Below the pieces are notes generated by a model. It saw nothing but the letters and a program-made list of their open reading frames with translations, did not search any database and was not told where the DNA came from. A stretch of DNA of 64,000 nucleotides from IMG/VR virus record IMGVR_UViG_3300012942_000033, positions 35,512-99,511 of that record. The stretch is one strand, 5' to 3'. Numbering within the stretch: the stretch's first letter is position 1; each line of letters starts with the position of its first letter. The stretch is from a virus. Taxonomy: Duplodnaviria; Heunggongvirae; Uroviricota; Caudoviricetes. Shown here one piece after another: positions 1 through 64,000 of the stretch. Both the position numbers and the translations under genes were made by a program.

Positions 1-1
1 T

Positions 2-469
2 CAGGTTCACCTGGAGGGCGTCTTCGAGACGCAGGATCTCTATGATAAATCTGACCGTAGCCGCCCAGAAACTTATGATCCGTCAGCTTTCAAGAAAGTT
101 CCTACAGAGCTCCTTCAGATCCGTGAAGTGATATATGAAGTTTTCAAAAGCGAAACGCCTATGCAGGTCATTGAGGAGAACCGAAAGATCCTTAACCTGA
201 TTGCCGGTGAAAAGGCCGAAAGAGGGGTGCTTGTCGATGAAGGTTTTGAAAAGGCGCCAGAGCGCGATCATAATGCTTCGGTGAAAGCGGCCAAGATCCA
301 TGCTGCCTCAATGTTGGCTGGGAATAAGCCAGAGCCTGAATTGGTTTCTGGTTTTGAGGAAACCGATGAAGAAGCTTTGGATAGGATGAAGGCAGCCCAG
401 GCCCATGCTGATTCTATGCTTGCTACTAACAAACCAGTTCCGCGATTGGTTGATGGTTTATTCGAATAA
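2..469 (+). CDS. hypothetical protein (5' partial; open frame continues to the window start)
   Basis: Frame is open from position 2 with no stop before 469. The ATG at 128 is internal, so the gene probably starts upstream of the window. Confidence 0.45.
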   Translation, partial: QVHLEGVFETQDLYDKSDRSRPETYDPSAFKKVPTELLQIREVIYEVFKSETPMQVIEENRKILNLIAGEKAERGVLVDEGFEKAPERDHNASVKAAKIHAASMLAGNKPEPELVSGFEETDEEALDRMKAAQAHADSMLATNKPVPRLVDGLFE

Positions 470-1485
470 TGACCCAGAATATCGTCTATGATACCCTGAT
501 TGGTTTGATGCCCGGAACCAGGAGGAGAACTGCCTCTGGTTGGACCGCAATGAACGGGGTGTGCTGTATCCATAATGGTGAGACACCAGATACTCGTCGG
601 AGAATGAGTATAGCAATGGGTGATGATGGCGTGAGCTGTTTGGTCTCCTGCTTCAACTGCAAGTTCAGAGCCATTTGGAAACCAGGTCAATTACTAGGAA
701 GGAAGATGACTTCCTTCCTAGGTTGGATGGGTATGTCAGATGAAGAGATCAAGAAACTAGGCTTCAAGATCTGGCAGGAACGCGAACGGCTCAAGTTGGA
801 TGCCAATTATGTGCCCCGAGAGGTCAAGCAGCTATCCTTCAATAAAACGACTCTACCAGAAGGCTCCAGGAATGTCCTGGAACTCCTCGATGAAGATTTC
901 GAGGATCCTAACTTCATTGATGTCATGGTTTACCTGATGGGTCGTGGCGAGGATATCATGAATGGCTATGACTTCTACTGGTCACCACTTAAAGATTATG
1001 ATCTGAATCGTCGCATTATCATACCGTTCAGATGGAATCATGAGATCGTTGGTTGGTCAGCTAGGGCTTCCTTCGCAACCAAATCACGTTATCATAGCAG
1101 CGTTCCTCATCACTATATCTTCAACACCGAAGTCACTGATAATGATTGGGAATATGTCTTCCTCTGTGAAGGGCCCTTTGATGCCATCGCAATAAACGGA
1201 GTGGCGAGTCTTGGTGACAAACTGAGCGAAGAGCAAATTCAATGGCTCAAGCATACTGGTAAGACCATCATTGTAGTTCCAGATATGCAGAAGGGTGGTG
1301 GCACTCTTGTGGATGTGGCAATTAGAGAAAATTGGCAGGTCAGCTTCCCCCGTTGGGATCAGGGTATCAAGGATGCAGCTGATGCGGTAAAAAGGTATGG
1401 CAAGCTCTACACCATTTGGTCCATTATTGACGCCAGAGTCTCCAACAAATTAGAAATCAATGTGCGACGACAGCGCCTACGATAA
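469..1485 (+). CDS. DNA primase (T4 gp61 / DnaG-like, zinc finger plus Toprim)
   Basis: N-terminal Cys/His zinc-binding motif (CCIHNGETPD...CLVSCFNC). C-terminal Toprim-like acidic motifs (CEGPFDAIAING...IIVVPDMQKGGG). Start overlaps the upstream stop (TAATGA). Sits next to the helicase as in T4-like replisomes. Confidence 0.7.
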   Translation: MTQNIVYDTLIGLMPGTRRRTASGWTAMNGVCCIHNGETPDTRRRMSIAMGDDGVSCLVSCFNCKFRAIWKPGQLLGRKMTSFLGWMGMSDEEIKKLGFKIWQERERLKLDANYVPREVKQLSFNKTTLPEGSRNVLELLDEDFEDPNFIDVMVYLMGRGEDIMNGYDFYWSPLKDYDLNRRIIIPFRWNHEIVGWSARASFATKSRYHSSVPHHYIFNTEVTDNDWEYVFLCEGPFDAIAINGVASLGDKLSEEQIQWLKHTGKTIIVVPDMQKGGGTLVDVAIRENWQVSFPRWDQGIKDAADAVKRYGKLYTIWSIIDARVSNKLEINVRRQRLR

Positions 1486-1505
1486 TAAGAGACCAGGAGG
1501 TCCAA

Positions 1506-3008
1506 TTGAGCCAAAGAAAAGACCAGGTAGAGCTCAAGGATTACAGTGAGGAAGTTCAAAAGGTCCTCATTCAGTTCATGCTTACCGACAACAGCGCTTT
1601 CGTGCGTTGTCAGAATATCATCAAACCAGAATACTGGAACGAGCGTCTGCGGCCCGCAGTTCGTTATATCCAGAAGTTTGCTAATGACTATCGCGCCCTA
1701 CCCACTCCAGAACAAGTGACGGCTGAGACTGGAATTGATACGCCAATCATTCCAAACGTACAACCGCAGCATACTGAGTGGTTTCTAGATACGGTCGCCG
1801 ACTTCTGTAAGCACAAAGCTATGGAAGCTCTGGTTTATGATGGGCCTACGCTCATAGCTACTGGTGATTATGCTGAATTAGAGCGTCGATCCAAAGAGAA
1901 CATGCTCATCAGTCTACAGACTGAACTGGGTACTGATTACTTTGGTGACCCCTTGGAACGCCTTGAGCGAATGAGGGATAGAACGGATACCACGCCAAGT
2001 GGTTGGCGAGACATTGATAGCAAACTCTACGGTGGTTTGAATCGTGGTGAGATCACCTTCTTCTGCGGTGGGCCTGGTACTGGTAAATCACTGTTCCTTC
2101 AGAATCTAGCACTCAACTGGGTTCAGATGGGTCTGAACGTCATCTACATCACGATGGAGCTCAGTGAGGAGCTCGTTGGTCTGCGCTTCGACGCAATGAT
2201 CACCGAGACTCCGACTAAGATGATCTTCAAGGATATCGAGGATGTCGCCATGCGCCTCGGTATGATGCGCAAATCCGGAGGTAAGGCGGCATCCTGGGGC
2301 AAACTCCAGATCAAGAAGATGCCTATGGCGGGTACGACCTCCAACATGATCCGCGCTTATCTTCAGGAGTATGAGATCCAGACAGGCCAGAAGCCAGATG
2401 CTATTCTGGTAGACTATCTCGATCTCATGATGCCTAATAGTGGCAAGATCAATATCAGTGATCAGTTCATCAAGGATAAGTTCACCTCAGAAGAGCTACG
2501 CGCACTTGCGGTGGAATGGAATATCCTTTGCGCCACGGCGTCACAGCTCAACCGTTCATCGATCCAAGAGCAAGATTTCGACGCAAGTCACATTGCTGGT
2601 GGTATCTCGAAGATCAACACCGCTGATAACGTGTTGGCTATCTTGACCACCGCGGCGATGAAAGACCGTGGTGAATACCAGATCCAATTCATGAAGACTC
2701 GATCGTCATCTGGTGTTGGCCAGAAGATCTTCCTCAAGATTGAGTCATCAACTCTGCGAATTACAGATGCGACTCAGGAGATGCTGGAAGGTAGAGGATC
2801 TGGTGTATCGGCAATTCAGGCTGGTCTACAGGCCAAGGTCAGCACAGTTGTTCCTAAGTCAATTGGCACATCATATGCGCCCGATAAGGGTCTTACAGGG
2901 CCAGCCGCGGAGAACCCCATTCTACAGCGCTCAACCATTGAGACAGCTGGTAAGATGGCCAAAGCTGGATCACAGTTGCGAGACATTGTGCTCAAGGGTC
3001 GAGACTAA
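1506..3008 (+). CDS. replicative DNA helicase (DnaB / T4 gp41-like)
   Basis: Walker A FFCGGPGTGKS. DnaB-family motifs (ITMELS, LVDYLDLM, ATASQLNRS). TTG start preceded by AGGAGG. Confidence 0.85.
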   Translation: MSQRKDQVELKDYSEEVQKVLIQFMLTDNSAFVRCQNIIKPEYWNERLRPAVRYIQKFANDYRALPTPEQVTAETGIDTPIIPNVQPQHTEWFLDTVADFCKHKAMEALVYDGPTLIATGDYAELERRSKENMLISLQTELGTDYFGDPLERLERMRDRTDTTPSGWRDIDSKLYGGLNRGEITFFCGGPGTGKSLFLQNLALNWVQMGLNVIYITMELSEELVGLRFDAMITETPTKMIFKDIEDVAMRLGMMRKSGGKAASWGKLQIKKMPMAGTTSNMIRAYLQEYEIQTGQKPDAILVDYLDLMMPNSGKINISDQFIKDKFTSEELRALAVEWNILCATASQLNRSSIQEQDFDASHIAGGISKINTADNVLAILTTAAMKDRGEYQIQFMKTRSSSGVGQKIFLKIESSTLRITDATQEMLEGRGSGVSAIQAGLQAKVSTVVPKSIGTSYAPDKGLTGPAAENPILQRSTIETAGKMAKAGSQLRDIVLKGRD

Positions 3009-3046
3009 GCAGAATTACTAAATACTCAGCTTACCAGTGAGGAGAA

Positions 3047-3331
3047 GTGTGGATGACTCGCCAACCCGACGACATCAGGAGGTACATCAGACTCACTGAA
3101 TCCTCATCCGTCGAGTTGGAAGACGATTTGGATCACATTGAAGTGCCTGATATCAATGACTCAGTTGATCTTATGCTCGAGGATATCAACGATATGGTCT
3201 TCAAGTTTCGTAGCTATAGCGAAGCAGATGTGAATCCTGATTACGCTCGTGGTATTGAGGAAGGATTGGCTCTTGCCGCCAACATGCTTGAGAGTTTGTT
3301 GGAACGCCATTCTGGTAACTCTAGCAAGTAA
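3047..3331 (+). CDS. hypothetical acidic protein
   Basis: ORF only; compact spacing; Shine-Dalgarno GAGGAGAAG upstream. Confidence 0.4.
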   Translation: MWMTRQPDDIRRYIRLTESSSVELEDDLDHIEVPDINDSVDLMLEDINDMVFKFRSYSEADVNPDYARGIEEGLALAANMLESLLERHSGNSSK

Positions 3332-3339
3332 GGGGTCCA

Positions 3340-3609
3340 ATGAAAGACGGTCGCGTAAAAAGTCTCATTGAAGAGCTCGATCTATTTGTTCCACAACGGG
3401 ATAAACACCAGATCATAGAAGCCCGTGCGAGTAATGTCATCGCCAGTGCTATGAATTTGGTCAGTTTGATCAATGAAAGTTTCACCGTTGAAGAAGCTGA
3501 GGAATTGAATCGTCGCCTTTTCAACGCTATCAAGAACCAAGATCCTGACAAGTTCAACAGGAAGGTCAGAGAGTTTCGTAAGATTGAGGAGGGCAAACGT
3601 GGCAAATAA
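3340..3609 (+). CDS. hypothetical protein
   Basis: ORF in series with its neighbours; charged helical composition. Confidence 0.4.
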   Translation: MKDGRVKSLIEELDLFVPQRDKHQIIEARASNVIASAMNLVSLINESFTVEEAEELNRRLFNAIKNQDPDKFNRKVREFRKIEEGKRGK

Positions 3610-4564
3610 TAGTGACGATATCCGCCGTCTTATGAATCTCATGGAAGGCATCCGAGAACCAACCCTCTTGGAAGGTTGGGTAGATGGTCTGAAGAATAAG
3701 ATCCATGGGCACCTGGGAAACCAGCAGCGCAAGCAGATGGCCAATGAGCTCAAGAAGGAATATTACACCTGGCTCGGTCAGACCGATCGCCGCGGAACCA
3801 TTGATGATATGGTTCGTTTCATGGCTTATCGCATTGGTTTCAAGGATGATGACATTGAGGCCGTGCTATCCAGGATCGGATATGATTCCAATGAGATCGA
3901 ATCAGCGGAAGATGATGAAGAAGAGGATCGGCCAGAACAGACGATCAGAAAGGGTTCAGAGGTTCAGGATGATCCAGAGGAAGAACCTGAATCCGATGAG
4001 CCCAAGGAACCCGAGGAAGTCACTGACGATCCTAGGAAGTACAAGGCATCCAATGGTGAATGGGATCGCAAGCGAATTAGCGCCCGTTTGGATAAGCTAC
4101 CCTTGGGTACAAAGTTGGTTTTGGGTTCAAGCAAATTCGTTCGTTCACTTGGTGATAAGGCCGAACAAACCGCTGAAAGCATCGTTGAAGATAATGGCTC
4201 GGATGAACTGATCTCCAAGGAGATGGTTAATCAGATTATGGATGCCAGTGCTACCAGGGTTAATGATCAATATCTTCTAAACGGGCCAGCTCGTGATGCT
4301 GAAGCAGCTATGATGACTCGAAGAGGTAGGAAGGGCCAAGGTCAGGCATCACCCAATATCCCCAATAAGGAAGGGTCGGGCCGCTATGACTCCAAGGAGA
4401 TGGTCAACATCCTGAAGTCAGACTTCCAGATCAATAACGCTAACTCCTTCGCCGATACGCTGACTCGCAAGGTTATGAAGGCGCCTAGTATTTCGAGCCT
4501 CAGTGATAACGACATGCATGATCTGGCTCTCCTGGGTTGGGCGTTGATTCGCGCCCGCAACTAA
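3584..4564 (+). CDS. hypothetical protein
   Basis: 326-aa ORF with an acidic central region. The internal out-of-frame ORF 3705..4211 is treated as spurious. Confidence 0.5.
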   Translation: MRRANVANNSDDIRRLMNLMEGIREPTLLEGWVDGLKNKIHGHLGNQQRKQMANELKKEYYTWLGQTDRRGTIDDMVRFMAYRIGFKDDDIEAVLSRIGYDSNEIESAEDDEEEDRPEQTIRKGSEVQDDPEEEPESDEPKEPEEVTDDPRKYKASNGEWDRKRISARLDKLPLGTKLVLGSSKFVRSLGDKAEQTAESIVEDNGSDELISKEMVNQIMDASATRVNDQYLLNGPARDAEAAMMTRRGRKGQGQASPNIPNKEGSGRYDSKEMVNILKSDFQINNANSFADTLTRKVMKAPSISSLSDNDMHDLALLGWALIRARN

Positions 4565-4572
4565 ATTGAAAT

Positions 4573-5769
4573 TTGAGCACCACATCTGCTAGATGTGGTG
4601 ACATGCCCAGCATTCCACATTTTGAAGATCTGAGTGCTCGAGAGATCTACGAGTCTCTTGACCTCAACTGGTCTGTCAGTGAAAAACTAGATGGTTCCTA
4701 CTTGGAAGCCGGTCTAGACGATGATGGATTCTTCTACAGCCACCGTAAGGGTGGTGAGCGGAATTATCATGTGAATGATTGGCCCGATGAGTGTTGGGCT
4801 GCCACCTATCGCATTGCTCATGACATGGCCGGAATGCTCATTGAGGCATTGCTCAAGGAACAAGCAATCAGCCCTGGCAACTATATGGGATTTGAGATCA
4901 TCCATGGAAATTGGCCCAATGTGGTCAGATACAATATACAGCCACCACATAACGGCGTCATGGTTATCACGACTATCTCCTGGAAGCCATCAACTACCTT
5001 CTACACCGTTATTGAGCGTTTCTCCACATTCTACAGGGCTCCAGTTCGCCGAAGTAGTGATGGTATAACGAGTCAGGTTGTGATGGAAGATCAGGATTGG
5101 GTGATCAAACCCAATCCTCAGATAGTTCCAGAATTAGTTCAAGCACGACTCAATCCATCGGCCCAGAGAGTTCGTAAGGTTCTCGATATATGGTTCCCCC
5201 AGGAGAGTAAGGTAGAAGGGTTCACGGTTGCTGAAATCCTTGATATCAATTTGGCCCGCAAGCATGAGAAATGTGGTGACCGCAATTGGAATGACCTACG
5301 CCGTGAACTCAAAAGGGAACGCGATCAACTTAGAGAATCCTTCCTGTCTTTGACTCTGCTATTCAAAGATGCCGCGTACAAGGTTCTAGTCGATGAAATG
5401 CCGAGTGTGTTGGGCGCAGGCTCCAGAAAGGAAGGAGTAGTCGTGCTGACGCCCAGAGGGCTGTTTAAGATAGTTAATCGTGACAGCTTCCTGGAGTCTA
5501 ATCTCTTCATCCACCGAATCAAATACATGCTGGTTGGTGGTCGGAGACCAGTCAGACCTTGCTTCTTGAGCCGAACCAAAGATTGGTCCTTGGAGAAGCG
5601 GTTACTGAGACTCAACACCCTCCTTTACCGGTATATGGCTCATAGGAATCGCCTGAGGCTTGTTGAGGATTATGGCTACACTCAGGAGATAGGTTACACC
5701 GGTGACCTACACCAACGCATGTTGAACCTATTCGCTGACACAAGAAAGAGAATCGAAGATGGGCGGTAA
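4573..5769 (+). CDS. ATP-dependent RNA/DNA ligase-like nucleotidyltransferase (Rnl1-like)
   Basis: Motif I-like SEKLDGSY (KxDG, compare T4 Rnl1 KEDG). Later EGVVVLTPRGLFKIVNRD resembles ligase motifs IV and V. Confidence 0.45.
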   Translation: MSTTSARCGDMPSIPHFEDLSAREIYESLDLNWSVSEKLDGSYLEAGLDDDGFFYSHRKGGERNYHVNDWPDECWAATYRIAHDMAGMLIEALLKEQAISPGNYMGFEIIHGNWPNVVRYNIQPPHNGVMVITTISWKPSTTFYTVIERFSTFYRAPVRRSSDGITSQVVMEDQDWVIKPNPQIVPELVQARLNPSAQRVRKVLDIWFPQESKVEGFTVAEILDINLARKHEKCGDRNWNDLRRELKRERDQLRESFLSLTLLFKDAAYKVLVDEMPSVLGAGSRKEGVVVLTPRGLFKIVNRDSFLESNLFIHRIKYMLVGGRRPVRPCFLSRTKDWSLEKRLLRLNTLLYRYMAHRNRLRLVEDYGYTQEIGYTGDLHQRMLNLFADTRKRIEDGR

Positions 5770-6652
5770 GGCATTCGAAGGGATAACTCGTCGAGTTACT
5801 AAGGATGAGGTAGCCTCCACGGTCACTTGGTTCATGAACGCATGGCCCGATTGGAACCTCAATCCAACACTCAACCTGCATCAGGCCCTCCTAGGTAGTG
5901 CGGGTAAGAATGAGACTTCCGGTGACATTGATTTGAACCTAGAGATTACATCATTTGATCAAACCAAGGTAGCTCAGCAAATAATTGAGCTCTTGGGTGA
6001 AGATAAGGTGAAACCAAGACCAGGCCATAACCAGATCTTTACCGCTGTTCCAATCAGTGGTGATCCAGCAAATGGTTACGTTCAGGTTGATCTGATGTTC
6101 GGTGATTATGTGTGGCAGAAGTTCAGTTACTTCTCACCTGAATACACTGACACGATTTCGTGGAGTGGTTTGAATCGCTGCGCGAGTGGCTTCAAAGGGC
6201 TTTATCGAACCGAGTTTATCAAGGCTCTAGTGGCTTTCAATTCCGATTGGGTATTGGAAGAAGGCGGCAAGATGATCGCCAGGGTTGGCCCTACCTTCTT
6301 TCATGATAAAGGCCTGGTGTGGCGCTATCGTCACCGTCCCATGCGAAAGGATGGCAAGGGCCGTATTCAGGCCCTTGTTGAGCTCAATAAGGATGACTTC
6401 CTTGCAATCTATCCAACTGCCATGCCTGCTAAGGCGAATGTGATCAATGATCCTGAGACGGTAGCAAAGCTTCTGTTTGATAACAAGGTGGCATCATCTG
6501 ACCTCAATACTTTGGAGTATATGGCGCGACTCCTTCGTCGACACTATGATCGTGACCAAATCAATAAGATCATCCAGATCTACCATGAACGGTTAAATAG
6601 CCTGAAGGTTGAGATACCTCTGAGTAAGTTTCGTCAGATTTGGTTGAGGTGA
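5759..6652 (+). CDS. Pol-beta superfamily nucleotidyltransferase
   Basis: LLGSAGKNETSGDIDLNLEI matches the hG[GS]x(9-13)DhD nucleotidyltransferase signature. Subfamily cannot be resolved from sequence alone. Confidence 0.45.
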   Translation: MGGKAFEGITRRVTKDEVASTVTWFMNAWPDWNLNPTLNLHQALLGSAGKNETSGDIDLNLEITSFDQTKVAQQIIELLGEDKVKPRPGHNQIFTAVPISGDPANGYVQVDLMFGDYVWQKFSYFSPEYTDTISWSGLNRCASGFKGLYRTEFIKALVAFNSDWVLEEGGKMIARVGPTFFHDKGLVWRYRHRPMRKDGKGRIQALVELNKDDFLAIYPTAMPAKANVINDPETVAKLLFDNKVASSDLNTLEYMARLLRRHYDRDQINKIIQIYHERLNSLKVEIPLSKFRQIWLR

Positions 6653-6656
6653 TGAT

Positions 6657-6842
6657 ATGCGTTGGAGCGAAATCGTAAATGAGACAGCTAGTGCTGGAGC
6701 AAGTTCTGCTGGAGGTGTAGCTACTTGCGTAGGTGGTCTTGGTGCTGGATTTGATCCTAATGGTCACAAGGGTATCTATGATACCGCAGAACGCAAGAAG
6801 AAGCGCAAGAAAGCCAAAACTTCCCCTATTATCCGTCGCTAA
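6657..6842 (+). CDS. small hypothetical protein (Gly/Ala-rich, basic C-terminus)
   Basis: ORF with a Shine-Dalgarno site. N-terminus MRWSEI is identical to that of ORF 14643..15008. Confidence 0.4.
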   Translation: MRWSEIVNETASAGASSAGGVATCVGGLGAGFDPNGHKGIYDTAERKKKRKKAKTSPIIRR

Positions 6843-6855
6843 ATGAACAACCTGA

Positions 6856-6863
6856 CTAAATAG
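6856..6863 (+). promoter_or_regulatory. candidate T4-type late promoter element (CTAAATAG)
   Basis: CTAAATA lies about 35 nt upstream of the ATG at 6898. The same motif precedes genes at 12334, 36260 and 37292. It resembles the TATAAATA / CTAAATA late-promoter box of T4-like phages. Confidence 0.4.
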
Positions 6864-6897
6864 AGATAACAGAAACTCTCTACTAGGAGATTTACAA

Positions 6898-7275
6898 ATG
6901 GCTTCTTACAAGATTCATGGTTGGTCCAAGGCACCTGATCAGTTCCTGACTGGTGGTCTTCCAATGTACACGGTCACCGTTACCAATGTTGACCTTACTG
7001 TAATGACCCCTGCTGATGCAGATGATGGCGAGCAGCACAATGTCGCTCTCGATAAGCTCGTTGAGCTCATCTCGACTCGTGCACAGCCTGTTGTTATTGG
7101 TACTGTTGGTCAGCATAGCTTCCGTTTTGCTGTTGAGCATGACGACGCTTTCGGTGGCACTGATTCCAGTGATAACGAGACCCTAGCTGGTTTTACGGCA
7201 AAGGTTCAGGCTGGTCTACAGGCAGCTCTAGATGACGACACCGTCACTGTTGCTATTGCTGCGTTCGTATTCTAA
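6898..7275 (+). CDS. hypothetical protein (probably highly expressed, possibly virion-associated)
   Basis: Strong Shine-Dalgarno site (TAGGAGA), late-promoter-like motif upstream and a strong terminator immediately downstream. Confidence 0.6.
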   Translation: MASYKIHGWSKAPDQFLTGGLPMYTVTVTNVDLTVMTPADADDGEQHNVALDKLVELISTRAQPVVIGTVGQHSFRFAVEHDDAFGGTDSSDNETLAGFTAKVQAGLQAALDDDTVTVAIAAFVF

Positions 7276-7298
7276 TCCTCGATTAGAACCGAAGACAG

Positions 7299-7336
7299 AA
7301 AAGCCCGCTAGCCGTAAAGACTAGCGGGCTTTTTGC
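7299..7336. terminator. bidirectional rho-independent terminator
   Basis: AAAAGCCCGCTAG-loop-CTAGCGGGCTTTTT lies between the convergent genes 6898..7275 (+) and 7349..7657 (-). It is A-rich on one side and T-rich on the other. Confidence 0.75.
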
Positions 7337-7348
7337 TGACTGGATGAA

Positions 7349-7657
7349 TTAGGCTGCGATGATCTCGAGCTTCGGCGCCTTGCGGGCCGGCTTGGTCTCC
7401 GGCGTATTCGCGGCATCGAAACGAGCGATCTGGGCCGTGGTCGGAATCTTGATGCCGTTGCCGAACCGATCAGCAAACCGATCACGATCCGCTGGCATTT
7501 CGAAATCGGCAACCACGTTGGCTGCTTCCTTGTTATCGTAGGCGAAGACCGAAACCTTCAGGCCCTTGAGGTAGCTGTAGATGCGCTGACGCTCGTTCTC
7601 GTTGGAGAAACGGGCGATACCCCGGTGACGATGAGTCGTATGATTACCATTGAGCAT
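7349..7657 (-). CDS. hypothetical protein
   Basis: 102-aa ORF ending at the bidirectional terminator. Confidence 0.5.
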   Translation of the reverse strand: MLNGNHTTHRHRGIARFSNENERQRIYSYLKGLKVSVFAYDNKEAANVVADFEMPADRDRFADRFGNGIKIPTTAQIARFDAANTPETKPARKAPKLEIIAA

Positions 7658-7714
7658 TTGTTGATCTCCTTTCTGTCTCCAGTAATAACAGAGAACTGGA
7701 AAGGGTCAACCTGT

Positions 7715-9376
7715 TTATTGGTCTGATATCAGGTGTGTGACATCTCGAACAACACTTTGAATTTCAATGAGTTTACCTTCTTCATCAAAGATGCCCCGAT
7801 CGATCCAATCCTGCCAACGGATCTCATCATGGCGTTGAATGCGATGAACGCCCCGTCTAACTTCATGCTCGGGCCGAATAGCTAACATGTAATCTTTGAA
7901 CTTCTGGTGATCACTCGGTGGTATCACCTCAAAGAGTGAGAAGCCGTTGATATCCTCGAGTTCTACATCAAAGTAGTCTCGAAAGGTCTGGTTGCTGAAG
8001 GTGATCTCGAAATTACTGTTGAAGCAGACCACCATATCAATGGTGTTATCGATGATCGTCTTGTAACGCTCTCGAGCTGTCTTGAGTTGGGTCTCGATAT
8101 CCTTGAACTCTGTGACATCACGCACGATCGCGATACGAGCCTCTGCGTTATCCCACTCAATAGCTCTACTGTTTACTGCGACCTCCTTGACATCACCCTC
8201 TTTAGTCAGGAACAGAGTCTCGTAGGATTTATCACTAACCAGGTCGGCGTCAGCGATGATCTTCTCGCGTTCCAAAGGATGAAGAAGATCGAAAGGATTG
8301 AGTTTCTCCAATTCAGTGTCATTGTAACCAGTCAGATTATAGGCTCGCTCGTTCCAATCCATGAGCTTCTTATAGTTGTGGATGAACATGGATTCCGATG
8401 ATGCGTCACTGAATGCTCTGAAATGTGATTCGCTCCGACTCAAATCCGTGTAGGCTTTCTTGAGCTCAGTGGTATCGTAGAAAACCAGAATCCATTGAAC
8501 TGCCTGATAGCCTTTGAAAATTGGTGTGATATGAACGTCAAACCACAGCTTCTTAGTGTCTTTGAATTCCAACTGAACCTCGTGGCGGGCGGTGATTTCC
8601 TCTCCTAGCGTTCGGCGCACCTTCCAGTAGGATTGGTCAATACCCAGGATATCTCGGAGATTCCTCTTACTAAGTTCGGCTCGGGTGGTATTGGTGATAC
8701 GCGCAAAGCCTTCATTGACGAATGTGATTTTATAGTCAGGGTCGTTCTTCTCAAGAATCACGAAACCAGTATTCGATGAATCAATCGTCGTAAGTAGCTC
8801 TTGATTCTTCTCGGCTAGCTCTTTCATGATCTTCGAGCTGCGAACTCTGTGAGTCACATTGCGGATCAGAATGATGTAATAGGTCTTGCTGTTGCTACGG
8901 GTGAATTTGCTCGCGCCGACATCAACGTAAATCTTGGCACCATCCTGGCAGATACCCATGAACTCTTCATAATGAACTGTCGCAAAGTCGTCTTCTTCAT
9001 TGACCTGCCCCATCATGTTTTCCATGAAGTCAGAATTAACGACCACTCCATCATCGAAATGAAAGAGGAGTGAGATGCTCTTGCCAATGACCTGGCGTTT
9101 CTTCCAGCCAAACATCGTTTCAGCAGCTGGGTTGAAGCTCTCAATGTTGCCATTGGTATCGACGAGTAGAAGGGCGTCACTTAGGAGTCTGGATGTTTGG
9201 TCGATCTGGTTCGCGTAGTCATCAATTCGGGCCTGGAGTGCGGTTGTGACATCCTGAGCTAGATCCATTGTGCCCTTGGCGGCCTTCTCTAGAGCTTCGC
9301 TACTATCGAGGGCCGCCTGTAGACTTGCTGATCTTGCTTTCTTCCGATCTTCCTTGGATTGCCCGAACCACTTCAT
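7715..9376 (-). CDS. multi-PAS domain protein (about four PAS/PAC repeats, no recognisable output domain)
   Basis: PAS-like segments recur, for example LLLVDTNGNIESFNPAAETMFGW, FVILEKNDPDYKITFVNEGFARITN, MFIHNYKKLMDWNERAYNLTGY and MVVCFNSNFEITFSNQTFRDYF. No HisKA, GGDEF or HTH domain is seen. Confidence 0.7.
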   Translation of the reverse strand: MKWFGQSKEDRKKARSASLQAALDSSEALEKAAKGTMDLAQDVTTALQARIDDYANQIDQTSRLLSDALLLVDTNGNIESFNPAAETMFGWKKRQVIGKSISLLFHFDDGVVVNSDFMENMMGQVNEEDDFATVHYEEFMGICQDGAKIYVDVGASKFTRSNSKTYYIILIRNVTHRVRSSKIMKELAEKNQELLTTIDSSNTGFVILEKNDPDYKITFVNEGFARITNTTRAELSKRNLRDILGIDQSYWKVRRTLGEEITARHEVQLEFKDTKKLWFDVHITPIFKGYQAVQWILVFYDTTELKKAYTDLSRSESHFRAFSDASSESMFIHNYKKLMDWNERAYNLTGYNDTELEKLNPFDLLHPLEREKIIADADLVSDKSYETLFLTKEGDVKEVAVNSRAIEWDNAEARIAIVRDVTEFKDIETQLKTARERYKTIIDNTIDMVVCFNSNFEITFSNQTFRDYFDVELEDINGFSLFEVIPPSDHQKFKDYMLAIRPEHEVRRGVHRIQRHDEIRWQDWIDRGIFDEEGKLIEIQSVVRDVTHLISDQ

Positions 9377-9377
9377 T

Positions 9378-9623
9378 TTACAGCTTCGACTTGATCTCTA
9401 TGAGAACCATTTTGAGGCCGTTTAGGGCCTCAGTGATCGTGATGTTGTTTTTGGAGTAATCGTCAATGATCTTGTAGATTTTCTCATCCTTCTTCTCGAG
9501 CTGCTTCATCAACCTGAAGCAATACCACCCGAGAGCCATGATGATGCCAAGGAGAATAGCCGTCAAAGCACCGGCCTCACCCTTGGCGATGAGAGAGACA
9601 ATGCTTTGAATCAAATCACCCAT
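9378..9623 (-). CDS. small membrane protein
   Basis: 81 aa with one hydrophobic transmembrane-like segment. Stop and start abut the PAS gene. Confidence 0.5.
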   Translation of the reverse strand: MGDLIQSIVSLIAKGEAGALTAILLGIIMALGWYCFRLMKQLEKKDEKIYKIIDDYSKNNITITEALNGLKMVLIEIKSKL

Positions 9624-9745
9624 GCGTTGTCTCCTTAATGCGACCTTATACCATATTTACCCAAAACGCTTTGCGGCCAGGTTGTTATCTGCTTACATTT
9701 CATTGGCCTTTTGAGTGATATGGTAAATATCACGTATTCCACTTT

Positions 9746-9934
9746 GTGAGTAGCCTGATGACTCTTTCTGAGCTCTTTGGGGACAACCCCCTACAAATGT
9801 CTATCGAAGAACGCCAATTCTTCGAGACAGCTAAACACCTGTGGGCCAACCAGTTCAATGCTATCATTCGAGAAAATCGAGGCCCGAAGATCAAGACGAG
9901 AATCGTAGTCAGGAAGGCCAAGAAGAATGGATAA
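9746..9934 (+). CDS. small hypothetical protein
   Basis: 62-aa ORF with a basic C-terminus; overlaps the next gene by 8 nt. Confidence 0.3.
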   Translation: MSSLMTLSELFGDNPLQMSIEERQFFETAKHLWANQFNAIIRENRGPKIKTRIVVRKAKKNG

Positions 9935-11276
9935 GTTCGATCTAGCTGATACTTTGGTTCAATATGGCGTCTCGGATAGCGATGCTCAGGCTTTGAAGGG
10001 TAGGATCTCGGGTGATGACCTGATGGATTTGATCTCCTATCTCAAGGATAATGGCCAAGGTGTACAGTTGGCTAAGGCTTCGGCTATCCTTGGTAAATAT
10101 GGCATTACGCTCAGGAGCAAGAAGGATATGACCAATTATCTAGACGCGAAATACGAGAGTCTCAGGCATGGTAAAGACCTAGATGAAACTTTCGGGTCTA
10201 TGACGCGGCTCGCCGAAGCATTTACCTATGCTGTTGAGGTTAATGAGCAAACCCGAGACCAAGTTCTTGACTGGTTGGATGAGAATCAGGTAAGCTACCA
10301 GGCTACCAGCCCCACAAACTACCGCATTGAATGTGGTGATCGTGATGTGGCTTACCGCACCGGTCGAGCGCTTTCAGAGATCCTCAGGAAGCCAACGGTG
10401 CGTGATGCCGTTGAAGTTGAGGAGAAGATGAGTAAGAATCCGAAGAAGCGTGTCAAAGACGCGAAGGCAAAGATGGCTGACATGAAGCCTCGTAATCCAG
10501 TGGTTGCTGCGGTCAAGACCCGTAGCGGTGCTGGAGCCCATGATGGTGGCAAGGATCCACGTAAGGTGGATAAGTTTGGCCGTGATGCCAAGCACAAGCC
10601 TCGTTTCGACGAGGAGATCGATAATGATAACCTGAACGAGGGAGTGATGGGTATGAAGCCAGTGAATCCACTTTTCCGCCTGCGCGAACTCGCAGGTCTT
10701 CCAATGAACGGCCTGGATGAAGATGACTTTGATGGCATCGAGATTCCAGAAGTTCCACAGAGTGATCCAGAGGGGCCACTGGCACCAGGGCCAGTTGGAG
10801 CCGATGAGGGCGCGCCAATGGATAGAGATCTAGCAGGTGGTATGGATGACCTGACACCTGATGCGACCGCAGAAGATGCACCCGTTGACATGGATGTACC
10901 AGCCGATGATATGACTGATATGGATGATGGCACGGTCGATGGCATGGGTGATGCCGATGACATCAATAATGTCGATGACATGGGCGATCTAGCAGATAGC
11001 GATATTGGTGCTCTTCCTCCACAGGATGCTGGAGTTCCTGGAGAGCTTGGTAGCGACCCCATTGAAGCAGTTCCTGGTATGGATCCAATGGCGCCAACTC
11101 AGAGTGAGGCAATGGCGCAGATTGAGGATGCCCTCAATAGCATTCAGACTGGTCTAGCTGATATCCGCCTCTCGGAGTACAAGAGCCTGATTCAGAAGTT
11201 ACAGGATCTTACCAATCAGGCCCAGATGATGGGTCGAGATTACCTGGGTGAGCGATTCGAGCGCCGCAAGAAGTAA
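9927..11276 (+). CDS. highly acidic Asp/Met/Gly-rich protein
   Basis: The C-terminal half is low-complexity (DDMTDMDDGTVDGMGDADDINNVDDMGDLADSD). The antisense ORF 10352..11062 is a shadow ORF. Confidence 0.6.
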   Translation: MDKFDLADTLVQYGVSDSDAQALKGRISGDDLMDLISYLKDNGQGVQLAKASAILGKYGITLRSKKDMTNYLDAKYESLRHGKDLDETFGSMTRLAEAFTYAVEVNEQTRDQVLDWLDENQVSYQATSPTNYRIECGDRDVAYRTGRALSEILRKPTVRDAVEVEEKMSKNPKKRVKDAKAKMADMKPRNPVVAAVKTRSGAGAHDGGKDPRKVDKFGRDAKHKPRFDEEIDNDNLNEGVMGMKPVNPLFRLRELAGLPMNGLDEDDFDGIEIPEVPQSDPEGPLAPGPVGADEGAPMDRDLAGGMDDLTPDATAEDAPVDMDVPADDMTDMDDGTVDGMGDADDINNVDDMGDLADSDIGALPPQDAGVPGELGSDPIEAVPGMDPMAPTQSEAMAQIEDALNSIQTGLADIRLSEYKSLIQKLQDLTNQAQMMGRDYLGERFERRKK

Positions 11277-11278
11277 TC

Positions 11279-11518
11279 ATGCGCTTTCTTGAGATTCGTG
11301 GTGGTATCCAGATTCCTGTTTCTCTTGAGGAACAGGATCTGATCGACCTGATTGAATCCAATGATAACGCGATAATCAAACGTAGTGATCTTGATGAGCG
11401 ACAGAAGGAAGTTGCTCGTAAAATGGTGAGTAGAGGTGTTCTTGAAAGAACCCAACACAATGGATCGCTCTACTACGTTGTAAGCAATCTAGACGATCTA
11501 TGGAGACACAATGACTAA
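11279..11518 (+). CDS. hypothetical protein
   Basis: ORF in an operon-like series; ATG overlaps the upstream stop. Confidence 0.4.
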   Translation: MRFLEIRGGIQIPVSLEEQDLIDLIESNDNAIIKRSDLDERQKEVARKMVSRGVLERTQHNGSLYYVVSNLDDLWRHND

Positions 11519-12227
11519 CTCACTAATTCCGATGGGGCCAAGCAACGCCGATAAGAGCGAAATGGCCCGCCTTCTTAAGATCATGAATGGTGGCGAAGGT
11601 GGTGGAGCAAATGTTCCTGCCGTTCGTGATGAGACAATTCATGGTTCCTACAGCGGTGGTTATGCTGGAACCCAGCGACCACTCCGTGAGAATGTTGCTC
11701 CACCGGTCTACTATCCAGGTGGAGGCACAAGCCGCGAAGAAGTCGATGCCATGAAGGTTCTGCTGGAGAAGATGAACGCCCTGGAGGGTAATGATGCTCC
11801 GGCTGCTCGCCAGGCACTAACTGAGACTAGCAATTATGCCGCTCCATCGGCTGGTGGCCAATACCAGGTTCTGGTTACTATCCAGGAGAGCAATGGTAAG
11901 GAAGTCAATCGTTACAATGTGGTTGATTCCAATCGTAATGATGTAGTTCCAGGGCTAGTGGTGAAGGAAGCTGCTACTGCGATCATGAAGCTGATGAATA
12001 AGGGTCATGCTTTGGCATCAACTAAGGTTCAGGAAGTCATCGAGCTTGAGGAGACCTTCAATCGTAACCGCATTGCTACTTCTCAGAATAAGTCTCGGTA
12101 TAACCGTTCGGTAGAGCTGGGTGAGACTGCCGCTGCCAAGGTTTTCAAAGAAAGATTCTCGACATCAAGAGCTAATGCCCTTGCGGCCCAGGATGATATC
12201 AAGAATATCCTAGAATCCATCCGTTAA
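11511..12227 (+). CDS. hypothetical protein
   Basis: 238-aa ORF followed by a stem-loop. Confidence 0.55.
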   Translation: MTNSLIPMGPSNADKSEMARLLKIMNGGEGGGANVPAVRDETIHGSYSGGYAGTQRPLRENVAPPVYYPGGGTSREEVDAMKVLLEKMNALEGNDAPAARQALTETSNYAAPSAGGQYQVLVTIQESNGKEVNRYNVVDSNRNDVVPGLVVKEAATAIMKLMNKGHALASTKVQEVIELEETFNRNRIATSQNKSRYNRSVELGETAAAKVFKERFSTSRANALAAQDDIKNILESIR

Positions 12228-12237
12228 TCAAAGAGCA

Positions 12238-12264
12238 AACGACCAGTTGGCCCAACTGGTCGTT
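12238..12264 (+). terminator. stem-loop, possible terminator
   Basis: AACGACCAGTTGG / CCAACTGGTCGTT perfect inverted repeat. There is no clear U-tract. Confidence 0.35.
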
Positions 12265-12289
12265 CCGTGCTGACTGAATGCCCTACAGA

Positions 12290-12297
12290 CTAAATAT
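12290..12297 (+). promoter_or_regulatory. candidate late promoter element (CTAAATAT)
   Basis: Lies about 37 nt upstream of the ATG at 12334. Confidence 0.35.
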
Positions 12298-12333
12298 ACA
12301 GAATATCGCAGCTTACTAGTCTGGAAGGATGCT

Positions 12334-12633
12334 ATGGTCATTGATGAACTCAACACCAGTTCAAACTACCGCTTGACTCGGATCCTCAATTTGTTGGAAT
12401 CGCTATTTGGTCTAACGATTGACTTCGATGCCGCCAAAAGTTTGGCAGAACTCCGGAGCCTTTATGAAGCGTATGGATTGGAACGTAGCAGGATTGTGAA
12501 GGAATCATCATTCAACTCCTGTAACACGGATCCCCAATACACAAAGGCTGTTCTGATCCAGGAAGCCATTCATATCTTCCTAAGTGAAGTTGCGCCAAAG
12601 CGTATCAAGCGAACCAAAAAGACTTCCTCTTAA
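12334..12633 (+). CDS. hypothetical protein
   Basis: 99-aa ORF. Confidence 0.45.
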   Translation: MVIDELNTSSNYRLTRILNLLESLFGLTIDFDAAKSLAELRSLYEAYGLERSRIVKESSFNSCNTDPQYTKAVLIQEAIHIFLSEVAPKRIKRTKKTSS

Positions 12634-12645
12634 GGAGCAAACCAC

Positions 12646-14598
12646 ATGACCAAGACCAAAATTGAAAAGCTCATGGCTATCAAAGAGGAGTTTGCTCGCA
12701 CGCAGGCTCGTCTTATGGCTGCCCGTAAGCTAGAGGAGAGTGCCAAGCCTCAAGGCATGTCAGCGCTTCTCGAGAATGACCTAGAGCAGGCAGAGCTAGT
12801 GCTAGCCGCTCAGGATATCATGCACAAGCTTCAGGATATGGCCGAAGACCTGGCCAAGATGAATGCCCAGGATCTCTTCCCCCTAGTTGACAAGATGAAG
12901 GCAGCTTTCGGTCAGGATGCTGCTCATTCCTTCGAAGAGAGCGCACAGGATGTCATCACCAACGCGATGAATACCGTTCGTCATGCGAAAGATGAGCTGG
13001 GTAACTCCATTATGCGTCTTGAAGGCAAGCTACCTGCCAGTGATATGGCTGCTGATGCCAACATGGATACTGGCGCGGATATGACTGCTCCTGCCGATAA
13101 TATGGGTGATGATTCGCAAGCCAGCGATGGTGATGTAGACGCAGCTTTCGATAATTTCGGAAGCGCCGATGCTGCCGCGGGCCCAGATGATGAACCACTT
13201 GGTCGTGCCAAGAAGGAGAGTGTTGAGTCGACTCGTGCTCCACTCCGCGAAAGCATTATCCTAGAGGCCGCTGGTAAGAAGCTCATCGAGACTGAAGGTC
13301 TTGATAACCTGATCGCGTGGGTGCTTAAGGAAGCCGCTGCTGGCATGCCAGAGGAGCACTTCCGCAGCTTTGCAACCAGCATTGCTACCAAGGCAGCTAA
13401 GGATCCAGTAAAGCTAGCCGGTTGGATTGGTAAGAAGAAGCATGGCATGGCCGCAATGGCCCAGTTGGCTCAGCCAACCTATACCCAGTCTCCAAACCTA
13501 GAAATCGTCGAATCCATTGAGGAAGGTAAGACCTTCCGCAAGGGTAATGATGACGATTCCGAGAAGGCCGAGAAGTTCTCCGCTCGTAGGAACGCCCGTA
13601 AGGCCAAGCAGAAGGGTGATGATCTAGAGGAAGGCAAGACCTTCCGTCACAATGATGATGAGGATTACGAGAAAGCCGATCGCATGAAGGCCCGCCGGGC
13701 TGCTCGTAAGGAGAAGCACAAAGGCGACGACCAGATTGATGAAGCTCGTCTAGCAGCGCGTCAGGTGGCCAAGATGATCGAGGCTTCGATTGCACAGACT
13801 GGCAAGGGTAACGCTGCCAAGTATGTGCGTGAATTTGCGAACCTCATGGCAAGCAAGGCTGGTCTGATGGAAGGTTCTGCTGATTATCAGAAGCAGATCA
13901 TCGAAGGCTTCGAGGCTGAGTTCGGTATGAAGCCAGCCGTCTACAGTGTTGTAAAGGTCAAAGAAGCAACACCTCCAATGAGTTCGATGGATCAGAAGAA
14001 TGCTAGCAGCGCAATGGCTAAGATGGCTAGCAAACTAGCAGGTGATTCGTCGGCTTCCGGCCAAAGTGTTCAGAGTGCGATGTCAGGCATGGATGGTTCG
14101 GAGCGTAGCATCGCAACTAAGATGCTGAATAAGATGAAAGCTCAGGGACAGAATCCAACCAATGCTGGTGAGTTCGTTCAGGGTGCCGCATCGATGATTG
14201 ATGGTGATGATCAGAACCAAGACACAAATGGTGAAAATGATTCGGCGACAACTGGTACGACTGGAACTAGCGGAACGGTAAAGGGTCCAGCAGAAATGGG
14301 TGAGAGCCTGGATGAGAATATCAACGCGGCTCATTGGCCCATTGATACAGCTGGCCAGTACAAGGGTGAGCCCTTCCAGACTGATTATGGTAAGCTGAAG
14401 CCAAATCCAAAGGGTGCTGGTAAGACCGAAGGCGGTGAAAAGGCTCCTGAACCAAAGGCTGATGAGGTCAAGGGTTCTAAGGCTCCAGAAGCCGAGAAAC
14501 CAAAGGCAAAGAAAGGCAATCCATTTGCCAAGAAGGCCGAGAAGACTGCTGAACCAGCTGAGGAGAAGGCTGAGGAAGCTGACGACTCCGAGAAGTAA
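12646..14598 (+). CDS. large charged low-complexity protein (possible scaffold or internal virion protein)
   Basis: 650 aa, rich in Ala/Lys/Glu/Asp and predicted helical. Contains the duplicated segment EEGKTFRKGNDDDSEKAEKFSARRNARKAKQKGDD / EEGKTFRHNDDEDYEKADRMKARRAARKEKHKGDD and a Lys-rich C-terminus. Several antisense ORFs are shadows. Confidence 0.6.
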   Translation: MTKTKIEKLMAIKEEFARTQARLMAARKLEESAKPQGMSALLENDLEQAELVLAAQDIMHKLQDMAEDLAKMNAQDLFPLVDKMKAAFGQDAAHSFEESAQDVITNAMNTVRHAKDELGNSIMRLEGKLPASDMAADANMDTGADMTAPADNMGDDSQASDGDVDAAFDNFGSADAAAGPDDEPLGRAKKESVESTRAPLRESIILEAAGKKLIETEGLDNLIAWVLKEAAAGMPEEHFRSFATSIATKAAKDPVKLAGWIGKKKHGMAAMAQLAQPTYTQSPNLEIVESIEEGKTFRKGNDDDSEKAEKFSARRNARKAKQKGDDLEEGKTFRHNDDEDYEKADRMKARRAARKEKHKGDDQIDEARLAARQVAKMIEASIAQTGKGNAAKYVREFANLMASKAGLMEGSADYQKQIIEGFEAEFGMKPAVYSVVKVKEATPPMSSMDQKNASSAMAKMASKLAGDSSASGQSVQSAMSGMDGSERSIATKMLNKMKAQGQNPTNAGEFVQGAASMIDGDDQNQDTNGENDSATTGTTGTSGTVKGPAEMGESLDENINAAHWPIDTAGQYKGEPFQTDYGKLKPNPKGAGKTEGGEKAPEPKADEVKGSKAPEAEKPKAKKGNPFAKKAEKTAEPAEEKAEEADDSEK

Positions 14599-14601
14599 AT
14601 A

Positions 14602-14630
14602 GGTTGGGGAGGCCACCCTCCCCAACACTT
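14602..14630 (+). terminator. rho-independent terminator
   Basis: GGTTGGGGAGG-CCAC-CCTCCCCAAC followed by a T-containing tract. Confidence 0.6.
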
Positions 14631-14642
14631 TAGGAGAATGTC

Positions 14643-15008
14643 ATGCGCTGGTCTGAAATTATTGATGAGGATCTCACACCAATCCAGATGGCCAAGAGTG
14701 CCATCATGGATATCATCTCGTCGCTAAAAGCGCAAGGTGTCACATCAATCACAGTTCAACAGATCATCGACCAACTCAAAGAAGATCCAGATTTTGAGGG
14801 TATGGAGATTGAAGGAGACCTGGTAAATCAGGCTCTTCAAGGAGTTCAAGGCCTTAAGATTGAAGCTGATCCTCAGACCAATCAAATGAGCGTCTTCATT
14901 GATAATCCAACTGCTGGTCGTCAGGTCGATCAAAAGCAAGCCGAGAAGGATGCCAACAATATCCATTCCGCTGCGATGCGTTCTATTGAAAGGAAGGATA
15001 AGGAATGA
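14643..15008 (+). CDS. hypothetical protein
   Basis: Shine-Dalgarno TAGGAGAA upstream. N-terminus MRWSEI is shared with 6657..6842. Confidence 0.5.
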   Translation: MRWSEIIDEDLTPIQMAKSAIMDIISSLKAQGVTSITVQQIIDQLKEDPDFEGMEIEGDLVNQALQGVQGLKIEADPQTNQMSVFIDNPTAGRQVDQKQAEKDANNIHSAAMRSIERKDKE

Positions 15009-15379
15009 ATACCTTCCCCACAGCCTCTGATGCACGAGCAGGTTCTCGCAATAACATAGCGATCCATAACGAGATCCGAGCAATAGAATCGGATATCTAT
15101 AACGCCATTGCTCAGGGTAAGATGAACGCAGATGTCAAGGATAGCCCATTTACTGTGACACCGACCGAGGGTGCACCCGACTCAGATATCAACGCCTATG
15201 ACTATTACGGAGCTCTATTCCAGGATACGCCTGGAAGCTCTGATGTTGATCTACTCTACCGCTCACTCAAGGAGCAAATTGACATCGTTCAACAGAACTT
15301 CACCAGTCTAGGCTATCAAGTTCAACCCCTTCAGAATACTGATACGGGTAACACGTTCTTCTGGAGGATCTTATGGTAA
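15005..15379 (+). CDS. hypothetical protein
   Basis: ATGA overlap with the upstream gene. Confidence 0.5.
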   Translation: MNTFPTASDARAGSRNNIAIHNEIRAIESDIYNAIAQGKMNADVKDSPFTVTPTEGAPDSDINAYDYYGALFQDTPGSSDVDLLYRSLKEQIDIVQQNFTSLGYQVQPLQNTDTGNTFFWRILW

Positions 15380-16998
15380 TGGAATTACTCAAGATGCTCA
15401 ACGAGACTAAGCTTCATTCACGCACTCATTATGATGGCCTTGACATCAGTGTTGAGGTTCCTGCTAATGGTTATCGCCGTGGTATCAACAAGAAGACTGG
15501 TGAGGAATGGTCTTACAAGATTCCAGCCAGCTACGGTTACATCAAAGGCACGCATAGCCCTGATGGCGAACACTTGGATTGCTATCTGAGGAAGAACCCC
15601 AAGAAGGGCGCTCAGGTTTATGTCATGCACCAGTTGACACCTGATGGTTCTCGCTTTGATGAGGATAAGGTAATGCTTGGTTATTCAAGCAAGAGCGAAG
15701 CTATCAAAGCATTCAAGGGCATGACTTTCAAGCCGGGTACGATGTACGGCGGTTGTACTGAATTTGATATGGAGCACTTCCAGGTGATCGCATTCAGTGC
15801 CTCAAATAGTCACGCCATGTTGACTAAGAATGCCACCTATGATGAATTCAAACGCAAGGGCCTGCTACCCAGGAACATCAAGAGCCCACTCATGGTTGCT
15901 CGGAAGGTTTGTGAGGGTCTAGCAGAAGGTCTTAACGAGATTGGCCAGACTCTAAGTCGTGGTGATCTCGAAGAATGTCTAGATTGGTCAGGTTACCATG
16001 AAGGCAGTTCAATCGAAGCAGTTCTTACTCGTGCCTATGGTCATTACTCAGGCACACCGTACATGCATGACTTTGGAACCCTATCAGAGGAAGAGTTCAA
16101 AGCCAAAGTGCTCAACCATATCATGGAGCAGGATGCTCTTCTGACTGATACCGAGGATCATTATGGATTGGAAGAAGCTATCGAGGAACTTGAACCTATC
16201 AGTGAAGATATTGGTGATATTGAAAGCGGTGACCGACATTCACCTGATCTTGAAATCGAAGAAGTAACGGAGGAAGCCATGGAAGCCAATAACTTTGCCG
16301 TAGTGGTTCATACCCAGATGATGGAAAACATTGGCTCGGCCGAGAATCCAAGTTGGGCAACTGCTGGAACTAAGGTTCTGCTGGTTCAGGAGGGTTTTGC
16401 TACTTGGGGTGAGGCACGCTCGGTCGCTGCCAAGGTTGCTGCGGGGCAGATCTCCGTTGAGCTATCGGAGAATGCTCATGTGCTTGGTATTGATGTCATG
16501 CCAACTGCTGATTACCACTACCTACATGAAGAGGTAGTAGAAGATGAGCCAGTTGAAGAAGACATGACCGATGATGTCTTCTTCCAACAGCAGGTCATGG
16601 AGATGAAAGCAAAGGCTGGTATCCGTGATGGCTCCTATGAAAACCAGGGCACACCTAGCGTTCATGAAACTCGCGAACGTCTCGCTAAGTTGACCCAAGA
16701 CTTTTACAAGGGTCTGGAAGCTCAGGAGCTCGAGGAAGCTACTGCCAAGTTGAGTGATGGTAAGATTGCTCATGCTCTTCGAGTAGTCAAGGAGACGCTG
16801 AAGGCAAATCCACATGCCAATGTCAATCAGGCAATCAGAGCTGTTTGTAAGAGGCTCTTTGGTGATCCAAACCTCGATGAAGAAGTGATCAAATATGCCG
16901 AATTTGAATATGGCACTCTAGATGAGTTCGATGATCAGATCCGTGGTCGGAAGGCACCTGAGAAGATCTCAAGAGTTATCACCAAATACGAGAACTAA
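15373..16998 (+). CDS. hypothetical protein
   Basis: 541-aa ORF. Confidence 0.6.
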   Translation: MVMELLKMLNETKLHSRTHYDGLDISVEVPANGYRRGINKKTGEEWSYKIPASYGYIKGTHSPDGEHLDCYLRKNPKKGAQVYVMHQLTPDGSRFDEDKVMLGYSSKSEAIKAFKGMTFKPGTMYGGCTEFDMEHFQVIAFSASNSHAMLTKNATYDEFKRKGLLPRNIKSPLMVARKVCEGLAEGLNEIGQTLSRGDLEECLDWSGYHEGSSIEAVLTRAYGHYSGTPYMHDFGTLSEEEFKAKVLNHIMEQDALLTDTEDHYGLEEAIEELEPISEDIGDIESGDRHSPDLEIEEVTEEAMEANNFAVVVHTQMMENIGSAENPSWATAGTKVLLVQEGFATWGEARSVAAKVAAGQISVELSENAHVLGIDVMPTADYHYLHEEVVEDEPVEEDMTDDVFFQQQVMEMKAKAGIRDGSYENQGTPSVHETRERLAKLTQDFYKGLEAQELEEATAKLSDGKIAHALRVVKETLKANPHANVNQAIRAVCKRLFGDPNLDEEVIKYAEFEYGTLDEFDDQIRGRKAPEKISRVITKYEN

Positions 16999-17000
16999 AT

Positions 17001-17027
17001 ATGGAGCGGGGCAAGACCCCGCTCCAT
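17001..17027 (+). terminator. rho-independent terminator-like hairpin
   Basis: ATGGAGCGGGG-CAAGA-CCCCGCTCCAT. Confidence 0.5.
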
Positions 17028-17091
17028 CCATGTCTAGGCTAGATCGGAAATAGACAAGATAACCAGAATTCCGTATAGCTAAGAGAAAGAC

Positions 17092-17790
17092 ATGATTCCA
17101 CAAAACAAGCAATTCACCTACCCCACTCTTGAGCGTATAACTCAAGAGGATGGAACCCGTCATTACATCTGTGATAAAGGCATACCTCACGCGAGCGTTA
17201 CTACCATATTGAGTGCAACTGAGGATAAGACTGGTCTGTTGGAATGGCGTGCCTGGGTTGGTGACAAGAAAGCCGACCAGATCCGAGATGAGGCCACCGG
17301 TCTGGGTTCTCTGATGCACACGCATTTGGAGAACTACATGATGGGTGAAGAACGGCCTGGTGGTTCCAATTTGGTTCGGCAGATGGCCAAGAATATGGCC
17401 GATACCATCATTGAGCGTGGCCTTGTAAACGTCAATGAAGTTTGGGCTATGGAGGAGATGCTCTACTTCCCCGGTCTTTATGCTGGAACGGCCGACCTAA
17501 TTGGTCTGCATCAAGGTGAACCGGCAATCATGGATTACAAGACCACCAAGGCCATGAAATCGAAGGATAAGATCAACAACTATGCGTGTCAGTTGGCCGC
17601 ATACGCATTAGCCCATAATGAGCTCTTTGGAACTCAAATCAAGAAGGGCGTGATCTTCATGGTAGCTCGAGACCTAAGCTTCTCTGAGTATGTCTTCGAG
17701 GGTGAGGAATTCGAGAAAGCAATCAACGAATGGTTGGATCGCCTAGATGTCTTCTTCAAGAGCCAGCCATCTGCTCTCGAGCCATCTTAA
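17092..17790 (+). CDS. PD-(D/E)XK family nuclease (RecB/Cas4-like exonuclease)
   Basis: A D...E.K-type motif occurs in ADLIGLHQGEPAIMDYKTTK. Size and layout are typical of phage PD-(D/E)XK exonucleases. Confidence 0.55.
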   Translation: MIPQNKQFTYPTLERITQEDGTRHYICDKGIPHASVTTILSATEDKTGLLEWRAWVGDKKADQIRDEATGLGSLMHTHLENYMMGEERPGGSNLVRQMAKNMADTIIERGLVNVNEVWAMEEMLYFPGLYAGTADLIGLHQGEPAIMDYKTTKAMKSKDKINNYACQLAAYALAHNELFGTQIKKGVIFMVARDLSFSEYVFEGEEFEKAINEWLDRLDVFFKSQPSALEPS

Positions 17791-18226
17791 CATGTTTACA
17801 GGCTCGACCATGTGTTCCAGCGGGGCAAGTGCAGGATGATTTATCACCATCCAAAGTGACCACGTAGATGTCACCCTTGCTGCCTTGGATCTCGAAGCTT
17901 TGAATCTTTGGTGATGGCGTATCGGCATCCCCGGATAACTCCTTGGATCCTAACACCTTGAGATATTCCACGTAATCAAGGTCAATGACTGATTCACCGA
18001 TATGATTGTTTGGCGTCTCCACACCAATCAATCTGAAGGTACCAGGTTTGTCCCATGGGTTGCTGTGAGCCACGATACCGATGGTAGGCAGACGATATTC
18101 ATTCATCCAAGCAAAGGTAAAACGAGTCAAGACCTCGACCCTGGTGCCAATCTTTGGAATCTTAATATCGCTCATAACGCCTTGTAGCAAAACAGGAACC
18201 AAAGTCAAGCCAGCAAATAAATACAA
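17756..18226 (-). CDS. SWIM zinc-finger protein
   Basis: C-terminal CTCPAGTHGRACKH fits the CxCxnCxH SWIM signature. The 3' end overlaps gene 17092..17790 convergently. Confidence 0.5.
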   Translation of the reverse strand: MYLFAGLTLVPVLLQGVMSDIKIPKIGTRVEVLTRFTFAWMNEYRLPTIGIVAHSNPWDKPGTFRLIGVETPNNHIGESVIDLDYVEYLKVLGSKELSGDADTPSPKIQSFEIQGSKGDIYVVTLDGDKSSCTCPAGTHGRACKHVKMAREQMAGS

Positions 18227-18231
18227 AGAAA

Positions 18232-18846
18232 TTGGAGGCGCCTATGTCAGTAATCCAGATCTCTCGGGTACAGCATCGTCGGGGCACAAGTGGTGAACTA
18301 CCTGACTCACTTGCCGATGGTGAGATTGGCATGACGACTGATACAGGCGAGGTCTTCATTGGAGCGCCTAACAATCCTAAAGTTCAAGGCCGCCACAGTT
18401 ACCCTTATCAGAATATCAAGATTCTAACTGAGCTTGACGTTCAGTATGGAGTCAGGGGTGATGTCTATTATCACGGAGCCCTGGAGAGCGCATTAAGCCC
18501 GGCCAATGGGCAATGGGTTTCTCTAGTAGGTCTATTCCCCACCAACTTGTCTCGCGATTTTGCGGTTCTGGATTTCTCACTCAGTAACAGTGCAGGCACG
18601 GTGAAGGTTCTTGGCGAGATCAGTGCTTGTATAGCAAGTGATGCTGATCTCAGTACAGTCAATGCTACTGTTAAGACCTCGGTTGGCTGGAGCGGTGATC
18701 TTAGTGATGCGTTCAAGCTGACCAAGGTAGATAATGAAGGCACTAGCACCTCAGGTATCACCTGGCTTGCTATGAAGAATACCTCAGGCATCCAGCTTAC
18801 GCTTTGTGTGTCAGGGCGGATTTGGACCACTCCTTCGGTTAGCTAA
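18232..18846 (+). CDS. hypothetical protein
   Basis: 204-aa ORF. Confidence 0.5.
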   Translation: MEAPMSVIQISRVQHRRGTSGELPDSLADGEIGMTTDTGEVFIGAPNNPKVQGRHSYPYQNIKILTELDVQYGVRGDVYYHGALESALSPANGQWVSLVGLFPTNLSRDFAVLDFSLSNSAGTVKVLGEISACIASDADLSTVNATVKTSVGWSGDLSDAFKLTKVDNEGTSTSGITWLAMKNTSGIQLTLCVSGRIWTTPSVS

Positions 18847-18861
18847 AAGCAGGAATCTGCC

Positions 18862-19314
18862 ATGAACCCCTTCTTATTGCCTCCTGCTGAGCGTCTTGCT
18901 GAGTGGAGAGAATTCCGCCTCAGCTTGAACCAGATGGATGAACTAGAGCAACTCAAACAGGTCGCCATCTGGGTAGCACAGGCACCTACCTCGACCTATG
19001 TTTTGGATTACAACGATGCCACGACATGGCCAGGCCCATGGGAACTTTTGAATCAAGGTGACTTTGACGATACTGCAAAAGCCTACCTTATGGAACAGAC
19101 TCTGATTATGATTGGATGGCAGGCCGATCGTCTTCGCCTACGGTATGTAAGGAACCGTAGTGCCTCGATGGAGACTATGATTTTGCTCGTTGATGGCAAA
19201 TGGGCTCTGAATTATTTCCACGCCGAGGTAATCAATTTTGACACGGAGCACCAGAATTGTGCATATTTGGTAAGCTACCGTGTAAACCCAGAGGGTGGGC
19301 ATCTAGAGGTCTAA
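18862..19314 (+). CDS. hypothetical protein
   Basis: 150-aa ORF. Confidence 0.5.
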   Translation: MNPFLLPPAERLAEWREFRLSLNQMDELEQLKQVAIWVAQAPTSTYVLDYNDATTWPGPWELLNQGDFDDTAKAYLMEQTLIMIGWQADRLRLRYVRNRSASMETMILLVDGKWALNYFHAEVINFDTEHQNCAYLVSYRVNPEGGHLEV

Positions 19315-19404
19315 TTAGCATTCCAGGATGGCGTCTAACGCCCTGGAGAATGCCAAATTGGGCTCACTAAATATCTGCCCTACGATAAAGAGAACAGGAA
19401 GTAA

Positions 19405-21717
19405 ATGGGCAGCACACCAATTCTGGTCGTCAAGCGTGACGGCCGTCAAGAGGCTCTTGACCTCGAAAAGATCCACAAAGTCGTCTTCTGGTCTTGTGAA
19501 GGCCTTACTGGTGTTTCACCAAGTGAAGTCGAACTCCGAGCCAAACTCCAACTCGAGGATGGCACTCCAAGCACTAAGATTCATGAGCTACTCATCAAGA
19601 GTGCCAGCGAACTCATCAGTGAAGAAACTCCAAATTACCAATACGTGGCGAGTCGGTTGGCTTCCTACCAATTACGTAAGGAAGTCTATGGTCGATATGA
19701 ACCATGGACCGTCAAGCAGGTCGTCGAGGCTAATGTAAAGGCTGGTCACTACACGAGTGAGCTCCTGGAGAACTTCGACGATGATGATTGGCGAAAGATG
19801 GAGAAGATCGTCAAACATTCGCGCGATGACCTGATTGCCTTCGCGGGTATGGAGCAATGGCGAGGCAAGTATCTGGTCAAGGATAGGGTTACTGGTCAGT
19901 TCTTTGAAACCCCACAAATTGCGATCGTGCTGATTGCTGCGATTGGGTTCATGGCTTACCCCAAAGAGAACCGCATGGAGTATATCAAGGATTTCTACGA
20001 TGCGGTCAGCCAGTTTGATATCAGTCTGCCTACGCCCATTATGGCCGGTCTTCGAACTCCACAGAAACAGTTCAGTTCATGCGTCACTATCGCGACTGAT
20101 GACTCTTTGGATTCTCTACTCGCGACCAATGGTGCAGTGGTCAAATACATCAGCCAGAAAGCAGGCCTAGGCATCGATATGTCAAGGGTTCGCGCTCACG
20201 GTTCCAAGATCCGTAATGGTGACGCAGAACATACTGGCATGATTCCATTCGTGCGCTGGTTCCAGAGCGCTGTGAAGAGCTGTTCACAGGGTGGCGTTCG
20301 TGGTGGTGCAGCTACGGTTCACTTCCCCCTATGGCACTATGAGTTTGAAGACCTGGTTGTGCTCAAAAACAACAAGGGCACCGAATTCAATCGTATTCGC
20401 CAATTGGATTACTCCTTCCTCTTCAATCGTATGATGTACAAGCGTTTGGTCGAGGGTGGTGACATTACGTTCTTCTCACCACGTGATGTACCAGGATTGC
20501 TTGATGCGTTCTACGCTGACCAGGATGAGTTTGACCGTCTTTACGTTCAGTATGAAGGTGATCCATCGATCCGTAAGAAGTCAATGAAAGCCCTCGATGT
20601 CTTCGTCATGTTTCTCACGGAGCGCAAGGAGACTGGCCGGATTTACCTCATGAACATTGATCATGCGAATACGCATGGCAGTTACATTCCTGAACTCGCA
20701 CCAATCACTCAGAGTAACCTTTGCCAGGAGATCACTCTGCCGACCTCACCACTTCAATCTTATGATTGTGATGAGGGTCGTATCTCACTTTGCACCTTGA
20801 GTGCTCTCAATTGGGGAAGAGTCAAGACTCCACATGATTTCGAGAAGCCAGCCAGATTGGTAGTGCGCTTCCTTGATGAGATCCTCAGCTATCAGAACTA
20901 TCCAGTTAAGGCGGCCGAACTGGCAACTAAGGAACTCCGCCCTCTTGGTGTGGGTATTGTGAATCTAGCCTACTTCCTCGCCAAGAATGGTTTGAAGTAT
21001 GATGATAATGCCTTGGCTCTTGTTGATGAATACATGGAAGGTATGTCATACTACCTGATCAAGGCTTCGGCGGATCTAGCTGTCGAGAAGGGGGCCTGTC
21101 AGGCTGTTTACAAATCCAAATATAGCAATGGCATCCTACCCATTGACACATACAAGCGTGATATTGATGCTTTGGTTGAGCCTCAATTCCGTATGGCTTG
21201 GGAGGATCTTCGAGCCCAGTTGCTCAAAACGGGTATTCGCAACACAACACTGATGGCTCTCATGCCAGCCGAAACATCGGCTCAGCTGAGTAACTCGACC
21301 AACGGCATTGAGCCAGTGCGAGCCCTAGTGAGTGAAAAGGTCAGTAAGCATGGCGTGTTGAAGCAGGTTGTGCCTGAGATCCAGAAGCTCAAGAATAAAT
21401 ATGAGCTCCTATGGGATCAGAAGAATCCACGTGGTTACATCAAGGTATGCGGAGTTCTCCAGAAGTATATCGACCAAGCTATCTCGGCAAACACCTCCTA
21501 TAACCCTGACCACTATGTTGATCGTGAGATTTCAATGAGGGAAATGATCACTGATCTACTGACGATGTACAAATACGGAATCAAGACTGCTTACTACTTC
21601 AATACGTATGATGGCCAGGAAGATGTCACCGTTATCAAGGAGACCACCTCGGAAGATGCTGAGAATGAGCTACTTGAAGACCTTCCTGAGGATGATTGCG
21701 AGGCATGCAAATTGTGA
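19405..21717 (+). CDS. nrdA: ribonucleoside-diphosphate reductase alpha subunit (class I) with N-terminal ATP-cone
   Basis: ATP-cone (VVKRDGRQEALDLEKIHKVV). Catalytic-core motifs (NLCQEI, PAETSAQLSN). C-terminal CxxC tail (CEACKL). Confidence 0.9.
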   Translation: MGSTPILVVKRDGRQEALDLEKIHKVVFWSCEGLTGVSPSEVELRAKLQLEDGTPSTKIHELLIKSASELISEETPNYQYVASRLASYQLRKEVYGRYEPWTVKQVVEANVKAGHYTSELLENFDDDDWRKMEKIVKHSRDDLIAFAGMEQWRGKYLVKDRVTGQFFETPQIAIVLIAAIGFMAYPKENRMEYIKDFYDAVSQFDISLPTPIMAGLRTPQKQFSSCVTIATDDSLDSLLATNGAVVKYISQKAGLGIDMSRVRAHGSKIRNGDAEHTGMIPFVRWFQSAVKSCSQGGVRGGAATVHFPLWHYEFEDLVVLKNNKGTEFNRIRQLDYSFLFNRMMYKRLVEGGDITFFSPRDVPGLLDAFYADQDEFDRLYVQYEGDPSIRKKSMKALDVFVMFLTERKETGRIYLMNIDHANTHGSYIPELAPITQSNLCQEITLPTSPLQSYDCDEGRISLCTLSALNWGRVKTPHDFEKPARLVVRFLDEILSYQNYPVKAAELATKELRPLGVGIVNLAYFLAKNGLKYDDNALALVDEYMEGMSYYLIKASADLAVEKGACQAVYKSKYSNGILPIDTYKRDIDALVEPQFRMAWEDLRAQLLKTGIRNTTLMALMPAETSAQLSNSTNGIEPVRALVSEKVSKHGVLKQVVPEIQKLKNKYELLWDQKNPRGYIKVCGVLQKYIDQAISANTSYNPDHYVDREISMREMITDLLTMYKYGIKTAYYFNTYDGQEDVTVIKETTSEDAENELLEDLPEDDCEACKL

Positions 21718-21792
21718 CGCGTTGAGCTCATCCTTTATAGACATGTAAGCAACCAGTACCGTATTCTGGTTGAAAGATAAGAGAGGCAGTAA

Positions 21793-22923
21793 ATGTCCGT
21801 TTTTAACCTCAACAAGGTCGATCACCTCACAGCGAAGATGTTCTTCGATCCAAGTGGGCCAGTTGATATCCAGCGGTTCGATCAGGTCAAATATCCTGAG
21901 TTGGAGCACCTGACCAACCAACAGCTTGGTTTCTTCTGGCGACCTGAAGAGATTGATTTGAATACTGATCGCGGCGACTTTGCGAAGCTTACTGATCACG
22001 AAAAGCACATCTTCACTAGTAACCTGAAGCGACAGATCCTACTTGATTCGGTTCAAGGAAGATCACCAACAGCGGCTTTTGGTTCAATCACCAGTCTACC
22101 AGAGATGGAGACTTGGGCGCAGACATGGGCTTTCTTTGAGACCATTCACTCACGCAGTTACACTCATATCATTCGGAACGTCTATCCTCATCCAGGTTCG
22201 GTCTTCGATGCCATGAAATCGATCCAGGAGATCGTGGATTGCGCCAAGGATATCTCTGCCAATTATGACGACCTCATCGAGGCCAGCAAGTGGTATGAAC
22301 TCCTTGGTGAGGGTGACCATAGGGTGAATGGCAAGAAGCTCAAGGTCGACATCTACGAGTTGAAGAAGAAGCTCTGGCTGACCATGATGAGCGTCAACAT
22401 CCTTGAAGGTGTGCGCTTCTATGTCAGCTTTGCCTGTTCCTGGGCATTCGCTGAGAACAAGCGAATGGAGGGCAATGCGAAGATCATCAAATTGATCGCT
22501 CGCGATGAGAATCTTCACCTAGCTGGAACGCAGAACCTCCTCCGCAATATCCTGAAAGCTGATGATCCCCATTACATCAAGATAGCCCAGGAGACTGAGG
22601 AGCAATGTATCGCGATGTATCTGTCAGCGATCCGACAGGAGAAGGAATGGGCTCGCTATCTCTTCAAAGATGGTTCCTTGATTGGTTTGAATGAAGCGCT
22701 CCTGAATGAGTATGTGGATTACATCGCAGGTACTCGAATGAGGGGTGTGGGTCTGAAGGCTCCATTCACTATTCCAGCTCGTAACCCTCTACCATGGACA
22801 AGTAGCTGGATTGCATCGAAGAGCGTTCAAGTAGCCCCCCAGGAGACAGAAATCTCATCATACGTCGTTGGTGGTGTGAAGCAGGATGCTAGTGCCGATG
22901 ACTTCAACACATTTGAGCTCTAA
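21793..22923 (+). CDS. nrdB: ribonucleoside-diphosphate reductase beta subunit
   Basis: Di-iron and tyrosyl-radical ligand context (ETIHSRSYTHII, EGVRFYVSFA, ARDENLHL). Lies immediately downstream of nrdA. Confidence 0.9.
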   Translation: MSVFNLNKVDHLTAKMFFDPSGPVDIQRFDQVKYPELEHLTNQQLGFFWRPEEIDLNTDRGDFAKLTDHEKHIFTSNLKRQILLDSVQGRSPTAAFGSITSLPEMETWAQTWAFFETIHSRSYTHIIRNVYPHPGSVFDAMKSIQEIVDCAKDISANYDDLIEASKWYELLGEGDHRVNGKKLKVDIYELKKKLWLTMMSVNILEGVRFYVSFACSWAFAENKRMEGNAKIIKLIARDENLHLAGTQNLLRNILKADDPHYIKIAQETEEQCIAMYLSAIRQEKEWARYLFKDGSLIGLNEALLNEYVDYIAGTRMRGVGLKAPFTIPARNPLPWTSSWIASKSVQVAPQETEISSYVVGGVKQDASADDFNTFEL

Positions 22924-23050
22924 TGTGTTGACCAAGAGAGCTTACGACATAGCTCGTCAACGAGCTGAGTTGATTCGGCAAGGTCTTGATCCAGATAACT
23001 GGCCAGAGATTACCAGCTATTACTTTGAAACTACCTACAGGAGATAGCCT

Positions 23051-23290
23051 ATGAACGCTACCATTTACAGCAAACCACATTGCCCCTTCTGTGACCAAGC
23101 GAAGATGCTTCTGAAGAATCGCGGTGTCAATTACACCGAGGTGAGTGCGGTTGAGAATCGTGACGCCCTAATTGAAAAGGTCACCGAGGCTACTGGTGCG
23201 GCACCTCGCACGGTTCCTCAGATCTGGCTCGATGAAACCTACATCGGTGGCTTCACTGAACTGAAAGCATGGTTCACAAACCAGCCATGA
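23051..23290 (+). CDS. glutaredoxin (NrdC/NrdH-like redoxin)
   Basis: CPFC active site in the first 12 residues; 79 aa; follows nrdAB. Confidence 0.8.
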   Translation: MNATIYSKPHCPFCDQAKMLLKNRGVNYTEVSAVENRDALIEKVTEATGAAPRTVPQIWLDETYIGGFTELKAWFTNQP

Positions 23291-23805
23291 GATCCTGTTA
23301 CTCCAAGGATGAGATGTTGATGGCCGTGGCTAAGAAAAAGCCACGGCTACAAGCCCTTATCGACAGGGTAACCGAGATGTCAGAAGAGGAGATAAAGGCC
23401 CTACAAGAGCCCCTGTGGGTAAGAGAGGCACTAGAAATCCTCAGACAGGCGAATGGCAGATCGCAGAAGATTAGGATCGCCGAAATCATCGAGCGAGCCG
23501 AAGAGCAAGAAGCACTGATTAGATCACAACCCCAAATGACCTACGAGGTTCGGATCTGGGATTGTGAACCTGATTTTGTGGGTTACGAGGGCATAGATCG
23601 CAGTTGGAAGATCCAGGTTGAAACCGGTGACACTTTCGTGATTATAACGGAGCACCAGGTCAAATTTGGAGACCAGTTGGTAACTGTTGGTCATGAAGAT
23701 CAATTCAATCTCTACCACAAGAGCAAGATGGTGGGTTATATGACCCTAGCCAATTACAACGGCTTTTATCGAGAGTTGATCAACCAGAAGCACAAGAACC
23801 TATAA
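23269..23805 (+). CDS. hypothetical protein
   Basis: 178-aa ORF. Confidence 0.5.
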   Translation: MVHKPAMRSCYSKDEMLMAVAKKKPRLQALIDRVTEMSEEEIKALQEPLWVREALEILRQANGRSQKIRIAEIIERAEEQEALIRSQPQMTYEVRIWDCEPDFVGYEGIDRSWKIQVETGDTFVIITEHQVKFGDQLVTVGHEDQFNLYHKSKMVGYMTLANYNGFYRELINQKHKNL

Positions 23806-23826
23806 ACTACGTGGATAAATACGGGT

Positions 23827-24123
23827 ATGCTAGTTGAAAAGAAGAGCCAGGGAACCGCAGTAGTAGCAATCAAGCTCATTACTGGTGAGGAGATCATCGC
23901 ACGTCGCCTCAGTGATGATGACAATCACATCATCGTCAGTCGCCCACTCGCGATGGTGATGGCGGAGAACCCCGACAACCCAACCCAGACCAGAGTGATG
24001 TTTACCCCTTGGATGGTTGCCGCTGGTAAGGAGACGGTGACGATCAAGAACCAACACGTCATTGCGGTCACACCAGCAAGAACGGATGCTGTTGATCAGT
24101 ATGAGCAGGCCATTTCTAACTAA
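23827..24123 (+). CDS. hypothetical protein
   Basis: 98-aa ORF. Confidence 0.5.
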   Translation: MLVEKKSQGTAVVAIKLITGEEIIARRLSDDDNHIIVSRPLAMVMAENPDNPTQTRVMFTPWMVAAGKETVTIKNQHVIAVTPARTDAVDQYEQAISN

Positions 24124-24124
24124 A

Positions 24125-24532
24125 TTGGTTGACCGGCTGAGGTTGGCGTCTTTGATTCTGACCAAGCCAGACCATTTAGTTCAATATCAAGCCAACTTAC
24201 CAATTGTCTATGATCCAGTGAATCGCCGCCTGGTCATTGAGGGGGATTTTGAGATCCAAGCTAAGGGCAATCTTTATCTGAACTCTGATCAGCACGTGGT
24301 GGTTCATAGCGGTAATACTGGCGGTCATTACACTCATGCGATCTGGCTCAATCCAGATCTGGAGGATGAATATGCTATCCATGTCGAAGATTGTGAACCA
24401 GGAAGCTCTCGACAGCCAGATTTACAATCCAACCACCAAGCCGTCTGTTTTGATGCTACAGCAGATCATGCAGACCACTCCGAGACCTGCTCCTTCTGCG
24501 ACTCAGCAAAATCCTCCCCCACCGCTGATTAA
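24125..24532 (+). CDS. hypothetical protein (start uncertain; TTG or GTG)
   Basis: This frame-2 ORF gives a plausible protein (QYQANLPIVYDPVNRRLVIEGDFEIQAKG). It overlaps the next ORF in another frame, so gene boundaries here are ambiguous. Confidence 0.3.
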   Translation: MVDRLRLASLILTKPDHLVQYQANLPIVYDPVNRRLVIEGDFEIQAKGNLYLNSDQHVVVHSGNTGGHYTHAIWLNPDLEDEYAIHVEDCEPGSSRQPDLQSNHQAVCFDATADHADHSETCSFCDSAKSSPTAD

Positions 24533-25295
24533 TTCCAGCGATACAAGCGTTGTGCCTCCTGAGCTGAAGGAGCACGTTGATGCCTTCTTCGCCCTACCAA
24601 CCACAAACCCCTACTATGGAGTTTTGGTCAATCCAGCATCATGTCTAATCGATGACATCAGGAATAACTTCACTGATTTGAATCAAGCAGGGCAGGATCT
24701 TGATGCCGCCTCTGGTCAAACTGATTGGGCTGATTACCAGGATGAATACGACCAAGACACGCAGGATATCGCTTCGGATCTCGATTCGATCCAAGATCAC
24801 ACAGATCGCCTAACGAGCAATCTACCAAGCCTGGCAGGAGTAGCACAAGGCGCCCTAGCCCTCGCTACTGTGATGAACCTTTTGAGTAATCCGTGTCTTG
24901 GTCTGGATGGCATGTTGGGGAGTGTCATGGATTCAGGTAAGCAACTCCTCAATGATGTGGCTAATCAGGTTAAGGCTGGTATTGGTCAGATCACAAGTGC
25001 TATAGGAGATGTGACATCTGCAATCCAATCCGGAGTACAGAGTGCAATCACCGCTGCTAAGGCGGCTATTGGACCACTCATGGATCAGATCAAAGATGGT
25101 ATCGCGGTAGCCAAGCAACAGGTTAGTGCTTTCATTGATAAGGCAAAGACCGAGATCATGAACTTTGCCAAAGCGGCTTTGGCACAACTACGTCAAGGTT
25201 TGGCTGAATTGATGGCTAACCTACCACAAGATCCTTGTCTGCGTGGTCTCCTAACCAGCGCGGCAACTGGCGCGGCCGCAGCAATCATCAAATGA
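24456..25295 (+). CDS. hypothetical protein (Gln/Ala-rich helical, possibly structural)
   Basis: The long open frame begins at 24336. Internal ATGs at 24369 and 24456 are alternative starts. The C-terminal half is coiled-coil-like. Confidence 0.45.
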   Translation, partial: LQQIMQTTPRPAPSATQQNPPPPLINSSDTSVVPPELKEHVDAFFALPTTNPYYGVLVNPASCLIDDIRNNFTDLNQAGQDLDAASGQTDWADYQDEYDQDTQDIASDLDSIQDHTDRLTSNLPSLAGVAQGALALATVMNLLSNPCLGLDGMLGSVMDSGKQLLNDVANQVKAGIGQITSAIGDVTSAIQSGVQSAITAAKAAIGPLMDQIKDGIAVAKQQVSAFIDKAKTEIMNFAKAALAQLRQGLAELMANLPQDPCLRGLLTSAATGAAAAIIK

Positions 25296-26269
25296 CCAAA
25301 CCAGCAGTAAGAAAGGGTGATAAGTGTACGGGTCATGGCGACGCAAAGCCAAGACCTTGTGACCAGGGTTCACCTGATACTTTCATCAATGGTAAGGCAG
25401 CCCACCGCCAGGGTGACCATTGGGCAGTTCATAAAAATCATGACAGTCACCTCGCAAAAGGTTCTGATTGCGTCTTTGTGAATGGTAAGGGTCAGGGTAG
25501 GGTTGGTGATCCTATCCTTTGTGGAAGTCGGTGCCAACAAGGTAGCCCGAACGTCTTCGTAGGTGATAATTCGAGTAGTGGCGGATCAAGTCAGTCAGGC
25601 CAAGGAGCAGCTTCTGCACCAATTGATTACACCAACCCATACCGCTTTGAAGGTGGTGCTGGTGCGGATGGTTATTCGGGTTCAGGCACCATTGAGACTG
25701 AAGGCGGCGTTACTGGTGCTAGTGATTCCGATACACCAGCCTCTGATCCTGATTCACAGGAGCCACTAGACGCAAGTGATGATGACGTTGATTGGCTCAC
25801 CACGTGTATGATTGATGAGGCGGGTAATCAGAGCCAGAAGGATGCTTGGGCAGCGGTAGCCGCTGTGGTAGTAGATCGACTACAGACTGGTAGAGCGACC
25901 GGAACGGTTAATCCGGCCTGGCACGGAACTATCAAGGGTATCGTTCTAGCTAATGGTCAATTCTCGGGCTTCTACTTTGAGATGATCAACCGTCACTACA
26001 CTAGAGTCGTAGCAAGCAAGGATTGGGCGGCTGCTGAAAAACGTGGCAAACAGAAGATGGCACGATATCGTCAGCGTTCTCAATGGAATGCCTTCCATGA
26101 GGTGGCCCAACAGGTCGTCAATGGATCCTACCAGGGCGGTGCAGGCTGGAGATTAGTTAAGAGTCGCCCTGCGCTCATGTACTGTAATCTGGCCATCTCA
26201 AATCCGCCCTGGGCCACCCAGAGCAAATATGTCACTAAAATCGAGGATCACACCTTTTTCGTGGCTTGA
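25292..26269 (+). CDS. PAAR-like domain protein fused to a SleB-type cell-wall hydrolase
   Basis: N-terminus has PAAR/gp5.4-like Cys/His/Gly repeats (KGDKCTGHGD...GSPDTFINGKAAHRQGDHWAVH...VFVNGKGQGRVGDPILCGSRC...SPNVFVGDN). C-terminus has a SleB/Hydrolase_2-like segment (CMIDEAGNQS...VVVDRL...GIVLANGQFSGF). ATGA overlap with the upstream gene. Confidence 0.6.
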   Translation: MTKPAVRKGDKCTGHGDAKPRPCDQGSPDTFINGKAAHRQGDHWAVHKNHDSHLAKGSDCVFVNGKGQGRVGDPILCGSRCQQGSPNVFVGDNSSSGGSSQSGQGAASAPIDYTNPYRFEGGAGADGYSGSGTIETEGGVTGASDSDTPASDPDSQEPLDASDDDVDWLTTCMIDEAGNQSQKDAWAAVAAVVVDRLQTGRATGTVNPAWHGTIKGIVLANGQFSGFYFEMINRHYTRVVASKDWAAAEKRGKQKMARYRQRSQWNAFHEVAQQVVNGSYQGGAGWRLVKSRPALMYCNLAISNPPWATQSKYVTKIEDHTFFVA

Positions 26270-26294
26270 CATCTTGGTGTCACGTTGCTATATA
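26266..26294 (+). promoter_or_regulatory. sigma70-type promoter driving the tmRNA gene
   Basis: TTGACA (26266-26271), a 17-nt spacer, then TATATA (26289-26294). This places the transcription start near 26301, just ahead of the tmRNA acceptor piece. Confidence 0.55.
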
Positions 26295-26300
26295 GGATGG

Positions 26301-26760
26301 GCTATTGAAGACCGACGCCAAGTATCGACTAGCGGACGCGGGGGCAGTACCCGCCAGGTCCACCATAGCAAGTGACCTAGGAGCACTCGGAGCAATCCGG
26401 GCGGCGCCAACACCACCGAGGGAATCGAAGGATCTCAACCGGATCTGGGTCTTGAGGATGGTATGAGGAAGGGTGGATGAAAGTGAGGCACCGCGGAAGG
26501 CCTCATGAGTAAGGTAAGTCACTTGCTTTGCTGGGCCTGAACTTAGGATCGACGTGGAAGAGAACGGCCGAGAGAAGATCCGGGAAACCGGTGAAGCGAT
26601 GGTAGGGGTGGCACCCTGGGGAAACCCGCAAAGCCACGCATGTAAATGCAAACGACAACACTGTCGAGGTCGCTCTCGCCGCTTAATTGTGGCGCGGGTA
26701 ACCGCCTAAAGTCTTAGGGCTTCGACTCCTTAAGCGCGGTATGGTTCCACCGGGCAACAG
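26301..26760 (+). ncRNA. ssrA: circularly permuted (two-piece) tmRNA gene (ssrA); acceptor piece precedes coding piece
   Basis: The acceptor 3' end GGACGCGGGGGCAGUACCCGCCAGGUCCACCA (CCA at 26363-26365) matches the E. coli tmRNA 3' end GGACGCGGGUUCAACUCCCGCCAGCUCCACCA. Downstream, GGGCCUGAACUUAGGAUCGACGUGG (from 26533) matches the tmRNA 5' end GGGGCUGAUUCUGGAUUCGACGGG. The tag frame GCA AAC GAC AAC ACT GTC GAG GTC GCT CTC GCC GCT TAA (26648-26686) encodes ANDNTVEVALAA followed by stop. The 3' boundary is approximate. Confidence 0.8.
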
Positions 26761-26827
26761 AAAGGGCCAACCTTCCTATTACTCTTGACCTATTGGTAAA
26801 CTCCATTATTCTGCCGGGTAATGGGGT

Positions 26828-28615
26828 ATGTGGATAGATCAGGGAGACCACAGAAACCTTTATAACGGGTCGCATCCAAGGCTTACATCTCCGGAGCGGG
26901 GGTTTGCTATGTCGGATGAGCCAGTTAATTTTTCATGGATTGACCAAGCGTTGGTCTATGATCAAGACAAAGAGGAACGAGTGGATAAAGCAATCAAATC
27001 CGACATCAACATCAAGATGCTTACCGAACTCGCTCCTACTATCATATGGACGCGGAATCCTAAGTGGGATTTGACCTATATCAACTCATTCTGGTTTGAA
27101 TTCACTGGATGTCAGGATAGGCCAGTCAGTGAGATTGATTGGCAGGTCTTCATCCATCCTGATGATCTACCTACCATTACAGCTTATTGGAAGACCGCTC
27201 TTGAGCTCAACTTGGAGTTCAAGGTTGATTTTCGCCTTCGCCGCCGAGACGGTGAATATAGGTGGTTCCAATCAGTAAGCCGGCCAGTCACCAACAAAGC
27301 CGGTGAAGTCATTCAGTGGCTCGGTGTTTCGTCGATCATCCAAGACCTCAAAGAGGCACAGGAGGAGACCGAACGTCTTCGTCAGGAACTTGAGGAGAAA
27401 GTTCTCCAAAGAACCCAGGCCCTTGAGGAAGCACAGGCACAGGTTCTAGCCGAAATAAGCGCACGTCAGGCCACCCAGGATGCTCTTCGTCAAGCTCAGA
27501 AGATGGAGAGCGTGGGCCAATTAACTGGTGGCATTGCGCATGATTTCAACAACATGCTCACGGTGATCATTGGTAACCTTGAGTTACTCAAAATGAGTGC
27601 GCCCAAGTTGGGGGATAATCCAGTCGCGAAACGCATGGAACGCAATGTCAGTATGGCGATCGAAGCCTCGATTAAAGCCGAGAAGCTTACTGCTCAGTTG
27701 CTAGCGTTCTCGAGAAAAGCCCGTCTTCAGCTTGAACGTCTTGATGCCAATGCGGTCGTTGTTGGTGTCAGAGAAATGGTTGAACGAGCTGTTGGTATCG
27801 CTGTTAGTTGTGAGATCGACATACAGGATGATCTCTGGCTTTGCCTTTCGGATAAGACCCAGCTCGAGAGCGCAATCATTAACCTGGCTATCAATGCTCG
27901 CGATGCAATGCCTCTGGGTGGTAAGTTGTGTATCTCCACGGCCAACAAGGAAGTTGGTGATCTACGCTTCGTTAGTGTTTCGGTCAGCGATACCGGTCAG
28001 GGTATGAACCTAGAAACCCTGGAGAAGGCTTGCGAACCATTCTTCACCACCAAGGACGTTGGTAAGGGAAGCGGTCTTGGGCTCTCGATGGTTTATGGAT
28101 TCTGCCAGCAAAGCAATGGCAAGTTGATTCTTGAGAGCGAGGAAGGCCATGGCACTACTGTTGAAATGCTCTTCCCCTATACGGCTGGCGAAACCATTGA
28201 GGCCACCCAAGCGGAGGAAGACTTCAACTTTGATGCCAACAAACAAAGCATCCTAGTTGTTGATGATGAACCAGCGGTCAGAGAATTAGCGTGTCAGCTA
28301 TTGACTGATGCGGGGTTCAATGTCGTTAGCGCTCAAGATGGTCAGACGGCCATCAATATAGTCAAAGACCTCACCATACCACTCGACCTTCTATTCACTG
28401 ATATCGTGATGCCAGGCGGCATTGACGGATTTAGTCTAGCCAAGGTGGCCAATCAGGTACGCCCCACTCTACCTGTTATCTTTACGACTGGCCACGCGGA
28501 AGTTGCCCTCAAGGAATTGAGGAAGGATCTGTCGCAGAAGCTCAAAGTCATCGGCAAACCTTACCGGTTGAACGAGTTGAAGCAAATGATCCTTCATGAA
28601 CTGGCTATCCAGTAA
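26828..28615 (+). CDS. hybrid sensor histidine kinase (PAS, HisKA, HATPase_c and C-terminal receiver)
   Basis: PAS-like N-terminus. H-box [20 protein letters not shown]-boxes DTGQGMN and [14 protein letters not shown]. Receiver domain [12 protein letters not shown]...[14 protein letters not shown]...TTGH. The true start may be the downstream ATG (MSDEPVNF). Confidence 0.8.
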
Positions 28616-28672
28616 TATTGATTTCAGGTAGCTGATCAGTTAGTAGATGGGTTCTACCAAACAAAAGGAAGA

Positions 28673-28861
28673 GTGGTCGTGAGTGTATGGAACCTACGGG
28701 CTGATCCCCAGTCTACAGAAATCATCGAAACGTGGCTCAAGGAAGAAGCCATCGAAGGCTATGTGATCAATGTAAAGCCCGAGGTTGTTCAAATTGACTT
28801 CTCGAGCATTGACGATGCGTTCCGCTTCCGCCTTCAATTTGATGAAGTGCTGGTCGATTGA
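28673..28861 (+). CDS. small hypothetical protein
   Basis: 62-aa ORF followed by a hairpin. Confidence 0.3.
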   Translation: MVVSVWNLRADPQSTEIIETWLKEEAIEGYVINVKPEVVQIDFSSIDDAFRFRLQFDEVLVD

Positions 28862-28871
28862 CCACAATGTG

Positions 28872-28899
28872 TGGGCTGGAATGATTCCAGCCCATATTT
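28872..28899 (+). terminator. terminator-like hairpin
   Basis: TGGGCTGGAA-TGA-TTCCAGCCCA followed by TATTTC. Confidence 0.45.
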
Positions 28900-29088
28900 C
28901 AAAGGCTTACAGCTTTGTGTAGCGACGCCAAAGTCTAGACTAGACTGGCGTCGTAATCTTCAATAGCTTGTGCGAACTACGTGTAACGCGCGTTGTGCAA
29001 TTTAGTTGCACAGGGCGTCTAAGTTTTTATGGAGCCACATAGCCCTAAGTCGTCACAGAGATCGATTCCTCAAGTTGCGTAGGTTACC

Positions 29089-29613
29089 ATGAGCCTGAAT
29101 GACTTTAAGACTGCGACGACCCTGATGAAGGCTATGGAAGAAGGTCCCCAATATGTAAGAGTTACTGCTGGATCACGCATTGGGACTATAGGTAGGGTGA
29201 TGATCATACGCACCAAATACTACAGCGCTCATGAGTATCAGCTAGCTGTCAAAGGCCGCCGTAGTTTTTGGATGAAAGGTAGTGACCTAGAGCACCTTCC
29301 AAACCATCGTGGCGGCACCCATTATGTCGTGAACCATGAGACGCCAACGTATAATGACCTAATGGGTCGTCGTATCGAGGTAGGCCAAACAATCCTCTTC
29401 CCCCGAGGCTGCGAAGGAGCAAGGGTGGATATGGTCATGGGCACAGTTCGCAGGATCAGCAATAAGGGCACCATCTACGCCAAACTCTTCAAGAGTGGCC
29501 ACAGTAACGATCTGGCTGGTAGGTTGGTCAGGGTTGGCAAGCCAGGCAGCGCTATGATAATCGATAAGGGAACCACCGACCAAGTGATGCTAGCCAAGTT
29601 GGCTGCGTTCTAA
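29089..29613 (+). CDS. hypothetical protein
   Basis: 174-aa ORF. Confidence 0.5.
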   Translation: MSLNDFKTATTLMKAMEEGPQYVRVTAGSRIGTIGRVMIIRTKYYSAHEYQLAVKGRRSFWMKGSDLEHLPNHRGGTHYVVNHETPTYNDLMGRRIEVGQTILFPRGCEGARVDMVMGTVRRISNKGTIYAKLFKSGHSNDLAGRLVRVGKPGSAMIIDKGTTDQVMLAKLAAF

Positions 29614-29625
29614 GAAAGGGAGTCT

Positions 29626-30000
29626 ATGTCGAATGGTCGTATTCTTCTAGTTGAGGATGAGCCAATGCTCCATTTCCTCTGGGAGGATATATGCGCGATC
29701 AACGATTTCGAAGTTGCCTTCACGGCCATGACCTGCCAGGAGGCGCTGGCTTACCTGGAAGAGAATAGTGATGACCTCTCGGGTGTTATCCTTGATGTGA
29801 ACCTACACGGTGAGATGTCTAATAGGGTAGCCGCCTATCTTAGAACCCTTGCCTTGCCAGTGGTAGTATCAACGGGTAGTCATCCAGATACGCTACCTCT
29901 GGAATTCAAGGGATGGCCCACACTTTGTAAACCTTACCGCCCTCACGACATTGTGAGCATTTTGCCAACCCTGGCTTTTAGCAAGCAGACAGTTAGGTAA
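29626..30000 (+). CDS. stand-alone response-regulator receiver (CheY-like) domain protein
   Basis: ILLVEDEP acidic pocket, VILDVNLHG with a candidate phospho-acceptor Asp, and VVVSTGSH. 124 aa with no output domain. Confidence 0.5.
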   Translation: MSNGRILLVEDEPMLHFLWEDICAINDFEVAFTAMTCQEALAYLEENSDDLSGVILDVNLHGEMSNRVAAYLRTLALPVVVSTGSHPDTLPLEFKGWPTLCKPYRPHDIVSILPTLAFSKQTVR

Positions 30001-30151
30001 CCAATCCTACATCTTCACTTGCAAGACCAGTTGATAGTCTGCATATAGTGCGAACGTGAACTGCCCCTCAACAGTTCACGCCGGGGTCTGGTGATGAGCC
30101 GGGGCTAACTTCTTCATTATCCAGACCCCATAGCCCGACTAAGTAGATCGT

Positions 30152-30454
30152 ATGGTAGACGATCTATTTCAGTGGCCTCGACCCCAAACAACCGTGGTGA
30201 ACCTCAAAGAGGAACACTATGATGTTCGTATTGATCGTAAGACCAAATGGGGCAATCCATTCGTCGTTGGCCGTGACGGCACTCGCGAGGAATGTATCCA
30301 ACAATTCGCCGATTGGGTTGTGGAGCAATCTCACCTAATGGAAGCGTTGCATGAACTCAAAGGTAAACGTCTGGGTTGTTGGTGTCACCCCCAAGCATGT
30401 CATGGTAACGTGCTTGCCAAACTTGCAGATGCGAGCAGACCTCCTACCAAATAA
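30152..30454 (+). CDS. DUF4326-like protein
   Basis: WGNPF...GKRLGCWCHPQACHG pattern recalled from the DUF4326 family. Confidence 0.45.
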   Translation: MVDDLFQWPRPQTTVVNLKEEHYDVRIDRKTKWGNPFVVGRDGTREECIQQFADWVVEQSHLMEALHELKGKRLGCWCHPQACHGNVLAKLADASRPPTK

Positions 30455-30464
30455 GATTTGACAG

Positions 30465-31127
30465 GTGACTCACCGTTCGCTTAGAGCGGTTCACATGGAT
30501 TTCATGGCCTTCCTCACCGCAACGCAGAATCTGGCTTTCCTTATTGCTGGCATTCTCGTAGCAGCAATCTTCGTCGTCGAGTTCCTAGGAACTATGATCG
30601 GGTTCTCCTTAAGTCATCTAGGACCTGACTTCCACATTGACCTAGATCATGATGGCACACCTGATCACCTTGAGGGTGCGGGCCTTATGGCTTGGCTCAA
30701 TCCTGGTGGCGTGCCGTTTATGATCTTCCTCACGTTGGGGACCACTATCTTCGCGATAGTGGGTTATGCGATTCAGGCTGTGAGTTGGTCTAACACCGCT
30801 TACCTTCTGCCTGGATTGGTCATTTGGCCAATTTCATTCCTATTGACGCTCATATGCGTTCGACCTTGGACCCGCTGGATCAACCGGGTTCTACCAAGGG
30901 AAGAAAGTAGCGATGTCAGCCTTAGCAGCCTTGTTGGTGAGTCTGGCGTAGTGACTGTGGGCCCTGTAACCAAAGAGCAATTTGGTTTCATCAGGGTTCG
31001 CGACAAGTTTGGCACTGATCATTCGATCCAGGTCGCAGCAAACAATGATGAGGTGTTTGCGATTGGTGCCGAAGTTCAACTAGTCGGACCTCACCCTACT
31101 AACCTGTATGCGTATCTAATCCGCTAA
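30465..31127 (+). CDS. NfeD-like membrane protein (partner of the SPFH/flotillin protein)
   Basis: Several N-terminal transmembrane helices. C-terminal OB-fold-like segment (GESGVVTVGPVTKEQFGFIRVRDKFGTDHSIQVAANNDEVFAIGAEVQLVG). Lies directly upstream of the flotillin gene, as in NfeD–SPFH operons. Confidence 0.6.
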   Translation: MTHRSLRAVHMDFMAFLTATQNLAFLIAGILVAAIFVVEFLGTMIGFSLSHLGPDFHIDLDHDGTPDHLEGAGLMAWLNPGGVPFMIFLTLGTTIFAIVGYAIQAVSWSNTAYLLPGLVIWPISFLLTLICVRPWTRWINRVLPREESSDVSLSSLVGESGVVTVGPVTKEQFGFIRVRDKFGTDHSIQVAANNDEVFAIGAEVQLVGPHPTNLYAYLIR

Positions 31128-31139
31128 CTGGAGAAAACC

Positions 31140-32876
31140 ATGTCTATCAAGTTCATTGGCTTGCTAGTCGGGCTGGCGGTCGTAGGATTCCTGATCCTCG
31201 GCATGATCATCACCCGGCTATATAAGCGAGCTTCCAAAGAGACTGCCTTCGTTCGCACCGGTATGGGCGGCCAGAAGGTGATCAAGGATGGCGGTGCGCT
31301 CGTCATTCCAGTCGTTCATGAAACCCTCGATATCAATATGCAGACCCTTCGTCTGTCGGTAAATCGCGGTGGTCAGAACGATTCGCTTATCACAAAGGAT
31401 CGCTTGCGCGTTGACGTGAATGCTGAATTCTACGTTCGGGTTGCTCCAGATACGGAGAGCATTGCTACGGCGGCTCAGACGCTTGGTCGGCGAACAATGG
31501 ATCCTAGCCAGCTAAGCACCCTCGTTGAGGGCAAGTTCGTTGACGCCCTGCGCGCTGCCGCTGCTTCGATGGATATGCAGGATCTGCATGAGAAGCGCAC
31601 CGAGTTCGTTCAGAAGGTCAAGACGACTGTTGCGGAGGATCTGAAGCAGAACGGTCTTGAACTTGAGTCGGTCTCGCTGACCAACTTGAACCAGACTGAC
31701 ATCAGTCACTTTGACGCCAACAACGCCTTCGACGCCGAGGGTCTTGCGGTCATTGCCAAGGTCACTAGTGCGCGCCGCAAGGAGCGCAATGACATCGAGA
31801 AGCAGACCGAGGTCGAAATCGAGACCAAAAATCTCGAGTCAACCAAGCGCACCTTGGAGCTCAAGCAAGAGGGTGAATTTGCTCGCCTGGATCAGGAGAA
31901 GCAGGTTCAGACTCGTGCGGCAGAGCAGGAATCGCAGCTTGCTATCGCTCGTGCGGAACGTGAACGTGAGGCGGCTGTCGCTGCTGAAGCGGCGAAGCAG
32001 GCGTCGGAACAGGCTCGTATTGAGCGTGAACGTGGCGTGAAGGTGTCTCAGACGGAAGCTGACCAGGCCACTGAACTGGCGGCTCAGGCCTCGCGTATTG
32101 CGGTTGCGGAGAAGTCAGAGGCAGAATCCAAGGCGAAGGCCAAGGCTGATGAGGCGCGAGCCGAAGCAACCAAGGCTGCTGAAAACGTGACGACCGTTTC
32201 GGCCACCGCACGAGCTGATCGTGAGGCGCAGATTGCGGTTATCGCTGCCGAGGGTGAAGCGAAGCAGAAAGCCGCGAGCATCACGGTTCAGGCCGAGGCT
32301 GAGCTCAAGGCTGCTGATTCACAGGCCAAGGCCAAGGAACGTCTCATCGAGGCTGACGCCAAGCGTTACGAGGTCGAATCCACGGGTCAGCGTTCGCTCC
32401 ATGAGGCTGGCAACGTGATCAGCCCCGAGAGCATGAACTTCCAGCTTCGGAAGGCCATGGTCGAGCGTCTGCCTGAGATCATCGAATCGATGACTAAGCC
32501 CATCGAGAAGATTGACAGCTTCCGTGTCGTTCATATGAACGGAGGCCTCAACATGGGCCATGGTGCTGCCAATGACGGCGCACCGGCTCTCGATAAGGGT
32601 AGCCTGTCGAATCAGATGACTGACGCTCTGCTGAACTATCGTATGCAGGTGCCATTCGTCGACGCGCTGGGCAAGGAACTCGGTATCGATTTCACTCAGG
32701 GCATGAATGGCATGGTGACTTCGGCGGGTCTCCCCGTTGAGGTTTCGGATCTGCCGGAAGAGCCCAAGCCCTCGATTCCGACCGAAGCACCTCGGTCTGC
32801 CACTACTCGTGAAGCCCCGCTGGCTCCTGAGGATAAGGCAGAGATCCAGAAGCTTGCTGGGATCGCCAACGGCTGA
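31140..32876 (+). CDS. flotillin-like SPFH/band-7 protein (FloT/YqiK-like)
   Basis: N-terminal transmembrane helix plus SPFH core, then a long Ala/Glu/Lys/Arg-rich coiled coil (EREAAVAAEAAKQASEQARIERE...). Confidence 0.8.
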   Translation: MSIKFIGLLVGLAVVGFLILGMIITRLYKRASKETAFVRTGMGGQKVIKDGGALVIPVVHETLDINMQTLRLSVNRGGQNDSLITKDRLRVDVNAEFYVRVAPDTESIATAAQTLGRRTMDPSQLSTLVEGKFVDALRAAAASMDMQDLHEKRTEFVQKVKTTVAEDLKQNGLELESVSLTNLNQTDISHFDANNAFDAEGLAVIAKVTSARRKERNDIEKQTEVEIETKNLESTKRTLELKQEGEFARLDQEKQVQTRAAEQESQLAIARAEREREAAVAAEAAKQASEQARIERERGVKVSQTEADQATELAAQASRIAVAEKSEAESKAKAKADEARAEATKAAENVTTVSATARADREAQIAVIAAEGEAKQKAASITVQAEAELKAADSQAKAKERLIEADAKRYEVESTGQRSLHEAGNVISPESMNFQLRKAMVERLPEIIESMTKPIEKIDSFRVVHMNGGLNMGHGAANDGAPALDKGSLSNQMTDALLNYRMQVPFVDALGKELGIDFTQGMNGMVTSAGLPVEVSDLPEEPKPSIPTEAPRSATTREAPLAPEDKAEIQKLAGIANG

Positions 32877-32906
32877 TCCTACCCTAGCAGGGCTTTGTAG
32901 GGAGGG

Positions 32907-33647
32907 GTGGCAGAAGTGCCACCCCTTTCCTATCTGAGTCTTTCTGTTGTAGACATTTCGGTAGCGAGCGCTAATACTGACTCTGACATGAGGAATAGCA
33001 TGACATTACGTATCGGAGGCATCGCAGCTTTGTGTGGTGCAGTTTGTGTCTTTGTGGGTGGTATGGCTGCGTTCCCCTTACATCTTATCGGTGACCTCAT
33101 GGTCAGCACTCCACTATCTGTGGCAACGGGTGTGGGTATTTGGTATTTCTGGCCTGGCCGCAAACCAGCCAATGATATCGAGACTCTGCTGAACGATCAG
33201 GAACTCCTCAAGAATGCGACCGGTCTGAGTAAGCGAGACATCGTCGAGACAATCAGGCTAGTAAGTGATAAGTTGGATCGCATCCTCATGAGTGCTGCTC
33301 AGATAAATGAGCCTAAGGTCACACGTCGTATCCAACATCTTGATGCGATTGGTCGGAAGATCATCGACGAGTTCAGGGTGCGACCCATTGGAATCCAGAG
33401 GTCACAAACATGGATCCATGCCTACTTGGATCAAGCCATTGAGTGCGTCGACCAATATGCTCAATTACATGGATCGAAGATCCGCAATGACGAGGTGCGA
33501 CGTCAGATGGTAGAGTTTGACGATATGTTGGTCGAACTCCAGGAGAAGTCGCAGGAATTGCTTGATCTGCTACTGACCCATGATACGACGACCTTCGATG
33601 TCAATGTTTCAGTATTTCGTGATATGATGAAGAACGAGGGAATCTAA
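32907..33647 (+). CDS. membrane protein (possibly XpaC-like); start likely downstream at MRNSMTLRIGG
   Basis: Two N-terminal transmembrane segments then a helical domain. Its position directly upstream of a TelA-like gene mirrors the Bacillus xpaC–yaaN pair. Confidence 0.35.
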   Translation: MAEVPPLSYLSLSVVDISVASANTDSDMRNSMTLRIGGIAALCGAVCVFVGGMAAFPLHLIGDLMVSTPLSVATGVGIWYFWPGRKPANDIETLLNDQELLKNATGLSKRDIVETIRLVSDKLDRILMSAAQINEPKVTRRIQHLDAIGRKIIDEFRVRPIGIQRSQTWIHAYLDQAIECVDQYAQLHGSKIRNDEVRRQMVEFDDMLVELQEKSQELLDLLLTHDTTTFDVNVSVFRDMMKNEGI

Positions 33648-34810
33648 TGACCGAGGCAACTATGACGCAGACCACCCTACCAGCTCTGACTCCTGAGGCA
33701 TCTCAGGTCTTGGATTCAACCTCGCTGGTTAGTTTGGCGCCGGCAGGCTCAGCGATTCAGATCACGAGTGTTTCTGAAGAGCGAGCCAAGGAGTTGGCTC
33801 AGAAGATCAACATCCACGACACACAGAGCATTATCGGCTTCGGTGTTGAAGCCCAGAAGGGTGTGACCCAGCTGAGTGAACAGATGCTTGAGGGTGTGCG
33901 AACCAAGGATACTGGCCCGGCTGGTGAAGCCCTCAACCTTATGGTTCATGAGATGCGTGGGCTGGATTTCAGCAAGCTCACATCCAAGCAAGGTTTGGTG
34001 GCGAGGATCCTCCACAAGGCCAGCAAGGTCACGCTATTCCTCGAGCAGTATGAAACGGTTCAATCGAAGATCAACAAGACCCAAGCGGTTCTTGATAGTC
34101 ACCGTATCCAGATGCTTCGTGGAGTGAAGGTGCTTGATCTGCTCTACAAGAAGACCCTCGAACTCCTGTATAACCTGGATGAGCAGATCGCAGCCGTTCA
34201 ATATAAACTCAACGAGGTCAACGCTAAGGATATCCCCGAGGCAAATGAGAAGGCCCAGCAGACCAAGGATATGGCTGACACCCAAGCGGCTGCTGATTTG
34301 ATCCAAGCTCGTGATGCCTTGGAGCGAAAGCTTCATGATCTACAGCTGAACCGCCAGATCACCATCCAGGCCCTACCTAGCATTCGTATCGTTCAATCCA
34401 ACGAAGTCGGTCTTTCGGAGAAGATCCAAGGCCAGATCCTCAACGCTTTGCCTCTTTGGAAGCGTAATATCGCACTAGCAGTCGAAATGGCGAAGACGCA
34501 GAATGCTGCCAAGGCCACCAAAGCAGCTAGTGATTTTACCAATGAACAGCTTCGTATTGGTGCGCAGATGCTTCAGCAATCCAACCTAGCGGTTCGAACT
34601 GAAATCGAGCGCGGTATGGTTGACATTGACAGCGTCAAGTTTGCCAACGATCAGTTGATCCAGACTATTGAGGATACGATCACGATCGCTCAGGAGGGTA
34701 AGAATATGCGAGCCCAGGCGGAACAGGAGCTCGCCCAGGCCGAGCAGAAGCTCAAGGAAACGCTTCTGAGCGCTGCTAATCGACAGGCGAATATGAAGGC
34801 TCTCGCGTAA
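33647..34810 (+). CDS. TelA-like (toxic anion resistance) family protein
   Basis: 387 aa, helical, with TelA-like conserved segments (IGFGVEAQKGVTQLSEQML, LNLMVHEMRGLDFSKL). ATGA overlap with the upstream gene. Confidence 0.55.
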   Translation: MTEATMTQTTLPALTPEASQVLDSTSLVSLAPAGSAIQITSVSEERAKELAQKINIHDTQSIIGFGVEAQKGVTQLSEQMLEGVRTKDTGPAGEALNLMVHEMRGLDFSKLTSKQGLVARILHKASKVTLFLEQYETVQSKINKTQAVLDSHRIQMLRGVKVLDLLYKKTLELLYNLDEQIAAVQYKLNEVNAKDIPEANEKAQQTKDMADTQAAADLIQARDALERKLHDLQLNRQITIQALPSIRIVQSNEVGLSEKIQGQILNALPLWKRNIALAVEMAKTQNAAKATKAASDFTNEQLRIGAQMLQQSNLAVRTEIERGMVDIDSVKFANDQLIQTIEDTITIAQEGKNMRAQAEQELAQAEQKLKETLLSAANRQANMKALA

Positions 34811-35259
34811 TGCGAAAAGCCACCCTTATCCTGGGTTGGTTGTGTCTTATCGGCGCGGTGGAGGGGCCAGGGCTCATAGCTAGCCCACCTGATAAGTTTG
34901 GATCACACGTAATCCAAATCGATCACGTCTATGATGGTGATACCTTCTACTTCAGGATGCCCGGTGCTTGGTCAGAGATCAGCATGGTAGGTGTTAGGGT
35001 GTTGGGTATTGACGCTCCTGAGAAGCGTGGTCGATGCCCTGCTGAACGCGCCTTGGCAAAAGAAGCCACTATTATGGCTCAACGCTTCTTAAGCCGTGGC
35101 CCGGTCACATTACAGCACGTTCGTTGGGACAAATACGGTGGTAGGATTGAGGCTGATGTTCTGGTTGACGGTCAGAGCCTCTCCGAGTATATGATCGACC
35201 AGAAGATGGCTCGACCCTATATGGGTGGTCATCGAGACAAAATGGAGTGGTGTCGTTGA
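34810..35259 (+). CDS. thermonuclease (staphylococcal nuclease-like) with an N-terminal signal or transmembrane segment
   Basis: SNase motifs GDTFYF and VRVLGIDAPE plus conserved Arg residues; hydrophobic N-terminus. Confidence 0.7.
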   Translation: MRKATLILGWLCLIGAVEGPGLIASPPDKFGSHVIQIDHVYDGDTFYFRMPGAWSEISMVGVRVLGIDAPEKRGRCPAERALAKEATIMAQRFLSRGPVTLQHVRWDKYGGRIEADVLVDGQSLSEYMIDQKMARPYMGGHRDKMEWCR

Positions 35260-35762
35260 CTGAGCAGTTTACTCTTTTCTACGGTGGGCCGGCAAGCCAA
35301 TGGTATGCCAGTGAGTTCACTGTTGATGGAGTGACCTACAACACCGCTGAGCAATACATGATGGCGCAGAAAGCCATCCTTTTTGATGATGCCGATGCCC
35401 TAGACATCATCATGAATACCGATAATCCGAAGATCCAGAAAGCCGCAGGTCGCCAGGTTCGAGGTTTCGATAAGGCACTCTGGGAGCAGAACGCCAAACT
35501 CTTCGTCTACCGCGCCAATTTCGCCAAGTTCACTCAGAACGCCGACCTTTTGGAATGGCTCATAGCAACTGTCGGTACAGCCCTTGTAGAAGCAAGCCCC
35601 TGGGACACCATCTGGGGGATAGGATTGGCAGCTAGTGATCCTCGAGCGCTAGATCGAAAGACCTGGAAGGGCACTAACTGGCTCGGTGAGATTATTACCA
35701 AGGTGCGCGCTGACATCATTGCGATGTCGATGATTCTCTTGGAACACCCGTTGGTATCCTAA
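35247..35762 (+). CDS. NADAR domain protein (YbiA/RibX-like N-glycosidase)
   Basis: FYGGPASQWYASEF..DGVTYNTAEQYMMAQKA...FTQN...LLAT...LVEASPWDTIWGIG aligns with E. coli YbiA. Confidence 0.7.
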   Translation: MVSLTEQFTLFYGGPASQWYASEFTVDGVTYNTAEQYMMAQKAILFDDADALDIIMNTDNPKIQKAAGRQVRGFDKALWEQNAKLFVYRANFAKFTQNADLLEWLIATVGTALVEASPWDTIWGIGLAASDPRALDRKTWKGTNWLGEIITKVRADIIAMSMILLEHPLVS

Positions 35763-36202
35763 TGGATCTACCTGATCTTTACAAGGATATCGTGAAGCAC
35801 CTGAGGGTGGTGCGTAATGTGGCCCGAGGTCACAAGGAAGCTCTCGGCACCAATGAGATCCAACACGATTGTATGACACCCTATGAGCGTGGTCGTATGA
35901 CTCGTTCATGTACCAGGCTCGGAGATAGGATTCATGACCTGATCGGTGAGCCAAGTCAGGCGAAGATTGCCTTCTCGTTCATGACCTATATGGTTGGCCT
36001 GGGCATCAATGGCTCCGCTTTCAGCAAGCCGGGCATCGGCACCTGGTCCAAATTGTGGCAGCTAGGCCAGCAATACATCCTGGATGAGAACATCACACAT
36101 GACCATTTCATCACTATGGTCAGCCACGTGGGTGGAATGTTGGATCAGCCATTAGCTGATGTTCCGGATCGTGTGATGCTCATGAAGCTCTCCATATCAT
36201 AA
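35762..36202 (+). CDS. hypothetical protein
   Basis: 146-aa ORF. Confidence 0.5.
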   Translation: MDLPDLYKDIVKHLRVVRNVARGHKEALGTNEIQHDCMTPYERGRMTRSCTRLGDRIHDLIGEPSQAKIAFSFMTYMVGLGINGSAFSKPGIGTWSKLWQLGQQYILDENITHDHFITMVSHVGGMLDQPLADVPDRVMLMKLSIS

Positions 36203-36226
36203 GCAAGTGATTTGCCCCGAGTATCG

Positions 36227-36234
36227 CTAAATAG
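36227..36234 (+). promoter_or_regulatory. candidate late promoter element (CTAAATAG)
   Basis: Lies about 26 nt upstream of the ATG at 36260. Confidence 0.4.
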
Positions 36235-36259
36235 GCTATACCCCTATAAGGAGAGATAC

Positions 36260-37210
36260 ATGGGACGTCCTCTTAACAAGAAGTTCTTCGGGGCCGGTTC
36301 GGGCGACCATTTCGTCGTTCTAGCTAAGGTCGGTGAAGACGATGTAGCTACCGCAGAGATTATCGAACAGACCGGCACCAAGCGTTTCGTAGTAGAAACC
36401 GAGAATGCTACCGGCGTTTGCGTTCTAGTTGACAAAGATTCTGATGATCTAGCGGCCGGTGAAATGCTTATCCAGGCCACTAACGCAGATGATGAGACTC
36501 AGAACGTCAAGGTTATCAAGGGTCGCACAGCCGTTCTAGCTGATGGCACGATCCACGCATGGTCGTTTGATGCTGCGGCAAATGCTCGAGTTCAAGTTAT
36601 TGCTGGTGAGGTTGAATCCGCTCCAGTCATCACCATCACTAACCAGCCCGGAGATGTCTCTGATGTTACCATTGGTGCATCGGTTCACTTCTACATCACG
36701 GCTACCGCAACTGAAGATGCCACCCCAACCTATCAGTGGCAGTCGGCTCCTTCGGGTTCTTCGACATTCACTGACATCGACGGCGCAACTGGCACGGAGT
36801 ATGACACTCCAGCGGTTAGCGAGGATGACAGCGGCCTGCAGGTTCGTTGTGTGGTTAGCGCAACCGGAGCTGAATCGGTTATCTCGAATGTCGCTACCTT
36901 GACAGTCAGAGCCCTTCCAGTGATCACGATCACATCGCAGCCAGAAAGCCAGACGGTCAATGATGGTGAGTCGGTAGACTTCACAGTTGAAGCCTCCGTT
37001 ACCGAGGATGCAACTCTTAGCTACGAGTGGCAATCGAGGATCGGTGAAGGTGCTTGGCAGCCAAACATTGGCAATGAAGCAACCTATCACATCGCAGGCG
37101 CATCGTCTTTGACTACTGGCACGGTCTTCCATTGTATTGTAAGTGCTACCGGTGGAGCAGAGCCAGTTACTTCCGATGAAGCTACCCTCACGGTCAACAA
37201 TCCAGGCTAA
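36260..37210 (+). CDS. Ig-like repeat structural protein (Hoc-like decoration or fibre protein)
   Basis: Start set at MGRPLNKKFFG, with Shine-Dalgarno AAGGAGAG. Three tandem Ig-like repeats (ITITNQPGDVSDVTIGASVHFYITATATEDATPTYQWQS / ITITSQPESQTVNDGESVDFTVEASVTEDATLSYEWQS). Paralogous to 37292..38263. Confidence 0.65.
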   Translation: MGRPLNKKFFGAGSGDHFVVLAKVGEDDVATAEIIEQTGTKRFVVETENATGVCVLVDKDSDDLAAGEMLIQATNADDETQNVKVIKGRTAVLADGTIHAWSFDAAANARVQVIAGEVESAPVITITNQPGDVSDVTIGASVHFYITATATEDATPTYQWQSAPSGSSTFTDIDGATGTEYDTPAVSEDDSGLQVRCVVSATGAESVISNVATLTVRALPVITITSQPESQTVNDGESVDFTVEASVTEDATLSYEWQSRIGEGAWQPNIGNEATYHIAGASSLTTGTVFHCIVSATGGAEPVTSDEATLTVNNPG

Positions 37211-37216
37211 TGATGA

Positions 37217-37251
37217 GCATGGCCTCGAGGATTACTCGAGGCCATGCTTTG
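37217..37251 (+). terminator. rho-independent terminator
   Basis: GCATGGCCTCGAG-GATTA-CTCGAGGCCATGC followed by TTTG. Confidence 0.65.
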
Positions 37252-37252
37252 A

Positions 37253-37260
37253 CTAAATAG
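37253..37260 (+). promoter_or_regulatory. candidate late promoter element (CTAAATAG)
   Basis: Lies immediately after the terminator and about 32 nt upstream of the ATG at 37292. Confidence 0.4.
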
Positions 37261-37291
37261 CAGACTTTGGGATTAACAGGAGGAGATCATT

Positions 37292-38263
37292 ATGGGTCGT
37301 CCAGTAGACAAGCAATTCTTTGGCCCAGATGCCATCCAATGTATTGCCAACGTGGGCAATGGTGAGGCAGCTGGATATATTGTTAAGCAGACCGCTTCTA
37401 GTGAGTTCCTCGTGAATGCCGGTGGTACCGAGAAGAAGTGTCACCTGGTTAACAAGGCCCCTGCTGATCTCCTGGTCGGCGAGATGGTGATTACCGTTCA
37501 GCTCGCTGATGATACTGTAGCCACGGTAACCACACTTAAGGGTCACAAGCTCACGACATCGCAGGGAAATCAGGTTGTCTGGAATACTGGTGTTCCAAGC
37601 AATCCAGCACCTGTCGCGGTGAGCACAAATGACGACGTGGTTCCTTTCCCCGATGCCACTCCGGTCGCTCCAACTGTTACTGAGAATGGCTCGATTTCGA
37701 CCAAATTCACGGCCGATAACCGTATGCTCGTAGGCACGGGAAACCCAATCAACAACATGATGATTGCTACTGACGGAGTGATCGAGGTTGCCATCGGCGC
37801 TCACTTGTACAATGATAGCAATGTGCCTGCCTCAGTTGATTCCAAGTACACCATGCAGTTGGCAACTGGTATCCAGGATAGCCTGGGCAATCCTAAGGAT
37901 AACAAGTGGGTCTATGCTTACAGCATTGGCCTGAAGCAGAACCCAAACCTCAAGGCTATCACTGACCTCTACGATGTGACGGCAAGCCTTAAGAAGGATG
38001 ATGCTGAGGTAGCTACCTTGACTCTAGAGAAGGCTGATGATAGCCTGCAGTTCGTCTTTGGTATCGCGGATAACGATCCAATCACTGATAGCTATGTGGG
38101 TACGCACCTAGAAGTCATCCAGAATACAGAGCGTTTCGACTTCATTGATTCCTCGTACACCGATGGTAGCTATTCGGTTTCGTTCACCGCAACCCCAAAG
38201 GGTGTTGGTGATCCAGTAACTGCGGCATTTACCGTAGAAGTCGCTGCTCCTGTAGCACCGTAA
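37292..38263 (+). CDS. structural protein, paralog of 36260..37210
   Basis: Shares the N-terminal MGRPVDKQFFG...VGNGEAAGYIVKQT...C.LVNK...DLLVGEM module. Strong Shine-Dalgarno AGGAGGAG. A terminator follows. Confidence 0.65.
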   Translation: MGRPVDKQFFGPDAIQCIANVGNGEAAGYIVKQTASSEFLVNAGGTEKKCHLVNKAPADLLVGEMVITVQLADDTVATVTTLKGHKLTTSQGNQVVWNTGVPSNPAPVAVSTNDDVVPFPDATPVAPTVTENGSISTKFTADNRMLVGTGNPINNMMIATDGVIEVAIGAHLYNDSNVPASVDSKYTMQLATGIQDSLGNPKDNKWVYAYSIGLKQNPNLKAITDLYDVTASLKKDDAEVATLTLEKADDSLQFVFGIADNDPITDSYVGTHLEVIQNTERFDFIDSSYTDGSYSVSFTATPKGVGDPVTAAFTVEVAAPVAP

Positions 38264-38268
38264 TTGAG

Positions 38269-38294
38269 AATGGCGGGGAGATCTCCCCGCCATT
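38269..38294 (+). terminator. rho-independent terminator
   Basis: AATGGCGGGGAG-ATCT-CTCCCCGCCATT followed by GTCTTG. Confidence 0.6.
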
Positions 38295-38310
38295 GTCTTG
38301 AGTGAAATTC

Positions 38311-38373
38311 TGGTTGACACCTGCCACTCCTATGTTAGTTCTGGTTTATCGGAAGACAAGGAGATCGAAAATG
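38311..38373 (+). promoter_or_regulatory. conserved promoter/leader cassette (TGGTTGACAC-N11-TATGTT ... AAGGAGATCGA-start)
   Basis: TTGACA at 38314-38319, an 11-nt spacer, TATGTT at 38331-38336, and an AAGGAGATCGA Shine-Dalgarno site before the ATG at 38371. Near-identical cassettes occur at 41057-41117 and 62271-62327. The GTTGACAC box also occurs at 43441 and 47144. Confidence 0.45.
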
Positions 38374-39507
38374 GCCGAGGGCAGAACCTACAATATCCCC
38401 GCAGTTCGTTTCGATTGGTTCAAGGCCAAGCTAGAGACTCTTGGTCGTAAGGCCAAGAAACTCAACGGTGATCGTCTGTTCTGTACGGTTGTTGGCTTCC
38501 ACAACGAGGAGGATACTGCCTCGCGTTGGCACGGTCAGAAGATCATGGAGGTCTTCGTAGCCTGCCCCGAACCCAAGCTCGAGGGTTGGGAATTTGTCGC
38601 CCGGATCGATCACGCACATGAAGTTGGCAACATCGTGCGCACCACTGGCTTGCGTAACCTTCCGGAGATTTACCGAGATCGTGGCCCCGTTTGTGATCAT
38701 TGTGGTCACAAGCGTCAGCGGCGCGATACCTTTGTGGTATTCAAGGAAGACGAGGGATTCAAGCAGGTTGGCAGCTCATGCCTTAAGGATTTCTTGGGTC
38801 ATGGTGATGCTGATCGTATAGCGAAGCTGGCTGAACTCCTGGCCAACATTCACGGTTTCATGCGTGGTTCCTATGATGGCGATATTGGCCTCCAGGATCG
38901 CCGCTACATTGACCTCGAGGATTACCTCGCCTACGTGGCTCAAGAGGTTCTCTACTACGGCTTCGTGAGTAAGAAGCTGGCCTACGAGACTGGTAAGGAA
39001 TCAACGGCTGAGCTGGCCCTGAGGAACTACCATAGCACCAAGGTTAAGCGCCCCACACAACAGCATCATGATATTGCGGCAGCGGCGCTCAATTGGGCAC
39101 AGAATCTCGACGAGACCGAGACCCAACCGCTGAACGATTACCTCCACAACGCCTGGGTGATCGCCAATACGGTAGCCATTGAAGATCGCAGCACTGGCAT
39201 TGCGGCCAGCATTGTGGGCGTATATATGCGGAACCAGCAGCCCAAGTCGACTGTAGTGAGCCAGCATATCGGCACGGTCGGTCAGAAGTTGGAGATCGAG
39301 TTGAAGGTCATCGATGCGCGCATCCTCGACAGCGGTTCCATCCTTCATACCTTCCACGATGTGGCGGGGAATGTCGTGAAGTGGTTCGCGAGCAACGCTC
39401 AGCTGGAGCGTAATCGGGTCTATAAGATCCAAGCAACCGTGAAGGCCCATAATGTCTACAAGGGCAAGAACGAGACGCTGTTGACGCGTTGTAAGGAAGC
39501 CCGGTGA
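38371..39507 (+). CDS. hypothetical protein
   Basis: Start placed at MAEGRTYNIP behind the conserved Shine-Dalgarno site. Confidence 0.55.
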   Translation: MAEGRTYNIPAVRFDWFKAKLETLGRKAKKLNGDRLFCTVVGFHNEEDTASRWHGQKIMEVFVACPEPKLEGWEFVARIDHAHEVGNIVRTTGLRNLPEIYRDRGPVCDHCGHKRQRRDTFVVFKEDEGFKQVGSSCLKDFLGHGDADRIAKLAELLANIHGFMRGSYDGDIGLQDRRYIDLEDYLAYVAQEVLYYGFVSKKLAYETGKESTAELALRNYHSTKVKRPTQQHHDIAAAALNWAQNLDETETQPLNDYLHNAWVIANTVAIEDRSTGIAASIVGVYMRNQQPKSTVVSQHIGTVGQKLEIELKVIDARILDSGSILHTFHDVAGNVVKWFASNAQLERNRVYKIQATVKAHNVYKGKNETLLTRCKEAR

Positions 39508-40247
39508 TTCACAATCGGCTCTGGAACGAGCACACCGAGTCATGGGCCTACATGCGGGAGCTCTACAACATCTTCTTTGAACATACCAAGGATATGAACT
39601 ACCTGACCAATGGTAATGCCTGGCAGGGTATGAAGCTGATCTCGGATCAATACACCAGGAACCGTGCCGAGTTCCAGTCGCTCAGTGATCCTAATCAAAT
39701 CCCCGCATGGTTGAAGGTAAACCAACATCGCCTCTTCAATGTGCCACTGATCCAATGCGAGAAAGACCGTAAGCCCACCAAGTTTGATCGCTTCGAGTTC
39801 GTGACCTTCAAGGAAGAAGAGCAGCTAGATCACCGGTTCTATTTCGGCAACTCCTCGATAGAGGAAGACATCAAAGGGCCAGGATACCAGGGCGATCTGA
39901 GGGTCTACATTCCATACAAGACTCTGAGATACGATGATACAGCGGTCAAGTGGGCCCTGGCTAGCATGGGCATCTACACCTTTGAAATGGTCTACGGTTC
40001 GAATGATCAGGGCCGTTACCTAGATGCACTATTTGTCATGCTGGCCAGGGATTGGCACTTCAAGGTTGATTTCGCTGATTGGCAGATCCGAGGTAGTCGG
40101 GCTGGTAAACCAAACCCTCTTTTCGATGATCTGACCGATGAAGAATATGATCAGCTCTCCGAAGAGGAGAAGGATCAGGTCGACTTACACGAGCGACTCT
40201 GGGAAATTGAAGAAGGCTATCATGATGACGAGGATGATCGGTTATGA
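39504..40247 (+). CDS. hypothetical protein
   Basis: 247-aa ORF with an acidic C-terminus. Confidence 0.5.
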   Translation: MIHNRLWNEHTESWAYMRELYNIFFEHTKDMNYLTNGNAWQGMKLISDQYTRNRAEFQSLSDPNQIPAWLKVNQHRLFNVPLIQCEKDRKPTKFDRFEFVTFKEEEQLDHRFYFGNSSIEEDIKGPGYQGDLRVYIPYKTLRYDDTAVKWALASMGIYTFEMVYGSNDQGRYLDALFVMLARDWHFKVDFADWQIRGSRAGKPNPLFDDLTDEEYDQLSEEEKDQVDLHERLWEIEEGYHDDEDDRL

Positions 40248-40456
40248 TTGATCAGATGTCGCCTCATATCGTGGTAAGGATATCATCGACCAAACGGATT
40301 GCCAATCTCCGTCGTTGGCTCACGGATAAGAATCTCCGTCTTGGTGAGGATTACGAGTATTATGGCAAGTCAGGTAAAGAGACGATTGCCTTTGGCTTTC
40401 CGGAAGCCAGGAAGCAGATGGCTTTCATGTTCAAGTTGACCTTCGGTGGCCAATAG
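40244..40456 (+). CDS. FKL-WG family small protein (C-terminal AFMFKLTFGGQ)
   Basis: 70 aa; the C-terminus carries the family motif. Confidence 0.5.
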   Translation: MIDQMSPHIVVRISSTKRIANLRRWLTDKNLRLGEDYEYYGKSGKETIAFGFPEARKQMAFMFKLTFGGQ

Positions 40457-40470
40457 AGTAGAGCCATCCT

Positions 40471-41055
40471 ATGGATCGAATTACTACAGGTGAGCCTTAC
40501 GGTAAGTTGATTCATCGCCATGTCAGTCGTAAATGGCAGACACCTGAACTCAAGGAATGGTGGTATTCAAAGTTCACTATGAGCCTGCGCAAGAAACTAG
40601 CCAAACTACATCATCGCCAGAATGGTCTTTGTATCTTCTGTGGCTGTGAAACCTGGCTCGCCATTGAGGGCGTAAAGAAACAGAACCCACCACCTGGAAT
40701 GCTATTAAAACAAATGGCTACTGCGGATCACAAGATTCCTCAGAGTCTCGGTGGCACTAACCGGATGACCAACCTGGCCATGGCGTGTATCCGTTGTAAC
40801 AATGATCGACAGACCACGCCATTTGAGGAATTTCTTGAAGTTCGTCAGGATCCAGTGAAATGGAAGGCTCGCAATCGTAAGCTCACCGCCAAGTATCAAC
40901 AGAATGCGGCCAAGCGTAAGAAGAATTCAGAGGCTCGCCGTAATGCTTTGGTCTGGAAGCTGGCGGTGTTATTCTACCTTCGGCCCGATCTTATACCAAC
41001 CGAAGAAGATATGGCAAGAGAATACGAACGACGAGCACGATACCGACGCCGATAA
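40471..41055 (+). CDS. HNH endonuclease
   Basis: CIFCGC...ADHKIPQSLGG...NLAMACIRCNNDRQ matches the HNH motif with a zinc-binding Cys pair. Confidence 0.7.
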   Translation: MDRITTGEPYGKLIHRHVSRKWQTPELKEWWYSKFTMSLRKKLAKLHHRQNGLCIFCGCETWLAIEGVKKQNPPPGMLLKQMATADHKIPQSLGGTNRMTNLAMACIRCNNDRQTTPFEEFLEVRQDPVKWKARNRKLTAKYQQNAAKRKKNSEARRNALVWKLAVLFYLRPDLIPTEEDMAREYERRARYRRR

Positions 41056-41056
41056 C

Positions 41057-41117
41057 TGGTTGACACTCACCAGTCTGGTGCTAGATCTAGCCTTGAGACA
41101 ACAAGGAGATCGACGTG
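41057..41117 (+). promoter_or_regulatory. conserved promoter/leader cassette (second copy)
   Basis: TGGTTGACAC...ACAAGGAGATCGAC-GTG. The -10-like element is weaker here (GGTGCT). Confidence 0.35.
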
Positions 41118-42242
41118 CTGAATAAGCTGATGACACCGGAGACGAAGAAGCTGAGCAAGGCCTTTGACATGGCCGGCTTCGAAATCCGTTTCGTCGGCGG
41201 CTGCGTTCGGGACGTTCTGCTGGGTGTTGAACCCAAGGATGTGGATTTCTGCACTGACGCCACTCCTGACGAGATGCGCGATATCGCGGTAATCAACAAG
41301 TTCAAGTTCCTGCCCACTGGCATCGATCACGGCACCGCAACCATCGTAGTTGATGGTGAGCCCTTTGAGGTCACCACCCTGCGCGTTGATGCGGAGACTG
41401 ATGGTCGTCATGCCAAGGTCGAGTTCACCAGGGATTTTGAACTGGATGCCGAGAGGCGTGACCTGACCATCAACGCAATGTCGATGGATACAAAGGGCAA
41501 TCTCTTCGACTATTTCGGTGGCCAGGAGGATCTGAAGAACAAGGTCGTGCGGTTCGTCGGTGATGCGAAGACGCGCATCGAGGAGGATTACCTGCGTATC
41601 CTGCGTTACTTCCGTTTCGCGGCTCGGTTCGATGCACAGATGGATCAGGAGACGCTGGATATCTTCAGCGATCCTGAAGTGCTGGCTGGTCTGAATCGAG
41701 TTAGTGTTGAGCGGTTCTGGTTGGAGATGTCAAAGCTGCTGACCTATAGCGCTCGGGTGCGAGTCATGGAGGCTATCTTTGGCACTGGCGTCAATGCTTC
41801 GTTGAATCTGTTTCGGTTCGAGCCCAATGAGCTGAGCCGGGCCGATGATGCGGTGGCCGCATTGGCAACGCTGATCTCGAGCGACGACGAGGAGCGGTTC
41901 TTCCAAATCTGGAAGATGAGCTCTCCGGAGGAGGCAAAGGTTCGCAACATGATCCGTAACCGCGGTGGGTTCCTGGATGAAGTGCGCGTTGAGGTCATGC
42001 TGACCCGCGATAAGTTCCCCAGGGATCACGTGGTGAGCCTGGCTCTGGTCGCCAGTGAGCCCACGCTGGCTCAACATGCTAGGGATTTTGTTGTTCCGAC
42101 CTTCCCCATTACGGGTAAGGATCTGATGGGTGTTGGTATGGCTCCAGGCCCACAGATGGGTCAGCGCCTGCGTCGGATGGAAGCAGCCTGGGTTGATAGC
42201 CGGTGGAACCTGGCCAAGGAAGCCCTGATGGAGATCGAGTAA
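41115..42242 (+). CDS. CCA-adding tRNA nucleotidyltransferase / poly(A) polymerase family protein
   Basis: Class II nucleotidyltransferase head motifs: FVGGCVRDVLLG, DVDFCTDATPDE, GIDHGTATIV, RRDLTINAMS. GTG start. Confidence 0.8.
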   Translation: MLNKLMTPETKKLSKAFDMAGFEIRFVGGCVRDVLLGVEPKDVDFCTDATPDEMRDIAVINKFKFLPTGIDHGTATIVVDGEPFEVTTLRVDAETDGRHAKVEFTRDFELDAERRDLTINAMSMDTKGNLFDYFGGQEDLKNKVVRFVGDAKTRIEEDYLRILRYFRFAARFDAQMDQETLDIFSDPEVLAGLNRVSVERFWLEMSKLLTYSARVRVMEAIFGTGVNASLNLFRFEPNELSRADDAVAALATLISSDDEERFFQIWKMSSPEEAKVRNMIRNRGGFLDEVRVEVMLTRDKFPRDHVVSLALVASEPTLAQHARDFVVPTFPITGKDLMGVGMAPGPQMGQRLRRMEAAWVDSRWNLAKEALMEIE

Positions 42243-42526
42243 TGGCTCGAATCACCTTCGAGGAATATCAGGCCCAACTGGAAGAGCGCACACGCGAAAG
42301 CATCTGCGTCATTCTGGTTGGGTTTGATCATATGATCAAACAGACTGATCCTCAATGGCCCGATACCTTCCGTTGGATAGCGGGACCTGAGATTGAGGCG
42401 TTCTTCAAGCGGCACGGGATCAAGAAGCTCGTGATTCGCAATTCCGATGAGCCCAACGAGACGAGCTACTATTTCTCCAAAGATCACGCGGATATCGCCA
42501 CGCTTTTTAAACTAACCTTTGGCTGA
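42242..42526 (+). CDS. FKL-WG family small protein (ATLFKLTFG)
   Basis: TAATG overlap with the CCA-enzyme gene; C-terminal family motif. Confidence 0.5.
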   Translation: MARITFEEYQAQLEERTRESICVILVGFDHMIKQTDPQWPDTFRWIAGPEIEAFFKRHGIKKLVIRNSDEPNETSYYFSKDHADIATLFKLTFG

Positions 42527-42529
42527 ACA

Positions 42530-42826
42530 ATGAGTGAGGTTCAATTCATCATTAGGGTTGATGATTCGACCCTCCTCGACCACAATGCGACTCTTCGCAC
42601 TGAAGTAGTGGAGTGGCTGAACGATGTGGCAGGCCAGGTGAAATGCGATCGCCGGCACGTTCATTTCATAACCAGCCCACCCAATTGGTGGTATGAACGT
42701 CATCCTAGAACTGATATCGGATTTACCACGCTCACTAGGATGGCTATTCAAGCGGAGCAGACCTGGGACGTATTCACGTTCATCGATCCGAAGCTCGCCC
42801 TCTTATTCAAACTGGCCTGGTTATGA
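42530..42826 (+). CDS. FKL-WG family small protein (ALLFKLAWL)
   Basis: C-terminal motif; tandem array member. Confidence 0.5.
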   Translation: MSEVQFIIRVDDSTLLDHNATLRTEVVEWLNDVAGQVKCDRRHVHFITSPPNWWYERHPRTDIGFTTLTRMAIQAEQTWDVFTFIDPKLALLFKLAWL

Positions 42827-43149
42827 CATTCAATAGCAAGATGGAACCTGGTCCTTGGTATGCTGATGGTATTGAAGTTGGTGTGGATGATGTGCCAGAG
42901 GATGACCTCCTCTACACTGTTACCCTACGAGCTAATAACAGGGCTATACGGCGTGATGATGTCTACAACATGCCTGTGCCTAGCTTGGCCCTTACAACCT
43001 GGCTTAAAGCTAGGAATCGTGCGGATGAACGGATTCGCATGTCGCAATATGAGTTGATCGATGATCAACAAGGTGAGCCTTATTTCGTAGTTCACTTCCA
43101 CTTTGAGGATAAGGATCTCGCTATGCTCTTCAAGCTGGTATGGGCATGA
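42823..43149 (+). CDS. FKL-WG family small protein (AMLFKLVWA)
   Basis: C-terminal motif; ATGA overlap. Confidence 0.5.
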   Translation: MTFNSKMEPGPWYADGIEVGVDDVPEDDLLYTVTLRANNRAIRRDDVYNMPVPSLALTTWLKARNRADERIRMSQYELIDDQQGEPYFVVHFHFEDKDLAMLFKLVWA

Positions 43150-43445
43150 TTAGGGGATATCATACACTCACTGAACTTGAGAACCAGGTTCGATCTCTCG
43201 TAGATAGGCTCGCTCTAACCAAGGATACCAAATACCATCGAGGAGCTCGCTTTGATTACAAGATCCAGCCAGACTGGAAGGCCATGTATAAGTTCAGGAG
43301 AGCCAACACGGCCAGACGCACATGTCTGCTGATCAATTGGTGTGACAAGCATTGCCAGGGTGATTACTCATATGATGGCCTGCCCGTAGGATTTAGCTTC
43401 AAGGTCAAGAGCGATGCCATGCTATTCAAGCTAGCTTGGGGTTGA
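43140..43445 (+). CDS. FKL-WG family small protein (WCDKHCQGDY plus AMLFKLAWG)
   Basis: Carries both the central W-C-x-x-H-C-x-G-D-Y motif and the C-terminal motif. Confidence 0.6.
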   Translation: MGMIRGYHTLTELENQVRSLVDRLALTKDTKYHRGARFDYKIQPDWKAMYKFRRANTARRTCLLINWCDKHCQGDYSYDGLPVGFSFKVKSDAMLFKLAWG

Positions 43446-43475
43446 CACTTAACAGGAATATGGTAGACACCTGGT

Positions 43476-43835
43476 ATGTATGATATTGAAGTGATCGACG
43501 GCCACAATTACGCGATAATCAACGAGGGGTCACCCTCGTATGAATTCCTGAAGGCCATGAACGCCAAGCTGGTCATGAAAAAGCTGGCAAGTGAACCAGG
43601 CGAGAAGATCTACCTGACCGCCAGTGAAGTCGGCCAACTTTGCCGAGGCTTCCAACGCAAAGACCTCAAGCGCCTGATGGATGTGGATCTGATTGAATAT
43701 GATCGTGAGCGGGTCTTTGAGGTATCAACCTCGACCTCCTACTATGAGGAATCCTACACCTTCACAGATTACGGCCTCGAGGTGATGAAGTTTATCAAGG
43801 CCGAAGGTGGTGATGTGGAGATCCGCCTCAACTAG
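43476..43835 (+). CDS. hypothetical protein
   Basis: 119-aa ORF preceded by a TTGACAC-N11-TATGGT motif (43443-43465). Confidence 0.5.
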   Translation: MYDIEVIDGHNYAIINEGSPSYEFLKAMNAKLVMKKLASEPGEKIYLTASEVGQLCRGFQRKDLKRLMDVDLIEYDRERVFEVSTSTSYYEESYTFTDYGLEVMKFIKAEGGDVEIRLN

Positions 43836-44104
43836 CGATTATCCCCAAGAGGGTGATCTGGCACTACATCACAATCGCGTTGGATACAAAGCATACAAGC
43901 GTTGTAAGGCCGGGCCGCACTGGTAATGGCTTGGATCAGACTTTCTCTGAAGTCAACGAAAGCGGAATACAGACTGGTGTTGATCATCTGACTAATGATT
44001 GGTTCGAGTTGACCATTGTAGTAACCTGAACCAGAGGGTATAGCCATAGACCTGATCACATCAGCAAGTGCATCAGCGTCTACGTATCTCTTTTCTTCAA
44101 CCAT
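43832..44104 (-). CDS. hypothetical protein
   Basis: 90-aa ORF. Confidence 0.4.
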   Translation of the reverse strand: MVEEKRYVDADALADVIRSMAIPSGSGYYNGQLEPIISQMINTSLYSAFVDFRESLIQAITSAARPYNACMLCIQRDCDVVPDHPLGDNR

Positions 44105-44460
44105 ACTTCCCAGGCTCCTCCGCCCCTTAAACTGTTGATCGATCTAACATGGGGATGATCAGCAAACCATCGGGGAAATTCATCATGAATCTGGCCACTA
44201 AGGCCAGTGATCACAATGACGTATTTGAAACCCTTCAGATACGCATCCTCGACATGTGACTTAGCTCTGACATACGCATCGTGTAAGAATGCCCCGTGGA
44301 GGTCCAAGACGGGCCTAAACGAGCTATTAAGTGGTTGGGGCTGTTGAACTCTGGATAGGGTCTCTACGGGGCTCACAGGGGAAGAGTCGAGGGGGCGAAT
44401 AGTCTTGGTGACCCTCCTCCAAAGTTCACTCTCCTCCTTAGTGAGCTTCCGCATTAGCAA
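44080..44460 (-). CDS. Smr domain protein
   Basis: LDLHGAFLHDAYVRAKSHVEDAYLKGFKYVIVITGLSGQ resembles the Smr (small MutS-related) domain, LDLHG...ItGkG. Confidence 0.5.
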   Translation of the reverse strand: MLMRKLTKEESELWRRVTKTIRPLDSSPVSPVETLSRVQQPQPLNSSFRPVLDLHGAFLHDAYVRAKSHVEDAYLKGFKYVIVITGLSGQIHDEFPRWFADHPHVRSINSLRGGGAWEVWLKKRDT

Positions 44461-45002
44461 CCCGCATCCCCGCGATAGATTTCATCCTCGACTTCTGTAA
44501 CATCAGGGTTAGGGTCTGTCAGCTTTGATATTGCTTCATCGACTGACATGAAGCCTGGCGTGGGTTCAGGGGCTGGTTCATCAGCCTTTGCCGGTGTCAC
44601 AACGTCAATGCTGTTGAAGGCCCATTCCATATCATGAACCACAAAACTACTATCTCCATAATCCAGAGTTAGATCATACTTTGTGAGCTCCAAGCCATTT
44701 GGTAGAAGGCCGAAATACACTCCATCTTGGCCACCATCCATCATCTCAAGGATGAAGGTCTTGGATAGGCCGAACCTTTGAGCAGCGATGAATGCCTCGC
44801 CCTGGATGGTAGCGCGTATCTTCGTCTTGATCTTCTGGTTCACAAAGTCAATGTCAATGCGGTAGATGTTCTGGGTCACCAATGGATCACATTGAGCAAT
44901 CCGAAAACGGTATCTGTAGAGTGGCGCTATAATGCCACTCATCTTACCTCCACCCAGGGGCACACCATATTTGGATAGGTTGGTCATAAGAGTCTCCTTC
45001 AA
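44454..45002 (-). CDS. hypothetical protein
   Basis: 182-aa ORF. Confidence 0.5.
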   Translation of the reverse strand: MKETLMTNLSKYGVPLGGGKMSGIIAPLYRYRFRIAQCDPLVTQNIYRIDIDFVNQKIKTKIRATIQGEAFIAAQRFGLSKTFILEMMDGGQDGVYFGLLPNGLELTKYDLTLDYGDSSFVVHDMEWAFNSIDVVTPAKADEPAPEPTPGFMSVDEAISKLTDPNPDVTEVEDEIYRGDAGC

Positions 45003-45132
45003 TATACACCCTATTTAACTGGCCTATAAACCACGCATTTATTGACTCTGGCTCACCAGTTCTGTAGATAAGCATATATAGAGGCCACCGACTCACCCCT
45101 CTCAAAAGATTCTGCGTCGCAAGAAGAGCCAA

Positions 45133-45810
45133 ATGGCCAAGAGAGCAGAAATGCCTAAATATCAATCGACAAAGACCTACGGCACTGATCGTGGTCTCTC
45201 CTGTTGCTTTCGCCAGTGGAAAGCAGATCATTCCCATTGTTCCACTCTTCATGGATACAGCCTGGGCTTTAAGTTCACCTTTGAGTCTGAGACACTTGAT
45301 GAAAAGAACTGGTGTTTTGATTTCGGAGGTATGAAGCCGATCAAAGCCTACTTGGATTACATGTTTGACCATACCATTCTGGTAGCGGAGGATGATCCAG
45401 CTCTTGAAGTTTTCAAGACTCTGGCGGCATTCTCGACAAAGGAAGAATTCAACGGAACAACCGATCATATTGGCTACCAGGAACCAACCCCTTACTCTCT
45501 AGGTCGGGTTTGTGATCTCCGTATCGTTCCTGGAGTGGGTTGTGAGCTCACGGCTAAGATGGTTTATGAGAAGACCGTTGAACTGTTGGAACAGATGAAG
45601 ACTGGTGATCTAGGCCGTTATACGGTCAATCCAGATGTGCGCCTAGTCAGCGTTGAATGCTTTGAGCATTCTTCGAATAGCGCCATCTACTATGGTGAGA
45701 ATGACCGAAAGGTTTTCGCCGTTGATGTTGGTAATCAGACTACTGAAGACCTAGCTTTCTTCACCAAGAAATTGGCAGAGGGATTAGCCGTTCCACCACT
45801 TGGTGAGTAA
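45133..45810 (+). CDS. 6-pyruvoyl-tetrahydropterin synthase / QueD-like protein
   Basis: HCSTLHGYS (CxxxHG[HY]) and FDFGGMKPIKAYLDYMFDHTIL resemble PTPS/QueD motifs. Confidence 0.5.
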   Translation: MAKRAEMPKYQSTKTYGTDRGLSCCFRQWKADHSHCSTLHGYSLGFKFTFESETLDEKNWCFDFGGMKPIKAYLDYMFDHTILVAEDDPALEVFKTLAAFSTKEEFNGTTDHIGYQEPTPYSLGRVCDLRIVPGVGCELTAKMVYEKTVELLEQMKTGDLGRYTVNPDVRLVSVECFEHSSNSAIYYGENDRKVFAVDVGNQTTEDLAFFTKKLAEGLAVPPLGE

Positions 45811-45831
45811 TCCACATACACTAGAGACAAA

Positions 45832-45862
45832 GACCCCCGCCTAAGGCGGGGGTCGTCCTTTC
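45832..45862. terminator. bidirectional terminator
   Basis: AAAGACCCCCGCC-TAAG-GGCGGGGGTCGTCCTTT lies between convergent genes. Confidence 0.65.
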
Positions 45863-45885
45863 ACGTTAGAGTCTATGGGCAAACC

Positions 45886-46431
45886 CTATCTACCGCCGGG
45901 TAGACTCGCAAACACATGGGCTCCGATACGGATCTTATTAACTAAGCGTTGGGTCCAAGAAAACTTCAACCGTGCCTGGTAGAAGAACGTAGAACCATCC
46001 GTAGGGTCATTCACTTTCTCCCCACTAATGAGTAAGACCGCTTTGCGTTGGCTTTCGAGCCATGCTGCCTTCTCATGTGGAATTTGTGCTCTCAATGGCC
46101 ACCTAGTCCAAGAAAATTGCCCTGGAGACCACACGACATCGCATACAGTATTGGCATTGAATGCGTCATGGTGAGTTCTGTTTAGGGTAACAAATCCAAC
46201 TGCCCATTGATCTCGAGAAGTTCCTCCTCGGATCTCATGATAGATGTTGAGTGCCATACACAACATCTGATCCTGATCGGTCGGGTCGGCTTGCTCAATT
46301 TGTGGGTCTATATCCCCTTGAGCCCTGACCGCACTGAGTAGCGCTTGGTATCTAGGTAGTGTCTCCGCTGCGGCTTGGTTGGGCGTTAGCCATAGAGACA
46401 TGAGGAGCACCAATGCTCCTAAAAATTTCAA
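45886..46431 (-). CDS. secreted SleB-type cell-wall hydrolase (candidate endolysin or spanin-region lysin)
   Basis: N-terminal signal peptide (MKFLGALVLLMSLWLTPNQAAA). Hydrolase_2-like core (ALNIYHEIRGG...AVGFVTLNRT...VCDVVWSPGQFSW). Confidence 0.6.
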   Translation of the reverse strand: MKFLGALVLLMSLWLTPNQAAAETLPRYQALLSAVRAQGDIDPQIEQADPTDQDQMLCMALNIYHEIRGGTSRDQWAVGFVTLNRTHHDAFNANTVCDVVWSPGQFSWTRWPLRAQIPHEKAAWLESQRKAVLLISGEKVNDPTDGSTFFYQARLKFSWTQRLVNKIRIGAHVFASLPGGR

Positions 46432-46500
46432 CCATCACCTCATTCATTGTTAATCCGATCTCCCCTTATACCCTGGAGAAGGGTGGTCCGTCAACTCAGC

Positions 46501-47106
46501 TTATAGGTTATGTCTATCTTCCAAGCTGAGTAGTTGTTCTCCTACGATGAGTTTGAAGAGCAACACGTCGTTTAATTTATCCAGGTAGAGGAACGTTCTG
46601 GGGCTGGTGACGAGTTTTACGGGGCCGGATAGCTTATCCAGTTCGGTTAGATTCTGAGGATCCAACCCCCACTTTGGGTCTTTGAATCCAAAACGATAGC
46701 CATACTCTCCGTAGAACTTCCCCTTGGGGCGAGGTTTGGGGAGGCCGAGATGCCAACATGTACGATCAACGATACGCACATGATTGAAGGTGAACATGAC
46801 CTGATGGCGGATGAACCAGCGAAGAACCTCAGGATCGTTGGAGAAGACGTTGAACTGATAGATTCGCTGATTGGATTGTAGGGCGATATCCTTGGCCATC
46901 AGATCGCTAAGGATGAGATCCTTGACCTGTTGCCAATCACCCCAATGAGTGATTTTCAATGATATGCCAAGGCCATAGGCGTACTGACCGAAGAATAGCG
47001 GTCTGCGCACTGTTTCGATCTGTGAATCCTCTACAAGATAACGTGCCATCAGTGCATCGCACGCCTTTTGGATTCTTTGTTCAAACGTCCAAGGCATACC
47101 CACCAT
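46501..47106 (-). CDS. hypothetical protein with an FKL-like motif (NDVLLFKLIVGEQ)
   Basis: 201 aa. The motif near the C-terminus resembles SDVLMFKLTWGGEQ of ORF 50883..51260. Confidence 0.45.
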   Translation of the reverse strand: MVGMPWTFEQRIQKACDALMARYLVEDSQIETVRRPLFFGQYAYGLGISLKITHWGDWQQVKDLILSDLMAKDIALQSNQRIYQFNVFSNDPEVLRWFIRHQVMFTFNHVRIVDRTCWHLGLPKPRPKGKFYGEYGYRFGFKDPKWGLDPQNLTELDKLSGPVKLVTSPRTFLYLDKLNDVLLFKLIVGEQLLSLEDRHNL

Positions 47107-47193
47107 GTAGCATTAGGTTGGGTTAAGGGCAAGGTATTTACCGCGTTGACACCTGGCTCATAGGTGTTAAAGCGGAGAGAATAAGGAGTTACG

Positions 47194-47646
47194 ATGGCTT
47201 TGGTTGATCCAGAACGACCGGAAGATCAGATGGCTTTACTCGATGAAGCCAGCATCTACTTCCTGCGAGCAATCAAGCAGCATTATACCCGAGATACATC
47301 ACTTGATGTAATGGAAGCCCTTACGCCCATTCTGGGTAAGGATTGGAAGGGGCGGATCATCTTTGGTCTGATGGCGAATAAGCACCAGGCCATTAGGGCT
47401 ATCAGTATTAACCGTATGACTGCCCCTGCACTTGTGAATAAGATCAAGGCAATCAAGGAAGTTCGAGCAATCAGTCGGTTGGGTCTCGTTGAAGCTAAGA
47501 CTCTTGTTGAGGCGGCGTATGAGCGCTCACAGGTTGTTAAGGTGGCTGAGCAGCCCGAAACCATGTCTCAGGATAGTTGGAATCTGATCCTAAGCAATAG
47601 TATCAACGCCATCAAGGATGCTGGCTTTAGAGTGGAGATCTCATGA
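47194..47646 (+). CDS. hypothetical protein
   Basis: 150-aa ORF with a GTTGACAC box upstream (47144-47152). Confidence 0.5.
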   Translation: MALVDPERPEDQMALLDEASIYFLRAIKQHYTRDTSLDVMEALTPILGKDWKGRIIFGLMANKHQAIRAISINRMTAPALVNKIKAIKEVRAISRLGLVEAKTLVEAAYERSQVVKVAEQPETMSQDSWNLILSNSINAIKDAGFRVEIS

Positions 47647-47888
47647 GCATATTGGCTAAGGTTCGTTCCGACCTCATGAAATCAGGTCTGAGCGAGGCTG
47701 AAGTTCTCGCGAATAGCGGTGGCATTCAGGGTATGTTTCAAGAGCTTCAGGATCTCAAACGCGAGATGAACGAGGCCAAGAAGAAGGCGGCCGATGAAGC
47801 CGCCAAACCATATCTCGAGGCCTTGGAAGCGCTCGAGAAGCGTTACTCAATTTTCGTGAAACTATCGGCCAGAGATTCGAGGAAGTAA
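47643..47888 (+). CDS. small coiled-coil protein
   Basis: 81 aa; ATGA overlap. Confidence 0.45.
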   Translation: MSILAKVRSDLMKSGLSEAEVLANSGGIQGMFQELQDLKREMNEAKKKAADEAAKPYLEALEALEKRYSIFVKLSARDSRK

Positions 47889-47897
47889 GGCAAGATC

Positions 47898-49238
47898 ATG
47901 GATAACAAGAGCATCAAATTCCCCGCCCGCCATTACGTGGGCTTCCAAGCCAGACCAAGTCAGGATGAACTCCCCCTGGGCTTCATGACTCCTGATGGTA
48001 CGGATAAAGCCGCGGAAAAGCGCAAGGCAACGGTGGATAATTGGGCAAAGGGCGGTGGCTATTATGCTCGGAACGAGGCAGAGGATAAACTCCCCGCCCA
48101 ATCCTACGAAAACAAGCCGATGATCGGCTTCAAGATGGGTCGCAATGTGCGACACGGATATGGCTGGGGTCAGGGCAACGTCAAGTGGCGTATCGAGGAT
48201 CCTCGGGGCTTTGAGCTCGAGATTACGAGCCCCAACTTGGCCCAGATCATGGCCTTCAGCACAATCGAAAAGGGTGAGATCCTCGAGGAATGTATCTGGG
48301 CACGCCTTGGTGCGGAGAATATCCTCGTCCCCGTGGATAGCGATGTCTATAAGAATACCGTTCGCAATACCGAACGCATGGCGAAGACTGCCAGTATGCG
48401 TGACATCAAGATTGGTGATTCTGCGGTGCTTCAGAACGGTGATGAGGGCGTCTATTACGGTGCCTTCTACATTGCGAATACCGACAAATACGGTTCCAAT
48501 TATTCGCACCAGCTGAGCTTCAGCGGCAAAAAGCGGCACGTTTTTCTCATGCAACATCCTGGTGCCGATGGTCACGAGTCGGTGAAATTCTTCAAGGCGG
48601 TCAGCGCTCCAAAACTCTCGGAGCTCTTCGAGGGTAAGGCTATGACCCATGAGGAAGCGGAGAAAGAGGTCAATCGGCTAGTTCAGAAGGGCGTGGCTCT
48701 TAACGAGGCCGGTCAGAGCTACCAGGAAGCCATTGGTGTCTCCATTGATCCAATCACTAAGGATGACTTCGTAATGACCGAAGAAGCCATCACGTATGAC
48801 GAGTTGATCAAGGAAGCCGAGGAGATGGAAGGTGCGGAGGCCTATATCCGCCAGGGCAATCTCTCCTACGCTCTTCGCTACCTAATACCTGGCAATTCAT
48901 TCGCAGACTTCCGAGGGCATTTGGTCTACGTTCCGGTCGAGGAGTGGGAAGCCAAGAAGTCAATGATGCCAGGTGGATCGAATCATAATCCACAGTATCA
49001 CAGTAACCCCAAGCATTGGCTCTTCAATTGTGTGGTCATGAATCCAGGTGCGTGGAGTCGTGGAAGCCTCACACCAGTGACCAAAACATCCACCCACGGT
49101 AGTGGATATTGGGCTTCCTCTCGACAGGAACCAGTTACAGAAACCATCGACCCGATGGTGGAGGATCTACCGACCTTGAAGCGCTTCCGAATGACTGCAA
49201 AGACCAAAACTGGTTGTGAGGTCGTCTTCTACCGCTGA
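47898..49238 (+). CDS. hypothetical protein
   Basis: 446-aa ORF. Confidence 0.55.
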   Translation: MDNKSIKFPARHYVGFQARPSQDELPLGFMTPDGTDKAAEKRKATVDNWAKGGGYYARNEAEDKLPAQSYENKPMIGFKMGRNVRHGYGWGQGNVKWRIEDPRGFELEITSPNLAQIMAFSTIEKGEILEECIWARLGAENILVPVDSDVYKNTVRNTERMAKTASMRDIKIGDSAVLQNGDEGVYYGAFYIANTDKYGSNYSHQLSFSGKKRHVFLMQHPGADGHESVKFFKAVSAPKLSELFEGKAMTHEEAEKEVNRLVQKGVALNEAGQSYQEAIGVSIDPITKDDFVMTEEAITYDELIKEAEEMEGAEAYIRQGNLSYALRYLIPGNSFADFRGHLVYVPVEEWEAKKSMMPGGSNHNPQYHSNPKHWLFNCVVMNPGAWSRGSLTPVTKTSTHGSGYWASSRQEPVTETIDPMVEDLPTLKRFRMTAKTKTGCEVVFYR

Positions 49239-49242
49239 TGAA

Positions 49243-49268
49243 AATGGGTGGCATTGCTGCCACCCATT
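49243..49268. terminator. bidirectional terminator
   Basis: AATGGGTGGCA-TTGC-TGCCACCCATT lies between convergent genes. Confidence 0.6.
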
Positions 49269-49270
49269 CC

Positions 49271-50620
49271 TTAGAACTTGACCTTCTTCAAGGCCTCTAC
49301 CTCTTCACGATAGATGGCCTTGCGGCGTTCGGGGTCTTTGAGGATCGCCTTGTATTCCTTGATGTCAGCTTCAAGCAATTTGATCTTAGCCAACACATCA
49401 GCGTAGGCGTCTTTGGTCCAACGATGAGCTGGTAGATTGACTATGCGGTCAATACGCTTCTCATCTAGCTTCAACTTGGTTGTGACCTTGCTGACATCTA
49501 GATCCAATGAAGCACGGTCCTTGATACCGCCCAGGCGTGCTGGTAGCTTATCATCAAAACACAGTTTGACGCCCTTCCAGAAGCCCAGTTCATAGTCGTT
49601 CTTGGCTACTAGGTTCTCATATCGCACCTTATACCAGCCAAGCCGCCATTCGACGAAATCCTGAATGAGCTTCTCGGCGCTATCATACTGACGAATTGAT
49701 GAACCGTTCCAATCAATGACCACGATACGCTCGCTCTTCTTCTGCTTGAGCTTGAAGTAGTCAATGGCCCGATTCACATTCCAACCTCTGGCTGACCCTC
49801 TGGGTAGCTTGATCGTAATATCAATGGCATCAGTGGAGCGATCCGTGTACATCGAGATACGATTCTCATCCTCATACGTGTTGAGTCGTTCTTTGAACTT
49901 CTCGAGAGTCAGATCAGGTGGAAGCTCAGTGATCTTGATCGTGCTGGTGTCTAGGATCTCGAGCTTACCAGTAAATTCCCATGAGTTCTCCTCAAGGTGT
50001 TTCACACCAATGTCATAGAGCTCATATGATGGAGCGATCCTCTTGAGCTTCTTACCATCCAAGACATCGAGAGTGGCCTGAACTAGGTTCTTGAAAGAGC
50101 GGGGAAGGATCTCCGTACTCCAGCCCACTGCGATACCCGAGACGCCATTGAGCAATACCGTTGGTATAAGAGGAAGGAAGTGTTGTGGCTCGATGGTTGA
50201 CCCGTCATAGTTCTCCTTGACTGGCACGATATCCATATCAGGAAACATCAACTCCTGAGCGGCCTTGCCCCGCTTAACATAGGTATAACGGGGGGCTCCA
50301 ATTCCATCAACAGGAGCAACACGGGTTCCGAATGACCCAATACCATCTAGGAGTGGCACGTTGTTGACATAGGGTGCGGCGAGCATCGAGATCGAACCAG
50401 CAGCACTCTGGTCACCATGCAAATAGAGCCCACTCGATATCATTTCTCCGGCCAATGAAACGGTCTTGATCTTATCCTGGCGGCTCTTGACCAACCATAA
50501 TGCTTTACGTTGGGCGTCTTTGAGCCCATCAGCAACCTTTGGAATGGCGCGTGACTCACAAACGTAGATCGAATATTCTCGAGAGGTGTCTAGGATATAG
50601 TTTGAGCTATTCTGGGTCAT
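49271..50620 (-). CDS. DNA topoisomerase II medium subunit (T4 gp52-like, GyrA-like catalytic domain)
   Basis: IPKVADGLKDAQRKALW aligns with GyrA LPDVRDGLKPVHRRVLY. Active-site Tyr context GAPRYTYVKR. Confidence 0.8.
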   Translation of the reverse strand: MTQNSSNYILDTSREYSIYVCESRAIPKVADGLKDAQRKALWLVKSRQDKIKTVSLAGEMISSGLYLHGDQSAAGSISMLAAPYVNNVPLLDGIGSFGTRVAPVDGIGAPRYTYVKRGKAAQELMFPDMDIVPVKENYDGSTIEPQHFLPLIPTVLLNGVSGIAVGWSTEILPRSFKNLVQATLDVLDGKKLKRIAPSYELYDIGVKHLEENSWEFTGKLEILDTSTIKITELPPDLTLEKFKERLNTYEDENRISMYTDRSTDAIDITIKLPRGSARGWNVNRAIDYFKLKQKKSERIVVIDWNGSSIRQYDSAEKLIQDFVEWRLGWYKVRYENLVAKNDYELGFWKGVKLCFDDKLPARLGGIKDRASLDLDVSKVTTKLKLDEKRIDRIVNLPAHRWTKDAYADVLAKIKLLEADIKEYKAILKDPERRKAIYREEVEALKKVKF

Positions 50621-50682
50621 TGAGTTGGCCTCTGTTTATCTGTGCAGTTTACTTAGCACACCAGAGTCAAGTCAATATCTGG

Positions 50683-50892
50683 TTATGACCATCTCGCCTT
50701 AAACAAAAGGGCTTCCTTGACATCCTCGAAATCCAGATAAGCTCTCCAGCCATCGCTGACCTCAATGACTGGATAGAACTGACGACCGAAAGCCAATTTG
50801 CACCATTCCATGAACTGAGGGGATGGTCTGTAGATTTCTTTATCATCTAGAGCGATGATATTATGAGCGGGTACACTGACTCTTATGGCCAC
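50683..50892 (-). CDS. FKL-WG family small protein (ALLFKARWS)
   Basis: C-terminal motif; first gene of the minus-strand array. Confidence 0.5.
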   Translation of the reverse strand: MAIRVSVPAHNIIALDDKEIYRPSPQFMEWCKLAFGRQFYPVIEVSDGWRAYLDFEDVKEALLFKARWS

Positions 50893-51260
50893 CTTGAACT
50901 GCCCCAGAAATTGGGCTGTTCACCACCCCAAGTGAGCTTAAACATCAAGACGTCTGATTTCCTCGCGAACCAAAGAGCTGGCGGCTTCTTACCCCCAACC
51001 TTGATCCGGCCCATATCGGCAATGAATTCTGGCCTGAAACGCTTGGTGCGGATCATATAGCTAACCGCCGCTATTTCGCGACCCATGACCTTCTTAGGAG
51101 TGAGACTACCCAGCCAAACGGCTATCCTTGTATCGAACTCATACCAGGGCCAATCAGGATCTATTCCAAATCGACTGGTCGTACAATACCGGTAGAATTC
51201 AGGTACATCTACCCGCCAGGGTCTTAGGGGATTACGCCACCATTGCCTACGAATTTTCAT
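50883..51260 (-). CDS. FKL-WG family small protein (DVLMFKLTWGGEQ plus 14-aa tail)
   Basis: The motif is followed by an unusual extension that overlaps the next gene; possible frameshift or genuine variant. Confidence 0.45.
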   Translation of the reverse strand: MKIRRQWWRNPLRPWRVDVPEFYRYCTTSRFGIDPDWPWYEFDTRIAVWLGSLTPKKVMGREIAAVSYMIRTKRFRPEFIADMGRIKVGGKKPPALWFARKSDVLMFKLTWGGEQPNFWGSSRWP

Positions 51261-51499
51261 CGGCCACCAAAGGTCATCTTGAACAGCACCGCCTCGCTCA
51301 CTTTATCAAACCAAAACAAGCCATCAATGTGGCTCCAGTGATGCTTACAATGTTCCTCACACCAATCCTCCAGATCATTAACCCAGAGCCAGTAGGTGTT
51401 GCGATTCCACGGATCATTGGGTGCGAAAACTTTGACCTTAACGGCATGGCGATAACCCGTGCGAAGGCCCTTATACCCTCGAGGGGGATTCCAAGACAT
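51257..51499 (-). CDS. FKL-WG family small protein (WCEEHCKHHW plus AVLFKMTFGGR)
   Basis: Both motifs present. Confidence 0.55.
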   Translation of the reverse strand: MSWNPPRGYKGLRTGYRHAVKVKVFAPNDPWNRNTYWLWVNDLEDWCEEHCKHHWSHIDGLFWFDKVSEAVLFKMTFGGR

Positions 51500-51581
51500 A
51501 GCGATACTCCAGGAAGCGTGATTGCTTCCTAGTGTTCGCTGTGAAGGGCCTTACGATCAATCATAAACCTCGAATAGCACC

Positions 51582-51773
51582 TTATCCAATAAGTTCAACC
51601 TTGAGTATGGTGATTCGACTACCAGGCTTTTGCTTTTCGCCCCATCTAAGAGCGGCATTCCGAGCCTGACCCTCGCTCATATGATATCCCCAGAATACCA
51701 GATCGGTATCCTCATTCACGGTATCATGCATCAAGGTGATCTTCCAGAGCTTACACTGATTCATATCATCCAT
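51582..51773 (-). CDS. small hypothetical protein (no family motif)
   Basis: 63-aa ORF inside the array. Confidence 0.35.
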   Translation of the reverse strand: MDDMNQCKLWKITLMHDTVNEDTDLVFWGYHMSEGQARNAALRWGEKQKPGSRITILKVELIG

Positions 51774-52029
51774 TCGCTAATTTGAAAAGCATTGCGTCAT
51801 TGGCATCGGTAAAAAGAACCTGCGTGATGTTGAAAGGGTTAATCCTGAACTCACCTTGACAATTACCAGAACACCAGGCTTTAGCAAACTCGGTCATTTC
51901 CACTACCAAGTCAGTCATCCCCATTGGGCATTTACCCCTAGCCATCGCATCATCCAGGATATGACGACACATTGAACTTCTGAGGCCTAGATCAACCTGA
52001 TAGGTAAAACGGTAAAGGTCATCCATCAT
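51766..52029 (-). CDS. FKL-WG family small protein (WCSGNCQGEF plus AMLFKLANG)
   Basis: Both motifs present. Confidence 0.55.
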   Translation of the reverse strand: MMDDLYRFTYQVDLGLRSSMCRHILDDAMARGKCPMGMTDLVVEMTEFAKAWCSGNCQGEFRINPFNITQVLFTDANDAMLFKLANG

Positions 52030-52340
52030 AGGCTTCCACCCCAGACTAATTTGAATGCTGCGGCATCTTGGTCACTTTGGAAGTAGACCTTATACTGGTT
52101 TCGCTGGATGCTATTGAGTAAGGAATGATAGGGGTGATCCTCCGTACCAATCCTTGGCATCACACCTTGGCCCGAGATAACGACTGATTCTTGGGTCATC
52201 CTCTCTAGCCAGTCTCGGAGGTCATGATGGTTATCCTCCTTCATCTGGATGTGGAAGCTCGTAGCTCCCTTGATGTCAAGGTACCATTTGACCTGATCCT
52301 CTCGATCAACGATATAGATGCGTTGGTTCAGATCTGCCAT
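52026..52340 (-). CDS. FKL-WG family small protein (AAAFKLVWGGSL)
   Basis: C-terminal motif. Confidence 0.5.
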   Translation of the reverse strand: MADLNQRIYIVDREDQVKWYLDIKGATSFHIQMKEDNHHDLRDWLERMTQESVVISGQGVMPRIGTEDHPYHSLLNSIQRNQYKVYFQSDQDAAAFKLVWGGSL

Positions 52341-52579
52341 TGGTTTTCAAATGCTTCCGCGTCATCATGATTCTTGAACCATGCGGTAACTTCATAGGAT
52401 CGACCAATGCCGATTCGTTCTGGTTGAAACTCAACTACCCTATACTGCATGGGGCCCTTTAGGTGCTCTCTACACCAATGAACTATGAACTCCTCATCAA
52501 ACACACCACGCTCGAATTCCTTGATACGCTTATGTGGCATGTGCTTAGGTGGTGTTCCGTTTCTATGTACTGTCCCCAT
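52328..52579 (-). CDS. divergent FKL-WG family member (HWCREHLKG plus DAEAFENQWQI)
   Basis: Central WC motif is retained; the C-terminal motif is degenerate. Confidence 0.4.
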   Translation of the reverse strand: MGTVHRNGTPPKHMPHKRIKEFERGVFDEEFIVHWCREHLKGPMQYRVVEFQPERIGIGRSYEVTAWFKNHDDAEAFENQWQI

Positions 52580-52792
52580 CTAATGCCTCAACTTGAAGAT
52601 GATCGCCTGCTCCTTCGTCTCGAAGGATAAGCCCTTAATTTCGTGATTACCCACATAGTGAAAAGCTACCGTATGGGTGATTCGCATCTCCATGAGTATT
52701 TCCCAGGCCCGATTGAAAGCATCACTCTTAAAGGCAAGTGGTGGATTGAACTCTATGTACTTTCTAGTGGCCCGCTCGGGCATGAATGCCAC
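52580..52792 (-). CDS. FKL-WG family small protein (AIIFKLRH)
   Basis: Truncated C-terminal motif. Confidence 0.45.
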   Translation of the reverse strand: MAFMPERATRKYIEFNPPLAFKSDAFNRAWEILMEMRITHTVAFHYVGNHEIKGLSFETKEQAIIFKLRH

Positions 52793-53040
52793 CTCAATTT
52801 GAACATCATCGCATCCTGCGGTTCCGCGAATGTGATATTGATTGCGATCTGGGTGTGGCCCATGCCGTAGGCCTTTATTCCACTAGAGTGACACCACTCC
52901 TCTAGTGCGTCAATAATTCTGGTGGCAAAGACCTCCCAGGATTTCTCCACGTCATTATCGATCAACCTGAACTGCAGACCAATTGAATTGCCGATAGCTT
53001 TGATCTGTCTGTCATACCTCATGAAGGAGAACGTAATCAC
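52753..53040 (-). CDS. FKL-WG family small protein (EWCHSSG plus AMMFKLRWHS with tail)
   Basis: Both motifs present; the tail overlaps the next gene. Confidence 0.5.
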   Translation of the reverse strand: MITFSFMRYDRQIKAIGNSIGLQFRLIDNDVEKSWEVFATRIIDALEEWCHSSGIKAYGMGHTQIAINITFAEPQDAMMFKLRWHSCPSGPLEST

Positions 53041-53330
53041 ACGCCACCGAAGGCCAATTTGAAAGCCATAGCATCGGCCTTATTCTTGAATCTCCAGCTG
53101 TAGCGAATGCTGGTGTAGTGAAGGCGAACCCTCACAGGGTTGAGGCCCTGTGGTGCATTGGTCTCAACTTTGCGTTCATAACCCCAAGTCTGGCCCAGGT
53201 CACCAAGTTGATCTCCACACCATTGATTGACATCCATCATCTGCATGAAGTCATCTTCAACAGGCGTAGTCTGGTATTCAATCCAATGGGGGAACTGGTA
53301 GTCGGGTAATTCCTGATAGGTCAGCTTCAT
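53037..53330 (-). CDS. FKL-WG family small protein (QWCGDQLGD plus AMAFKLAFGGV)
   Basis: Both motifs present. Confidence 0.55.
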   Translation of the reverse strand: MKLTYQELPDYQFPHWIEYQTTPVEDDFMQMMDVNQWCGDQLGDLGQTWGYERKVETNAPQGLNPVRVRLHYTSIRYSWRFKNKADAMAFKLAFGGV

Positions 53331-53338
53331 TTACCTAC

Positions 53339-53629
53339 TTATCTGTCCCAACTGAGCTTAAACATCAAAGCATCATTGGCATTCTTGAATGTCAAAGCGT
53401 AGGTAAGATGGAGATAATGGGTAGTTGGGTCATGAGCCTTACCATTGAAGCACCAACCAAATTGGTCATTATCCAGATTCGCTATGAATTCCATGTAGGT
53501 TGGCGCCTGCTTACCTACATTCTCTTCAAGCCATCCGACGGCTTCTTGGCTCAGGATATCGCTGTAACGATTCAACCAACCCAGACTGTCAGATACTGGT
53601 ATGTAGATCGTAGTCGTTTCGTAGGTCAT
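53339..53629 (-). CDS. FKL-WG family small protein (GWCFNGKAHD plus ALMFKLSWDR)
   Basis: Both motifs present. Confidence 0.55.
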   Translation of the reverse strand: MTYETTTIYIPVSDSLGWLNRYSDILSQEAVGWLEENVGKQAPTYMEFIANLDNDQFGWCFNGKAHDPTTHYLHLTYALTFKNANDALMFKLSWDR

Positions 53630-54048
53630 TCACCACCCCACGTTAGCTTAAAGAGCATAGCATCATTGTGGTTTTCAAACCAGAACCACATGCTTGGTGT
53701 GGTCACTCCAAGGGTGTCGAGGATCTCACGATCAATTTCTCTTTGAAGGTCGCGCGCCAAAGCATCAGTAATCATCGCTTCTAACCAATTCGAATCATTG
53801 GCTTTGCGTGGATTGGGTATCAGACCATCAGCTATATCAATACTGCGTTGATAGACATCATCATCGATCAAGACCTTATCATGAGATCTCGCGTAATCGC
53901 CTTGGCAGTTTTCTCGGCACCATGTATCAACCTCCGTAACATCGTCATGATAGACTGACACTCGAACACCTTGACGTTCGAGTTTAAGCCATCTCTCGGC
54001 TGTTGCTCTGTCATGGAACTCGGCGTTGATCATTGGAATCTGGCTCAT
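53626..54048 (-). CDS. FKL-WG family small protein (TWCRENCQGDY plus AMLFKLTWGGE)
   Basis: Both motifs present; the longest typical member. Confidence 0.55.
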   Translation of the reverse strand: MSQIPMINAEFHDRATAERWLKLERQGVRVSVYHDDVTEVDTWCRENCQGDYARSHDKVLIDDDVYQRSIDIADGLIPNPRKANDSNWLEAMITDALARDLQREIDREILDTLGVTTPSMWFWFENHNDAMLFKLTWGGE

Positions 54049-54049
54049 A

Positions 54050-54340
54050 TTAGCACCACGTTAATTTGAAAATTACGGCCGCATCTGGATTTCTGATCTC
54101 CACGCAAGCAGACCAGCTATAAAGAAGGGGTGGCATGTGATTGTCGCCGAGGTGATGGAAGGTTACCATGTAATCCCTGGTGAGCTTATAACCTCTATCA
54201 TCAAACCAACTACCAAACAGATGGCGGATTGCTTTGCGACGATCATTCGCTTTAGGATAATGGTAGTGAAGATCAGGATACCTTCCATCTTCACCACATT
54301 CAATCTGAAACAGTTTCTCCAGGTAGACCATCATCCCCAC
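54050..54340 (-). CDS. FKL-WG family small protein (AVIFKLTWC)
   Basis: C-terminal motif. Confidence 0.5.
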   Translation of the reverse strand: MGMMVYLEKLFQIECGEDGRYPDLHYHYPKANDRRKAIRHLFGSWFDDRGYKLTRDYMVTFHHLGDNHMPPLLYSWSACVEIRNPDAAVIFKLTWC

Positions 54341-54612
54341 GTGAGTTTGAATAGCAGAGCATCGGCCTCATTGAGGAAGGCGAAACCCGTTCTCCCCATC
54401 ACATTAACGGGTTTGGGTGGAGAAGAGCAATTTACTCGGCACCATCGCATAAGCACCGCCATACCCTGGTTGATTTCATTGGTAGTGTATCTGGTAAACA
54501 TGGCAGGATGGATCACACCACCAATTTCAACAATGCGATCCACACTGATATAGGCAACGATGTCAGTTTCACTTGGAGTGTACCAGATGGTCAACCAATC
54601 TCGATATGGCAC
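54331..54612 (-). CDS. FKL-WG family small protein (RWCRVNCSS plus ALLFKLTWG)
   Basis: Both motifs present. Confidence 0.55.
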   Translation of the reverse strand: MPYRDWLTIWYTPSETDIVAYISVDRIVEIGGVIHPAMFTRYTTNEINQGMAVLMRWCRVNCSSPPKPVNVMGRTGFAFLNEADALLFKLTWG

Positions 54613-55026
54613 TTAGAGGCCACCAAACTTCAATTTGAGGAACATAGCCATCTTGGGGTCTCGAACGCAGACTTGTATCGCACCCTTGCCTTTGTGGGTC
54701 GTTTCACCCCTCACATACCAATCATAATCCTGAGGTCTTTGATACCAATCCAGGCCAAATGCACGGCGTTCTCCCGCGTTCCTGTCTAGCCATTCCTTGA
54801 TGCCAGGTTTGATCTGAGTGACCCATTTGTCTTCTGGATCAGGTTCGTAGAAGTCATCCTTCGGTATATAGACATTAGCATAACCATCGGCCTTATCTGG
54901 TTCATCCTTCCAGAATTCCTCTGGGTCAACTGGCTCAGTTGGAGTCAGATCCAGATGAGTATTCCAGTTCTTGGGGGTCTTTGACCAAGACCAGAGGTAT
55001 GGAATGTCTTCTTCATTCTCTTCCAT
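54613..55026 (-). CDS. FKL-WG family small protein (AMFLKLKFGGL)
   Basis: C-terminal motif; abuts the topoisomerase large-subunit gene. Confidence 0.5.
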   Translation of the reverse strand: MEENEEDIPYLWSWSKTPKNWNTHLDLTPTEPVDPEEFWKDEPDKADGYANVYIPKDDFYEPDPEDKWVTQIKPGIKEWLDRNAGERRAFGLDWYQRPQDYDWYVRGETTHKGKGAIQVCVRDPKMAMFLKLKFGGL

Positions 55027-56898
55027 TTAGAGCCCGATCCAGGCCTTTCGATCATCTGACCGCTTACTGTTGAAGATCAAATCCAGTGTCTCCTCCATCT
55101 TGCCATCATCGACTACTGGATAGACCTCTGGGTTCTTGAGTGAATATTCCCAATCCTCACGAGTCAAAGTGCCAAGACCTTTAGCTCTGGTAATGGTCCA
55201 ACCGCTATAGGCTTCAGGGCTGAAATCCTGGTAGTTATGAGCATACCAGTATTTGCGCGTCTTACCCCTCTCCGCGATGATGAAGGGCGTGCGGAAGATG
55301 TGAACGAATGGGTGCTTTGGATCCTGAAAGAGTTCTGGCCAATAGGTGTGGAAGAAGTTGATCAGCAGGGCACCGATGTTGAGGCCGTCTGGGTCCATAT
55401 CATGGGCCACATAGACCTTGCCATAGCGAAGATCATCCAATTTGGCCTTCTGGCCAATTACCAAACCCAGGCAATTCATGATGTCACCGAGTTCCTTGTT
55501 ATCGATGACCTTCTTGGGTGATTCTCCATTCACATTGAGCACCTTACCCTTCATGCCTAGACCACCATGAAGATCAGGATCTCGGCAACTCCCCATACCC
55601 GAGATAGCGCTCTCACCTTCGGCTAGGAAGAGGATACACTTGGAACGATCCTTACCAGTGGCATCCATGAGCCTTGGAACCTTATTGCGGAGGTTCTTCT
55701 TCGCCGCCTTCGCGATATCAGCGGCATCTTTCTTCATCGTGCGCTCAGCACAACGCTTGTAGATATCCTCAATCCAGTCTCGGTTCTTACGGATGAACTC
55801 CTTGTAGAGATCTGGATTTTCGAGATGAGCCTTGATGATCCTGCTGACTTCCTCGTTAATCAGGCGGGTTTTGCTTTGACTATCGAAGTTAGGGCCATGC
55901 ATGTTGGTGATGTTGTAGATGAGTACACCTTCGGTGACATCTGAGCGGTTGGGTTGGAGGCGACGTTTCTTTGATTCACGTTCAAGAGCGGTAAGGAGAT
56001 TACCATAGAAGAGACGGCGGAAGGTCTCGATGTGAACACCACCATTGAATGCTGGAATGTTGTTGACGATCGTATGAACGTGTTCTCCTGATTCGATCCA
56101 GTTGGGCACAATCCAGAAGCGACTACGGAAGGTGTCTTCCTTGATCTCAATGGCCATTGGCTTCATACCGGGGAATAAGGTCTGCTCAGGTCGGGGCTTA
56201 ACCTTGATCTGCTCACCATTGTAGTAGATCTTGATCAGAGGGTTACAGATAGCAACCTCAGTAACTCGAGAGCGGATGAATTCCTCAGGAAGGATCAGAT
56301 CGGAGAAGACTTCACTGGATAGCTTGAATGTGATCTTCGTGCCATTCTGGCCTTGCCTCTTCGTCAGCTTGACCTTACCAAACTGAAGCGAGTCACCAAA
56401 TACCGCATTACCCTCGGTGAATTCCTGTTGGAACCTCTCGCCATCCTTCTGGATATCTAGCTTGAAATACTCGGAGCAGAAGTTCACGACACTGGCGCCA
56501 ATACCATTGGTACCCGCAACTTCGCCTCGTTCTTCAAAGTTACGACCAGCTCTCGCCTCTGTCATAACCAACGTGGCTAGGTGCATCTTATGCGCGTCAT
56601 CATAGGCGATTGGAATACCCCTACCATCATCCTCAACGCTCATTTCTCGAGTCGTTGGATCATAGGTCACTCTGATCTTACTACCAAAGCCATGACCCAC
56701 AAGTTCGTCGAGTGAGTTATCGAGGATCTCTCGGAAACCCGTATAGAGGGCTGGAACCCAAGTGGTTTCGACAGGAGTGGGCTTACCATCCACAAATTCC
56801 AAAATGGTCTGGGTATGTGGCGCGCGGCTACCCAGATACATTTCCGTTCGCAATCTCGCGTGCGAGTAATCAGAAAGTTTCTTAATGTTGTTTGACAT
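55027..56898 (-). CDS. DNA topoisomerase II large subunit (T4 gp39-like; GyrB-like ATPase plus Toprim)
   Basis: GHKL ATPase N-terminus (LRTEMYLGS...ILDNSLDE...DDGRGIP). Toprim segment CILFLAEGESA aligns with GyrB LyLVEGDSAGG. 623 aa. Confidence 0.85.
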   Translation of the reverse strand: MSNNIKKLSDYSHARLRTEMYLGSRAPHTQTILEFVDGKPTPVETTWVPALYTGFREILDNSLDELVGHGFGSKIRVTYDPTTREMSVEDDGRGIPIAYDDAHKMHLATLVMTEARAGRNFEERGEVAGTNGIGASVVNFCSEYFKLDIQKDGERFQQEFTEGNAVFGDSLQFGKVKLTKRQGQNGTKITFKLSSEVFSDLILPEEFIRSRVTEVAICNPLIKIYYNGEQIKVKPRPEQTLFPGMKPMAIEIKEDTFRSRFWIVPNWIESGEHVHTIVNNIPAFNGGVHIETFRRLFYGNLLTALERESKKRRLQPNRSDVTEGVLIYNITNMHGPNFDSQSKTRLINEEVSRIIKAHLENPDLYKEFIRKNRDWIEDIYKRCAERTMKKDAADIAKAAKKNLRNKVPRLMDATGKDRSKCILFLAEGESAISGMGSCRDPDLHGGLGMKGKVLNVNGESPKKVIDNKELGDIMNCLGLVIGQKAKLDDLRYGKVYVAHDMDPDGLNIGALLINFFHTYWPELFQDPKHPFVHIFRTPFIIAERGKTRKYWYAHNYQDFSPEAYSGWTITRAKGLGTLTREDWEYSLKNPEVYPVVDDGKMEETLDLIFNSKRSDDRKAWIGL

Positions 56899-57038
56899 GA
56901 ACGACCCTTATTCTTTGGTGTAATCTACGGTTTCACCCTCCTGAACGTCAATCTCCAGCTCAGGCACAAATTGATTTATCTTTCTTGCGCTTTGGGGAGA
57001 ATGAGCCTAATAATTCCTGCTTAGGATGGAGGTGCTCT

Positions 57039-57452
57039 GTGAAAGCCTATGAGATCATTGAAACCGATGAAAAGCCGCGGCGCGGTTATCAGGCCTTTGA
57101 GCTCGATGCGGCAAGTCGAAGCCATTTGGCCAAGATCTTCCCTCCTAAGTTCCCCGAGTTCATTGGTCATCACATCACCTATGCCTTTGGCGTGATGTCT
57201 AGTGATCCCCTGCCGGAGGCTTCAAGGATTCAGGTTGTAGGATATGCCTGTGATCCAGAAGGTATTGAAGCCTTGGTCGTATCCATTGATGGTACGACAG
57301 AACGGCCCGATGGTAAGACTTTTCATATCACTTGGTCTTTGGATCGTAGCGCGGGTTTCAAGCCAGTGAATTCCAATGATCTTATTGCGAAAAGGGGTTG
57401 GTCAAGGATGCGTGGATCGATAAATATTGTCGCCACCGCTAGGTTTTTCTAG
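57039..57452 (+). CDS. 2H phosphoesterase (LigT / cyclic phosphodiesterase-like)
   Basis: Two H-x-T-x motifs (GHHITYAFG and TFHITWSLD) at the spacing expected for the 2H superfamily. GTG start behind GGAGG. Confidence 0.45.
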   Translation: MKAYEIIETDEKPRRGYQAFELDAASRSHLAKIFPPKFPEFIGHHITYAFGVMSSDPLPEASRIQVVGYACDPEGIEALVVSIDGTTERPDGKTFHITWSLDRSAGFKPVNSNDLIAKRGWSRMRGSINIVATARFF

Positions 57453-57545
57453 GGCATATTACATCAAAGGGTTGAAGCGGTTCTCCTAATCACCCTTTTG
57501 GATTCGCTTATCGCACGGCGCGATCTTTTTGGTTAGGAGTTAAGA

Positions 57546-57932
57546 ATGGCAAAGCTTCACAAGCACCTTATCGTTCATGCAGAAGTTGACCGCCCTCCCC
57601 TGAAGGAGGATGAACGATTTGTTGAACAATGGCTCACACAGATCGTTCACAATATGGGTATGGAGGTGCTCAAAGAGGCTTCAGCTGAATATTGTGAGCA
57701 GGTGGGTAACCGCGGCATGACTGCTGGAGTTTACATCACCACCTCACACATGATCCTCCACACCTGGGATGAATGTGAACAGCCCTTCATCGAGTTCGAC
57801 ATCTATACCTGTAGCGATCTCGATCCGGAGATGGCATTCAAGGCTCTTGAGGTCTTTGGTGCCAAGAACATCTCTTACAAGTTCATCGACCGTTACAATG
57901 GTCTGACTGACTTGGATGCCGGCAAGCGCTAA
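57546..57932 (+). CDS. S-adenosylmethionine decarboxylase-like protein (SpeD/SpeH class)
   Basis: YITTSHMILHTWDE aligns with the AdoMetDC self-cleavage and active-site segment (ESHisiHTWPE); about 128 aa. Confidence 0.55.
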   Translation: MAKLHKHLIVHAEVDRPPLKEDERFVEQWLTQIVHNMGMEVLKEASAEYCEQVGNRGMTAGVYITTSHMILHTWDECEQPFIEFDIYTCSDLDPEMAFKALEVFGAKNISYKFIDRYNGLTDLDAGKR

Positions 57933-58010
57933 AACGGTTATCCAGCGTGATAAGTAGACAGTCCGCTTCGGCGGTCTTTATCACACTGAATATCTCTTAA
58001 AGGCACACGT

Positions 58011-59276
58011 ATGGCATTCATTCTTTTCACCTTCCTCATCGCGATGGCTATCAGTAGTGTCGCGGCATATTTCTCACTTGTTGGTATGGGCACCCTGTTT
58101 GCGGCAACATTCTGGGGTGTAGTCATCATGGCTGGCACTCTAGAAGTGGGCAAGATCGTAGCGACCAAATGGGTTCATGCCAATTGGCGCAATCCGAGAG
58201 CTCCTTGGTATTTCAGAGGTCTATTCTGTGTTTTCATCGCAGCTCTGATGATCATTACCAGTCTTGGTATCTACGGCTATCTCAGTAAGGGCCATTTGGA
58301 GCAGAAAGCACCAATCGCTGGTCTGGAAATTCAAGTCAATCAGCTCGAGGTTCAGATCCAGCAGAAGCAGGCTGAAAATCAGCAACTTCAGACACGCCTG
58401 GATCAGATCAGCAGGATCACTGATAAGAGCTTGGAGAAGTCTGGCACTAGAGCCCTTTGGGTTGCGAATAGCCAGAAGAAGGAAGCAGCGAATATCCAGG
58501 ATCGTATCAACGATAATTTTGATGCTATCAACGCCCTGAATACCAAGTTGGTTCCACTCAAGACTCAAGGTGCGGAGGTGGAGGCCAAGTTAGGCCCAGT
58601 CAAGTACGTGGCTGAGCTATTTGGTCTTAAGGATCCAGAATACGCCGTCAGGATCGTGATCTGTATTATCATGGTGGCCTTCGATCCATTGGCTCTGAGC
58701 CTCTTCATCGCAGGTAGCATTTCACTTACAGATTGGCGTGAGAAGCGTCAGGCTGAAAAAGCAAACTCTGGTCAGGTGTTACCAAAGGAAGAACTTCAAA
58801 CCTCCTTACCAATGGTGGATGAGCCTCAGCCCGCTGATTCCATTTTGGAGCAACTCGATCCTATAGAGGGCGAGGGTCACTCGGTTGATATCCAGGATTT
58901 CAACAAGGCATTCGATGATGAACGTCGCGAATTTGAGACGGTTCGTTCGGATCTAGAACAGCAATTCATCCAGCAAGCTGCTGATCTGGATAAGCGAGCC
59001 ACCACCATTCAGCAGGATGAAGAAGCTCTTCAGACGGCTCACCAACAACTCCTTGAAATGGAAGCCCGTCTTACTGATGAGCGTGACCTCCTGAAACAGT
59101 GGGAAGATCAGCTAACCCAGCAACAGACGGTCATCAATAATTGGGTACCGCCCTCGGAAGATACCCGGAGTGACAAAGAGAAGATCATCGAGATGCTCGA
59201 GCGGAATCCGCAGGTGGTGAATGAAATAGTGAGCGTGGTTGATGCCATGCGCCCACCCTTTAGACCAGGTCTATAA
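58011..59276 (+). CDS. membrane-anchored coiled-coil protein
   Basis: Three N-terminal transmembrane helices, then a long Gln/Glu-rich coiled coil, and a further hydrophobic segment near residue 200. Confidence 0.55.
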   Translation: MAFILFTFLIAMAISSVAAYFSLVGMGTLFAATFWGVVIMAGTLEVGKIVATKWVHANWRNPRAPWYFRGLFCVFIAALMIITSLGIYGYLSKGHLEQKAPIAGLEIQVNQLEVQIQQKQAENQQLQTRLDQISRITDKSLEKSGTRALWVANSQKKEAANIQDRINDNFDAINALNTKLVPLKTQGAEVEAKLGPVKYVAELFGLKDPEYAVRIVICIIMVAFDPLALSLFIAGSISLTDWREKRQAEKANSGQVLPKEELQTSLPMVDEPQPADSILEQLDPIEGEGHSVDIQDFNKAFDDERREFETVRSDLEQQFIQQAADLDKRATTIQQDEEALQTAHQQLLEMEARLTDERDLLKQWEDQLTQQQTVINNWVPPSEDTRSDKEKIIEMLERNPQVVNEIVSVVDAMRPPFRPGL

Positions 59277-59361
59277 TGCGAACTGCTGATCAAGGCTATA
59301 CGATAATAGGTGGTATCCAGCATACCACTAAATATCGGTAAGCAGAGTTCGAGGTCGCGTA

Positions 59362-60618
59362 ATGAGTGAAACCAAAAAGAATCTGAGCTGCTCTTTCTGT
59401 AGCAAGCGACAGGAAGACGTTCAGAAGCTAATTGCTGGCCCTGATGTTTTCATCTGTAATGATTGCGTTCAGCTTTGCGCAGATATCCTCAAAGAGGATG
59501 AGGGCGCGATTGCTTCCTTGGGTTTCAAAGACGGTATTCCTAGCCCTCGCCAGATCAAGGAGTTCCTGGATCAGTATGTGATTGGGCAGGATGAGGCCAA
59601 AATGGTCATGGGTGTTGCGGTTCATAATCATTACAAGCGTCTGGCCAATCCAGTCGTTGATGATGTTGAACTCGAGAAATCCAATATCCTCCTACTTGGC
59701 CCCACCGGCTCCGGTAAGACCCTGATGGCTCGAAGCATTGCGAAGCTTCTTGATGTGCCTTTCACGATTGCTGATGCGACCAGCCTCACTGAAGCAGGTT
59801 ATGTGGGTGATGATGTCGAGACGATCATCACACGCCTACTCCAAGTCTGTGATAATGATGTATCGAAGGCAGAGCGTGGTATCATCTACCTGGATGAGGT
59901 GGATAAGAAGGCTAAGAGGGGTGATTCTGCTTCCATTAGTCGTGATGTCTCGGGTGAAGGCGTCCAACAAGCCCTCCTCAAGATCATTGAGGGTAGTGAA
60001 GTTCGAGTTCCAGTAACGGGTAACCGCAAACATCCTAATGCCGAAATGGCGGTCGTAAACACCAAGAATATCCTCTTCATTGTTGGTGGGGCCTTCGTGG
60101 GTCTCGACGATATTGTGGCCAAACGCCTCAACAAGAATCGAAGCGGCATTGGTTTTGGGGCGGCGATCCAAATGGCTTCTGATCCAAAGAAAGCAGCTAG
60201 CGAGGCTTTCCTCAAAATGGTCGAACCAGAGGATCTAACCAAGTTCGGTCTGATACCTGAACTAGTGGGCCGTCTTCCGGTTATTACCAATCTAGAAGAG
60301 CTAGATCAGGATCAAATGGTTAAGGTACTCACTGAACCCAAGAACGCGCTAGTGAAGCAATTCCAGAAGCAGTTCCAACTCGCTGGGGTTCAATTGGAAT
60401 TCGATGAGGATGCCTTGAGGGCAATCGCCAAGGATGCGATTATCCGTAAGACTGGAGCACGTGGTCTTCGAAGCGTTATCGAAAAGCGCTTGATCAAGGT
60501 CCAATTTGATCTACCTGATCTCAAGGCTCAAGGGGCCCATGCGGTTCGAGTAAGTCAGGATGTCATTACTGGTTCGGCCGAACCACTCGTCGTTTATGAG
60601 AAAGCGGCCAATGAATGA
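59362..60618 (+). CDS. clpX: ATP-dependent Clp protease ATP-binding subunit ClpX
   Basis: N-terminal C4 zinc-binding domain (CSFCSKRQEDVQKLIAGPDVFICNDCVQLC). Walker A LLLGPTGSGKTLMA. ClpX-type IGF-loop region and sensor motifs. Confidence 0.85.
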   Translation: MSETKKNLSCSFCSKRQEDVQKLIAGPDVFICNDCVQLCADILKEDEGAIASLGFKDGIPSPRQIKEFLDQYVIGQDEAKMVMGVAVHNHYKRLANPVVDDVELEKSNILLLGPTGSGKTLMARSIAKLLDVPFTIADATSLTEAGYVGDDVETIITRLLQVCDNDVSKAERGIIYLDEVDKKAKRGDSASISRDVSGEGVQQALLKIIEGSEVRVPVTGNRKHPNAEMAVVNTKNILFIVGGAFVGLDDIVAKRLNKNRSGIGFGAAIQMASDPKKAASEAFLKMVEPEDLTKFGLIPELVGRLPVITNLEELDQDQMVKVLTEPKNALVKQFQKQFQLAGVQLEFDEDALRAIAKDAIIRKTGARGLRSVIEKRLIKVQFDLPDLKAQGAHAVRVSQDVITGSAEPLVVYEKAANE

Positions 60619-60678
60619 TTGACACCAATTACGCTCGTGTTAATCTCCCCGTTATCTATAGGAAAGGAAGTACTGCCT

Positions 60679-61197
60679 GTGAGTTCTAATTATGCGGTGA
60701 ATGACCAAATCCGAGCAAGGGAGGTCAGACTCATCGCCGACAATGGTGAGCAAGTTGGAGTCATTTCAACCATTGAGGCTCGCCGCCGGGCTAATGATGC
60801 CGGCTTGGATCTAGTAGCCATCAATATCAGCAACGGGGTTCCGATCTGTAAGATCCTCGATTATGGCAAGTTCAAATATGATCAGAGCCGTAAGGATCGC
60901 GAGAATGCGAAAAAGAATCGCGAATCACGAGTAGAGCTCAAAGAGATCCAGCTCAGGCCCACCACAGACAGTAATGATATAGCGATCAAAGCCAAAAGAG
61001 CTCAAGGCTTCCTCGAGGATGGCAATAAGGTCAAAGTCATCCTGAAATTCAAAGGGCGTGAGATCACTCACATGGATGTTGGCGCACAGGTAATGCAGAC
61101 CTTCCTTGCCAGCCTGAGTGACTACAAACTGGAACGCCCGGTAAGCCGCAGCGAACGGCAACTTTTTACGATCTTGGTGCCTCTCCCCAAGAAGTAA
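60679..61197 (+). CDS. infC: translation initiation factor IF-3
   Basis: Aligns along its length with E. coli IF3: IRAREVRLI vs IRAQEVRLT, GLDLVAIN...PICKILDYGKFKYDQSRK vs GVDLVEIS...PVCRIMDYGKFLYEKSK, and KEIQLRPTTD...KFKGREITHMDVG vs KEIKFRPGTD...RFRGREMAHQQIG. The start is probably non-ATG (GTG at 60679 behind GGAAAGGAAG); the TTG at 60619 is the alternative. Confidence 0.8.
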   Translation: MSSNYAVNDQIRAREVRLIADNGEQVGVISTIEARRRANDAGLDLVAINISNGVPICKILDYGKFKYDQSRKDRENAKKNRESRVELKEIQLRPTTDSNDIAIKAKRAQGFLEDGNKVKVILKFKGREITHMDVGAQVMQTFLASLSDYKLERPVSRSERQLFTILVPLPKK

Positions 61198-61220
61198 ACC
61201 CTAGGAATAAACCAGAAGAT

Positions 61221-61246
61221 TGATCACAAGGGCGGCCTTGTGATCA
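61221..61246 (+). terminator. rho-independent terminator-like hairpin
   Basis: TGATCACAAGG-GCGG-CCTTGTGATCA lies downstream of infC. Confidence 0.5.
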
Positions 61247-61561
61247 ACTCTGTCTTGGCCTATTGTGAATTCCAATCTGATTGACTGTTCATCGCCCGTT
61301 AAGATTCCTAAACAAGGCATCTTGGATGGTAGATTCTGATAAAGCATTGATATTCAATGACGTAAGCCAGATGATCAAAAGGTTCTGGAGGTTTCGTTGC
61401 ACCGCAGTAACTATTTTTCGTAACTTTTAGGCTTGTGTGGATTAAGCTCTTAGCATAGCTTGATCACACAGCACGACACAGTTGAGGGGGTGACGGGTTG
61501 TAAGGTGTAGCCGGGTCGCGCCAGCAACCACCTTTACCGAAAAACAAATTGTATAGGAGCG

Positions 61562-61951
61562 GTGGCTTCGATGGGCGTCGTGCGTTTATTCGGTCAAACG
61601 GATGCTGATAAAGCTTCATCCAACCTACCAGTTAATGATGATCTTGAGTCAGCTCAAATCATCAACTTGGCTTCTCATCCTAAGGCTCTGAAGAATGTAC
61701 CACCAAGTACGGTACAACATCAAATGAAAACCGTTTTGGCTTCTCATGGGGTTGATTTCTCATGTCGCGATACCAAAAAGGATTTTCAGATCATCATCTT
61801 CCTGGTTCAGGGTATCTTTGATAGACAGGATGGTGCAGTTATGTCACAAGAATCACTTCTTGGTGAGACTTTGCGCCATGTATTCAAAGGAGATGATAAC
61901 GATGCCAGGGACACAGATGAGCTCTTTGGAGACCTGCTTAATCAGCTGTAG
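61562..61951 (+). CDS. hypothetical protein
   Basis: 129-aa ORF after a roughly 300-nt non-coding stretch. Confidence 0.4.
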   Translation: MASMGVVRLFGQTDADKASSNLPVNDDLESAQIINLASHPKALKNVPPSTVQHQMKTVLASHGVDFSCRDTKKDFQIIIFLVQGIFDRQDGAVMSQESLLGETLRHVFKGDDNDARDTDELFGDLLNQL

Positions 61952-62270
61952 TGAGACCCAGAAGAGCCAAAAGGCAGACATTCTGAAGAAGACCGACAAA
62001 ATGATCCGGGTTGCCATCCAGGGCACCAGCATCACATTCAATCTTACTCGGAGTGATACCCGTCGGCCATACGTTGGAAGTCTACATGGCCTCGAGTTCA
62101 CAACAAACGGCTGATCCAAAGGCGTCACAGACGCTCAAAGAAGCTCATCACAAGGGTTGGCTCGCCGGTGTAGCCTTGCGTCTAGGATGCGGCGGAGCCC
62201 CTCGAAACCCCTATCACAGGGATGATGAAGAGTATCTCTATTGGGAGATTGGCTTCGAGGAAGGTATCGC

Positions 62271-62327
62271 TGGTTGACACCCTGGCTTCCTATGTTAGTC
62301 TGAGCCTAAACATAGGAGATCGACTTG
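62271..62327 (+). promoter_or_regulatory. conserved promoter/leader cassette (third copy)
   Basis: TTGACA at 62274-62279, an 11-nt spacer, TATGTT at 62291-62296, then CATAGGAGATCGAC-TTG. The leader can form the TCCTATGTT/AACATAGGA hairpin. Confidence 0.45.
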
Positions 62328-63098
62328 AAACTGCTCTTACAACTGGATCTTACGCCGATTGTGGAATCCATCCTAAAGGGTGAGTTTCCAGATAATGATC
62401 TGACTGTTGATCAACAGGTCGCGCTTGTGAATCAAGCAGCACATGACCTGGTGGCGTTGGGTGGTGTCGATGACCCTGAAGCCATAATGGAGCAAGTCAA
62501 CAACTTGGCTCTCTGGCTGGGTGGTCTCCATGCTGATATCCAGGTTTATGCCTGGCAACTAATTCGTCGAGTCAAGCATATTGGCGTTCTGGCCGATGAT
62601 AAGACCGCAGTTCGTCTTAGGCCATTGGAGGAAAAGATCTTCCAGGATACACCCTATGAGGCCGAGAGCTTTGAGGATCTGAACCATTACGCTTGGCCCA
62701 AGACGTTCTTGGATGGTAGCACGTTTGAGGATCGTCTTGAGGCGGTCTTCAAACAACAGCTTCAAGACGATCCACCGGAGATAGTTTCACCGGATATGAT
62801 CCTCAACGGTATCGGTCACGATACCGTGCTCAATTTCAGCGATGCTTACGCACAGACCTCGGCATGTTGTCATACTCTTTCGGAGAGCAAAGACTATAAG
62901 CCCGAGAAGGGTAAACTAGCCAATATGCGATATCATGAGCGCATGGATAATTTTCTAGGCTGGCTCGCCAATCAGGAGCCCGAGATTGCGATCTTTGGTT
63001 TGAGAACCATCCTGGTTATTTTTCGCCTCCTCGTAGATCCTAGCAAGTTGACCAATTGGGAAAAGTTCAGTGATTATGCTGATCTTCTTCCTAAATAG
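62325..63098 (+). CDS. hypothetical protein (TTG start)
   Basis: 257-aa ORF behind the conserved cassette. Confidence 0.5.
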   Translation: MKLLLQLDLTPIVESILKGEFPDNDLTVDQQVALVNQAAHDLVALGGVDDPEAIMEQVNNLALWLGGLHADIQVYAWQLIRRVKHIGVLADDKTAVRLRPLEEKIFQDTPYEAESFEDLNHYAWPKTFLDGSTFEDRLEAVFKQQLQDDPPEIVSPDMILNGIGHDTVLNFSDAYAQTSACCHTLSESKDYKPEKGKLANMRYHERMDNFLGWLANQEPEIAIFGLRTILVIFRLLVDPSKLTNWEKFSDYADLLPK

Positions 63099-63684
63099 TG
63101 ACACCCAATAACTGGGTACGTTATTCAGAGTACCAATGCCTTAAATAGGCAATCATACCAGCCTCACATTACCCTTGTCCGGAAGAAGACGGAATGGATG
63201 AGCCGCTGGAGCGACTGGCTATCTTTCACCGGGCTGTGATGCTCGGCGCGTTCCGCGTAGGTTGCTGCCAGGATAAAGAATAAGCGCCAATGGTTGTGAG
63301 CTCTCGAGACCCTCGAACTCACAAGTCCAACCATGCTACTTGAAAGGTGTGATTGGGCTACCGCCACTACTCCAGGATACCTAGCTGAAAAGACGACAGG
63401 GTGACCCCGTCGCAGAGTCCACTCTGCGCTAGTTTCAAGGTGTTGCTGATAACCTCTAACTGCAAGACTGTATTCCCTTTACGGTAAGACATAATGGTGT
63501 CTTTATCGTAAGGGGGATAAAGGTGTGACTTCCTACCTACTGCAAGTTCGCCGCATTCGCTCAGTCGCTCATTTGCCATTATCGTTCAGTTATCGCTCAG
63601 TCGTCAAATCTCAAAGATTTCGCAGAGGATGATCCACCAGAGATTCGTGGAAGCGGTTCTCAGAGAATCTCAGAGATCATTGGT

Positions 63685-64000
63685 TCAACTAGAACCCCAT
63701 AGCAACCAGACATCTGGCTGTGCATTCTTCACGATATCGCGGAAGTCTTCCGAATAACTCTCATCAGCAAGGAACTCTTCAAGCTTCTCCTGATAGGCGG
63801 CACGATGGGCATCACTCGGTGTCATCTGCTGGATAATCGAGGAACCACGTTCGTTGGTACATTCATCCAGGCTACCCATTGCAATGCCGAAATAGCATGG
63901 TGCAGTGCCATTGCCACTATAGGAAGTTTCACAGGCTCCATCGAGGAATGCGTCGAGATCATCTTCGTCTGTGGTTTTATCGAAGAGTGAGCTTACATCA
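63685..64000 (-). CDS. hypothetical protein (5' partial; runs off the window end)
   Basis: The minus-strand frame stays open from 64000 down to the stop at 63685. The internal Met at 63879 is not necessarily the start. Confidence 0.35.
   Translation of the reverse strand, partial: DVSSLFDKTTDEDDLDAFLDGACETSYSGNGTAPCYFGIAMGSLDECTNERGSSIIQQMTPSDAHRAAYQEKLEEFLADESYSEDFRDIVKNAQPDVWLLWGSS

Follow-up and report, generated by a model that had tools for sequence, protein, structure and literature searches.

A hybrid histidine kinase and a stand-alone receiver conserved in a clade of Phosso-like jumbo phages, a candidate signalling pair

Introduction

What does a bacteriophage do with a sensor histidine kinase and, two genes downstream, a receiver domain of its own? 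Phages manipulate host two-component systems through small inhibitor proteins and sense signals through peptide or quorum-sensing receptors. In the jumbo-phage literature we found no description of a vertically inherited, catalytically intact histidine kinase and receiver belonging to a phage clade, and a comparative survey of 224 genomes names histidine kinases just as never being linked to cRec domains (PMC7824862). A sequence-only reading of the 64-kb stretch of viral DNA analysed here (the window) described a complete two-component-like set comprising a hybrid kinase, a stand-alone receiver and a PAS-only protein. All three proteins exist as placed and their Pfam domain assignments hold. 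If the kinase and receiver are active as a pair, these phages bring with them a sensor of their own for conditions inside the cell.

Results

Genome setting

The window and the genome of a cultured Sinorhizobium phage, Phosso (469 kb), are collinear and have in common a tmRNA, Mtd_N, PAAR, DUF7217, the conserved protein p174, YqiJ, SPFH, XpaC and TelA; one Phosso protein is matched at 37% identity over 90% of its length. PHROG matches in the window are to primase, DnaB, RNR and virion proteins. Within its bounds neither a major capsid nor a terminase gene could be recognised. IMG/VR classes the kinase-bearing contigs as viral. The attribution to a phage genome is thus borne out by PHROG matches, collinearity and contig class alike. 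Related contigs measure 468-481 kb, and the window belongs to a jumbo phage that falls in the Phosso / AP-J-162 / Atu_ph07 group, whose genomes are about 470-490 kb. The hosts of this family of ~470-kb phages are probably alphaproteobacteria. That the phage is virulent, as had been stated, is not readable from the window; the related cultured phage AP-J-162 is lytic by description (PMC11242549).

Directly upstream of the kinase, and kept upstream of it in relatives, lies a two-piece (permuted) tmRNA gene of alphaproteobacterial type (26262..26777, + strand; ARAGORN; Rfam RF01849, 98.8 bits, and RF04321, 70.3 bits). The gene gives context and hints at the host; it is not part of the signalling. 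The phage also encodes ClpX, with ClpS just beyond the window. Among PADLOC defence models the sole match was a weak one (23 bits) of the fused receiver of the kinase to PD-T4-6, and the other nine proteins had none.

The hybrid histidine kinase

The kinase is a soluble protein of 568 aa encoded at 26909..28615 (+ strand). The longest open reading frame, 26828-28615, corresponds to 595 aa, and the shorter product starts at an internal ATG at 26909, from which public assemblies call the gene (P0001 is 100% identical). Numbered on the 595-aa frame, the Pfam domains are PAS_3 at residues 83-167 (E 7.9e-15), HisKA at 230-297 (E 1.7e-7; 31.6 bits, cut-off 26.9), HATPase_c at 342-451 (E 1.4e-17) and a fused Response_reg at 475-588 (E 9.4e-19), with a coiled linker between PAS_3 and the HisKA/DHp region. 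No membrane segment was found, the maximum Kyte-Doolittle 19-residue mean being 1.28.

The H-box, [11 protein letters not shown], contains His211 (codon 27539-27541), and the motif GGIAHDFNN that includes this residue is invariant in 27 kinase orthologues. The ATP-binding motifs, which read [22 protein letters not shown] and GKGSGLGL, are retained in the orthologues. In the fused receiver the phospho-accepting aspartate is D498 (codon 28400-28402), accompanied by the acidic pair D452/D453, T527 and K550; together with His211 and the N, G1, F and G2 boxes, these residues are invariant or nearly so across the 27 orthologues. Domains and residues identify the protein as a hybrid histidine kinase with a full residue set in its C-terminal receiver. 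It has the hallmarks of a HisKA-type (class I) kinase with a Bergerat fold, and is predicted to autophosphorylate on His211.

By profile scores that lie below the cut-offs of both families, the kinase core resembles CckA and the LOV-type hybrid kinases. Its closest solved relative is the DHp-CA core of CckA (5idj, E 5.7e-36), and another top match, to the receiver, is 6tne_A (E 2.8e-15), which is deposited simply as 'Histidine kinase' and is presumably a CckA receiver. Over the DHp, CA and receiver region the top-scoring family model is PRK13557, a LOV-type subfamily presumably covering the LOV-HK of Pseudomonas and Xanthomonas. Overall length and the sensor-HisKA-HATPase-receiver architecture are the same, but these kinases have a LOV domain where the phage protein has a PAS_3 domain without the flavin-Cys motif (NCRFLQ). 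Membership was rejected at 385 bits against a cut-off of 631, with profile positions 143-529 of 540 alone matching. The best named NCBIfam equivalogs are those of CckA (NF046020 and NF046026), also rejected, since the scores of 296 and 252 bits fall short of the cut-offs of 1000 and the phage protein has no hydrophobic segment. The fused receiver scores 79 bits with the CpdR model (cut-off 180). Among the best 120 database relatives, all orphan hybrid kinases with multiple PAS or with GAF domains, none bears the CckA name (0/120), and the HDFNN H-box is common to this whole large family. In both bacterial neighbourhoods checked (n = 2, orphans) no single-domain receiver lies beside the kinase homologue.

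The stand-alone receiver

The second signalling protein is a single-domain receiver of 124 aa (29626..30000, + strand) of the SdrG/MrrA (FATGUY-like) type. Its Pfam Response_reg match is marginal (E 4.2e-7; 30.6 bits against a cut-off of 30.2), and it aligns over its full length with solved receivers, the top two being SdrG (5ieb, E 1e-12) and Sma0114 (2lpm, E 4.5e-12). Identity to SdrG is 36% over 113 aa, against 25% to the fused receiver of the kinase, whose alpha-1 region is also unlike that of the stand-alone protein. The key residues are E10/D11/E12, D57 (codon 29794-29796), T83 and K102. Across 12 orthologues D11, E12, D57 and the KP pair containing K102 are invariant and the S/T-G is retained, while E10 is changed to D in one and otherwise kept. 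The predicted phospho-acceptors of the locus, His211 and D498 in the kinase and D57 here, are thus all conserved, and the sequence-only reading withstands the refutation it had proposed.

The receiver has no aromatic switch residue; the position, three before K102, is Thr99 in the window and non-aromatic in 11 of the 12 orthologues. Its beta4 motif reads PVVVSTGS in the window and P-[VT]-[VIL]-[VL]-[SCT]-[TS]-G-[SHYD] in the orthologues. Compared with the FATGUY motif, PFxFATG(G/Y) as defined in PMC5964349, P, T/S and G are retained and both Phe are replaced by aliphatic residues. Pfam finds no output domain. CpdR was considered and rejected, there being no match to a CpdR equivalog at E <= 1e-3 (NCBIfam). 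Alignment and motifs make the protein a REC/CheY-like domain whose nearest counterparts are the FATGUY single-domain regulators SdrG and Sma0114.

Neighbouring genes and the search for an HPt

Two genes separate the kinase from the receiver. The first, p62 (28673..28861, + strand), is a small conserved ORF of no Pfam family that keeps its position in relatives (L001, L002, L006 and L008-L010, at 40-82% identity); its window copy contains no histidine, so p62 is not an HPt protein. The second, p174 (174 aa; 29089..29613, + strand), is a conserved protein made up of two SH3/KOW/Tudor-like beta-barrels with N- and C-terminal helix caps. Its stop codon lies 12 nt ahead of the receiver start codon. 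As p174 is beta-rich, it too was rejected as an HPt.

Behind the receiver, DUF4326, a YqiJ/NfeD-like protein, flotillin (SPFH), an XpaC-like protein (PF10112) and TelA are encoded at 30152..34810 (+ strand; Pfam), an arrangement that is syntenic in every related locus. In most loci DUF4326 comes shortly after the receiver, with SNase and NADAR genes 5 kb downstream; at L003 the gap between receiver and DUF4326 is about 3.8 kb and holds a tRNA and two genes. YqiJ to TelA is also found in Phosso, there without DUF4326, and is an ancestral membrane-associated block beside which the receiver was inserted.

No Hpt or HPTransfase domain (Pfam) was found in the coding-judged ORFs of the window, in its intergenic ORFs from 50 aa upward or in the genes called in its flanks, a search that covered the 64-kb window and about 10 kb on either side of it out of a genome of ~470 kb. 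This argues against a self-contained four-step relay. To call the set complete was therefore too strong, given a hybrid kinase with no HPt in the scanned ORFs and flanks and a receiver with no output domain.

The PAS-only protein

The 553-aa protein encoded at 7715..9376 (- strand) does consist of four PAS domains (Pfam, TIGR00229; PAS_9 E 3.7e-43, TIGR00229 E 1.4e-53) with no output or other domain in Pfam or NCBIfam, as the sequence-only reading described it. Its second PAS domain is LOV-like without the flavin-binding Cys; read directly, the sequence is NLRDIL instead of NCRFLQ. Full-length relatives extend down to 31% identity, and similarity to the PAS domain of the kinase is marginal (23% identity, E 3e-4). 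Its inclusion in the set was not supported. The gene lies 17.5 kb off on the opposite strand, and the sole tie is that orthologues with 92% and 70% identity share IMG/VR contigs with the kinase; a functional tie to the kinase is conjecture.

Conservation and origin of the locus

The order tmRNA, kinase, p62, p174, receiver, DUF4326, YqiJ, flotillin, XpaC, TelA recurs in at least nine metagenomic contigs of up to 481 kb. Wherever a related locus reaches past the receiver position (8/8, on contigs of 44-481 kb), kinase and receiver are found together in fixed order. Kinase identity has diverged to 46-88% among related loci with gene order unchanged. The phage kinase clusters (n = 29) are monophyletic in 50/50 neighbour-joining bootstraps, and every catalytic motif is retained in them. 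The dN/dS is 0.046 for the kinase (against L008) and 0.031 for p174, similar to that of RNR (0.03-0.04); the kinase of P0029 adjoins phage RNR genes too. Both kinase and receiver have been kept under purifying selection with their catalytic residues intact. In sister phages the PAS input is replaced by GAF+PAS or by three PAS domains on a constant kinase core, and this swapping of the input domain within the clade points to selection on what is sensed.

Both the tmRNA and the p174-to-TelA block are found in Phosso, but the kinase and the receiver are absent from it and are therefore clade-specific additions; p174 predates these two in the phage group. The clade gained the kinase once and the receiver separately. 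The two genes, with p62 and p174 between them, look like separate insertions and so need not be cognate partners. The kinase-receiver module may mark out, among the Phosso-like jumbo phages, a sub-clade not yet in culture.

Histidine-kinase genes had been called unusual in phages, and they are rare. A tblastn search of the kinase against 50,697 phage records gave no match above 60% identity. Among the matches listed identities were 23-30%, and many of the records seem to be of bacterial origin or wrongly filed, among them Salmonella strain assemblies and contigs with glnL/glnG or atoS/atoC. The receiver matched nothing in the same collection.

Discussion

We propose that the phage carries a working kinase-to-receiver pair, the output of which would be cross-talk with a host phosphorelay or the binding of a partner protein. 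From the sequence evidence we give this reading slightly better than even odds (about 0.55). During infection, the PAS input of the kinase would read an intracellular cue, the kinase would autophosphorylate on His211, and the phosphoryl group would pass straight to Asp57 of the stand-alone receiver, with Asp498 of the fused receiver serving as a competing or regulatory acceptor. Having no output domain, the receiver would then act by phosphoryl exchange or by binding a partner. Exchange could take place with host phosphotransferases of the HWE/HisKA2 type (PhyK, LovK, PhyT), which would tune the general stress response governed by PhyR and sigma-EcfG. Alternatively, the receiver would bind p174, which may be its partner, or the adjacent membrane module; the YqiJ-to-TelA block is a possible target or functional neighbour. 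Further features count against a pair: the kinase is of HisKA type, most known donors to SdrG and MrrA being HWE or HisKA2 kinases; the FATGUY motif is no more than partly kept in the receiver, whose alpha-1 region is unlike that of the fused receiver; and the two bacterial kinase homologues with examined neighbourhoods have no single-domain receiver beside them.

The direct transfer step is modelled on the Caulobacter crescentus kinase CC2874. This HisKA kinase, which carries its receiver at the C-terminus, phosphorylates MrrA directly; from MrrA the relay continues to PhyK and LovK and then to PhyR, and LovK together with LovR drains MrrA~P (PMC5964349). Transfer from CC2874 to MrrA goes from His to Asp with the fused receiver dispensable, and the same is assumed for the phage pair. 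As published, the Caulobacter system resembles the phage pair in combining a HisKA kinase bearing a C-terminal receiver with a FATGUY-type receiver that lacks an output domain, in its PAS or GAF inputs and in its alphaproteobacterial setting. The phage pair differs in being viral and in its partial FATGUY motif, and no PhyK, LovK or PhyR gene was seen in the phage region examined. The general-stress phosphorelay of Sphingomonas melonis, comprising Pak, SdrG, PhyT and PhyR, offers a second precedent (PMC5898713). SdrG and the phage receiver have the same DVNL phospho-acceptor context, the beta4 pattern P-x-x-x-[AS]-T-G and no aromatic switch residue. In contrast to the HisKA-type phage kinase, however, the Pak kinases are of HWE or HisKA2 type, and no PhyT-like phosphotransferase is encoded near the phage kinase or receiver.

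The same evidence bears on other explanations. Were the kinase a CckA mimic, it would act alone, feeding the host HPt protein ChpT from its fused receiver to control CtrA and CpdR, and so affect host cell cycle and ClpXP proteolysis; in that case the stand-alone receiver would either have no connection with it or serve as a sink. The solved CckA core, the presumed CckA receiver 6tne_A, the named equivalogs and the CpdR score of the fused receiver are all consistent with this, as are the ClpX and ClpS genes, and a hybrid kinase without a phage HPt in the examined region fits the use of a host HPt. We nevertheless consider it quite unlikely. Equivalog scores fall far below their cut-offs and the generic PRK13557 hybrid-kinase model scores higher; the H-box shared with CckA is common property of the large family of orphans to which the best database relatives belong. 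Unlike the CckA system, moreover, the phage has no ChpT in the region examined, a kinase with a different sensor architecture and no transmembrane segments, and a stand-alone receiver that does not match CpdR. The constant presence of that SdrG-like receiver with the kinase is left unexplained. Another candidate role is that of a phosphate sink or decoy. Alone or with phosphatase activity of the kinase, the receiver would drain host stress kinases and silence the general stress response during infection, in keeping with its SdrG/MrrA-like character and its lack of an output domain. FATGUY receivers are promiscuous, taking phosphate from many different kinases, and a sink function is described for LovK-LovR (PMC5964349). 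A pure sink, however, would have no need of a kinase whose motifs for ATP binding and autophosphorylation are fully conserved, which makes this account unlikely too.

Two further explanations deny the pair altogether, and both seem to us highly improbable. Iyer et al. 2021 described cRec as a divergent receiver linked to NAD+/ADP-ribose or RNA-repair enzymes, with cRec domains and DUF4326 present in jumbo phages (PMC7824862). The stand-alone receiver would then be a cRec-type phosphoesterase working with the NAD+/ADP-ribose-related genes for DUF4326 and NADAR nearby, and its proximity to the kinase would be coincidental. The barely sufficient Response_reg score fits such a divergent domain, as does DUF4326 close by in most loci. 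Yet cRec is by definition never found with histidine kinases (PMC7824862), and here a kinase is a constant presence two genes upstream; along its whole length the receiver aligns with SdrG and Sma0114, and it keeps part of their beta4 motif, and in L003 DUF4326 is set well apart from it. The kinase and receiver could also be host-derived passengers without a phage role, or the contig could be bacterial or plasmid DNA. Jumbo phages do carry many host-derived genes, and two contigs with related kinases may be non-phage. Passengers, however, would hardly keep the same gene order through such divergence of the kinase, with a low dN/dS and every catalytic motif retained, and the locus is flanked by replication and virion genes in a window collinear with a cultured phage.

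It is plausible, then, as the sequence-only reading suggested, that the phage kinase and receiver monitor the physiology of the host or else intercept or mimic one of its phosphorelays. The idea of interception is made concrete, without being proved, because SdrG and Sma0114, the nearest solved relatives of the receiver, belong to a promiscuous-hub group. A bolder form of the kinase-to-receiver proposal, which we consider unlikely, is that a lytic jumbo phage uses a PAS-gated kinase and an MrrA/SdrG mimic to switch the host HWE/HisKA2-to-PhyR stress response, possibly along with the flotillin/TelA module. The kinase would respond to metabolism or redox conditions in the infected alphaproteobacterial cell, and phosphate would be injected into, or withdrawn from, the host relay to suit phage replication. 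Were this so, a bacterial stress sigma-factor pathway would for the first time have been shown to be rewired by a sensory phosphorelay that a virus encodes. As receivers of this group serve alphaproteobacterial stress signalling as promiscuous hubs of phosphotransfer, the phage receiver offers a testable route to host stress control, and the kinase-receiver module is small, soluble and easily expressed.

Kinases do occur in other viral records. A sasA gene is annotated in Microcystis phage MaAM05, and the uncultured 735-kb phages LR756501/LR756503 contain a kinase-like match; compared with the present kinase these show 26% identity over about 40% of the protein. The Ectocarpus virus EsV-1, of a eukaryotic host, has hybrid kinases. 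We know of none with a conserved partner receiver or with inheritance across a phage clade. True LOV kinases, with the NCRFLQ motif, are found in other giant contigs classed as viral by IMG/VR, L011 and L013, which are the two that may be non-phage; the neighbours of the L013 kinase resemble PEP-CTERM proteins.

The hybrid kinase and the stand-alone receiver

The longest reading frame of the kinase gene, 26828-28615 (+), encodes 595 residues in which Pfam recognises all four domains proposed by the sequence-only reading: PAS_3 (residues 83-167, E 7.9e-15), HisKA (230-297, E 1.7e-7, 31.6 bits against a cut-off of 26.9), HATPase_c (342-451, E 1.4e-17) and Response_reg (475-588, E 9.4e-19). Public gene calls start at an internal ATG (26909), giving a 568-residue protein that is 100% identical to the public cluster P0001 and whose numbering is used here for individual residues. 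The phospho-acceptor is H211, the N, G1, F and G2 boxes are all present (including GKGSGLGL) and the fused receiver possesses D452/D453, D498, T527 and K550. No segment of the protein is hydrophobic (the Kyte-Doolittle mean over 19 residues peaks at 1.28), and it is therefore cytoplasmic.

The best solved relative of the kinase is the DHp-CA core of Caulobacter CckA (5idj, E 5.7e-36). The top NCBIfam model is PRK13557, a generic hybrid-kinase subfamily (385 bits, below the cut-off of 631), and its match covers only the non-LOV profile positions 143-529; CckA equivalogs rank next, with 296 and 252 bits where 1000 are required. These scores mark the protein as a member of the large family of hybrid kinases with an HDFNN H-box, not as a CckA. 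Its nearest bacterial homologues are alphaproteobacterial. The two whose neighbourhoods were checked, from Caulobacter flavus and a Sphingomonas sp., are orphans, hybrid kinases that have no small receiver beside them.

The second protein, of 124 aa, is encoded two genes 3' of the kinase (29626-30000, +) and consists of a receiver domain alone. It clears the Pfam cut-off of 30.2 only narrowly, at 30.6 bits; it aligns along its full length with solved receivers and has the key residues E10/D11/E12, D57, T83 and K102. Its best solved relatives, SdrG (5ieb, E 1e-12) and Sma0114 (2lpm, E 4.5e-12), are alphaproteobacterial single-domain regulators of the FATGUY group. With both it shares the DVNL acceptor context and the absence of the aromatic switch residue (Thr99 at that position), and the FATGUY β4 motif is partly kept (PVVVSTGS versus PFxFATG(G/Y)). 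The receiver is not a duplicate of the one fused to the kinase, to which it is 25% identical as against 36% to SdrG. A role as a CpdR-like ClpX adaptor, an idea prompted by the ClpX of the phage, was rejected because no CpdR model matched (NCBIfam).

The third protein in question, 553 aa long (7715-9376, -), consists of four PAS domains with no output domain. With proteins and domains all found as claimed, the initial observation is confirmed in every particular. The PAS-only protein is kept in the same contigs as the kinase (92% and 70% identity) and its likeness to the kinase PAS domain is marginal. Its second PAS domain is LOV-like and lacks the flavin-binding Cys, and a photoreceptor role was rejected on that ground.

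Phage identity and probable host

The window belongs to a jumbo phage. Among its products are a primase, a DnaB-like helicase, a class Ia RNR and virion structural proteins, together with a PAAR-hydrolase fusion and an Mtd_N tail-fibre-like protein. One structural protein, of 650 aa, shares 37% identity across 90% of its length with a protein of the cultured Sinorhizobium phage Phosso (469 kb) and also matches Atu_ph07, PA5oct and large E. coli jumbo phages. The region of Phosso around its p174 homologue shares with the window Mtd_N, the PAAR protein, DUF7217, an Sm-like protein, an alpha-type two-piece tmRNA, p174, YqiJ, an SPFH/flotillin protein, an XpaC-like protein and TelA, one part of the block being inverted in Phosso. 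The contigs of the closest relatives (468 kb and 481 kb) match in size both Phosso and AP-J-162, a lytic Sinorhizobium phage of 471.5 kb with 47% GC and one tmRNA (PMC11242549). Three related contigs are listed as viral genomes in IMG/VR, and megablast of 20 kb against GenBank phages gave no match.

Directly 5' of the kinase lies a two-piece (permuted) tmRNA of alphaproteobacterial type (26262-26777, +; tag peptide ANDNTVEVALAA, ending in LAA). A prophage integrated at the ssrA of a bacterial chromosome would have made the kinase a host gene. This was excluded by co-directional phage-like genes on both flanks, and is contradicted too by uniform base composition and by retention of the tmRNA inside phage contigs and in cultured Phosso (L001, L002, L003, L006, L008, L009 and L016:4152-4841, -). 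The type of tmRNA, the cultured relatives and the nearest kinase homologues lead us to infer an alphaproteobacterial host.

Conservation and assembly of the module

Kinase orthologues fall into 29 clusters (44-100% identity) in a large protein database. Compared over the DHp, CA and receiver core with 90 bacterial or metagenomic relatives and three kinases from the contigs of L011 and L013, they form one clade in 50/50 neighbour-joining bootstraps. Conservation of the phospho-acceptor His and Asp, a check suggested at the outset, is borne out, the catalytic motifs being invariant or nearly so in 27 kinases and 12 receivers.

Ten related loci were inspected. The eight that reach past the receiver position (L001, L002, L003, L004, L006 and L008-L010) have the full order RNR, Grx, (tmRNA), kinase, p62, p174, receiver, (tRNA), DUF4326, YqiJ, flotillin, XpaC, TelA, SNase, NADAR; L005 duplicates the L004 arrangement, and L019, which stops just past the kinase, has the RNR-to-kinase part only. 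A tmRNA match is present in seven of the eight, L004 having none. The tRNA directly follows the receiver in four loci (L001:13158-13229, L002:13192-13263, L003:14692-14763 and L006:13193-13265); in the window ARAGORN found the tmRNA alone and no tRNA. Identity to the window across loci is 80-97% for RNR, 46-88% for the kinase, 45-93% for p174 and 38-76% for the receiver, and divergence of the module follows that of the adjoining core genes. Between the window and L008, dN/dS is 0.046 for the kinase, 0.031 for p174 and 0.03-0.04 for both RNR subunits; for the receiver dN is 0.17 and dS is saturated, giving no ratio. The sensor region is variable, with one PAS_3 in the window, GAF+PAS in the L003 kinase (763 aa) and three PAS domains in that of L004 (721 aa). 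A variable input region is typical of sensor kinases under diversifying pressure on input. Together the comparisons show a kinase that is catalytically intact by prediction, selected, and co-inherited with an SdrG-like receiver in a phage clade.

Phosso carries the tmRNA, a small ORF, p174, YqiJ, SPFH, XpaC and TelA, and lacks kinase, receiver and DUF4326. Hence p174 and the membrane block are ancestral, the kinase being a later insertion between tmRNA and p174, and the receiver one between p174 and YqiJ. Since p174 in Phosso adjoins YqiJ, SPFH and TelA without kinase or receiver, it was not part of an acquired signalling cassette. Nor is there a sign that a ready-made bacterial kinase-receiver operon was captured, both bacterial homologues checked being orphan kinases.

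Between kinase and receiver, p62 (28673-28861, +) contains no histidine, and p174 (29089-29613, +) is not an HPt: its AlphaFold2 model (pLDDT 80) has two SH3/KOW/Tudor-like barrels and terminal helices. Pfam identified no Hpt or HPTransfase domain in coding-judged ORFs of the window, in intergenic ORFs of at least 50 aa or in called genes ~10 kb past each window end, and no further HisKA or receiver domain in the same window ORFs and flanks, a search covering ~85 kb of the ~470-kb genome. No PADLOC defence model matched the locus proteins, and membership of a defence system was dropped. Predicted promoters and terminators around the locus were no more numerous than in shuffled sequence.

Model for the kinase-receiver pair

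We propose, with a probability of roughly 0.55, that kinase and receiver are a functional couple acting during infection. PAS input would govern autophosphorylation on H211, phosphate would then pass directly from the kinase to D57 of the small receiver, and the fused receiver would be a competing or regulatory acceptor. Caulobacter offers a direct precedent in CC2874, a HisKA kinase of the classical type whose own C-terminal receiver is dispensable for phosphorylating the FATGUY receiver MrrA; MrrA hands the phosphate to PhyK and LovK, then PhyR (PMC5964349). The Sphingomonas relay of Pak, SdrG, PhyT and PhyR is equivalent to the MrrA pathway (PMC5898713). Since FATGUY receivers are promiscuous hubs (PMC5964349), the most specific prediction is that the phage receiver swaps phosphate with HWE/HisKA2 phosphotransferases of the host and thereby adjusts the host's general stress response; by analogy this output is conceivable, and we put it forward tentatively. 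The receiver might instead bind a partner; candidates are p174, with its stop codon 12 nt ahead of the receiver start codon, and the adjoining YqiJ, flotillin, XpaC and TelA block.

A phosphate sink or decoy resembling LovK/LovR would suit the receiver but leaves the fully conserved kinase apparatus without explanation, and we consider it unlikely. Mimicry of CckA, working via host ChpT, draws on CckA being the closest named relative of the kinase and on the ClpX and ClpS carried by the phage; it is distinctly unlikely, as the kinase scores far under the CckA cut-offs, has no transmembrane segments and differs in its sensor, and the constant presence of the receiver would be left unexplained. 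That DUF4326 comes after the receiver could point to a cRec-type phosphoesterase tied to DUF4326/NADAR (PMC7824862), a reading made very improbable by the linkage to the kinase and the end-to-end match to SdrG. Host genes are numerous in jumbo phages, and the pair could be passengers, or the contig not phage at all; synteny, selection and collinearity with Phosso make this likewise very improbable.

Both proteins are ordinary members of known superfamilies. What is new is that a virus deploys such a pair, that a hybrid HisKA kinase is paired on a phage with a FATGUY-like receiver, and that the pair is inherited across a phage clade with its input domain swapped within it. Against 50,697 phage records, tblastn of the kinase gave nothing above 60% identity (23-30% among the matches listed) and no Sinorhizobium or Agrobacterium phage; the receiver had no match at all. 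Many of the kinase matches listed look bacterial or mis-filed; those resembling genuine phage genomes come from Microcystis phage MaAM05 (sasA), two 735-kb uncultured phage records and Burkholderia phage vB_E427. Kinase two-component systems are not described in a survey of 224 jumbo-phage genomes (PMC7824862), and kinases and response regulators are unmentioned in the descriptions of AP-J-162 (PMC11242549) and of a new lineage of large aquatic phages. A full-text literature search for phage-encoded kinases found no description.

Neighbouring genes and other contigs

Hybrid kinases of LOV type, which have the flavin-Cys motif NCRFLQ and a near-identical H-box, occur at L011:9569-11158, L013:9632-11161 and L013:12674-14731, on giant IMG/VR contigs of 499.6 kb and 416.7 kb. 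If on phages, they would be candidate blue-light sensor kinases. L011 has two further genes in common with the window, and the neighbours in L013, which may be bacterial, look like PEP-CTERM proteins. Because their viral nature is uncertain, both were kept out of the evidence.

The YqiJ/NfeD-like protein, flotillin (578 aa, SPFH + Flot), XpaC-like protein (PF10112) and TelA (30465-34810, +) form a conserved membrane-associated block common to window and Phosso. Adjoining the signalling genes are DUF4326 (30152-30454, +), a staphylococcal-nuclease-like protein (34810-35259, +) and a NADAR domain protein (35247-35762, +); NAD+/ADP-ribose-related functions of this kind are discussed for jumbo phages. 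For jumbo-phage TelA, a role in superinfection exclusion or xenobiotic tolerance has been proposed (PMC7824862). Full-length ClpX (59362-60618, +; 590 bits against a cut-off of 359), IF3 (60619-61197, +), a protein with an L7/L12 C-terminal domain (47194-47646, +) and, just beyond the window end, ribosomal protein S21 (L020:15044-15307) and ClpS (L020:17898-18191) look, with the tmRNA, like a set of genes for taking over translation quality control and proteolysis.

PAAR motifs fused to a cell-wall hydrolase (Hydrolase_2) domain (25235-26269, +) suggest a needle-tip lysin; relatives keep the PAAR part alone, and another Hydrolase_2 protein, a stand-alone one, is encoded at 45886-46431 (-). The N-terminal inorganic pyrophosphatase-like (InPase) domain of a 541-aa protein (15373-16998, +) matches giant-phage virion, DarB-like and minor-head protein regions (PHROGs). 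Host-like genes encode an HNH endonuclease (40471-41055, +), a CCA-adding or poly(A) polymerase family enzyme (41115-42242, +), a PTPS/QueD-like enzyme (45133-45810, +), S-adenosylmethionine decarboxylase (57546-57932, +) and both subunits of a type II topoisomerase (49271-50620 and 55027-56898, -). At L004:1190-4986 an insertion with a weak intein-splicing signal in it interrupts the gene for the RNR large subunit. Between the two topoisomerase genes, a run of ~12 small ORFs of 60-140 aa with no family matches (51257-54048, -) looks like a typical early-gene cluster.

Follow-up and report, generated by a model that had tools for sequence, protein, structure and literature searches.

A YqiJ–flotillin–XpaC–TelA module conserved in a clade of giant phages

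Four consecutive open reading frames (ORFs) on the + strand at positions 30465-34810 of the window, by which we mean the whole 64,000-nucleotide stretch of DNA analysed, encode a YqiJ-family protein, a YqiK-type flotillin, an XpaC protein and TelA, in that order, and all four have Pfam matches above the curated gathering cut-offs. These results bear out an earlier sequence-only reading, which had proposed four consecutive genes here and had assigned NfeD-like, SPFH, XpaC-like (Pfam Halogen_Hydrol) and TelA-family proteins to them; the longest ORFs of the module, all on the + strand, run from 30465-31127, 31140-32876, 32907-33647 and 33647-34810. A membrane anchor is predicted for three of the proteins, and TelA is predicted to be soluble. 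The features are listed below.

29089..29613, + strand: conserved 174-aa protein 5' of the module, with a homologue upstream in 11/11 phage loci
30458..30486, + strand: putative promoter-like element 5' of yqiJ, read from the sequence and its recurrence in phage loci
30495..31127, + strand: yqiJ-like gene (Pfam YqiJ_N + YqiJ_OB), NfeD-like partner of the flotillin
31140..32876, + strand: YqiK-type flotillin gene, 578 aa (Pfam Band_7 + Flot)
32850..32864, + strand: KLAGI motif codons (flotillin residues 571-575), phage-clade-specific C-terminal motif
32904..32935, + strand: intrinsic-terminator-like hairpin with T-rich tail (RNAalifold consensus, conservation across phage loci)
32950..32978, + strand: sigma-70-like promoter element for xpaC-telA (consensus scan and positional conservation)
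33000..33647, + strand: xpaC-like gene, 215 aa (Pfam Halogen_Hydrol)
33647..34810, + strand: telA, 387 aa (Pfam TelA), its start overlapping the xpaC stop by 1 nt
34810..35259, + strand: SNase-family nuclease with signal peptide (Pfam SNase 1.3e-7; phrog_452 endonuclease)

For yqiJ, ATG 30495 (210 aa) is the more likely start because GTG 30465 falls within a conserved promoter-like element, in which TTGACA (30458-30463) is followed by a 17-nt spacer and a weak -10, TTAGAG (30481-30486). Since ATG 30495 sits only 8 nt past this -10, yqiJ may be translated from an mRNA with a very short leader or none. The same arrangement, in which a -35-like TTGACA or ATGACA is separated by 17 nt from a weak -10 and an ATG comes 7-8 nt later, was found in the window and in phage loci L002, L003/L005, L009, L011 and L014; L010 and Sinorhizobium phage Phosso also have TTGACA upstream of yqiJ, at a different spacing. 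The protein matched YqiJ_N (8e-20; 71.6 bits, cut-off 23) and YqiJ_OB (9e-7; 29.3 bits, cut-off 25.4) and has three predicted transmembrane (TM) helices (residues 13-31, 75-93 and 104-122; Kyte-Doolittle) and a C-terminal OB-fold. The Pfam NfeD model itself did not match, so that the earlier 'NfeD' assignment holds as NfeD-like, within the YqiJ family.

The flotillin (Band_7 2.8e-19, Flot 6e-31) has an N-terminal TM anchor (6-24), an SPFH domain (38-184), an Ala/Glu-rich coiled-coil region, a Flot domain (391-516) and a Pro/Glu-rich tail. Of the 'FloT/YqiK-like' label given to it before, the YqiK part stands; the NCBIfam FloT equivalog scored 64.7 bits against a cut-off of 700, and FloT was rejected. 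With all four family assignments holding, profile searches do not refute the sequence-only reading. In the flotillin tree the protein belongs to a 76-member clade, with named bacterial flotillins outside it. LAG[IVL] occurs within the last 40 residues of 71/79 phage-clade flotillins, with a KLAGI-type motif in the Phosso tail as well, and most of the eight without it have near variants (RAGI, NAGI, RAGL, LSGI); among other flotillins it was found in 3/54, at a non-homologous position. The C-terminal K/R-LAGI thus sets the phage flotillins apart from E. coli-type YqiK as a clade-specific feature, and KLAGI may be a docking motif.

Immediately 3' of the flotillin stop lies a hairpin, GGGGTGGCA-GAAG-TGCCACCCC, followed by a T-rich tail. 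It occupies this position in 11/11 distinct phage loci with differing stem sequences, and of the 13 pairs in the RNAalifold consensus 8 show compensatory double changes. Downstream of it, a promoter-like element (TAGACA, 17-nt spacer, AATACT) precedes xpaC-telA, and in 9 loci its parts keep their position: TAGACA (in Phosso TAGACT), a spacer of 16-17 nt and a hexamer resembling TAtAat. This motif is not enriched over the window as a whole, so that the support for it consists of its positional conservation. At these two elements the module would split into two units, yqiJ-flotillin and xpaC-telA.

GTG 32907 was rejected as the xpaC start because it lies inside the conserved hairpin, and ATG 33000 was taken, as GAGGA precedes it and the database gene call (P0241, 215 aa) is 100% identical to the resulting protein. 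XpaC (Halogen_Hydrol 1.2e-18; 68 bits, cut-off 29.8) is predicted to have about two N-terminal TM helices followed by a cytoplasmic four-helix bundle, whereas proteobacterial XpaC proteins are longer, with extra N-terminal membrane segments; the shortened XpaC N-terminus and the flotillin K/R-LAGI are phage-specific traits. TelA matched Pfam TelA (1.8e-84, 284 bits) and phrog_5890 'tellurite resistance' (4e-45) and has no predicted TM segment. Its AlphaFold2 model (pLDDT 68) has helices at 127-206 and 209-285, consistent with a soluble, all-helical protein built on a long helical hairpin. Fold searches with TelA and XpaC returned generic helical hairpins or bundles only, PHROGs had no family for three of the four module proteins and PADLOC had none for any of them.

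The window is part of a jumbo phage, and the sequence-only reading was right that a phage carries the module: the window encodes DnaB, class Ia ribonucleotide reductase (RNR), both T4-type topoisomerase II subunits and virion proteins, and its best cultured relative is Phosso (469 kb), with a 70% identical topoisomerase. Genes 491-494 of Phosso (PV764938.1), annotated there as hypothetical, SPFH domain, hypothetical and toxic anion resistance, form the same module in the same order, with the same hairpin and promoter-like element separating the flotillin gene from xpaC. Identities to the window are 29% for YqiJ (E=5e-25), 48% for the flotillin (across 95% of its length), 22% for XpaC and 45% for TelA. 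The gene order was also identical in all 12 other phage loci that we examined, on metagenomic or IMG/VR contigs of which several are 436-481 kb (L002, L003, L005/6, L009-L012, L014, L099-L101), and was still kept where protein identities among loci fall to 18-51%. Purifying selection acts on all four genes (dN/dS 0.05-0.18, three independent phage pairs; yqiJ 0.086 against L002, flotillin 0.078, telA 0.054). The phage sequences fall into one clade each in the TelA and flotillin trees, the TelA clade, Phosso included, being monophyletic against 80 bacterial TelA proteins (NJ bootstrap 65/100; core 100/100). The module carriers are a clade of giant phages of about 460-480 kb. Atu_ph07, the next cultured relative after Phosso, has neither TelA nor the flotillin, which marks the module as accessory.

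Whether the four genes work together has to be weighed against the view that they are two independently acquired accessory pairs, adjacent through inherited gene order and each acting alone. In keeping with that view, the conserved terminator and separate promoter-like elements mean that co-regulation of the halves is not implied, which counts against our preferred reading, as does the additional ORF tolerated between xpaC and telA in L100; further, the nearest bacterial relatives of yqiJ-yqiK and of xpaC-telA come from different taxa. Synteny around the module is also kept in the wider clade (DUF7217, PAAR, the 174-aa protein, the module, SNase/NADAR), so that adjacency is weaker evidence here than in bacteria. 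However, the four genes stay contiguous although their immediate flanks differ between the Phosso and window branches, and bacteria independently join TelA to SPFH proteins and PspA to YqiJK, the latter as PspA-YqiJ-YqiK on bacterial contig L102. Because a TelA-SPFH pairing in both phage and bacteria is unlikely to have arisen twice by chance, we regard two unconnected pairs as unlikely.

The bacterial loci bear on this directly. Both pairs named in the sequence-only reading are conserved in bacteria: in about 68/80 loci XpaC is encoded immediately 5' of TelA, and the YqiJ-YqiK pair is found in bacterial loci, the E. coli-type yqiJ-yqiK operon, which pairs an SPFH2 flotillin with an NfeD-like protein, having the domain architecture and adjacency of the phage pair (PMC2636767). 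The further claim that these are two separate bacterial systems needs amending, since an SPFH gene (Band_7_1+GYF_2) follows TelA on the same strand in 45/81 of the closest bacterial TelA loci, directly adjacent in 28 of the 45, and is itself followed by a zinc-ribbon protein gene in the two loci examined (L062 and L090). We found no published description of this proteobacterial XpaC-TelA-SPFH-zinc-ribbon cluster. It shares the XpaC-TelA core with the phage module (TelA about 40-46% identical), but its SPFH protein is a different paralogue of about 370 aa with Band_7_1 plus GYF_2 and no Flot domain, encoded downstream of TelA with the zinc-ribbon protein, whereas the phage SPFH gene lies upstream with yqiJ. 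YqiJ/YqiK was found near TelA in none of these 81 loci and, unlike in the phage, neither XpaC nor TelA occurs near the bacterial yqiJ-yqiK pairs examined. Thus TelA-SPFH coupling predates the phage, and the phage module is a paralogue-swapped variant of the bacterial TelA-SPFH system; the phage stands out by the type of its SPFH partner, a YqiK flotillin plus YqiJ. YqiK-type flotillins are also present on many E. coli conjugative plasmids.

The SPFH protein YdjI of B. subtilis is presumably of the Band_7_1 subfamily. With its membrane partners YdjG and YdjH, it brings the soluble helical PspA to the membrane (PMC8581546), and PspA is reported with Band 7/FloT and NfeD neighbours (PMC9239133). 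The pspA-ydjGHI system follows the same logic as the phage module, in that a soluble stress protein with long helices is encoded together with an SPFH scaffold and small membrane adaptors (PMC8581546, PMC9239133). TelA-PspA homology was not detected (hhalign probability 3%), so that the parallel is one of analogy only. In bacteria, SPFH genes are repeatedly linked to TelA or PspA, and the 45/81 TelA loci with a downstream SPFH gene give independent support to a functional TelA-SPFH link.

The Firmicute xpaC-telA (yaaN) operon shares two of the families, likewise adjacent (TelA about 33-36% identical to the phage protein), as host genes under cell-envelope stress two-component systems, and is tied to nisin and daptomycin envelope stress. 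Mutants in telA show greater nisin and tellurite sensitivity (Collins 2010, as cited in PMC12791056), and daptomycin-resistant E. faecium shows raised xpaC-telA expression (PMC6811118). Another reading is literal toxic-anion or xenobiotic (tellurite) resistance given to an infected or pseudolysogenic host, in line with the family name, the tellurite phenotypes of plasmid TelA/KlaB, the presence of TelA homologues on 377 plasmid records and the mention of xenobiotic resistance during pseudolysogeny by Iyer et al. (PMC7824862). However, TerB, TerC, TerD and TerF were not found among the neighbouring ORFs scanned, the scanned ORFs gave no evidence of lysogeny, and the effect of the L. monocytogenes telA mutation is larger for nisin (4-fold) than for tellurite (2-fold). 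Tellurite is, moreover, rare in nature, and we consider this the least probable of the explanations.

Phage carriage of TelA and SPFH ORFs in T4-like phages are already known. In other jumbo phages (CBB, GAP32, Lak, Caulobacter phages) TelA/Ter operons stand alone, with TelA about 24% identical; in the checkable loci (L013, L015-L018) XpaC, YqiJ and flotillin are all missing from its neighbourhood, and the 2021 review of phage TelA/Ter by Iyer et al. mentions neither SPFH, NfeD nor XpaC (PMC7824862). That review reads phage TelA and Ter as sub-membrane structures stopping entry of competing phages or xenobiotics, from which the module could be a (sub-)membrane barrier to secondary-phage DNA, with the periplasmic SNase of the core clade degrading DNA misdelivered into the periplasm. 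The SNase gene start overlaps the telA stop in the window, so the two are probably co-transcribed; a terminator after telA is absent from the window and L002 and present in L003/L005/L009/L010. Nuclease homologues with a signal peptide or lipobox lie right after telA in 9/11 phage loci, and the promoter-like elements look like host sigma-70 promoters, which would suit early expression. Yet the Phosso/L099 branch keeps the four-gene core without the nuclease (Phosso also lacks the downstream NADAR), no homology to known exclusion proteins was found, and the phenotypes of TelA in bacteria relate to envelope-acting antimicrobials, not to the entry of phages. The SNase therefore joins the module in the core clade only, outside the conserved four-gene core. 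Upstream, the homologue of the 174-aa protein in Phosso and L099 (28% identity) directly abuts yqiJ; this protein has no Pfam match, and its membership of the module is uncertain. Superinfection exclusion is, in our view, a rather doubtful primary role, but it overlaps and is compatible with the protective reading set out below.

SPFH proteins regulate membrane proteases, as in HflKC-FtsH, and a phage SPFH complex might by that precedent gate a membrane protease or holin, setting the time of lysis or stabilising phage proteins, with TelA and XpaC as accessories; cell-wall hydrolase genes do lie elsewhere in the window (25235-26269 and 45886-46431). HflKC is treated in 10.1101/2022.07.25.501378. 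However, no protease, holin or spanin gene adjoins the module among the ORFs scanned, YqiJ has no protease domain by Pfam, and we know of no partnership of YqiK-type flotillins with FtsH. Such control is very unlikely.

Overall, the membrane-remodelling or envelope-stress protection proposed in the sequence-only reading is a reasonable inference, which gains weight from the conservation of the module, the purifying selection on it and the parallels in bacteria. Our preferred reading, to which we give a probability of about one half, is that the module would be a phage-borne, host-derived, two-half inner-membrane kit protecting the host inner membrane in infection. In this reading the flotillin, held by one N-terminal TM helix and oligomerising via its SPFH, coiled-coil and Flot regions, would join YqiJ (three TM helices, OB-fold) in building an SPFH scaffold or microdomain at the host inner membrane, on its cytoplasmic side. 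XpaC, with about two TM helices and a four-helix bundle, would be the membrane adaptor that brings soluble TelA to the same membrane. We infer the physical interaction of the halves, the recruitment of TelA by XpaC or the flotillin, the timing of expression and the protective phenotype. Together, the two halves would steady the inner membrane or mend damage to it, and maintain its energised state, while a phage of roughly 460-480 kb goes through its infection cycle. They would also lessen the harm done by envelope stress, pore-forming host effectors, competitors and other assaults on the membrane.

Four consecutive plus-strand ORFs lie exactly where the sequence-only reading had placed NfeD-like, flotillin, XpaC-like and TelA genes, and all four score above the curated Pfam gathering cut-offs.

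Genes of the membrane module (window positions)
30465-31127, + strand: yqiJ-like gene (ORF1); Pfam YqiJ_N, 8e-20, 71.6 bits, and YqiJ_OB, 9e-7, 29.3 bits, both above cut-off
31140-32876, + strand: flotillin gene (ORF2); Pfam Band_7 PF01145, 2.8e-19, and Flot PF15975, 6e-31
32907-33647, + strand: xpaC-like gene (ORF3); Pfam Halogen_Hydrol PF10112, 1.2e-18, 68.2 bits
33647-34810, + strand: telA (ORF4); Pfam TelA PF05816, 1.8e-84, 284 bits

The ORF2 product is assigned to the YqiK type (SPFH2) of flotillins by its Band_7 (SPFH) domain (70.3 bits versus a cut-off of 23.6), a Flotillin domain at residues 391-516, C-terminal to the coiled-coil region, an N-terminal membrane anchor consisting of a single hydrophobic segment (residues 6-24, Kyte-Doolittle mean 2.87; one transmembrane helix predicted) and an NfeD-like operon partner, the yqiJ-like gene, which ends 12 nt upstream. 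An Ala/Glu-rich stretch spans approximately residues 200-400, and the same YqiJ-YqiK pairing is found in the bacterial loci L007, L008 and L102. The label 'FloT/YqiK-like' therefore stands for YqiK but not for FloT: the FloT equivalog NF058507 (NCBIfam) scored 64.7 bits where 700 are required, which rules out a B. subtilis-type FloT identity. The ORF1 product is placed in the YqiJ family by its YqiJ_N membrane domain and C-terminal YqiJ_OB OB-fold, with three predicted transmembrane helices, but the Pfam NfeD profile found no match to it at E<=0.1. Because that model is unmatched, the original description 'NfeD-like membrane protein' is valid only in the sense in which the literature treats YqiJ, as an NfeD homologue or NfeD-like partner of YqiK (PMC2636767).

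The Halogen_Hydrol match of the XpaC-like protein covers profile positions 15-190 of 191 (cut-off 29.8 bits), and its gene is directly upstream of telA with a 1-nt overlap; the TelA match spans positions 2-331 of 332. The XpaC-like protein is predicted to have about two transmembrane helices and a cytoplasmic domain, and TelA is predicted to be soluble. The family name of XpaC implies phosphate-ester hydrolase activity; the structure model is a four-helix bundle whose fold matches are only generic or designed helical ones, without a hydrolase-like fold. Searches of PHROGs with the four proteins found a family for TelA only (phrog_5890, 4e-45), a PDB sequence search returned no match to TelA or the flotillin, and no defence-system model in PADLOC-DB 2.0 matched any of the four. 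Membership of the Ter system (TerZABCDEF-type) was dropped because none of the window ORFs that were scanned with Pfam is a TerB, TerC, TerD or TerF gene. Similarly, hhalign detected no homology of TelA to PspA or to XpaC, and sequence profiles do not place TelA in the PspA/IM30/ESCRT-III group. Literal tellurite resistance is a secondary alternative for the role of the module; in Listeria, TelA adds to both nisin and tellurite tolerance, according to the passage of PMC12791056 that cites Collins 2010.

That the module is carried by a phage, and specifically by a jumbo phage, is confirmed by the gene content of the window (a DnaB-type helicase, class Ia RNR, both T4-type topoisomerase II subunits, virion proteins and a CCA-adding enzyme) and by its nearest cultured relatives, which are jumbo phages. 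The closest of these is the Sinorhizobium phage Phosso (PV764938.1, 469 kb; 70% identity in the topoisomerase large subunit and 37% in a virion protein), followed by Agrobacterium phage Atu_ph07 (60%) and then Rak2/PA5oct-like jumbo phages. There is no close DNA relative, as blastn against deposited phages gave nothing beyond a weak SPFH match to Phosso. A permuted tmRNA of the alphaproteobacterial type (26262-26772, + strand; Rfam alpha_tmRNA RF01849, 98.8 bits), with the tag peptide ANDNTVEVALAA according to ARAGORN, suggests an alphaproteobacterial host, as for Phosso and Atu_ph07. The remaining cargo includes genes for translation and protein quality control, a DUF7217 gene followed by a probable tail-tip or injection lysin, and a separate probable endolysin. 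The phage loci L099 and L100 likewise have DUF7217 and PAAR genes close to the module, and a PAAR gene is annotated nearby in Phosso.

Other cargo genes of the window
7715-9376, - strand: four-PAS protein, a two-component part
15373-16998, + strand: 541-aa protein whose N-terminal InPase (inorganic pyrophosphatase-like) domain lies in a region that also aligns with sections of several giant PHROG families, virion and DarB-like proteins among them
24336-25295, + strand: DUF7217 protein
25235-26269, + strand: PAAR motif fused to a cell-wall hydrolase
41115-42242: CCA-adding enzyme
45886-46431, - strand: Hydrolase_2 protein, probably the endolysin
47194-47646: protein with an L7/L12 C-terminal-like segment
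59362-60618: ClpX-like AAA+ unfoldase with a zinc finger
60619-61197: full IF-3 (IF3_N and IF3_C)

The module is present in every related phage locus fetched. Phosso has homologues of all four genes, arranged as in the window (29, 48, 22 and 45% identity to the window), annotated there as hypothetical, SPFH, hypothetical and toxic anion resistance. Further copies are in seven IMG/VR loci (L002, L003, L009-L012 and L014), in two 464 kb contigs (L005 and L006) whose synteny with the window runs from the hybrid histidine kinase through the CCA enzyme, and in L099 (480 kb), L100 (157 kb; an extra 141-aa ORF without Pfam match at 9495-9920 separates xpaC and telA) and L101 (481 kb). The proteins of the window's module are encoded on a 125 kb metagenomic contig. 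Because Atu_ph07 is not among the tblastn results for either TelA or the flotillin, and the more distant viral loci (L013, L015-L018) have TelA alone, the module marks the Phosso-like branch. Many phage-collection records with TelA or flotillin matches (H6-H23, H44-H48) are short or oddly sized and resemble host chromosomal fragments; such records, including Listeria phage LM 4-14-1 fragments, Staphylococcus phage SA 1306 Kay (386 kb), Salmonella phage S.Kent 1-2-1 and others, were left out of the phage counts.

In a neighbor-joining tree with 80 bacterial TelA proteins, phage TelA, including that of Phosso, forms one clade (bootstrap 65/100), and the core phage clade without Phosso has a bootstrap of 100/100. 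In the neighbor-joining tree of flotillins, the phage proteins fall within a 76-member clade without any named bacterial flotillin. Purifying selection acts on each of the four genes (dN/dS 0.05-0.18 across three independent pairs). Two traits are specific to the phage clade. First, its flotillins, including that of Phosso, terminate in a [KRQ][KR]LAGI motif; LAG[IVL] occurs within the last 40 residues of 71 of the 79 phage-clade flotillins, with near variants in most others, but in only 3/54 other flotillins, at a non-homologous position. Second, phage XpaC is shortened: it keeps the cytoplasmic bundle, but the additional membrane region at the N terminus of proteobacterial XpaC is missing.

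Genes flanking the module
26828-28615, + strand: cytoplasmic hybrid histidine kinase, PAS-HisKA-HATPase-REC
29089-29613, + strand: 174-aa protein without Pfam family
29626-30000, + strand: stand-alone receiver domain
34810-35259, + strand: signal-peptide nuclease of the SNase family (some relatives have a lipobox), directly 3' of telA
35247-35762, + strand: NADAR-domain protein; PADLOC candidate PDC-M42C, 3.8e-41

In the core clade, the kinase and receiver are conserved a short distance upstream of the module (the kinase in L002, L003, L005, L009 and L101), but they do not adjoin it in Phosso, and a regulatory link between these two-component parts and the membrane module is possible. A homologue of the 174-aa protein lies upstream of the module in 11/11 phage loci, directly abutting yqiJ in Phosso and L099, and this protein may be either a fifth component or a mere syntenic neighbor. 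On the other side, the stop and start codons of telA, the SNase gene and the NADAR gene overlap, and the SNase-NADAR pair is kept in the core clade but absent from the Phosso branch. The main alternative to a role in membrane protection is superinfection exclusion, by which Iyer et al. read phage TelA (PMC7824862); the signal-peptide nuclease 3' of telA in nine of the 11 phage loci lends it some support. PADLOC matches near the module concern the NADAR protein and, weakly, the histidine kinase (PD-T4-6).

A GC-rich hairpin with a T-tract directly follows the flotillin stop in every phage locus. Its stem varies in sequence among the loci with pairing preserved, and the RNAalifold consensus contains 13 pairs, with compensatory double changes at 8. 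At a conserved position 10-25 nt beyond the hairpin there is a TAGACA, a 16-17-nt spacer and a TAtAat-like element; upstream of yqiJ, a TTGACA-type element is followed, in most loci, by a weak -10 and then an ATG only 7-8 nt on. Together, the hairpin and these positionally conserved elements point to two tandem transcription units, yqiJ-flotillin and xpaC-telA, with putative promoters. The promoter-like motifs are not enriched across the window (the strict pattern misses even the window's own variant, and a generic scan gave fewer sites than expected by chance), and the promoter calls are thus drawn from conservation between loci. The GTG at 32907 sits within the terminator hairpin, and the start of xpaC is therefore the ATG at 33000, which is preceded by GAGGA and yields a 215-aa protein identical to the database gene call P0241. 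Likewise, because the GTG at 30465 is inside a conserved promoter-like element, yqiJ probably starts at the ATG at 30495. Several relatives have a strong terminator 3' of telA; the window and L002 have none, the next gene overlapping the telA stop, and in the window the xpaC-telA unit probably reads through into the nuclease and NADAR genes.

We compared the module with 81 bacterial loci: the 80 whose TelA is most similar (40-46% identical, from Gamma- and Alphaproteobacteria) and one from Thiorhodovibrio. The two gene pairs had been described as separate bacterial operons, and in part they are: XpaC is directly upstream of TelA in ∼68 of the 80 loci, no YqiJ or YqiK-type gene lies within 8 kb of TelA in the bacterial TelA loci fetched, and a sphingomonad YqiJ-YqiK locus is without XpaC or TelA. 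A first reading, that SPFH proteins and XpaC-TelA are joined only in phages (0/80 bacterial loci), was nevertheless overturned. The flotillin-trained profile is blind to Band_7_1-type SPFH proteins, and a relaxed search revealed weak matches clustering on a single class of ORF just 3' of the bacterial telA genes, namely another SPFH subfamily (Band_7_1 ∼330 bits, with a C-terminal GYF_2; Pfam). With a dedicated profile, it was found downstream of TelA on the same strand in 45/81 loci (74 of the 81 have sufficient sequence downstream for this count): 28 adjacent or overlapping, 11 with one gene between and 6 at 1.9-5.3 kb. None of the phage loci has it. The claim is thus narrowed to the YqiK/YqiJ type, which is absent near TelA among the bacterial loci fetched, and a TelA-SPFH partnership is already present in bacteria, as the 45 loci show. 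The phage partner is a YqiK-type flotillin with YqiJ, upstream, whereas the bacterial one is Band_7_1, downstream. In L062 (6943-11777) and L090 (7015-12468), bacterial clusters run XpaC, TelA, SPFH and then a zinc-ribbon protein of ∼400 aa; in Rhodobacterales a DUF2927 gene lies between TelA and the SPFH gene. Further, the bacterial contig L102 (4641-7701) has PspA_IM30, YqiJ and YqiK in a row, with a Halopseudomonas-type flotillin (P0235), and there the YqiJK pair is tied to another soluble membrane-stress protein, PspA. On its own, either half of the module is common on mobile elements, since TelA/KlaB homologues occur on 377 plasmid records (among the matches listed, mostly conjugative, from Enterobacteriaceae and Pseudomonas) and YqiK-type flotillins on 322 (among the matches listed, mostly E. 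coli conjugative plasmids).

Overall, we favor, with a probability of roughly one half, the reading that the module is a phage-encoded kit that stabilizes or protects the host inner membrane, both halves acting jointly, as we envisage it, on its cytoplasmic face. That the two gene pairs act independently of each other is a secondary alternative, as is a role in lysis or protease control; cooperation of the halves is supported because genomes repeatedly combine a soluble helical effector with an SPFH scaffold and small membrane adaptors. In B. subtilis, the SPFH protein YdjI and the membrane proteins YdjG and YdjH are required for the soluble helical stress protein PspA to reach the membrane (PMC8581546), and comparative genomics finds PspA with Band 7/FloT and NfeD neighbors (PMC9239133). 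The gene logic of PspA-YdjGHI resembles that of the phage module, although TelA has no detectable homology to PspA. In daptomycin-resistant E. faecium, xpaC-telA is up-regulated (PMC6811118).

A bolder and rather unlikely reading is that TelA is a membrane-repair or remodelling effector, functionally interchangeable with PspA and delivered to the membrane by SPFH scaffolds, the phage version being an inner-membrane 'host life-support' or anti-defence device. All four combinations of effector and scaffold appear to exist: PspA with YqiJK (L102), PspA with YdjI (B. subtilis; PMC8581546), TelA with Band_7_1 (many proteobacteria) and TelA with YqiJK (Phosso-clade phages). If TelA is such an effector, the Phosso-clade device would be streamlined and self-contained, its XpaC shortened and its flotillin ending in a phage-specific KLAGI tail that would serve for docking, and may keep the inner membrane sealed and energized against membrane-depolarizing abortive-infection effectors or competitors.

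Phage TelA, alone or within Ter operons (PMC7824862), and SPFH ORFs in T4-like phages are already known, and the module itself has been deposited without interpretation in the Phosso record; in our literature search, neither a phage YqiJ-flotillin-XpaC-TelA module nor the bacterial XpaC-TelA-Band_7_1 linkage was found described. Both TelA and XpaC are widespread among bacteria, and TelA is found on plasmids and in phages as well; the two are linked to nisin, daptomycin and tellurite tolerance. The coupling of TelA to SPFH proteins in two independent forms, Band_7_1 in bacteria and YqiK flotillin in the jumbo-phage clade, and the similar coupling of PspA together provide a concrete, testable hypothesis for TelA function. 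A whole flotillin/NfeD-like pair under selection in giant phages suggests that these phages actively manage the inner membrane of the host that they infect. Because Phosso, one member of the clade, is cultured, on Sinorhizobium meliloti, a genetic test is feasible, and the value of these host-derived membrane-stress genes on jumbo phages is that the function of TelA can be tested in a cultured phage-host pair.

Follow-up and report, generated by a model that had tools for sequence, protein, structure and literature searches.

In a stretch of viral DNA of 64,000 nt (IMG/VR record IMGVR_UViG_3300012942_000033, positions 35,512 to 99,511; hereafter the window), three functionally unrelated genes are each preceded by a similar cassette of about 60 nt that ends at the start codon. 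This raises the question of what the cassettes are, how often they recur and what reads them. A preliminary description of the window had seen in them a promoter and leader unit reminiscent of the activator-dependent middle promoters of T4-type phages. We examined the cassettes within the window, in metagenomic relatives and in the complete genome of a cultured relative.

The source phage and its relatives

The G+C content of the window is about 49%. As a megablast search with 12 kb of the window found no close DNA match among the GenBank phages, relatives were sought at the protein level. According to Pfam and PHROG, the window encodes a DnaB-type helicase, a class I ribonucleotide reductase, T4-type topoisomerase II subunits and ClpX, as well as IF3, a CCA-adding enzyme, PAS and histidine-kinase proteins, flotillin and TelA. 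One of the window proteins was also present on an ENA metagenome contig. The large topoisomerase subunit had 70% identity to its counterpart in Sinorhizobium phage Phosso (469 kb) and 60% identity to that of Agrobacterium phage Atu_ph07 (490 kb), and the gene order of the window matched that of both phages. The window also carries a two-piece tmRNA of the alphaproteobacterial type. Judged by the topoisomerase identity, the synteny and the tmRNA, the window is a piece of an uncultured jumbo phage of the ~0.45-Mb class, belonging to the Atu_ph07/Phosso clade and probably infecting an alphaproteobacterium. It covers only about one-seventh of such a genome.

Jumbo phages of this group do not encode an RNA polymerase and require the host core enzyme (PMC7824862), which they use together with a gp55-like late sigma (PMC7824862, PMC6102473). 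For Atu_ph07, only a gp55-like late sigma factor has been reported (PMC6102473). Promoters are never mentioned in the published descriptions of Atu_ph07 (PMC6102473) and AP-J-162 (PMC11242549), and a literature search for promoter studies in rhizobiophages found nothing relevant.

Cassettes in the window

The three cassettes were found where they had been described, at 38311-38373 (ATG 38371), 41057-41117 (GTG 41115) and 62271-62327 (TTG 62325), and so were two extra GTTGACAC sites, upstream of the genes that start at 43476 and 47194. The cassettes had been called near-identical. They do share blocks of sequence, but the overall identity among the three is just 68-74%, so that they are similar rather than near-identical. 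In the alignment of the three, identity was concentrated in three blocks: CTGGTTGACAC, TGnTAG and AGGAGATCGA. Exact matches to GGTTGACAC numbered four in the window, all on the plus strand. There were also four exact matches to AGGAGATCGA, three of them within the cassettes. The fourth, at 10612, was rejected as a cassette member; it is in-frame coding sequence without a promoter and appears to be a coincidence.

The pattern TTGACA-N13-TGNTA occurred exactly six times in the window against 0.14 expected, and none of 100 dinucleotide shuffles reached six matches. All six sites were on the plus strand, each with a same-strand start codon 34-61 nt downstream. A further two sites, 7709(-) and 26266(+), are looser members, the latter before the tmRNA. 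All eight window sites are co-oriented with the same-strand start codon or RNA gene that they precede by 34-61 nt. With a weight matrix trained solely on sites of the relatives, six window sites scored above 10 bits, compared with 0.43 in shuffles, and all of these were 48-61 nt before a same-strand start. An E. coli-style promoter scan of the window did not exceed chance (12 vs 18.3; 23 vs 24.1) and missed every cassette, because it demanded a T at -7. The sites and one neighboring element are as follows, with transcription starts being predictions.

7655-7713, minus strand: looser member; -35 TTGACC at 7709-7704, TGt, -10 TATTAC at 7687-7682, AAAGGAGATCAA, ATG at 7657
26262-26301, plus strand: related promoter with a 17-nt spacer; -35 TTGACA at 26266-26271, TGc, -10 TATATA at 26289-26294
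38266-38297, plus strand: stem-loop resembling an intrinsic terminator, sequence AATGGCGGGGAGATCTCCCCGCCATT; closes gene 37292-38263 and insulates cassette 1
38310-38373, plus strand: cassette 1; -35 TTGACA at 38314-38319, TGn at 38333-38335, -10 TAGTTC at 38336-38341, predicted transcription start at about 38348, Shine-Dalgarno AAGGAG at 38358-38363, ATG at 38371
41056-41117, plus strand: cassette 2; -35 at 41060-41065, TG at 41079-41080, -10 TAGATC at 41082-41087, AGGAGATCGA at 41104-41113, GTG at 41115
43438-43478, plus strand: promoter of the same class; -35 at 43442-43447, -10 TAGACA at 43464-43469, ATG at 43476
47142-47196, plus strand: promoter of the same class; -35 at 47146-47151, -10 TAAAGC at 47168-47173, Shine-Dalgarno AAGGAG, ATG at 47194
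60615-60681, plus strand: promoter of the same class; -35 at 60619-60624, -10 TAATCT at 60641-60646, Shine-Dalgarno AGGAAAGGAAG, GTG at 60679
62270-62327, plus strand: cassette 3; -35 at 62274-62279, -10 TAGTCT at 62296-62301, AGGAGATCGA at 62314-62323, TTG at 62325

Cassette 1 precedes gene 38371-39507 (phrog_2319, function not assigned), cassette 2 precedes the tRNA nucleotidyltransferase (CCA-adding enzyme) gene, and the gene behind cassette 3 encodes a 257-aa protein without a family match. The product of the gene at 47194 has a ribosomal L7/L12 C-terminal-like domain, and that of the gene at 60679 is a homologue of translation initiation factor IF3. The minus-strand site reads TTGACC...TGtTATTAC...AAAGGAGATCAAcaaATG and scored 14.1 bits with the weight matrix. 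Behind it lies gene 7349-7657, which encodes a 102-aa protein without an assigned function and adjoins a PAS-domain protein; the equivalent site in Phosso, 332454(-), also adjoins the PAS protein of that phage. Modules of promoter, leader and ribosome-binding site thus stand before functionally unrelated genes and define a co-regulated set, as the preliminary description had suggested.

The promoter at 26266 would drive the two-piece tmRNA gene, and its predicted start, 26301, is the first base of the Rfam tmRNA_permuted match. This coincidence lends indirect support to the placement of the predicted starts. The gene at 43476 has no Shine-Dalgarno sequence upstream, and since the predicted transcription start is the ATG itself, the transcript is predicted to be leaderless.

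The stem-loop in front of cassette 1 has 14 pairs, seven of which show compensatory changes among five orthologues (RNAalifold). Upstream of gene 37292-38263, which this stem-loop closes, stands a conserved (A/G)CTAAATA element. The positions of these elements suggest the order late-type promoter, gene 37292-38263, terminator, sigma-70-type promoter and next gene.

The -35 box, the spacer and the extended -10 region

The upstream box had been said to resemble a -35 hexamer, and it does contain a perfect TTGACA. The exact hexamer is present in seven of the eight window sites (TTGACC in the eighth) and is kept in the orthologues. The hexamer TATGTT, taken earlier for a -10-like element only 11-12 nt from the box, proved to be set in the wrong frame: conservation downstream of the box falls on TGnTA. 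At the first two positions of TATGTT, paralogues and orthologues differ (TA, GG, CG, TC, CC, GA, CA, TG); among the aligned window sites alone these positions read TA, GG, TA, GG and CG. By comparison, TG, and TA one base later, are invariant in all eight window sites. In the orthologous promoters of the relatives TG was kept in most cases and replaced by TT in three (L121, L122, L123); the Phosso site set and one set from the relatives had been picked by the TGnTA pattern and are no test of TG conservation. Read in the corrected frame, the element appears as TTGACA(C), a 16-nt spacer, an extended -10 TGn (-15 to -13) and a TA(G/A)nnn hexamer. Seven window sites have a 16-nt spacer, and in the tmRNA promoter it measures 17 nt. 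A spacing of 16 nt is within the standard sigma-70 range.

Within the hexamer, T-12 and A-11 are invariant in the window sites. At -7, T is present in just two of the eight and C is commonest (e.g. TAGTTC, TAGATC and TAAAGC), as in the Caulobacter consensus GCtANAWC, to which GCTAGATC of cassette 2 is a perfect match. Because most of them lack T-7, the -10 hexamers of the window would make a poor E. coli promoter. Conservation also extends beyond the needs of sigma-70, to CTGG before the -35 box and to TCCTR at -20 to -16 (in Phosso and in cassettes 1 and 3). These two elements and the shift at -7 may reflect host-specific preferences of RpoD or selection for very strong promoters.

Conservation in metagenomic relatives and Atu_ph07

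For three genes, namely the cassette-1 gene, the CCA enzyme gene and the L7/L12-like gene, IMG/VR contigs contain orthologues with 46-74% amino-acid identity, and these carry the promoter at the equivalent position. GGTTGAC, the 16-nt spacing, TGnTA (with TG in most) and AGGAGATC(G/A)A (as AGGAGATCGA) are kept, and the spacer and leader sequences diverge. The boxes and the spacing of cassette 1 are kept in L119-L123, in which the sequence of the spacer varies. The promoter of cassette 2 is conserved before orthologous CCA genes in L124-L128, Atu_ph07 and Phosso, and that at 47146 in L131-L133. The IF3 genes of Atu_ph07 and Phosso also have a positionally equivalent promoter upstream. Our search for relatives found none of the cassette-3 gene (62325-63098), so there is no phylogenetic footprint for this cassette. 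A scan of IMG/VR with the pattern GGTTGACAC-N12-TGNTAG gave at least 118 loci, mostly by chance; only L009 and L045 matched the window.

Genome-wide search in Phosso

The earlier description had proposed a genome-wide motif search and expected enrichment upstream of start codons. Such enrichment holds in the window, and also throughout the genome of the cultured relative Phosso, which we assembled from annotated 50-kb pieces. Exact sites with a 16-nt spacer numbered 39 in Phosso, whereas shuffles gave an expectation of 0.75. When the spacer was varied, one site was found at 14 nt, one at 15, 39 at 16, five at 17, four at 18 and two at 19, which is a sharp optimum at 16 nt. Among the 44 sites with 16- or 17-nt spacers, 40 have a Shine-Dalgarno sequence and an ORF start downstream on the same strand (within 90 nt, ORF of at least 35 codons), compared with 19% of random positions. 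Start codons typically lie 19-31 nt from the -10 hexamer.

The Phosso consensus is tGGTTGACA-N8-tCCTgTGTTAg..T. Here T-7 is conserved (1.1 bits, about 36 of the 44 sites), and the hexamer is of the textbook T-12/A-11/T-7 type preceded by TGn. A hairpin between TCCT in the spacer and AGGA in the hexamer was considered and rejected, because positions 3-5 of the hexamer carry almost no information.

The targets in Phosso comprise small hypothetical ORFs, enzymes of nucleic-acid and nucleotide metabolism, translation-related genes and a tRNA. The CCA, PNK, IF3 and HNH genes are among those with the promoter upstream, as are ligases and others; no annotated structural gene lies behind any of the Phosso sites. 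At one site the predicted start falls some 4 nt ahead of tRNA-Gln, which also supports the predicted starts indirectly. The late-like motif of the window, ACTAAATA, was not enriched in Phosso.

Leader and ribosome-binding site

The predicted 5′ leaders are 0-27 nt long. Their ribosome-binding site is usually AGGAGATC(G/A)A, placed 6-7 nt before ATG, GTG or TTG. AGGAGATC is a favoured form of the ribosome-binding site in this clade and is not unique to the cassettes. In Phosso, GGAGATC occurs 126 times, and 62 copies have a correctly placed start codon; 15 of these 62 lie behind one of the 44 promoters, a clear enrichment at promoter-proximal genes. The possibility that ATCGA after AGGAG extends the pairing to the 3′ end of 16S rRNA was rejected by comparison with the usual anti-Shine-Dalgarno sequence.

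Proposed recognition by host RpoD

We infer that the cassettes are -35/extended -10 promoters read by the RpoD (sigma-70 type) of the host, each followed by a short leader and usually by a strong ribosome-binding site, and we give this reading a probability of about 0.8. The boxes agree with known RpoD consensus sequences: CTTGAC-N17-CTATAT in S. meliloti (PMC2873474), CTTGNN-N18-TATNNT in A. tumefaciens (PMC3384568) and TTGaCgS / GCtANAWC in Caulobacter (PMC13004042, PMC8144410). Promoters with a -35 box and TGn are an established sigma-70 class, and T4 early promoters combine UP, -35, TGn and -10 elements (PMC2988021). With this agreement and with no alternative reader found in the window or in Phosso, recognition by the host RpoD holoenzyme is the best-supported mechanism. 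The holoenzyme would bind through sigma region 4 (at -35), region 3 (at TGn) and region 2 (at -12/-11), and transcription would start about 7 nt past the hexamer without any phage factor. If the host polymerase suffices, the class would drive pre-replicative, probably early, genes. In the window these would be the genes for IF3, the CCA-adding enzyme, the L7/L12-like protein, the tmRNA and several proteins without an assigned function. The early timing is proposed from the presumed recognition by host RpoD and by analogy with T4 early promoters and the predicted RpoD-like promoters of phage CBB.

Like T4 early promoters (PMC2988021), the cassettes exist in many copies, have excellent host sigma-70 elements including TGn, show conservation past the canonical boxes, stand before pre-replicative genes and genes without an assigned function, and would be read by the unmodified host polymerase. 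They differ from T4 early promoters in that an A/T-rich UP element is not evident, the spacer keeps a constant length of 16 nt, the -10 of the window lineage is weak past T-12/A-11, and the host is probably alphaproteobacterial. The Rak2-like jumbo phage vB_PcaM_CBB (PMC5259590) belongs to the same broad group, does not have a phage RNA polymerase and has a gp55-like late sigma. It combines a TTGACA-type class with a T4-late-like ATAAATA class, and the window likewise has (A/G)CTAAATA. However, CBB has a UP-like element and an RpoD-like sigma, neither of which was found in Phosso or the window, and we did not observe its third class (-35 TGAAACG). In addition, the promoters of CBB cluster in one early region, whereas those described here are scattered through the genome. 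Alphaproteobacterial housekeeping promoters share with the phage sites the TTGAC of the -35 box and a -10 region beginning (G/T)(C/T)TA, with TAnnnT in the Phosso sites. In the phage sites, TTGAC follows G instead of C, the TG at -15/-14 is invariant in the window, the spacing is one base shorter than in the S. meliloti consensus, and the information content is far higher than that of typical host promoters.

These results chart one promoter class concretely for the little-studied clade of ~470-kb phages of Rhizobiales-type hosts. The class is a sigma-70-type -35/extended -10 class and not an exotic activator-dependent one, and nothing fundamental changes in the understanding of phage transcription. 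It would mark the genes that can be expressed with the unmodified host polymerase, and among them are parts of translation: IF3, the CCA-adding enzyme, the L7/L12-like protein, the tmRNA and a tRNA. The cassettes are also compact candidate parts, promoter plus ribosome-binding site, for strong expression in alphaproteobacteria.

Alternative readings

The conservation of CTGG and TCCTR suggests that an additional factor could be involved. The class might be a clade-specific dialect of about 30 bp (CTGGTTGACA-N8-TCCTR-TGnTAG, with fixed 16-nt spacing) joined to a fixed AGGAGATCGA leader, with either of two extra roles. We consider this unlikely. If true, the dialect might double as a site of recombination by which genes are shuffled in ~470-kb rhizobiophage-like genomes, in the manner of PeSLs, or a phage factor might recognise the extra conserved positions and thereby tune early transcription or shut it off.

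The cassettes might, besides acting as promoters, be mobile regulatory modules like the PeSLs of T4-type phages, with recombination between copies shuffling the flanking genes. PeSLs combine strong sigma-70-like early promoters with stem-loops and are repeated upstream of ORFans (PMC2839356, PMC4122927). The cassettes are likewise repeated intergenic modules, on the scale of ~60-100 nt, with a sigma-70-like promoter that often precedes ORFans: there are eight sites in the window and 44 in Phosso, many of the latter before small hypothetical ORFs, though the CCA enzyme, IF3, PNK and ligase genes are also among the targets. The copies share blocks of identity over ~60 nt, and cassette 1 directly follows the covarying stem-loop. 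Homology to IMGVR contig 3300012942_000037 resumes at 41056, the first base of cassette 2, after an indel of about 350 nt behind an HNH gene. However, this is the only one of three homology breakpoints against that contig to coincide with a cassette, and the evidence for recombination is confined to it. Stem-loops of note were found at no window cassette other than cassette 1; they are not the regular component that they are in PeSLs. Moreover, the identity blocks are short (9-11 nt) and would be a poor substrate for homologous recombination, and the retention of promoters at orthologous genes across distant relatives indicates stability over mobility. Taken with these points, mobility of the cassettes seems rather improbable.

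The motif might instead be read by a sigma-70-family factor encoded by the phage, like CBB_513 of CBB. RpoD-like sigmas are encoded by some group 2 jumbo phages (PMC7824862, PMC5259590), and the conserved CTGG and TCCTR could reflect a specialised sigma. Nevertheless, a tblastn search with regions 2-4 of E. coli RpoD gave no match better than E = 0.28 in the complete Phosso genome, in spite of its 39 motif copies, and none in the 64-kb window. The same query detects the sigmas of other phages at E values of 1e-21 to 1e-41. This search was run locally on the assembled Phosso genome, as one over the whole phage collection was uninformative for the clade. Among the Pfam and PHROG matches listed for 94 window ORFs there was no member of the sigma, MotA or AsiA families, and the Phosso annotation names no MotA, AsiA or RpoD-like sigma. 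The single gp55-like late sigma reported for Atu_ph07 also speaks against such a reader. In addition, a phage whose virion carries no RNA polymerase depends on promoters that are recognised by the host enzyme as it stands, and enrichment was seen for no further sigma-70-like motif. Given its absence from Phosso, a phage-encoded sigma as the reader is very unlikely; in the phage of the window itself, a sigma or co-activator might be encoded outside the 64 kb.

In the preliminary description, the cassettes were likened to MotA-box-like, activator-dependent promoters. The GTTGACAC box would then be an activator box 11-12 nt from TATGTT, read only after a phage co-activator has remodelled sigma region 4. 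GTTGACAC does lie 11 nt from TATGTT in cassettes 1 and 3, and the general layout of a conserved box upstream of a TGn/-10 region is that of T4 middle promoters, about half of which also have TGn (PMC2988021). In T4 middle promoters, however, the place of the -35 element is taken by a MotA box with its centre at -30 (PMC2988021). The phage box, (C)TGGTTGACAC, is centred at about -33, contains no TGCTT and does not fit (a/t)3TGCTT(t/c)A, and it includes a perfect -35 hexamer, lacking in T4 middle promoters, at the canonical distance from the -10. Furthermore, it is TGnTA and not the TATGTT frame that is conserved, and the spacing to the real hexamer has its sharp optimum at 16 nt. A tblastn search for MotA and AsiA with T4 queries, run on the window and on the complete Phosso genome, gave no match at E ≤ 1; this search has limited sensitivity for very divergent homologues and covers the window phage over 64 kb only. 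As all of its testable defining features fail, this reading is highly improbable.

The imperfect inverted repeat formed by TTGACAC and GTGTTAA, a near-palindrome (TTGACAC-N11-GTGTTAA) at 47146 and 60619, might suggest an operator for a dimeric DNA-binding protein, but the other members are not palindromic, conservation is asymmetric (invariant TTGACA versus TGnTA on the other side) and every site points towards its downstream gene from a fixed short distance, as is expected of a directional element, so that we rejected it on the asymmetry and the strict co-orientation as scarcely credible.

A reading related to the dialect, and likewise unlikely, concerns the -7 base. Its shift from T in Phosso to C in the window lineage may track the RpoD type of the host, and if it does, this base could help to infer the hosts of uncultured jumbo phages.

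Translation-related targets

Half of the promoters of the class in the window (four of the eight -35/TGn/-10 sites) serve translation-related functions. They were the promoters of the following genes:

41115-42242, CCA-adding enzyme
47194-47646, protein with an L7/L12 C-terminal-like domain
60679-61197, IF3
26262-26772 (+), two-piece (permuted) tmRNA of alphaproteobacterial type (Rfam)

In Phosso, the cultured relative, one site of this class was located ~4 nt upstream of a tRNA-Gln gene. The tmRNA scored 98.8 bits with RF01849 and 70.3 bits with RF04321, the latter match beginning at 26301, and its tag peptide is ANDNTVEVALAA. From its sequence, the tmRNA gene is predicted to have its own promoter, TTGACA-N17-TATATA. 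As the tmRNA occupies 26262-26772 (+), the overlapping ORF 26280-26651(-) in the crude gene list is probably spurious.

For the promoter at 43442, the predicted transcription start coincides with the ATG of gene 43476-43835, and no Shine-Dalgarno sequence was found ahead of this ATG (window 43464-43478). The mRNA of this gene is thus a candidate leaderless mRNA.

Promoter positions compared between the window and Phosso

We compared the final base of the -10 hexamer between the window cassettes (promoter/leader modules) and the Phosso assembly (loci L130 and L134-L143). In the window lineage this base was mostly C (TAGATC, TAGTTC, TAAAGC), in agreement with the Caulobacter consensus GCtANAWC, whereas in Phosso it was T in ~36 of the 44 sites. 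The choice between C and T may be a signature of the host RpoD type.

Two other elements were present both in the Phosso sites and in cassettes 1 and 3 of the window. CTGG was frequent ahead of the -35 element, and TCCT(A/G) was kept at about -20 to -16, directly 5′ of TGn, where each position in Phosso carries 0.6-0.8 bits of information. The presence of TCCT(A/G) is not explained by pairing with the -10 hexamer.

The 5′ edge of cassette 2 was examined against the related IMG/VR contig 3300012942_000037.

Within 40471-41056, HNH endonuclease gene, its end abutting cassette 2

The stop codon of this gene, TAA, is followed immediately by CTGGTTGACAC of the cassette. Homology to the contig was lost at 40988 and returned exactly at 41056, and the contig carries ~350 additional nt between the corresponding breakpoints.

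A second, late-like motif

Another promoter-like motif, ACTAAATA, occurred seven times in the window against 0.95 expected, always on the + strand. Motif counting placed the copies as follows:

3017, 6855, 12289, 16994, 19366, 37252 and 59327 (+), ACTAAATA

Six of them lie 30-45 nt 5′ of starts, among them the start of the RNR large-subunit gene and that of gene 37292, and a hairpin often precedes the copies. The motif is similar to T4-type late (gp55) promoters. Enrichment of ACTAAATA was sought in Phosso and not found; (A/G)CTAAATA is kept upstream of the gene 37292 orthologues in IMG/VR loci L119-L123.

Other genes of the window

Two genes of the window are unusual sensory equipment for a virus: one (7715-9376, - strand) is for a protein in which four PAS domains are present, the other (26828-28615, + strand) for a hybrid PAS histidine kinase that has a receiver domain. 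A PAS protein is also present at the syntenic position in Phosso. A flotillin/SPFH protein (31140-32876) and a TelA-like protein (33647-34810) are near neighbours on the + strand with gene 32907-33647 between them, and Phosso genes 492-494 have the identical arrangement.
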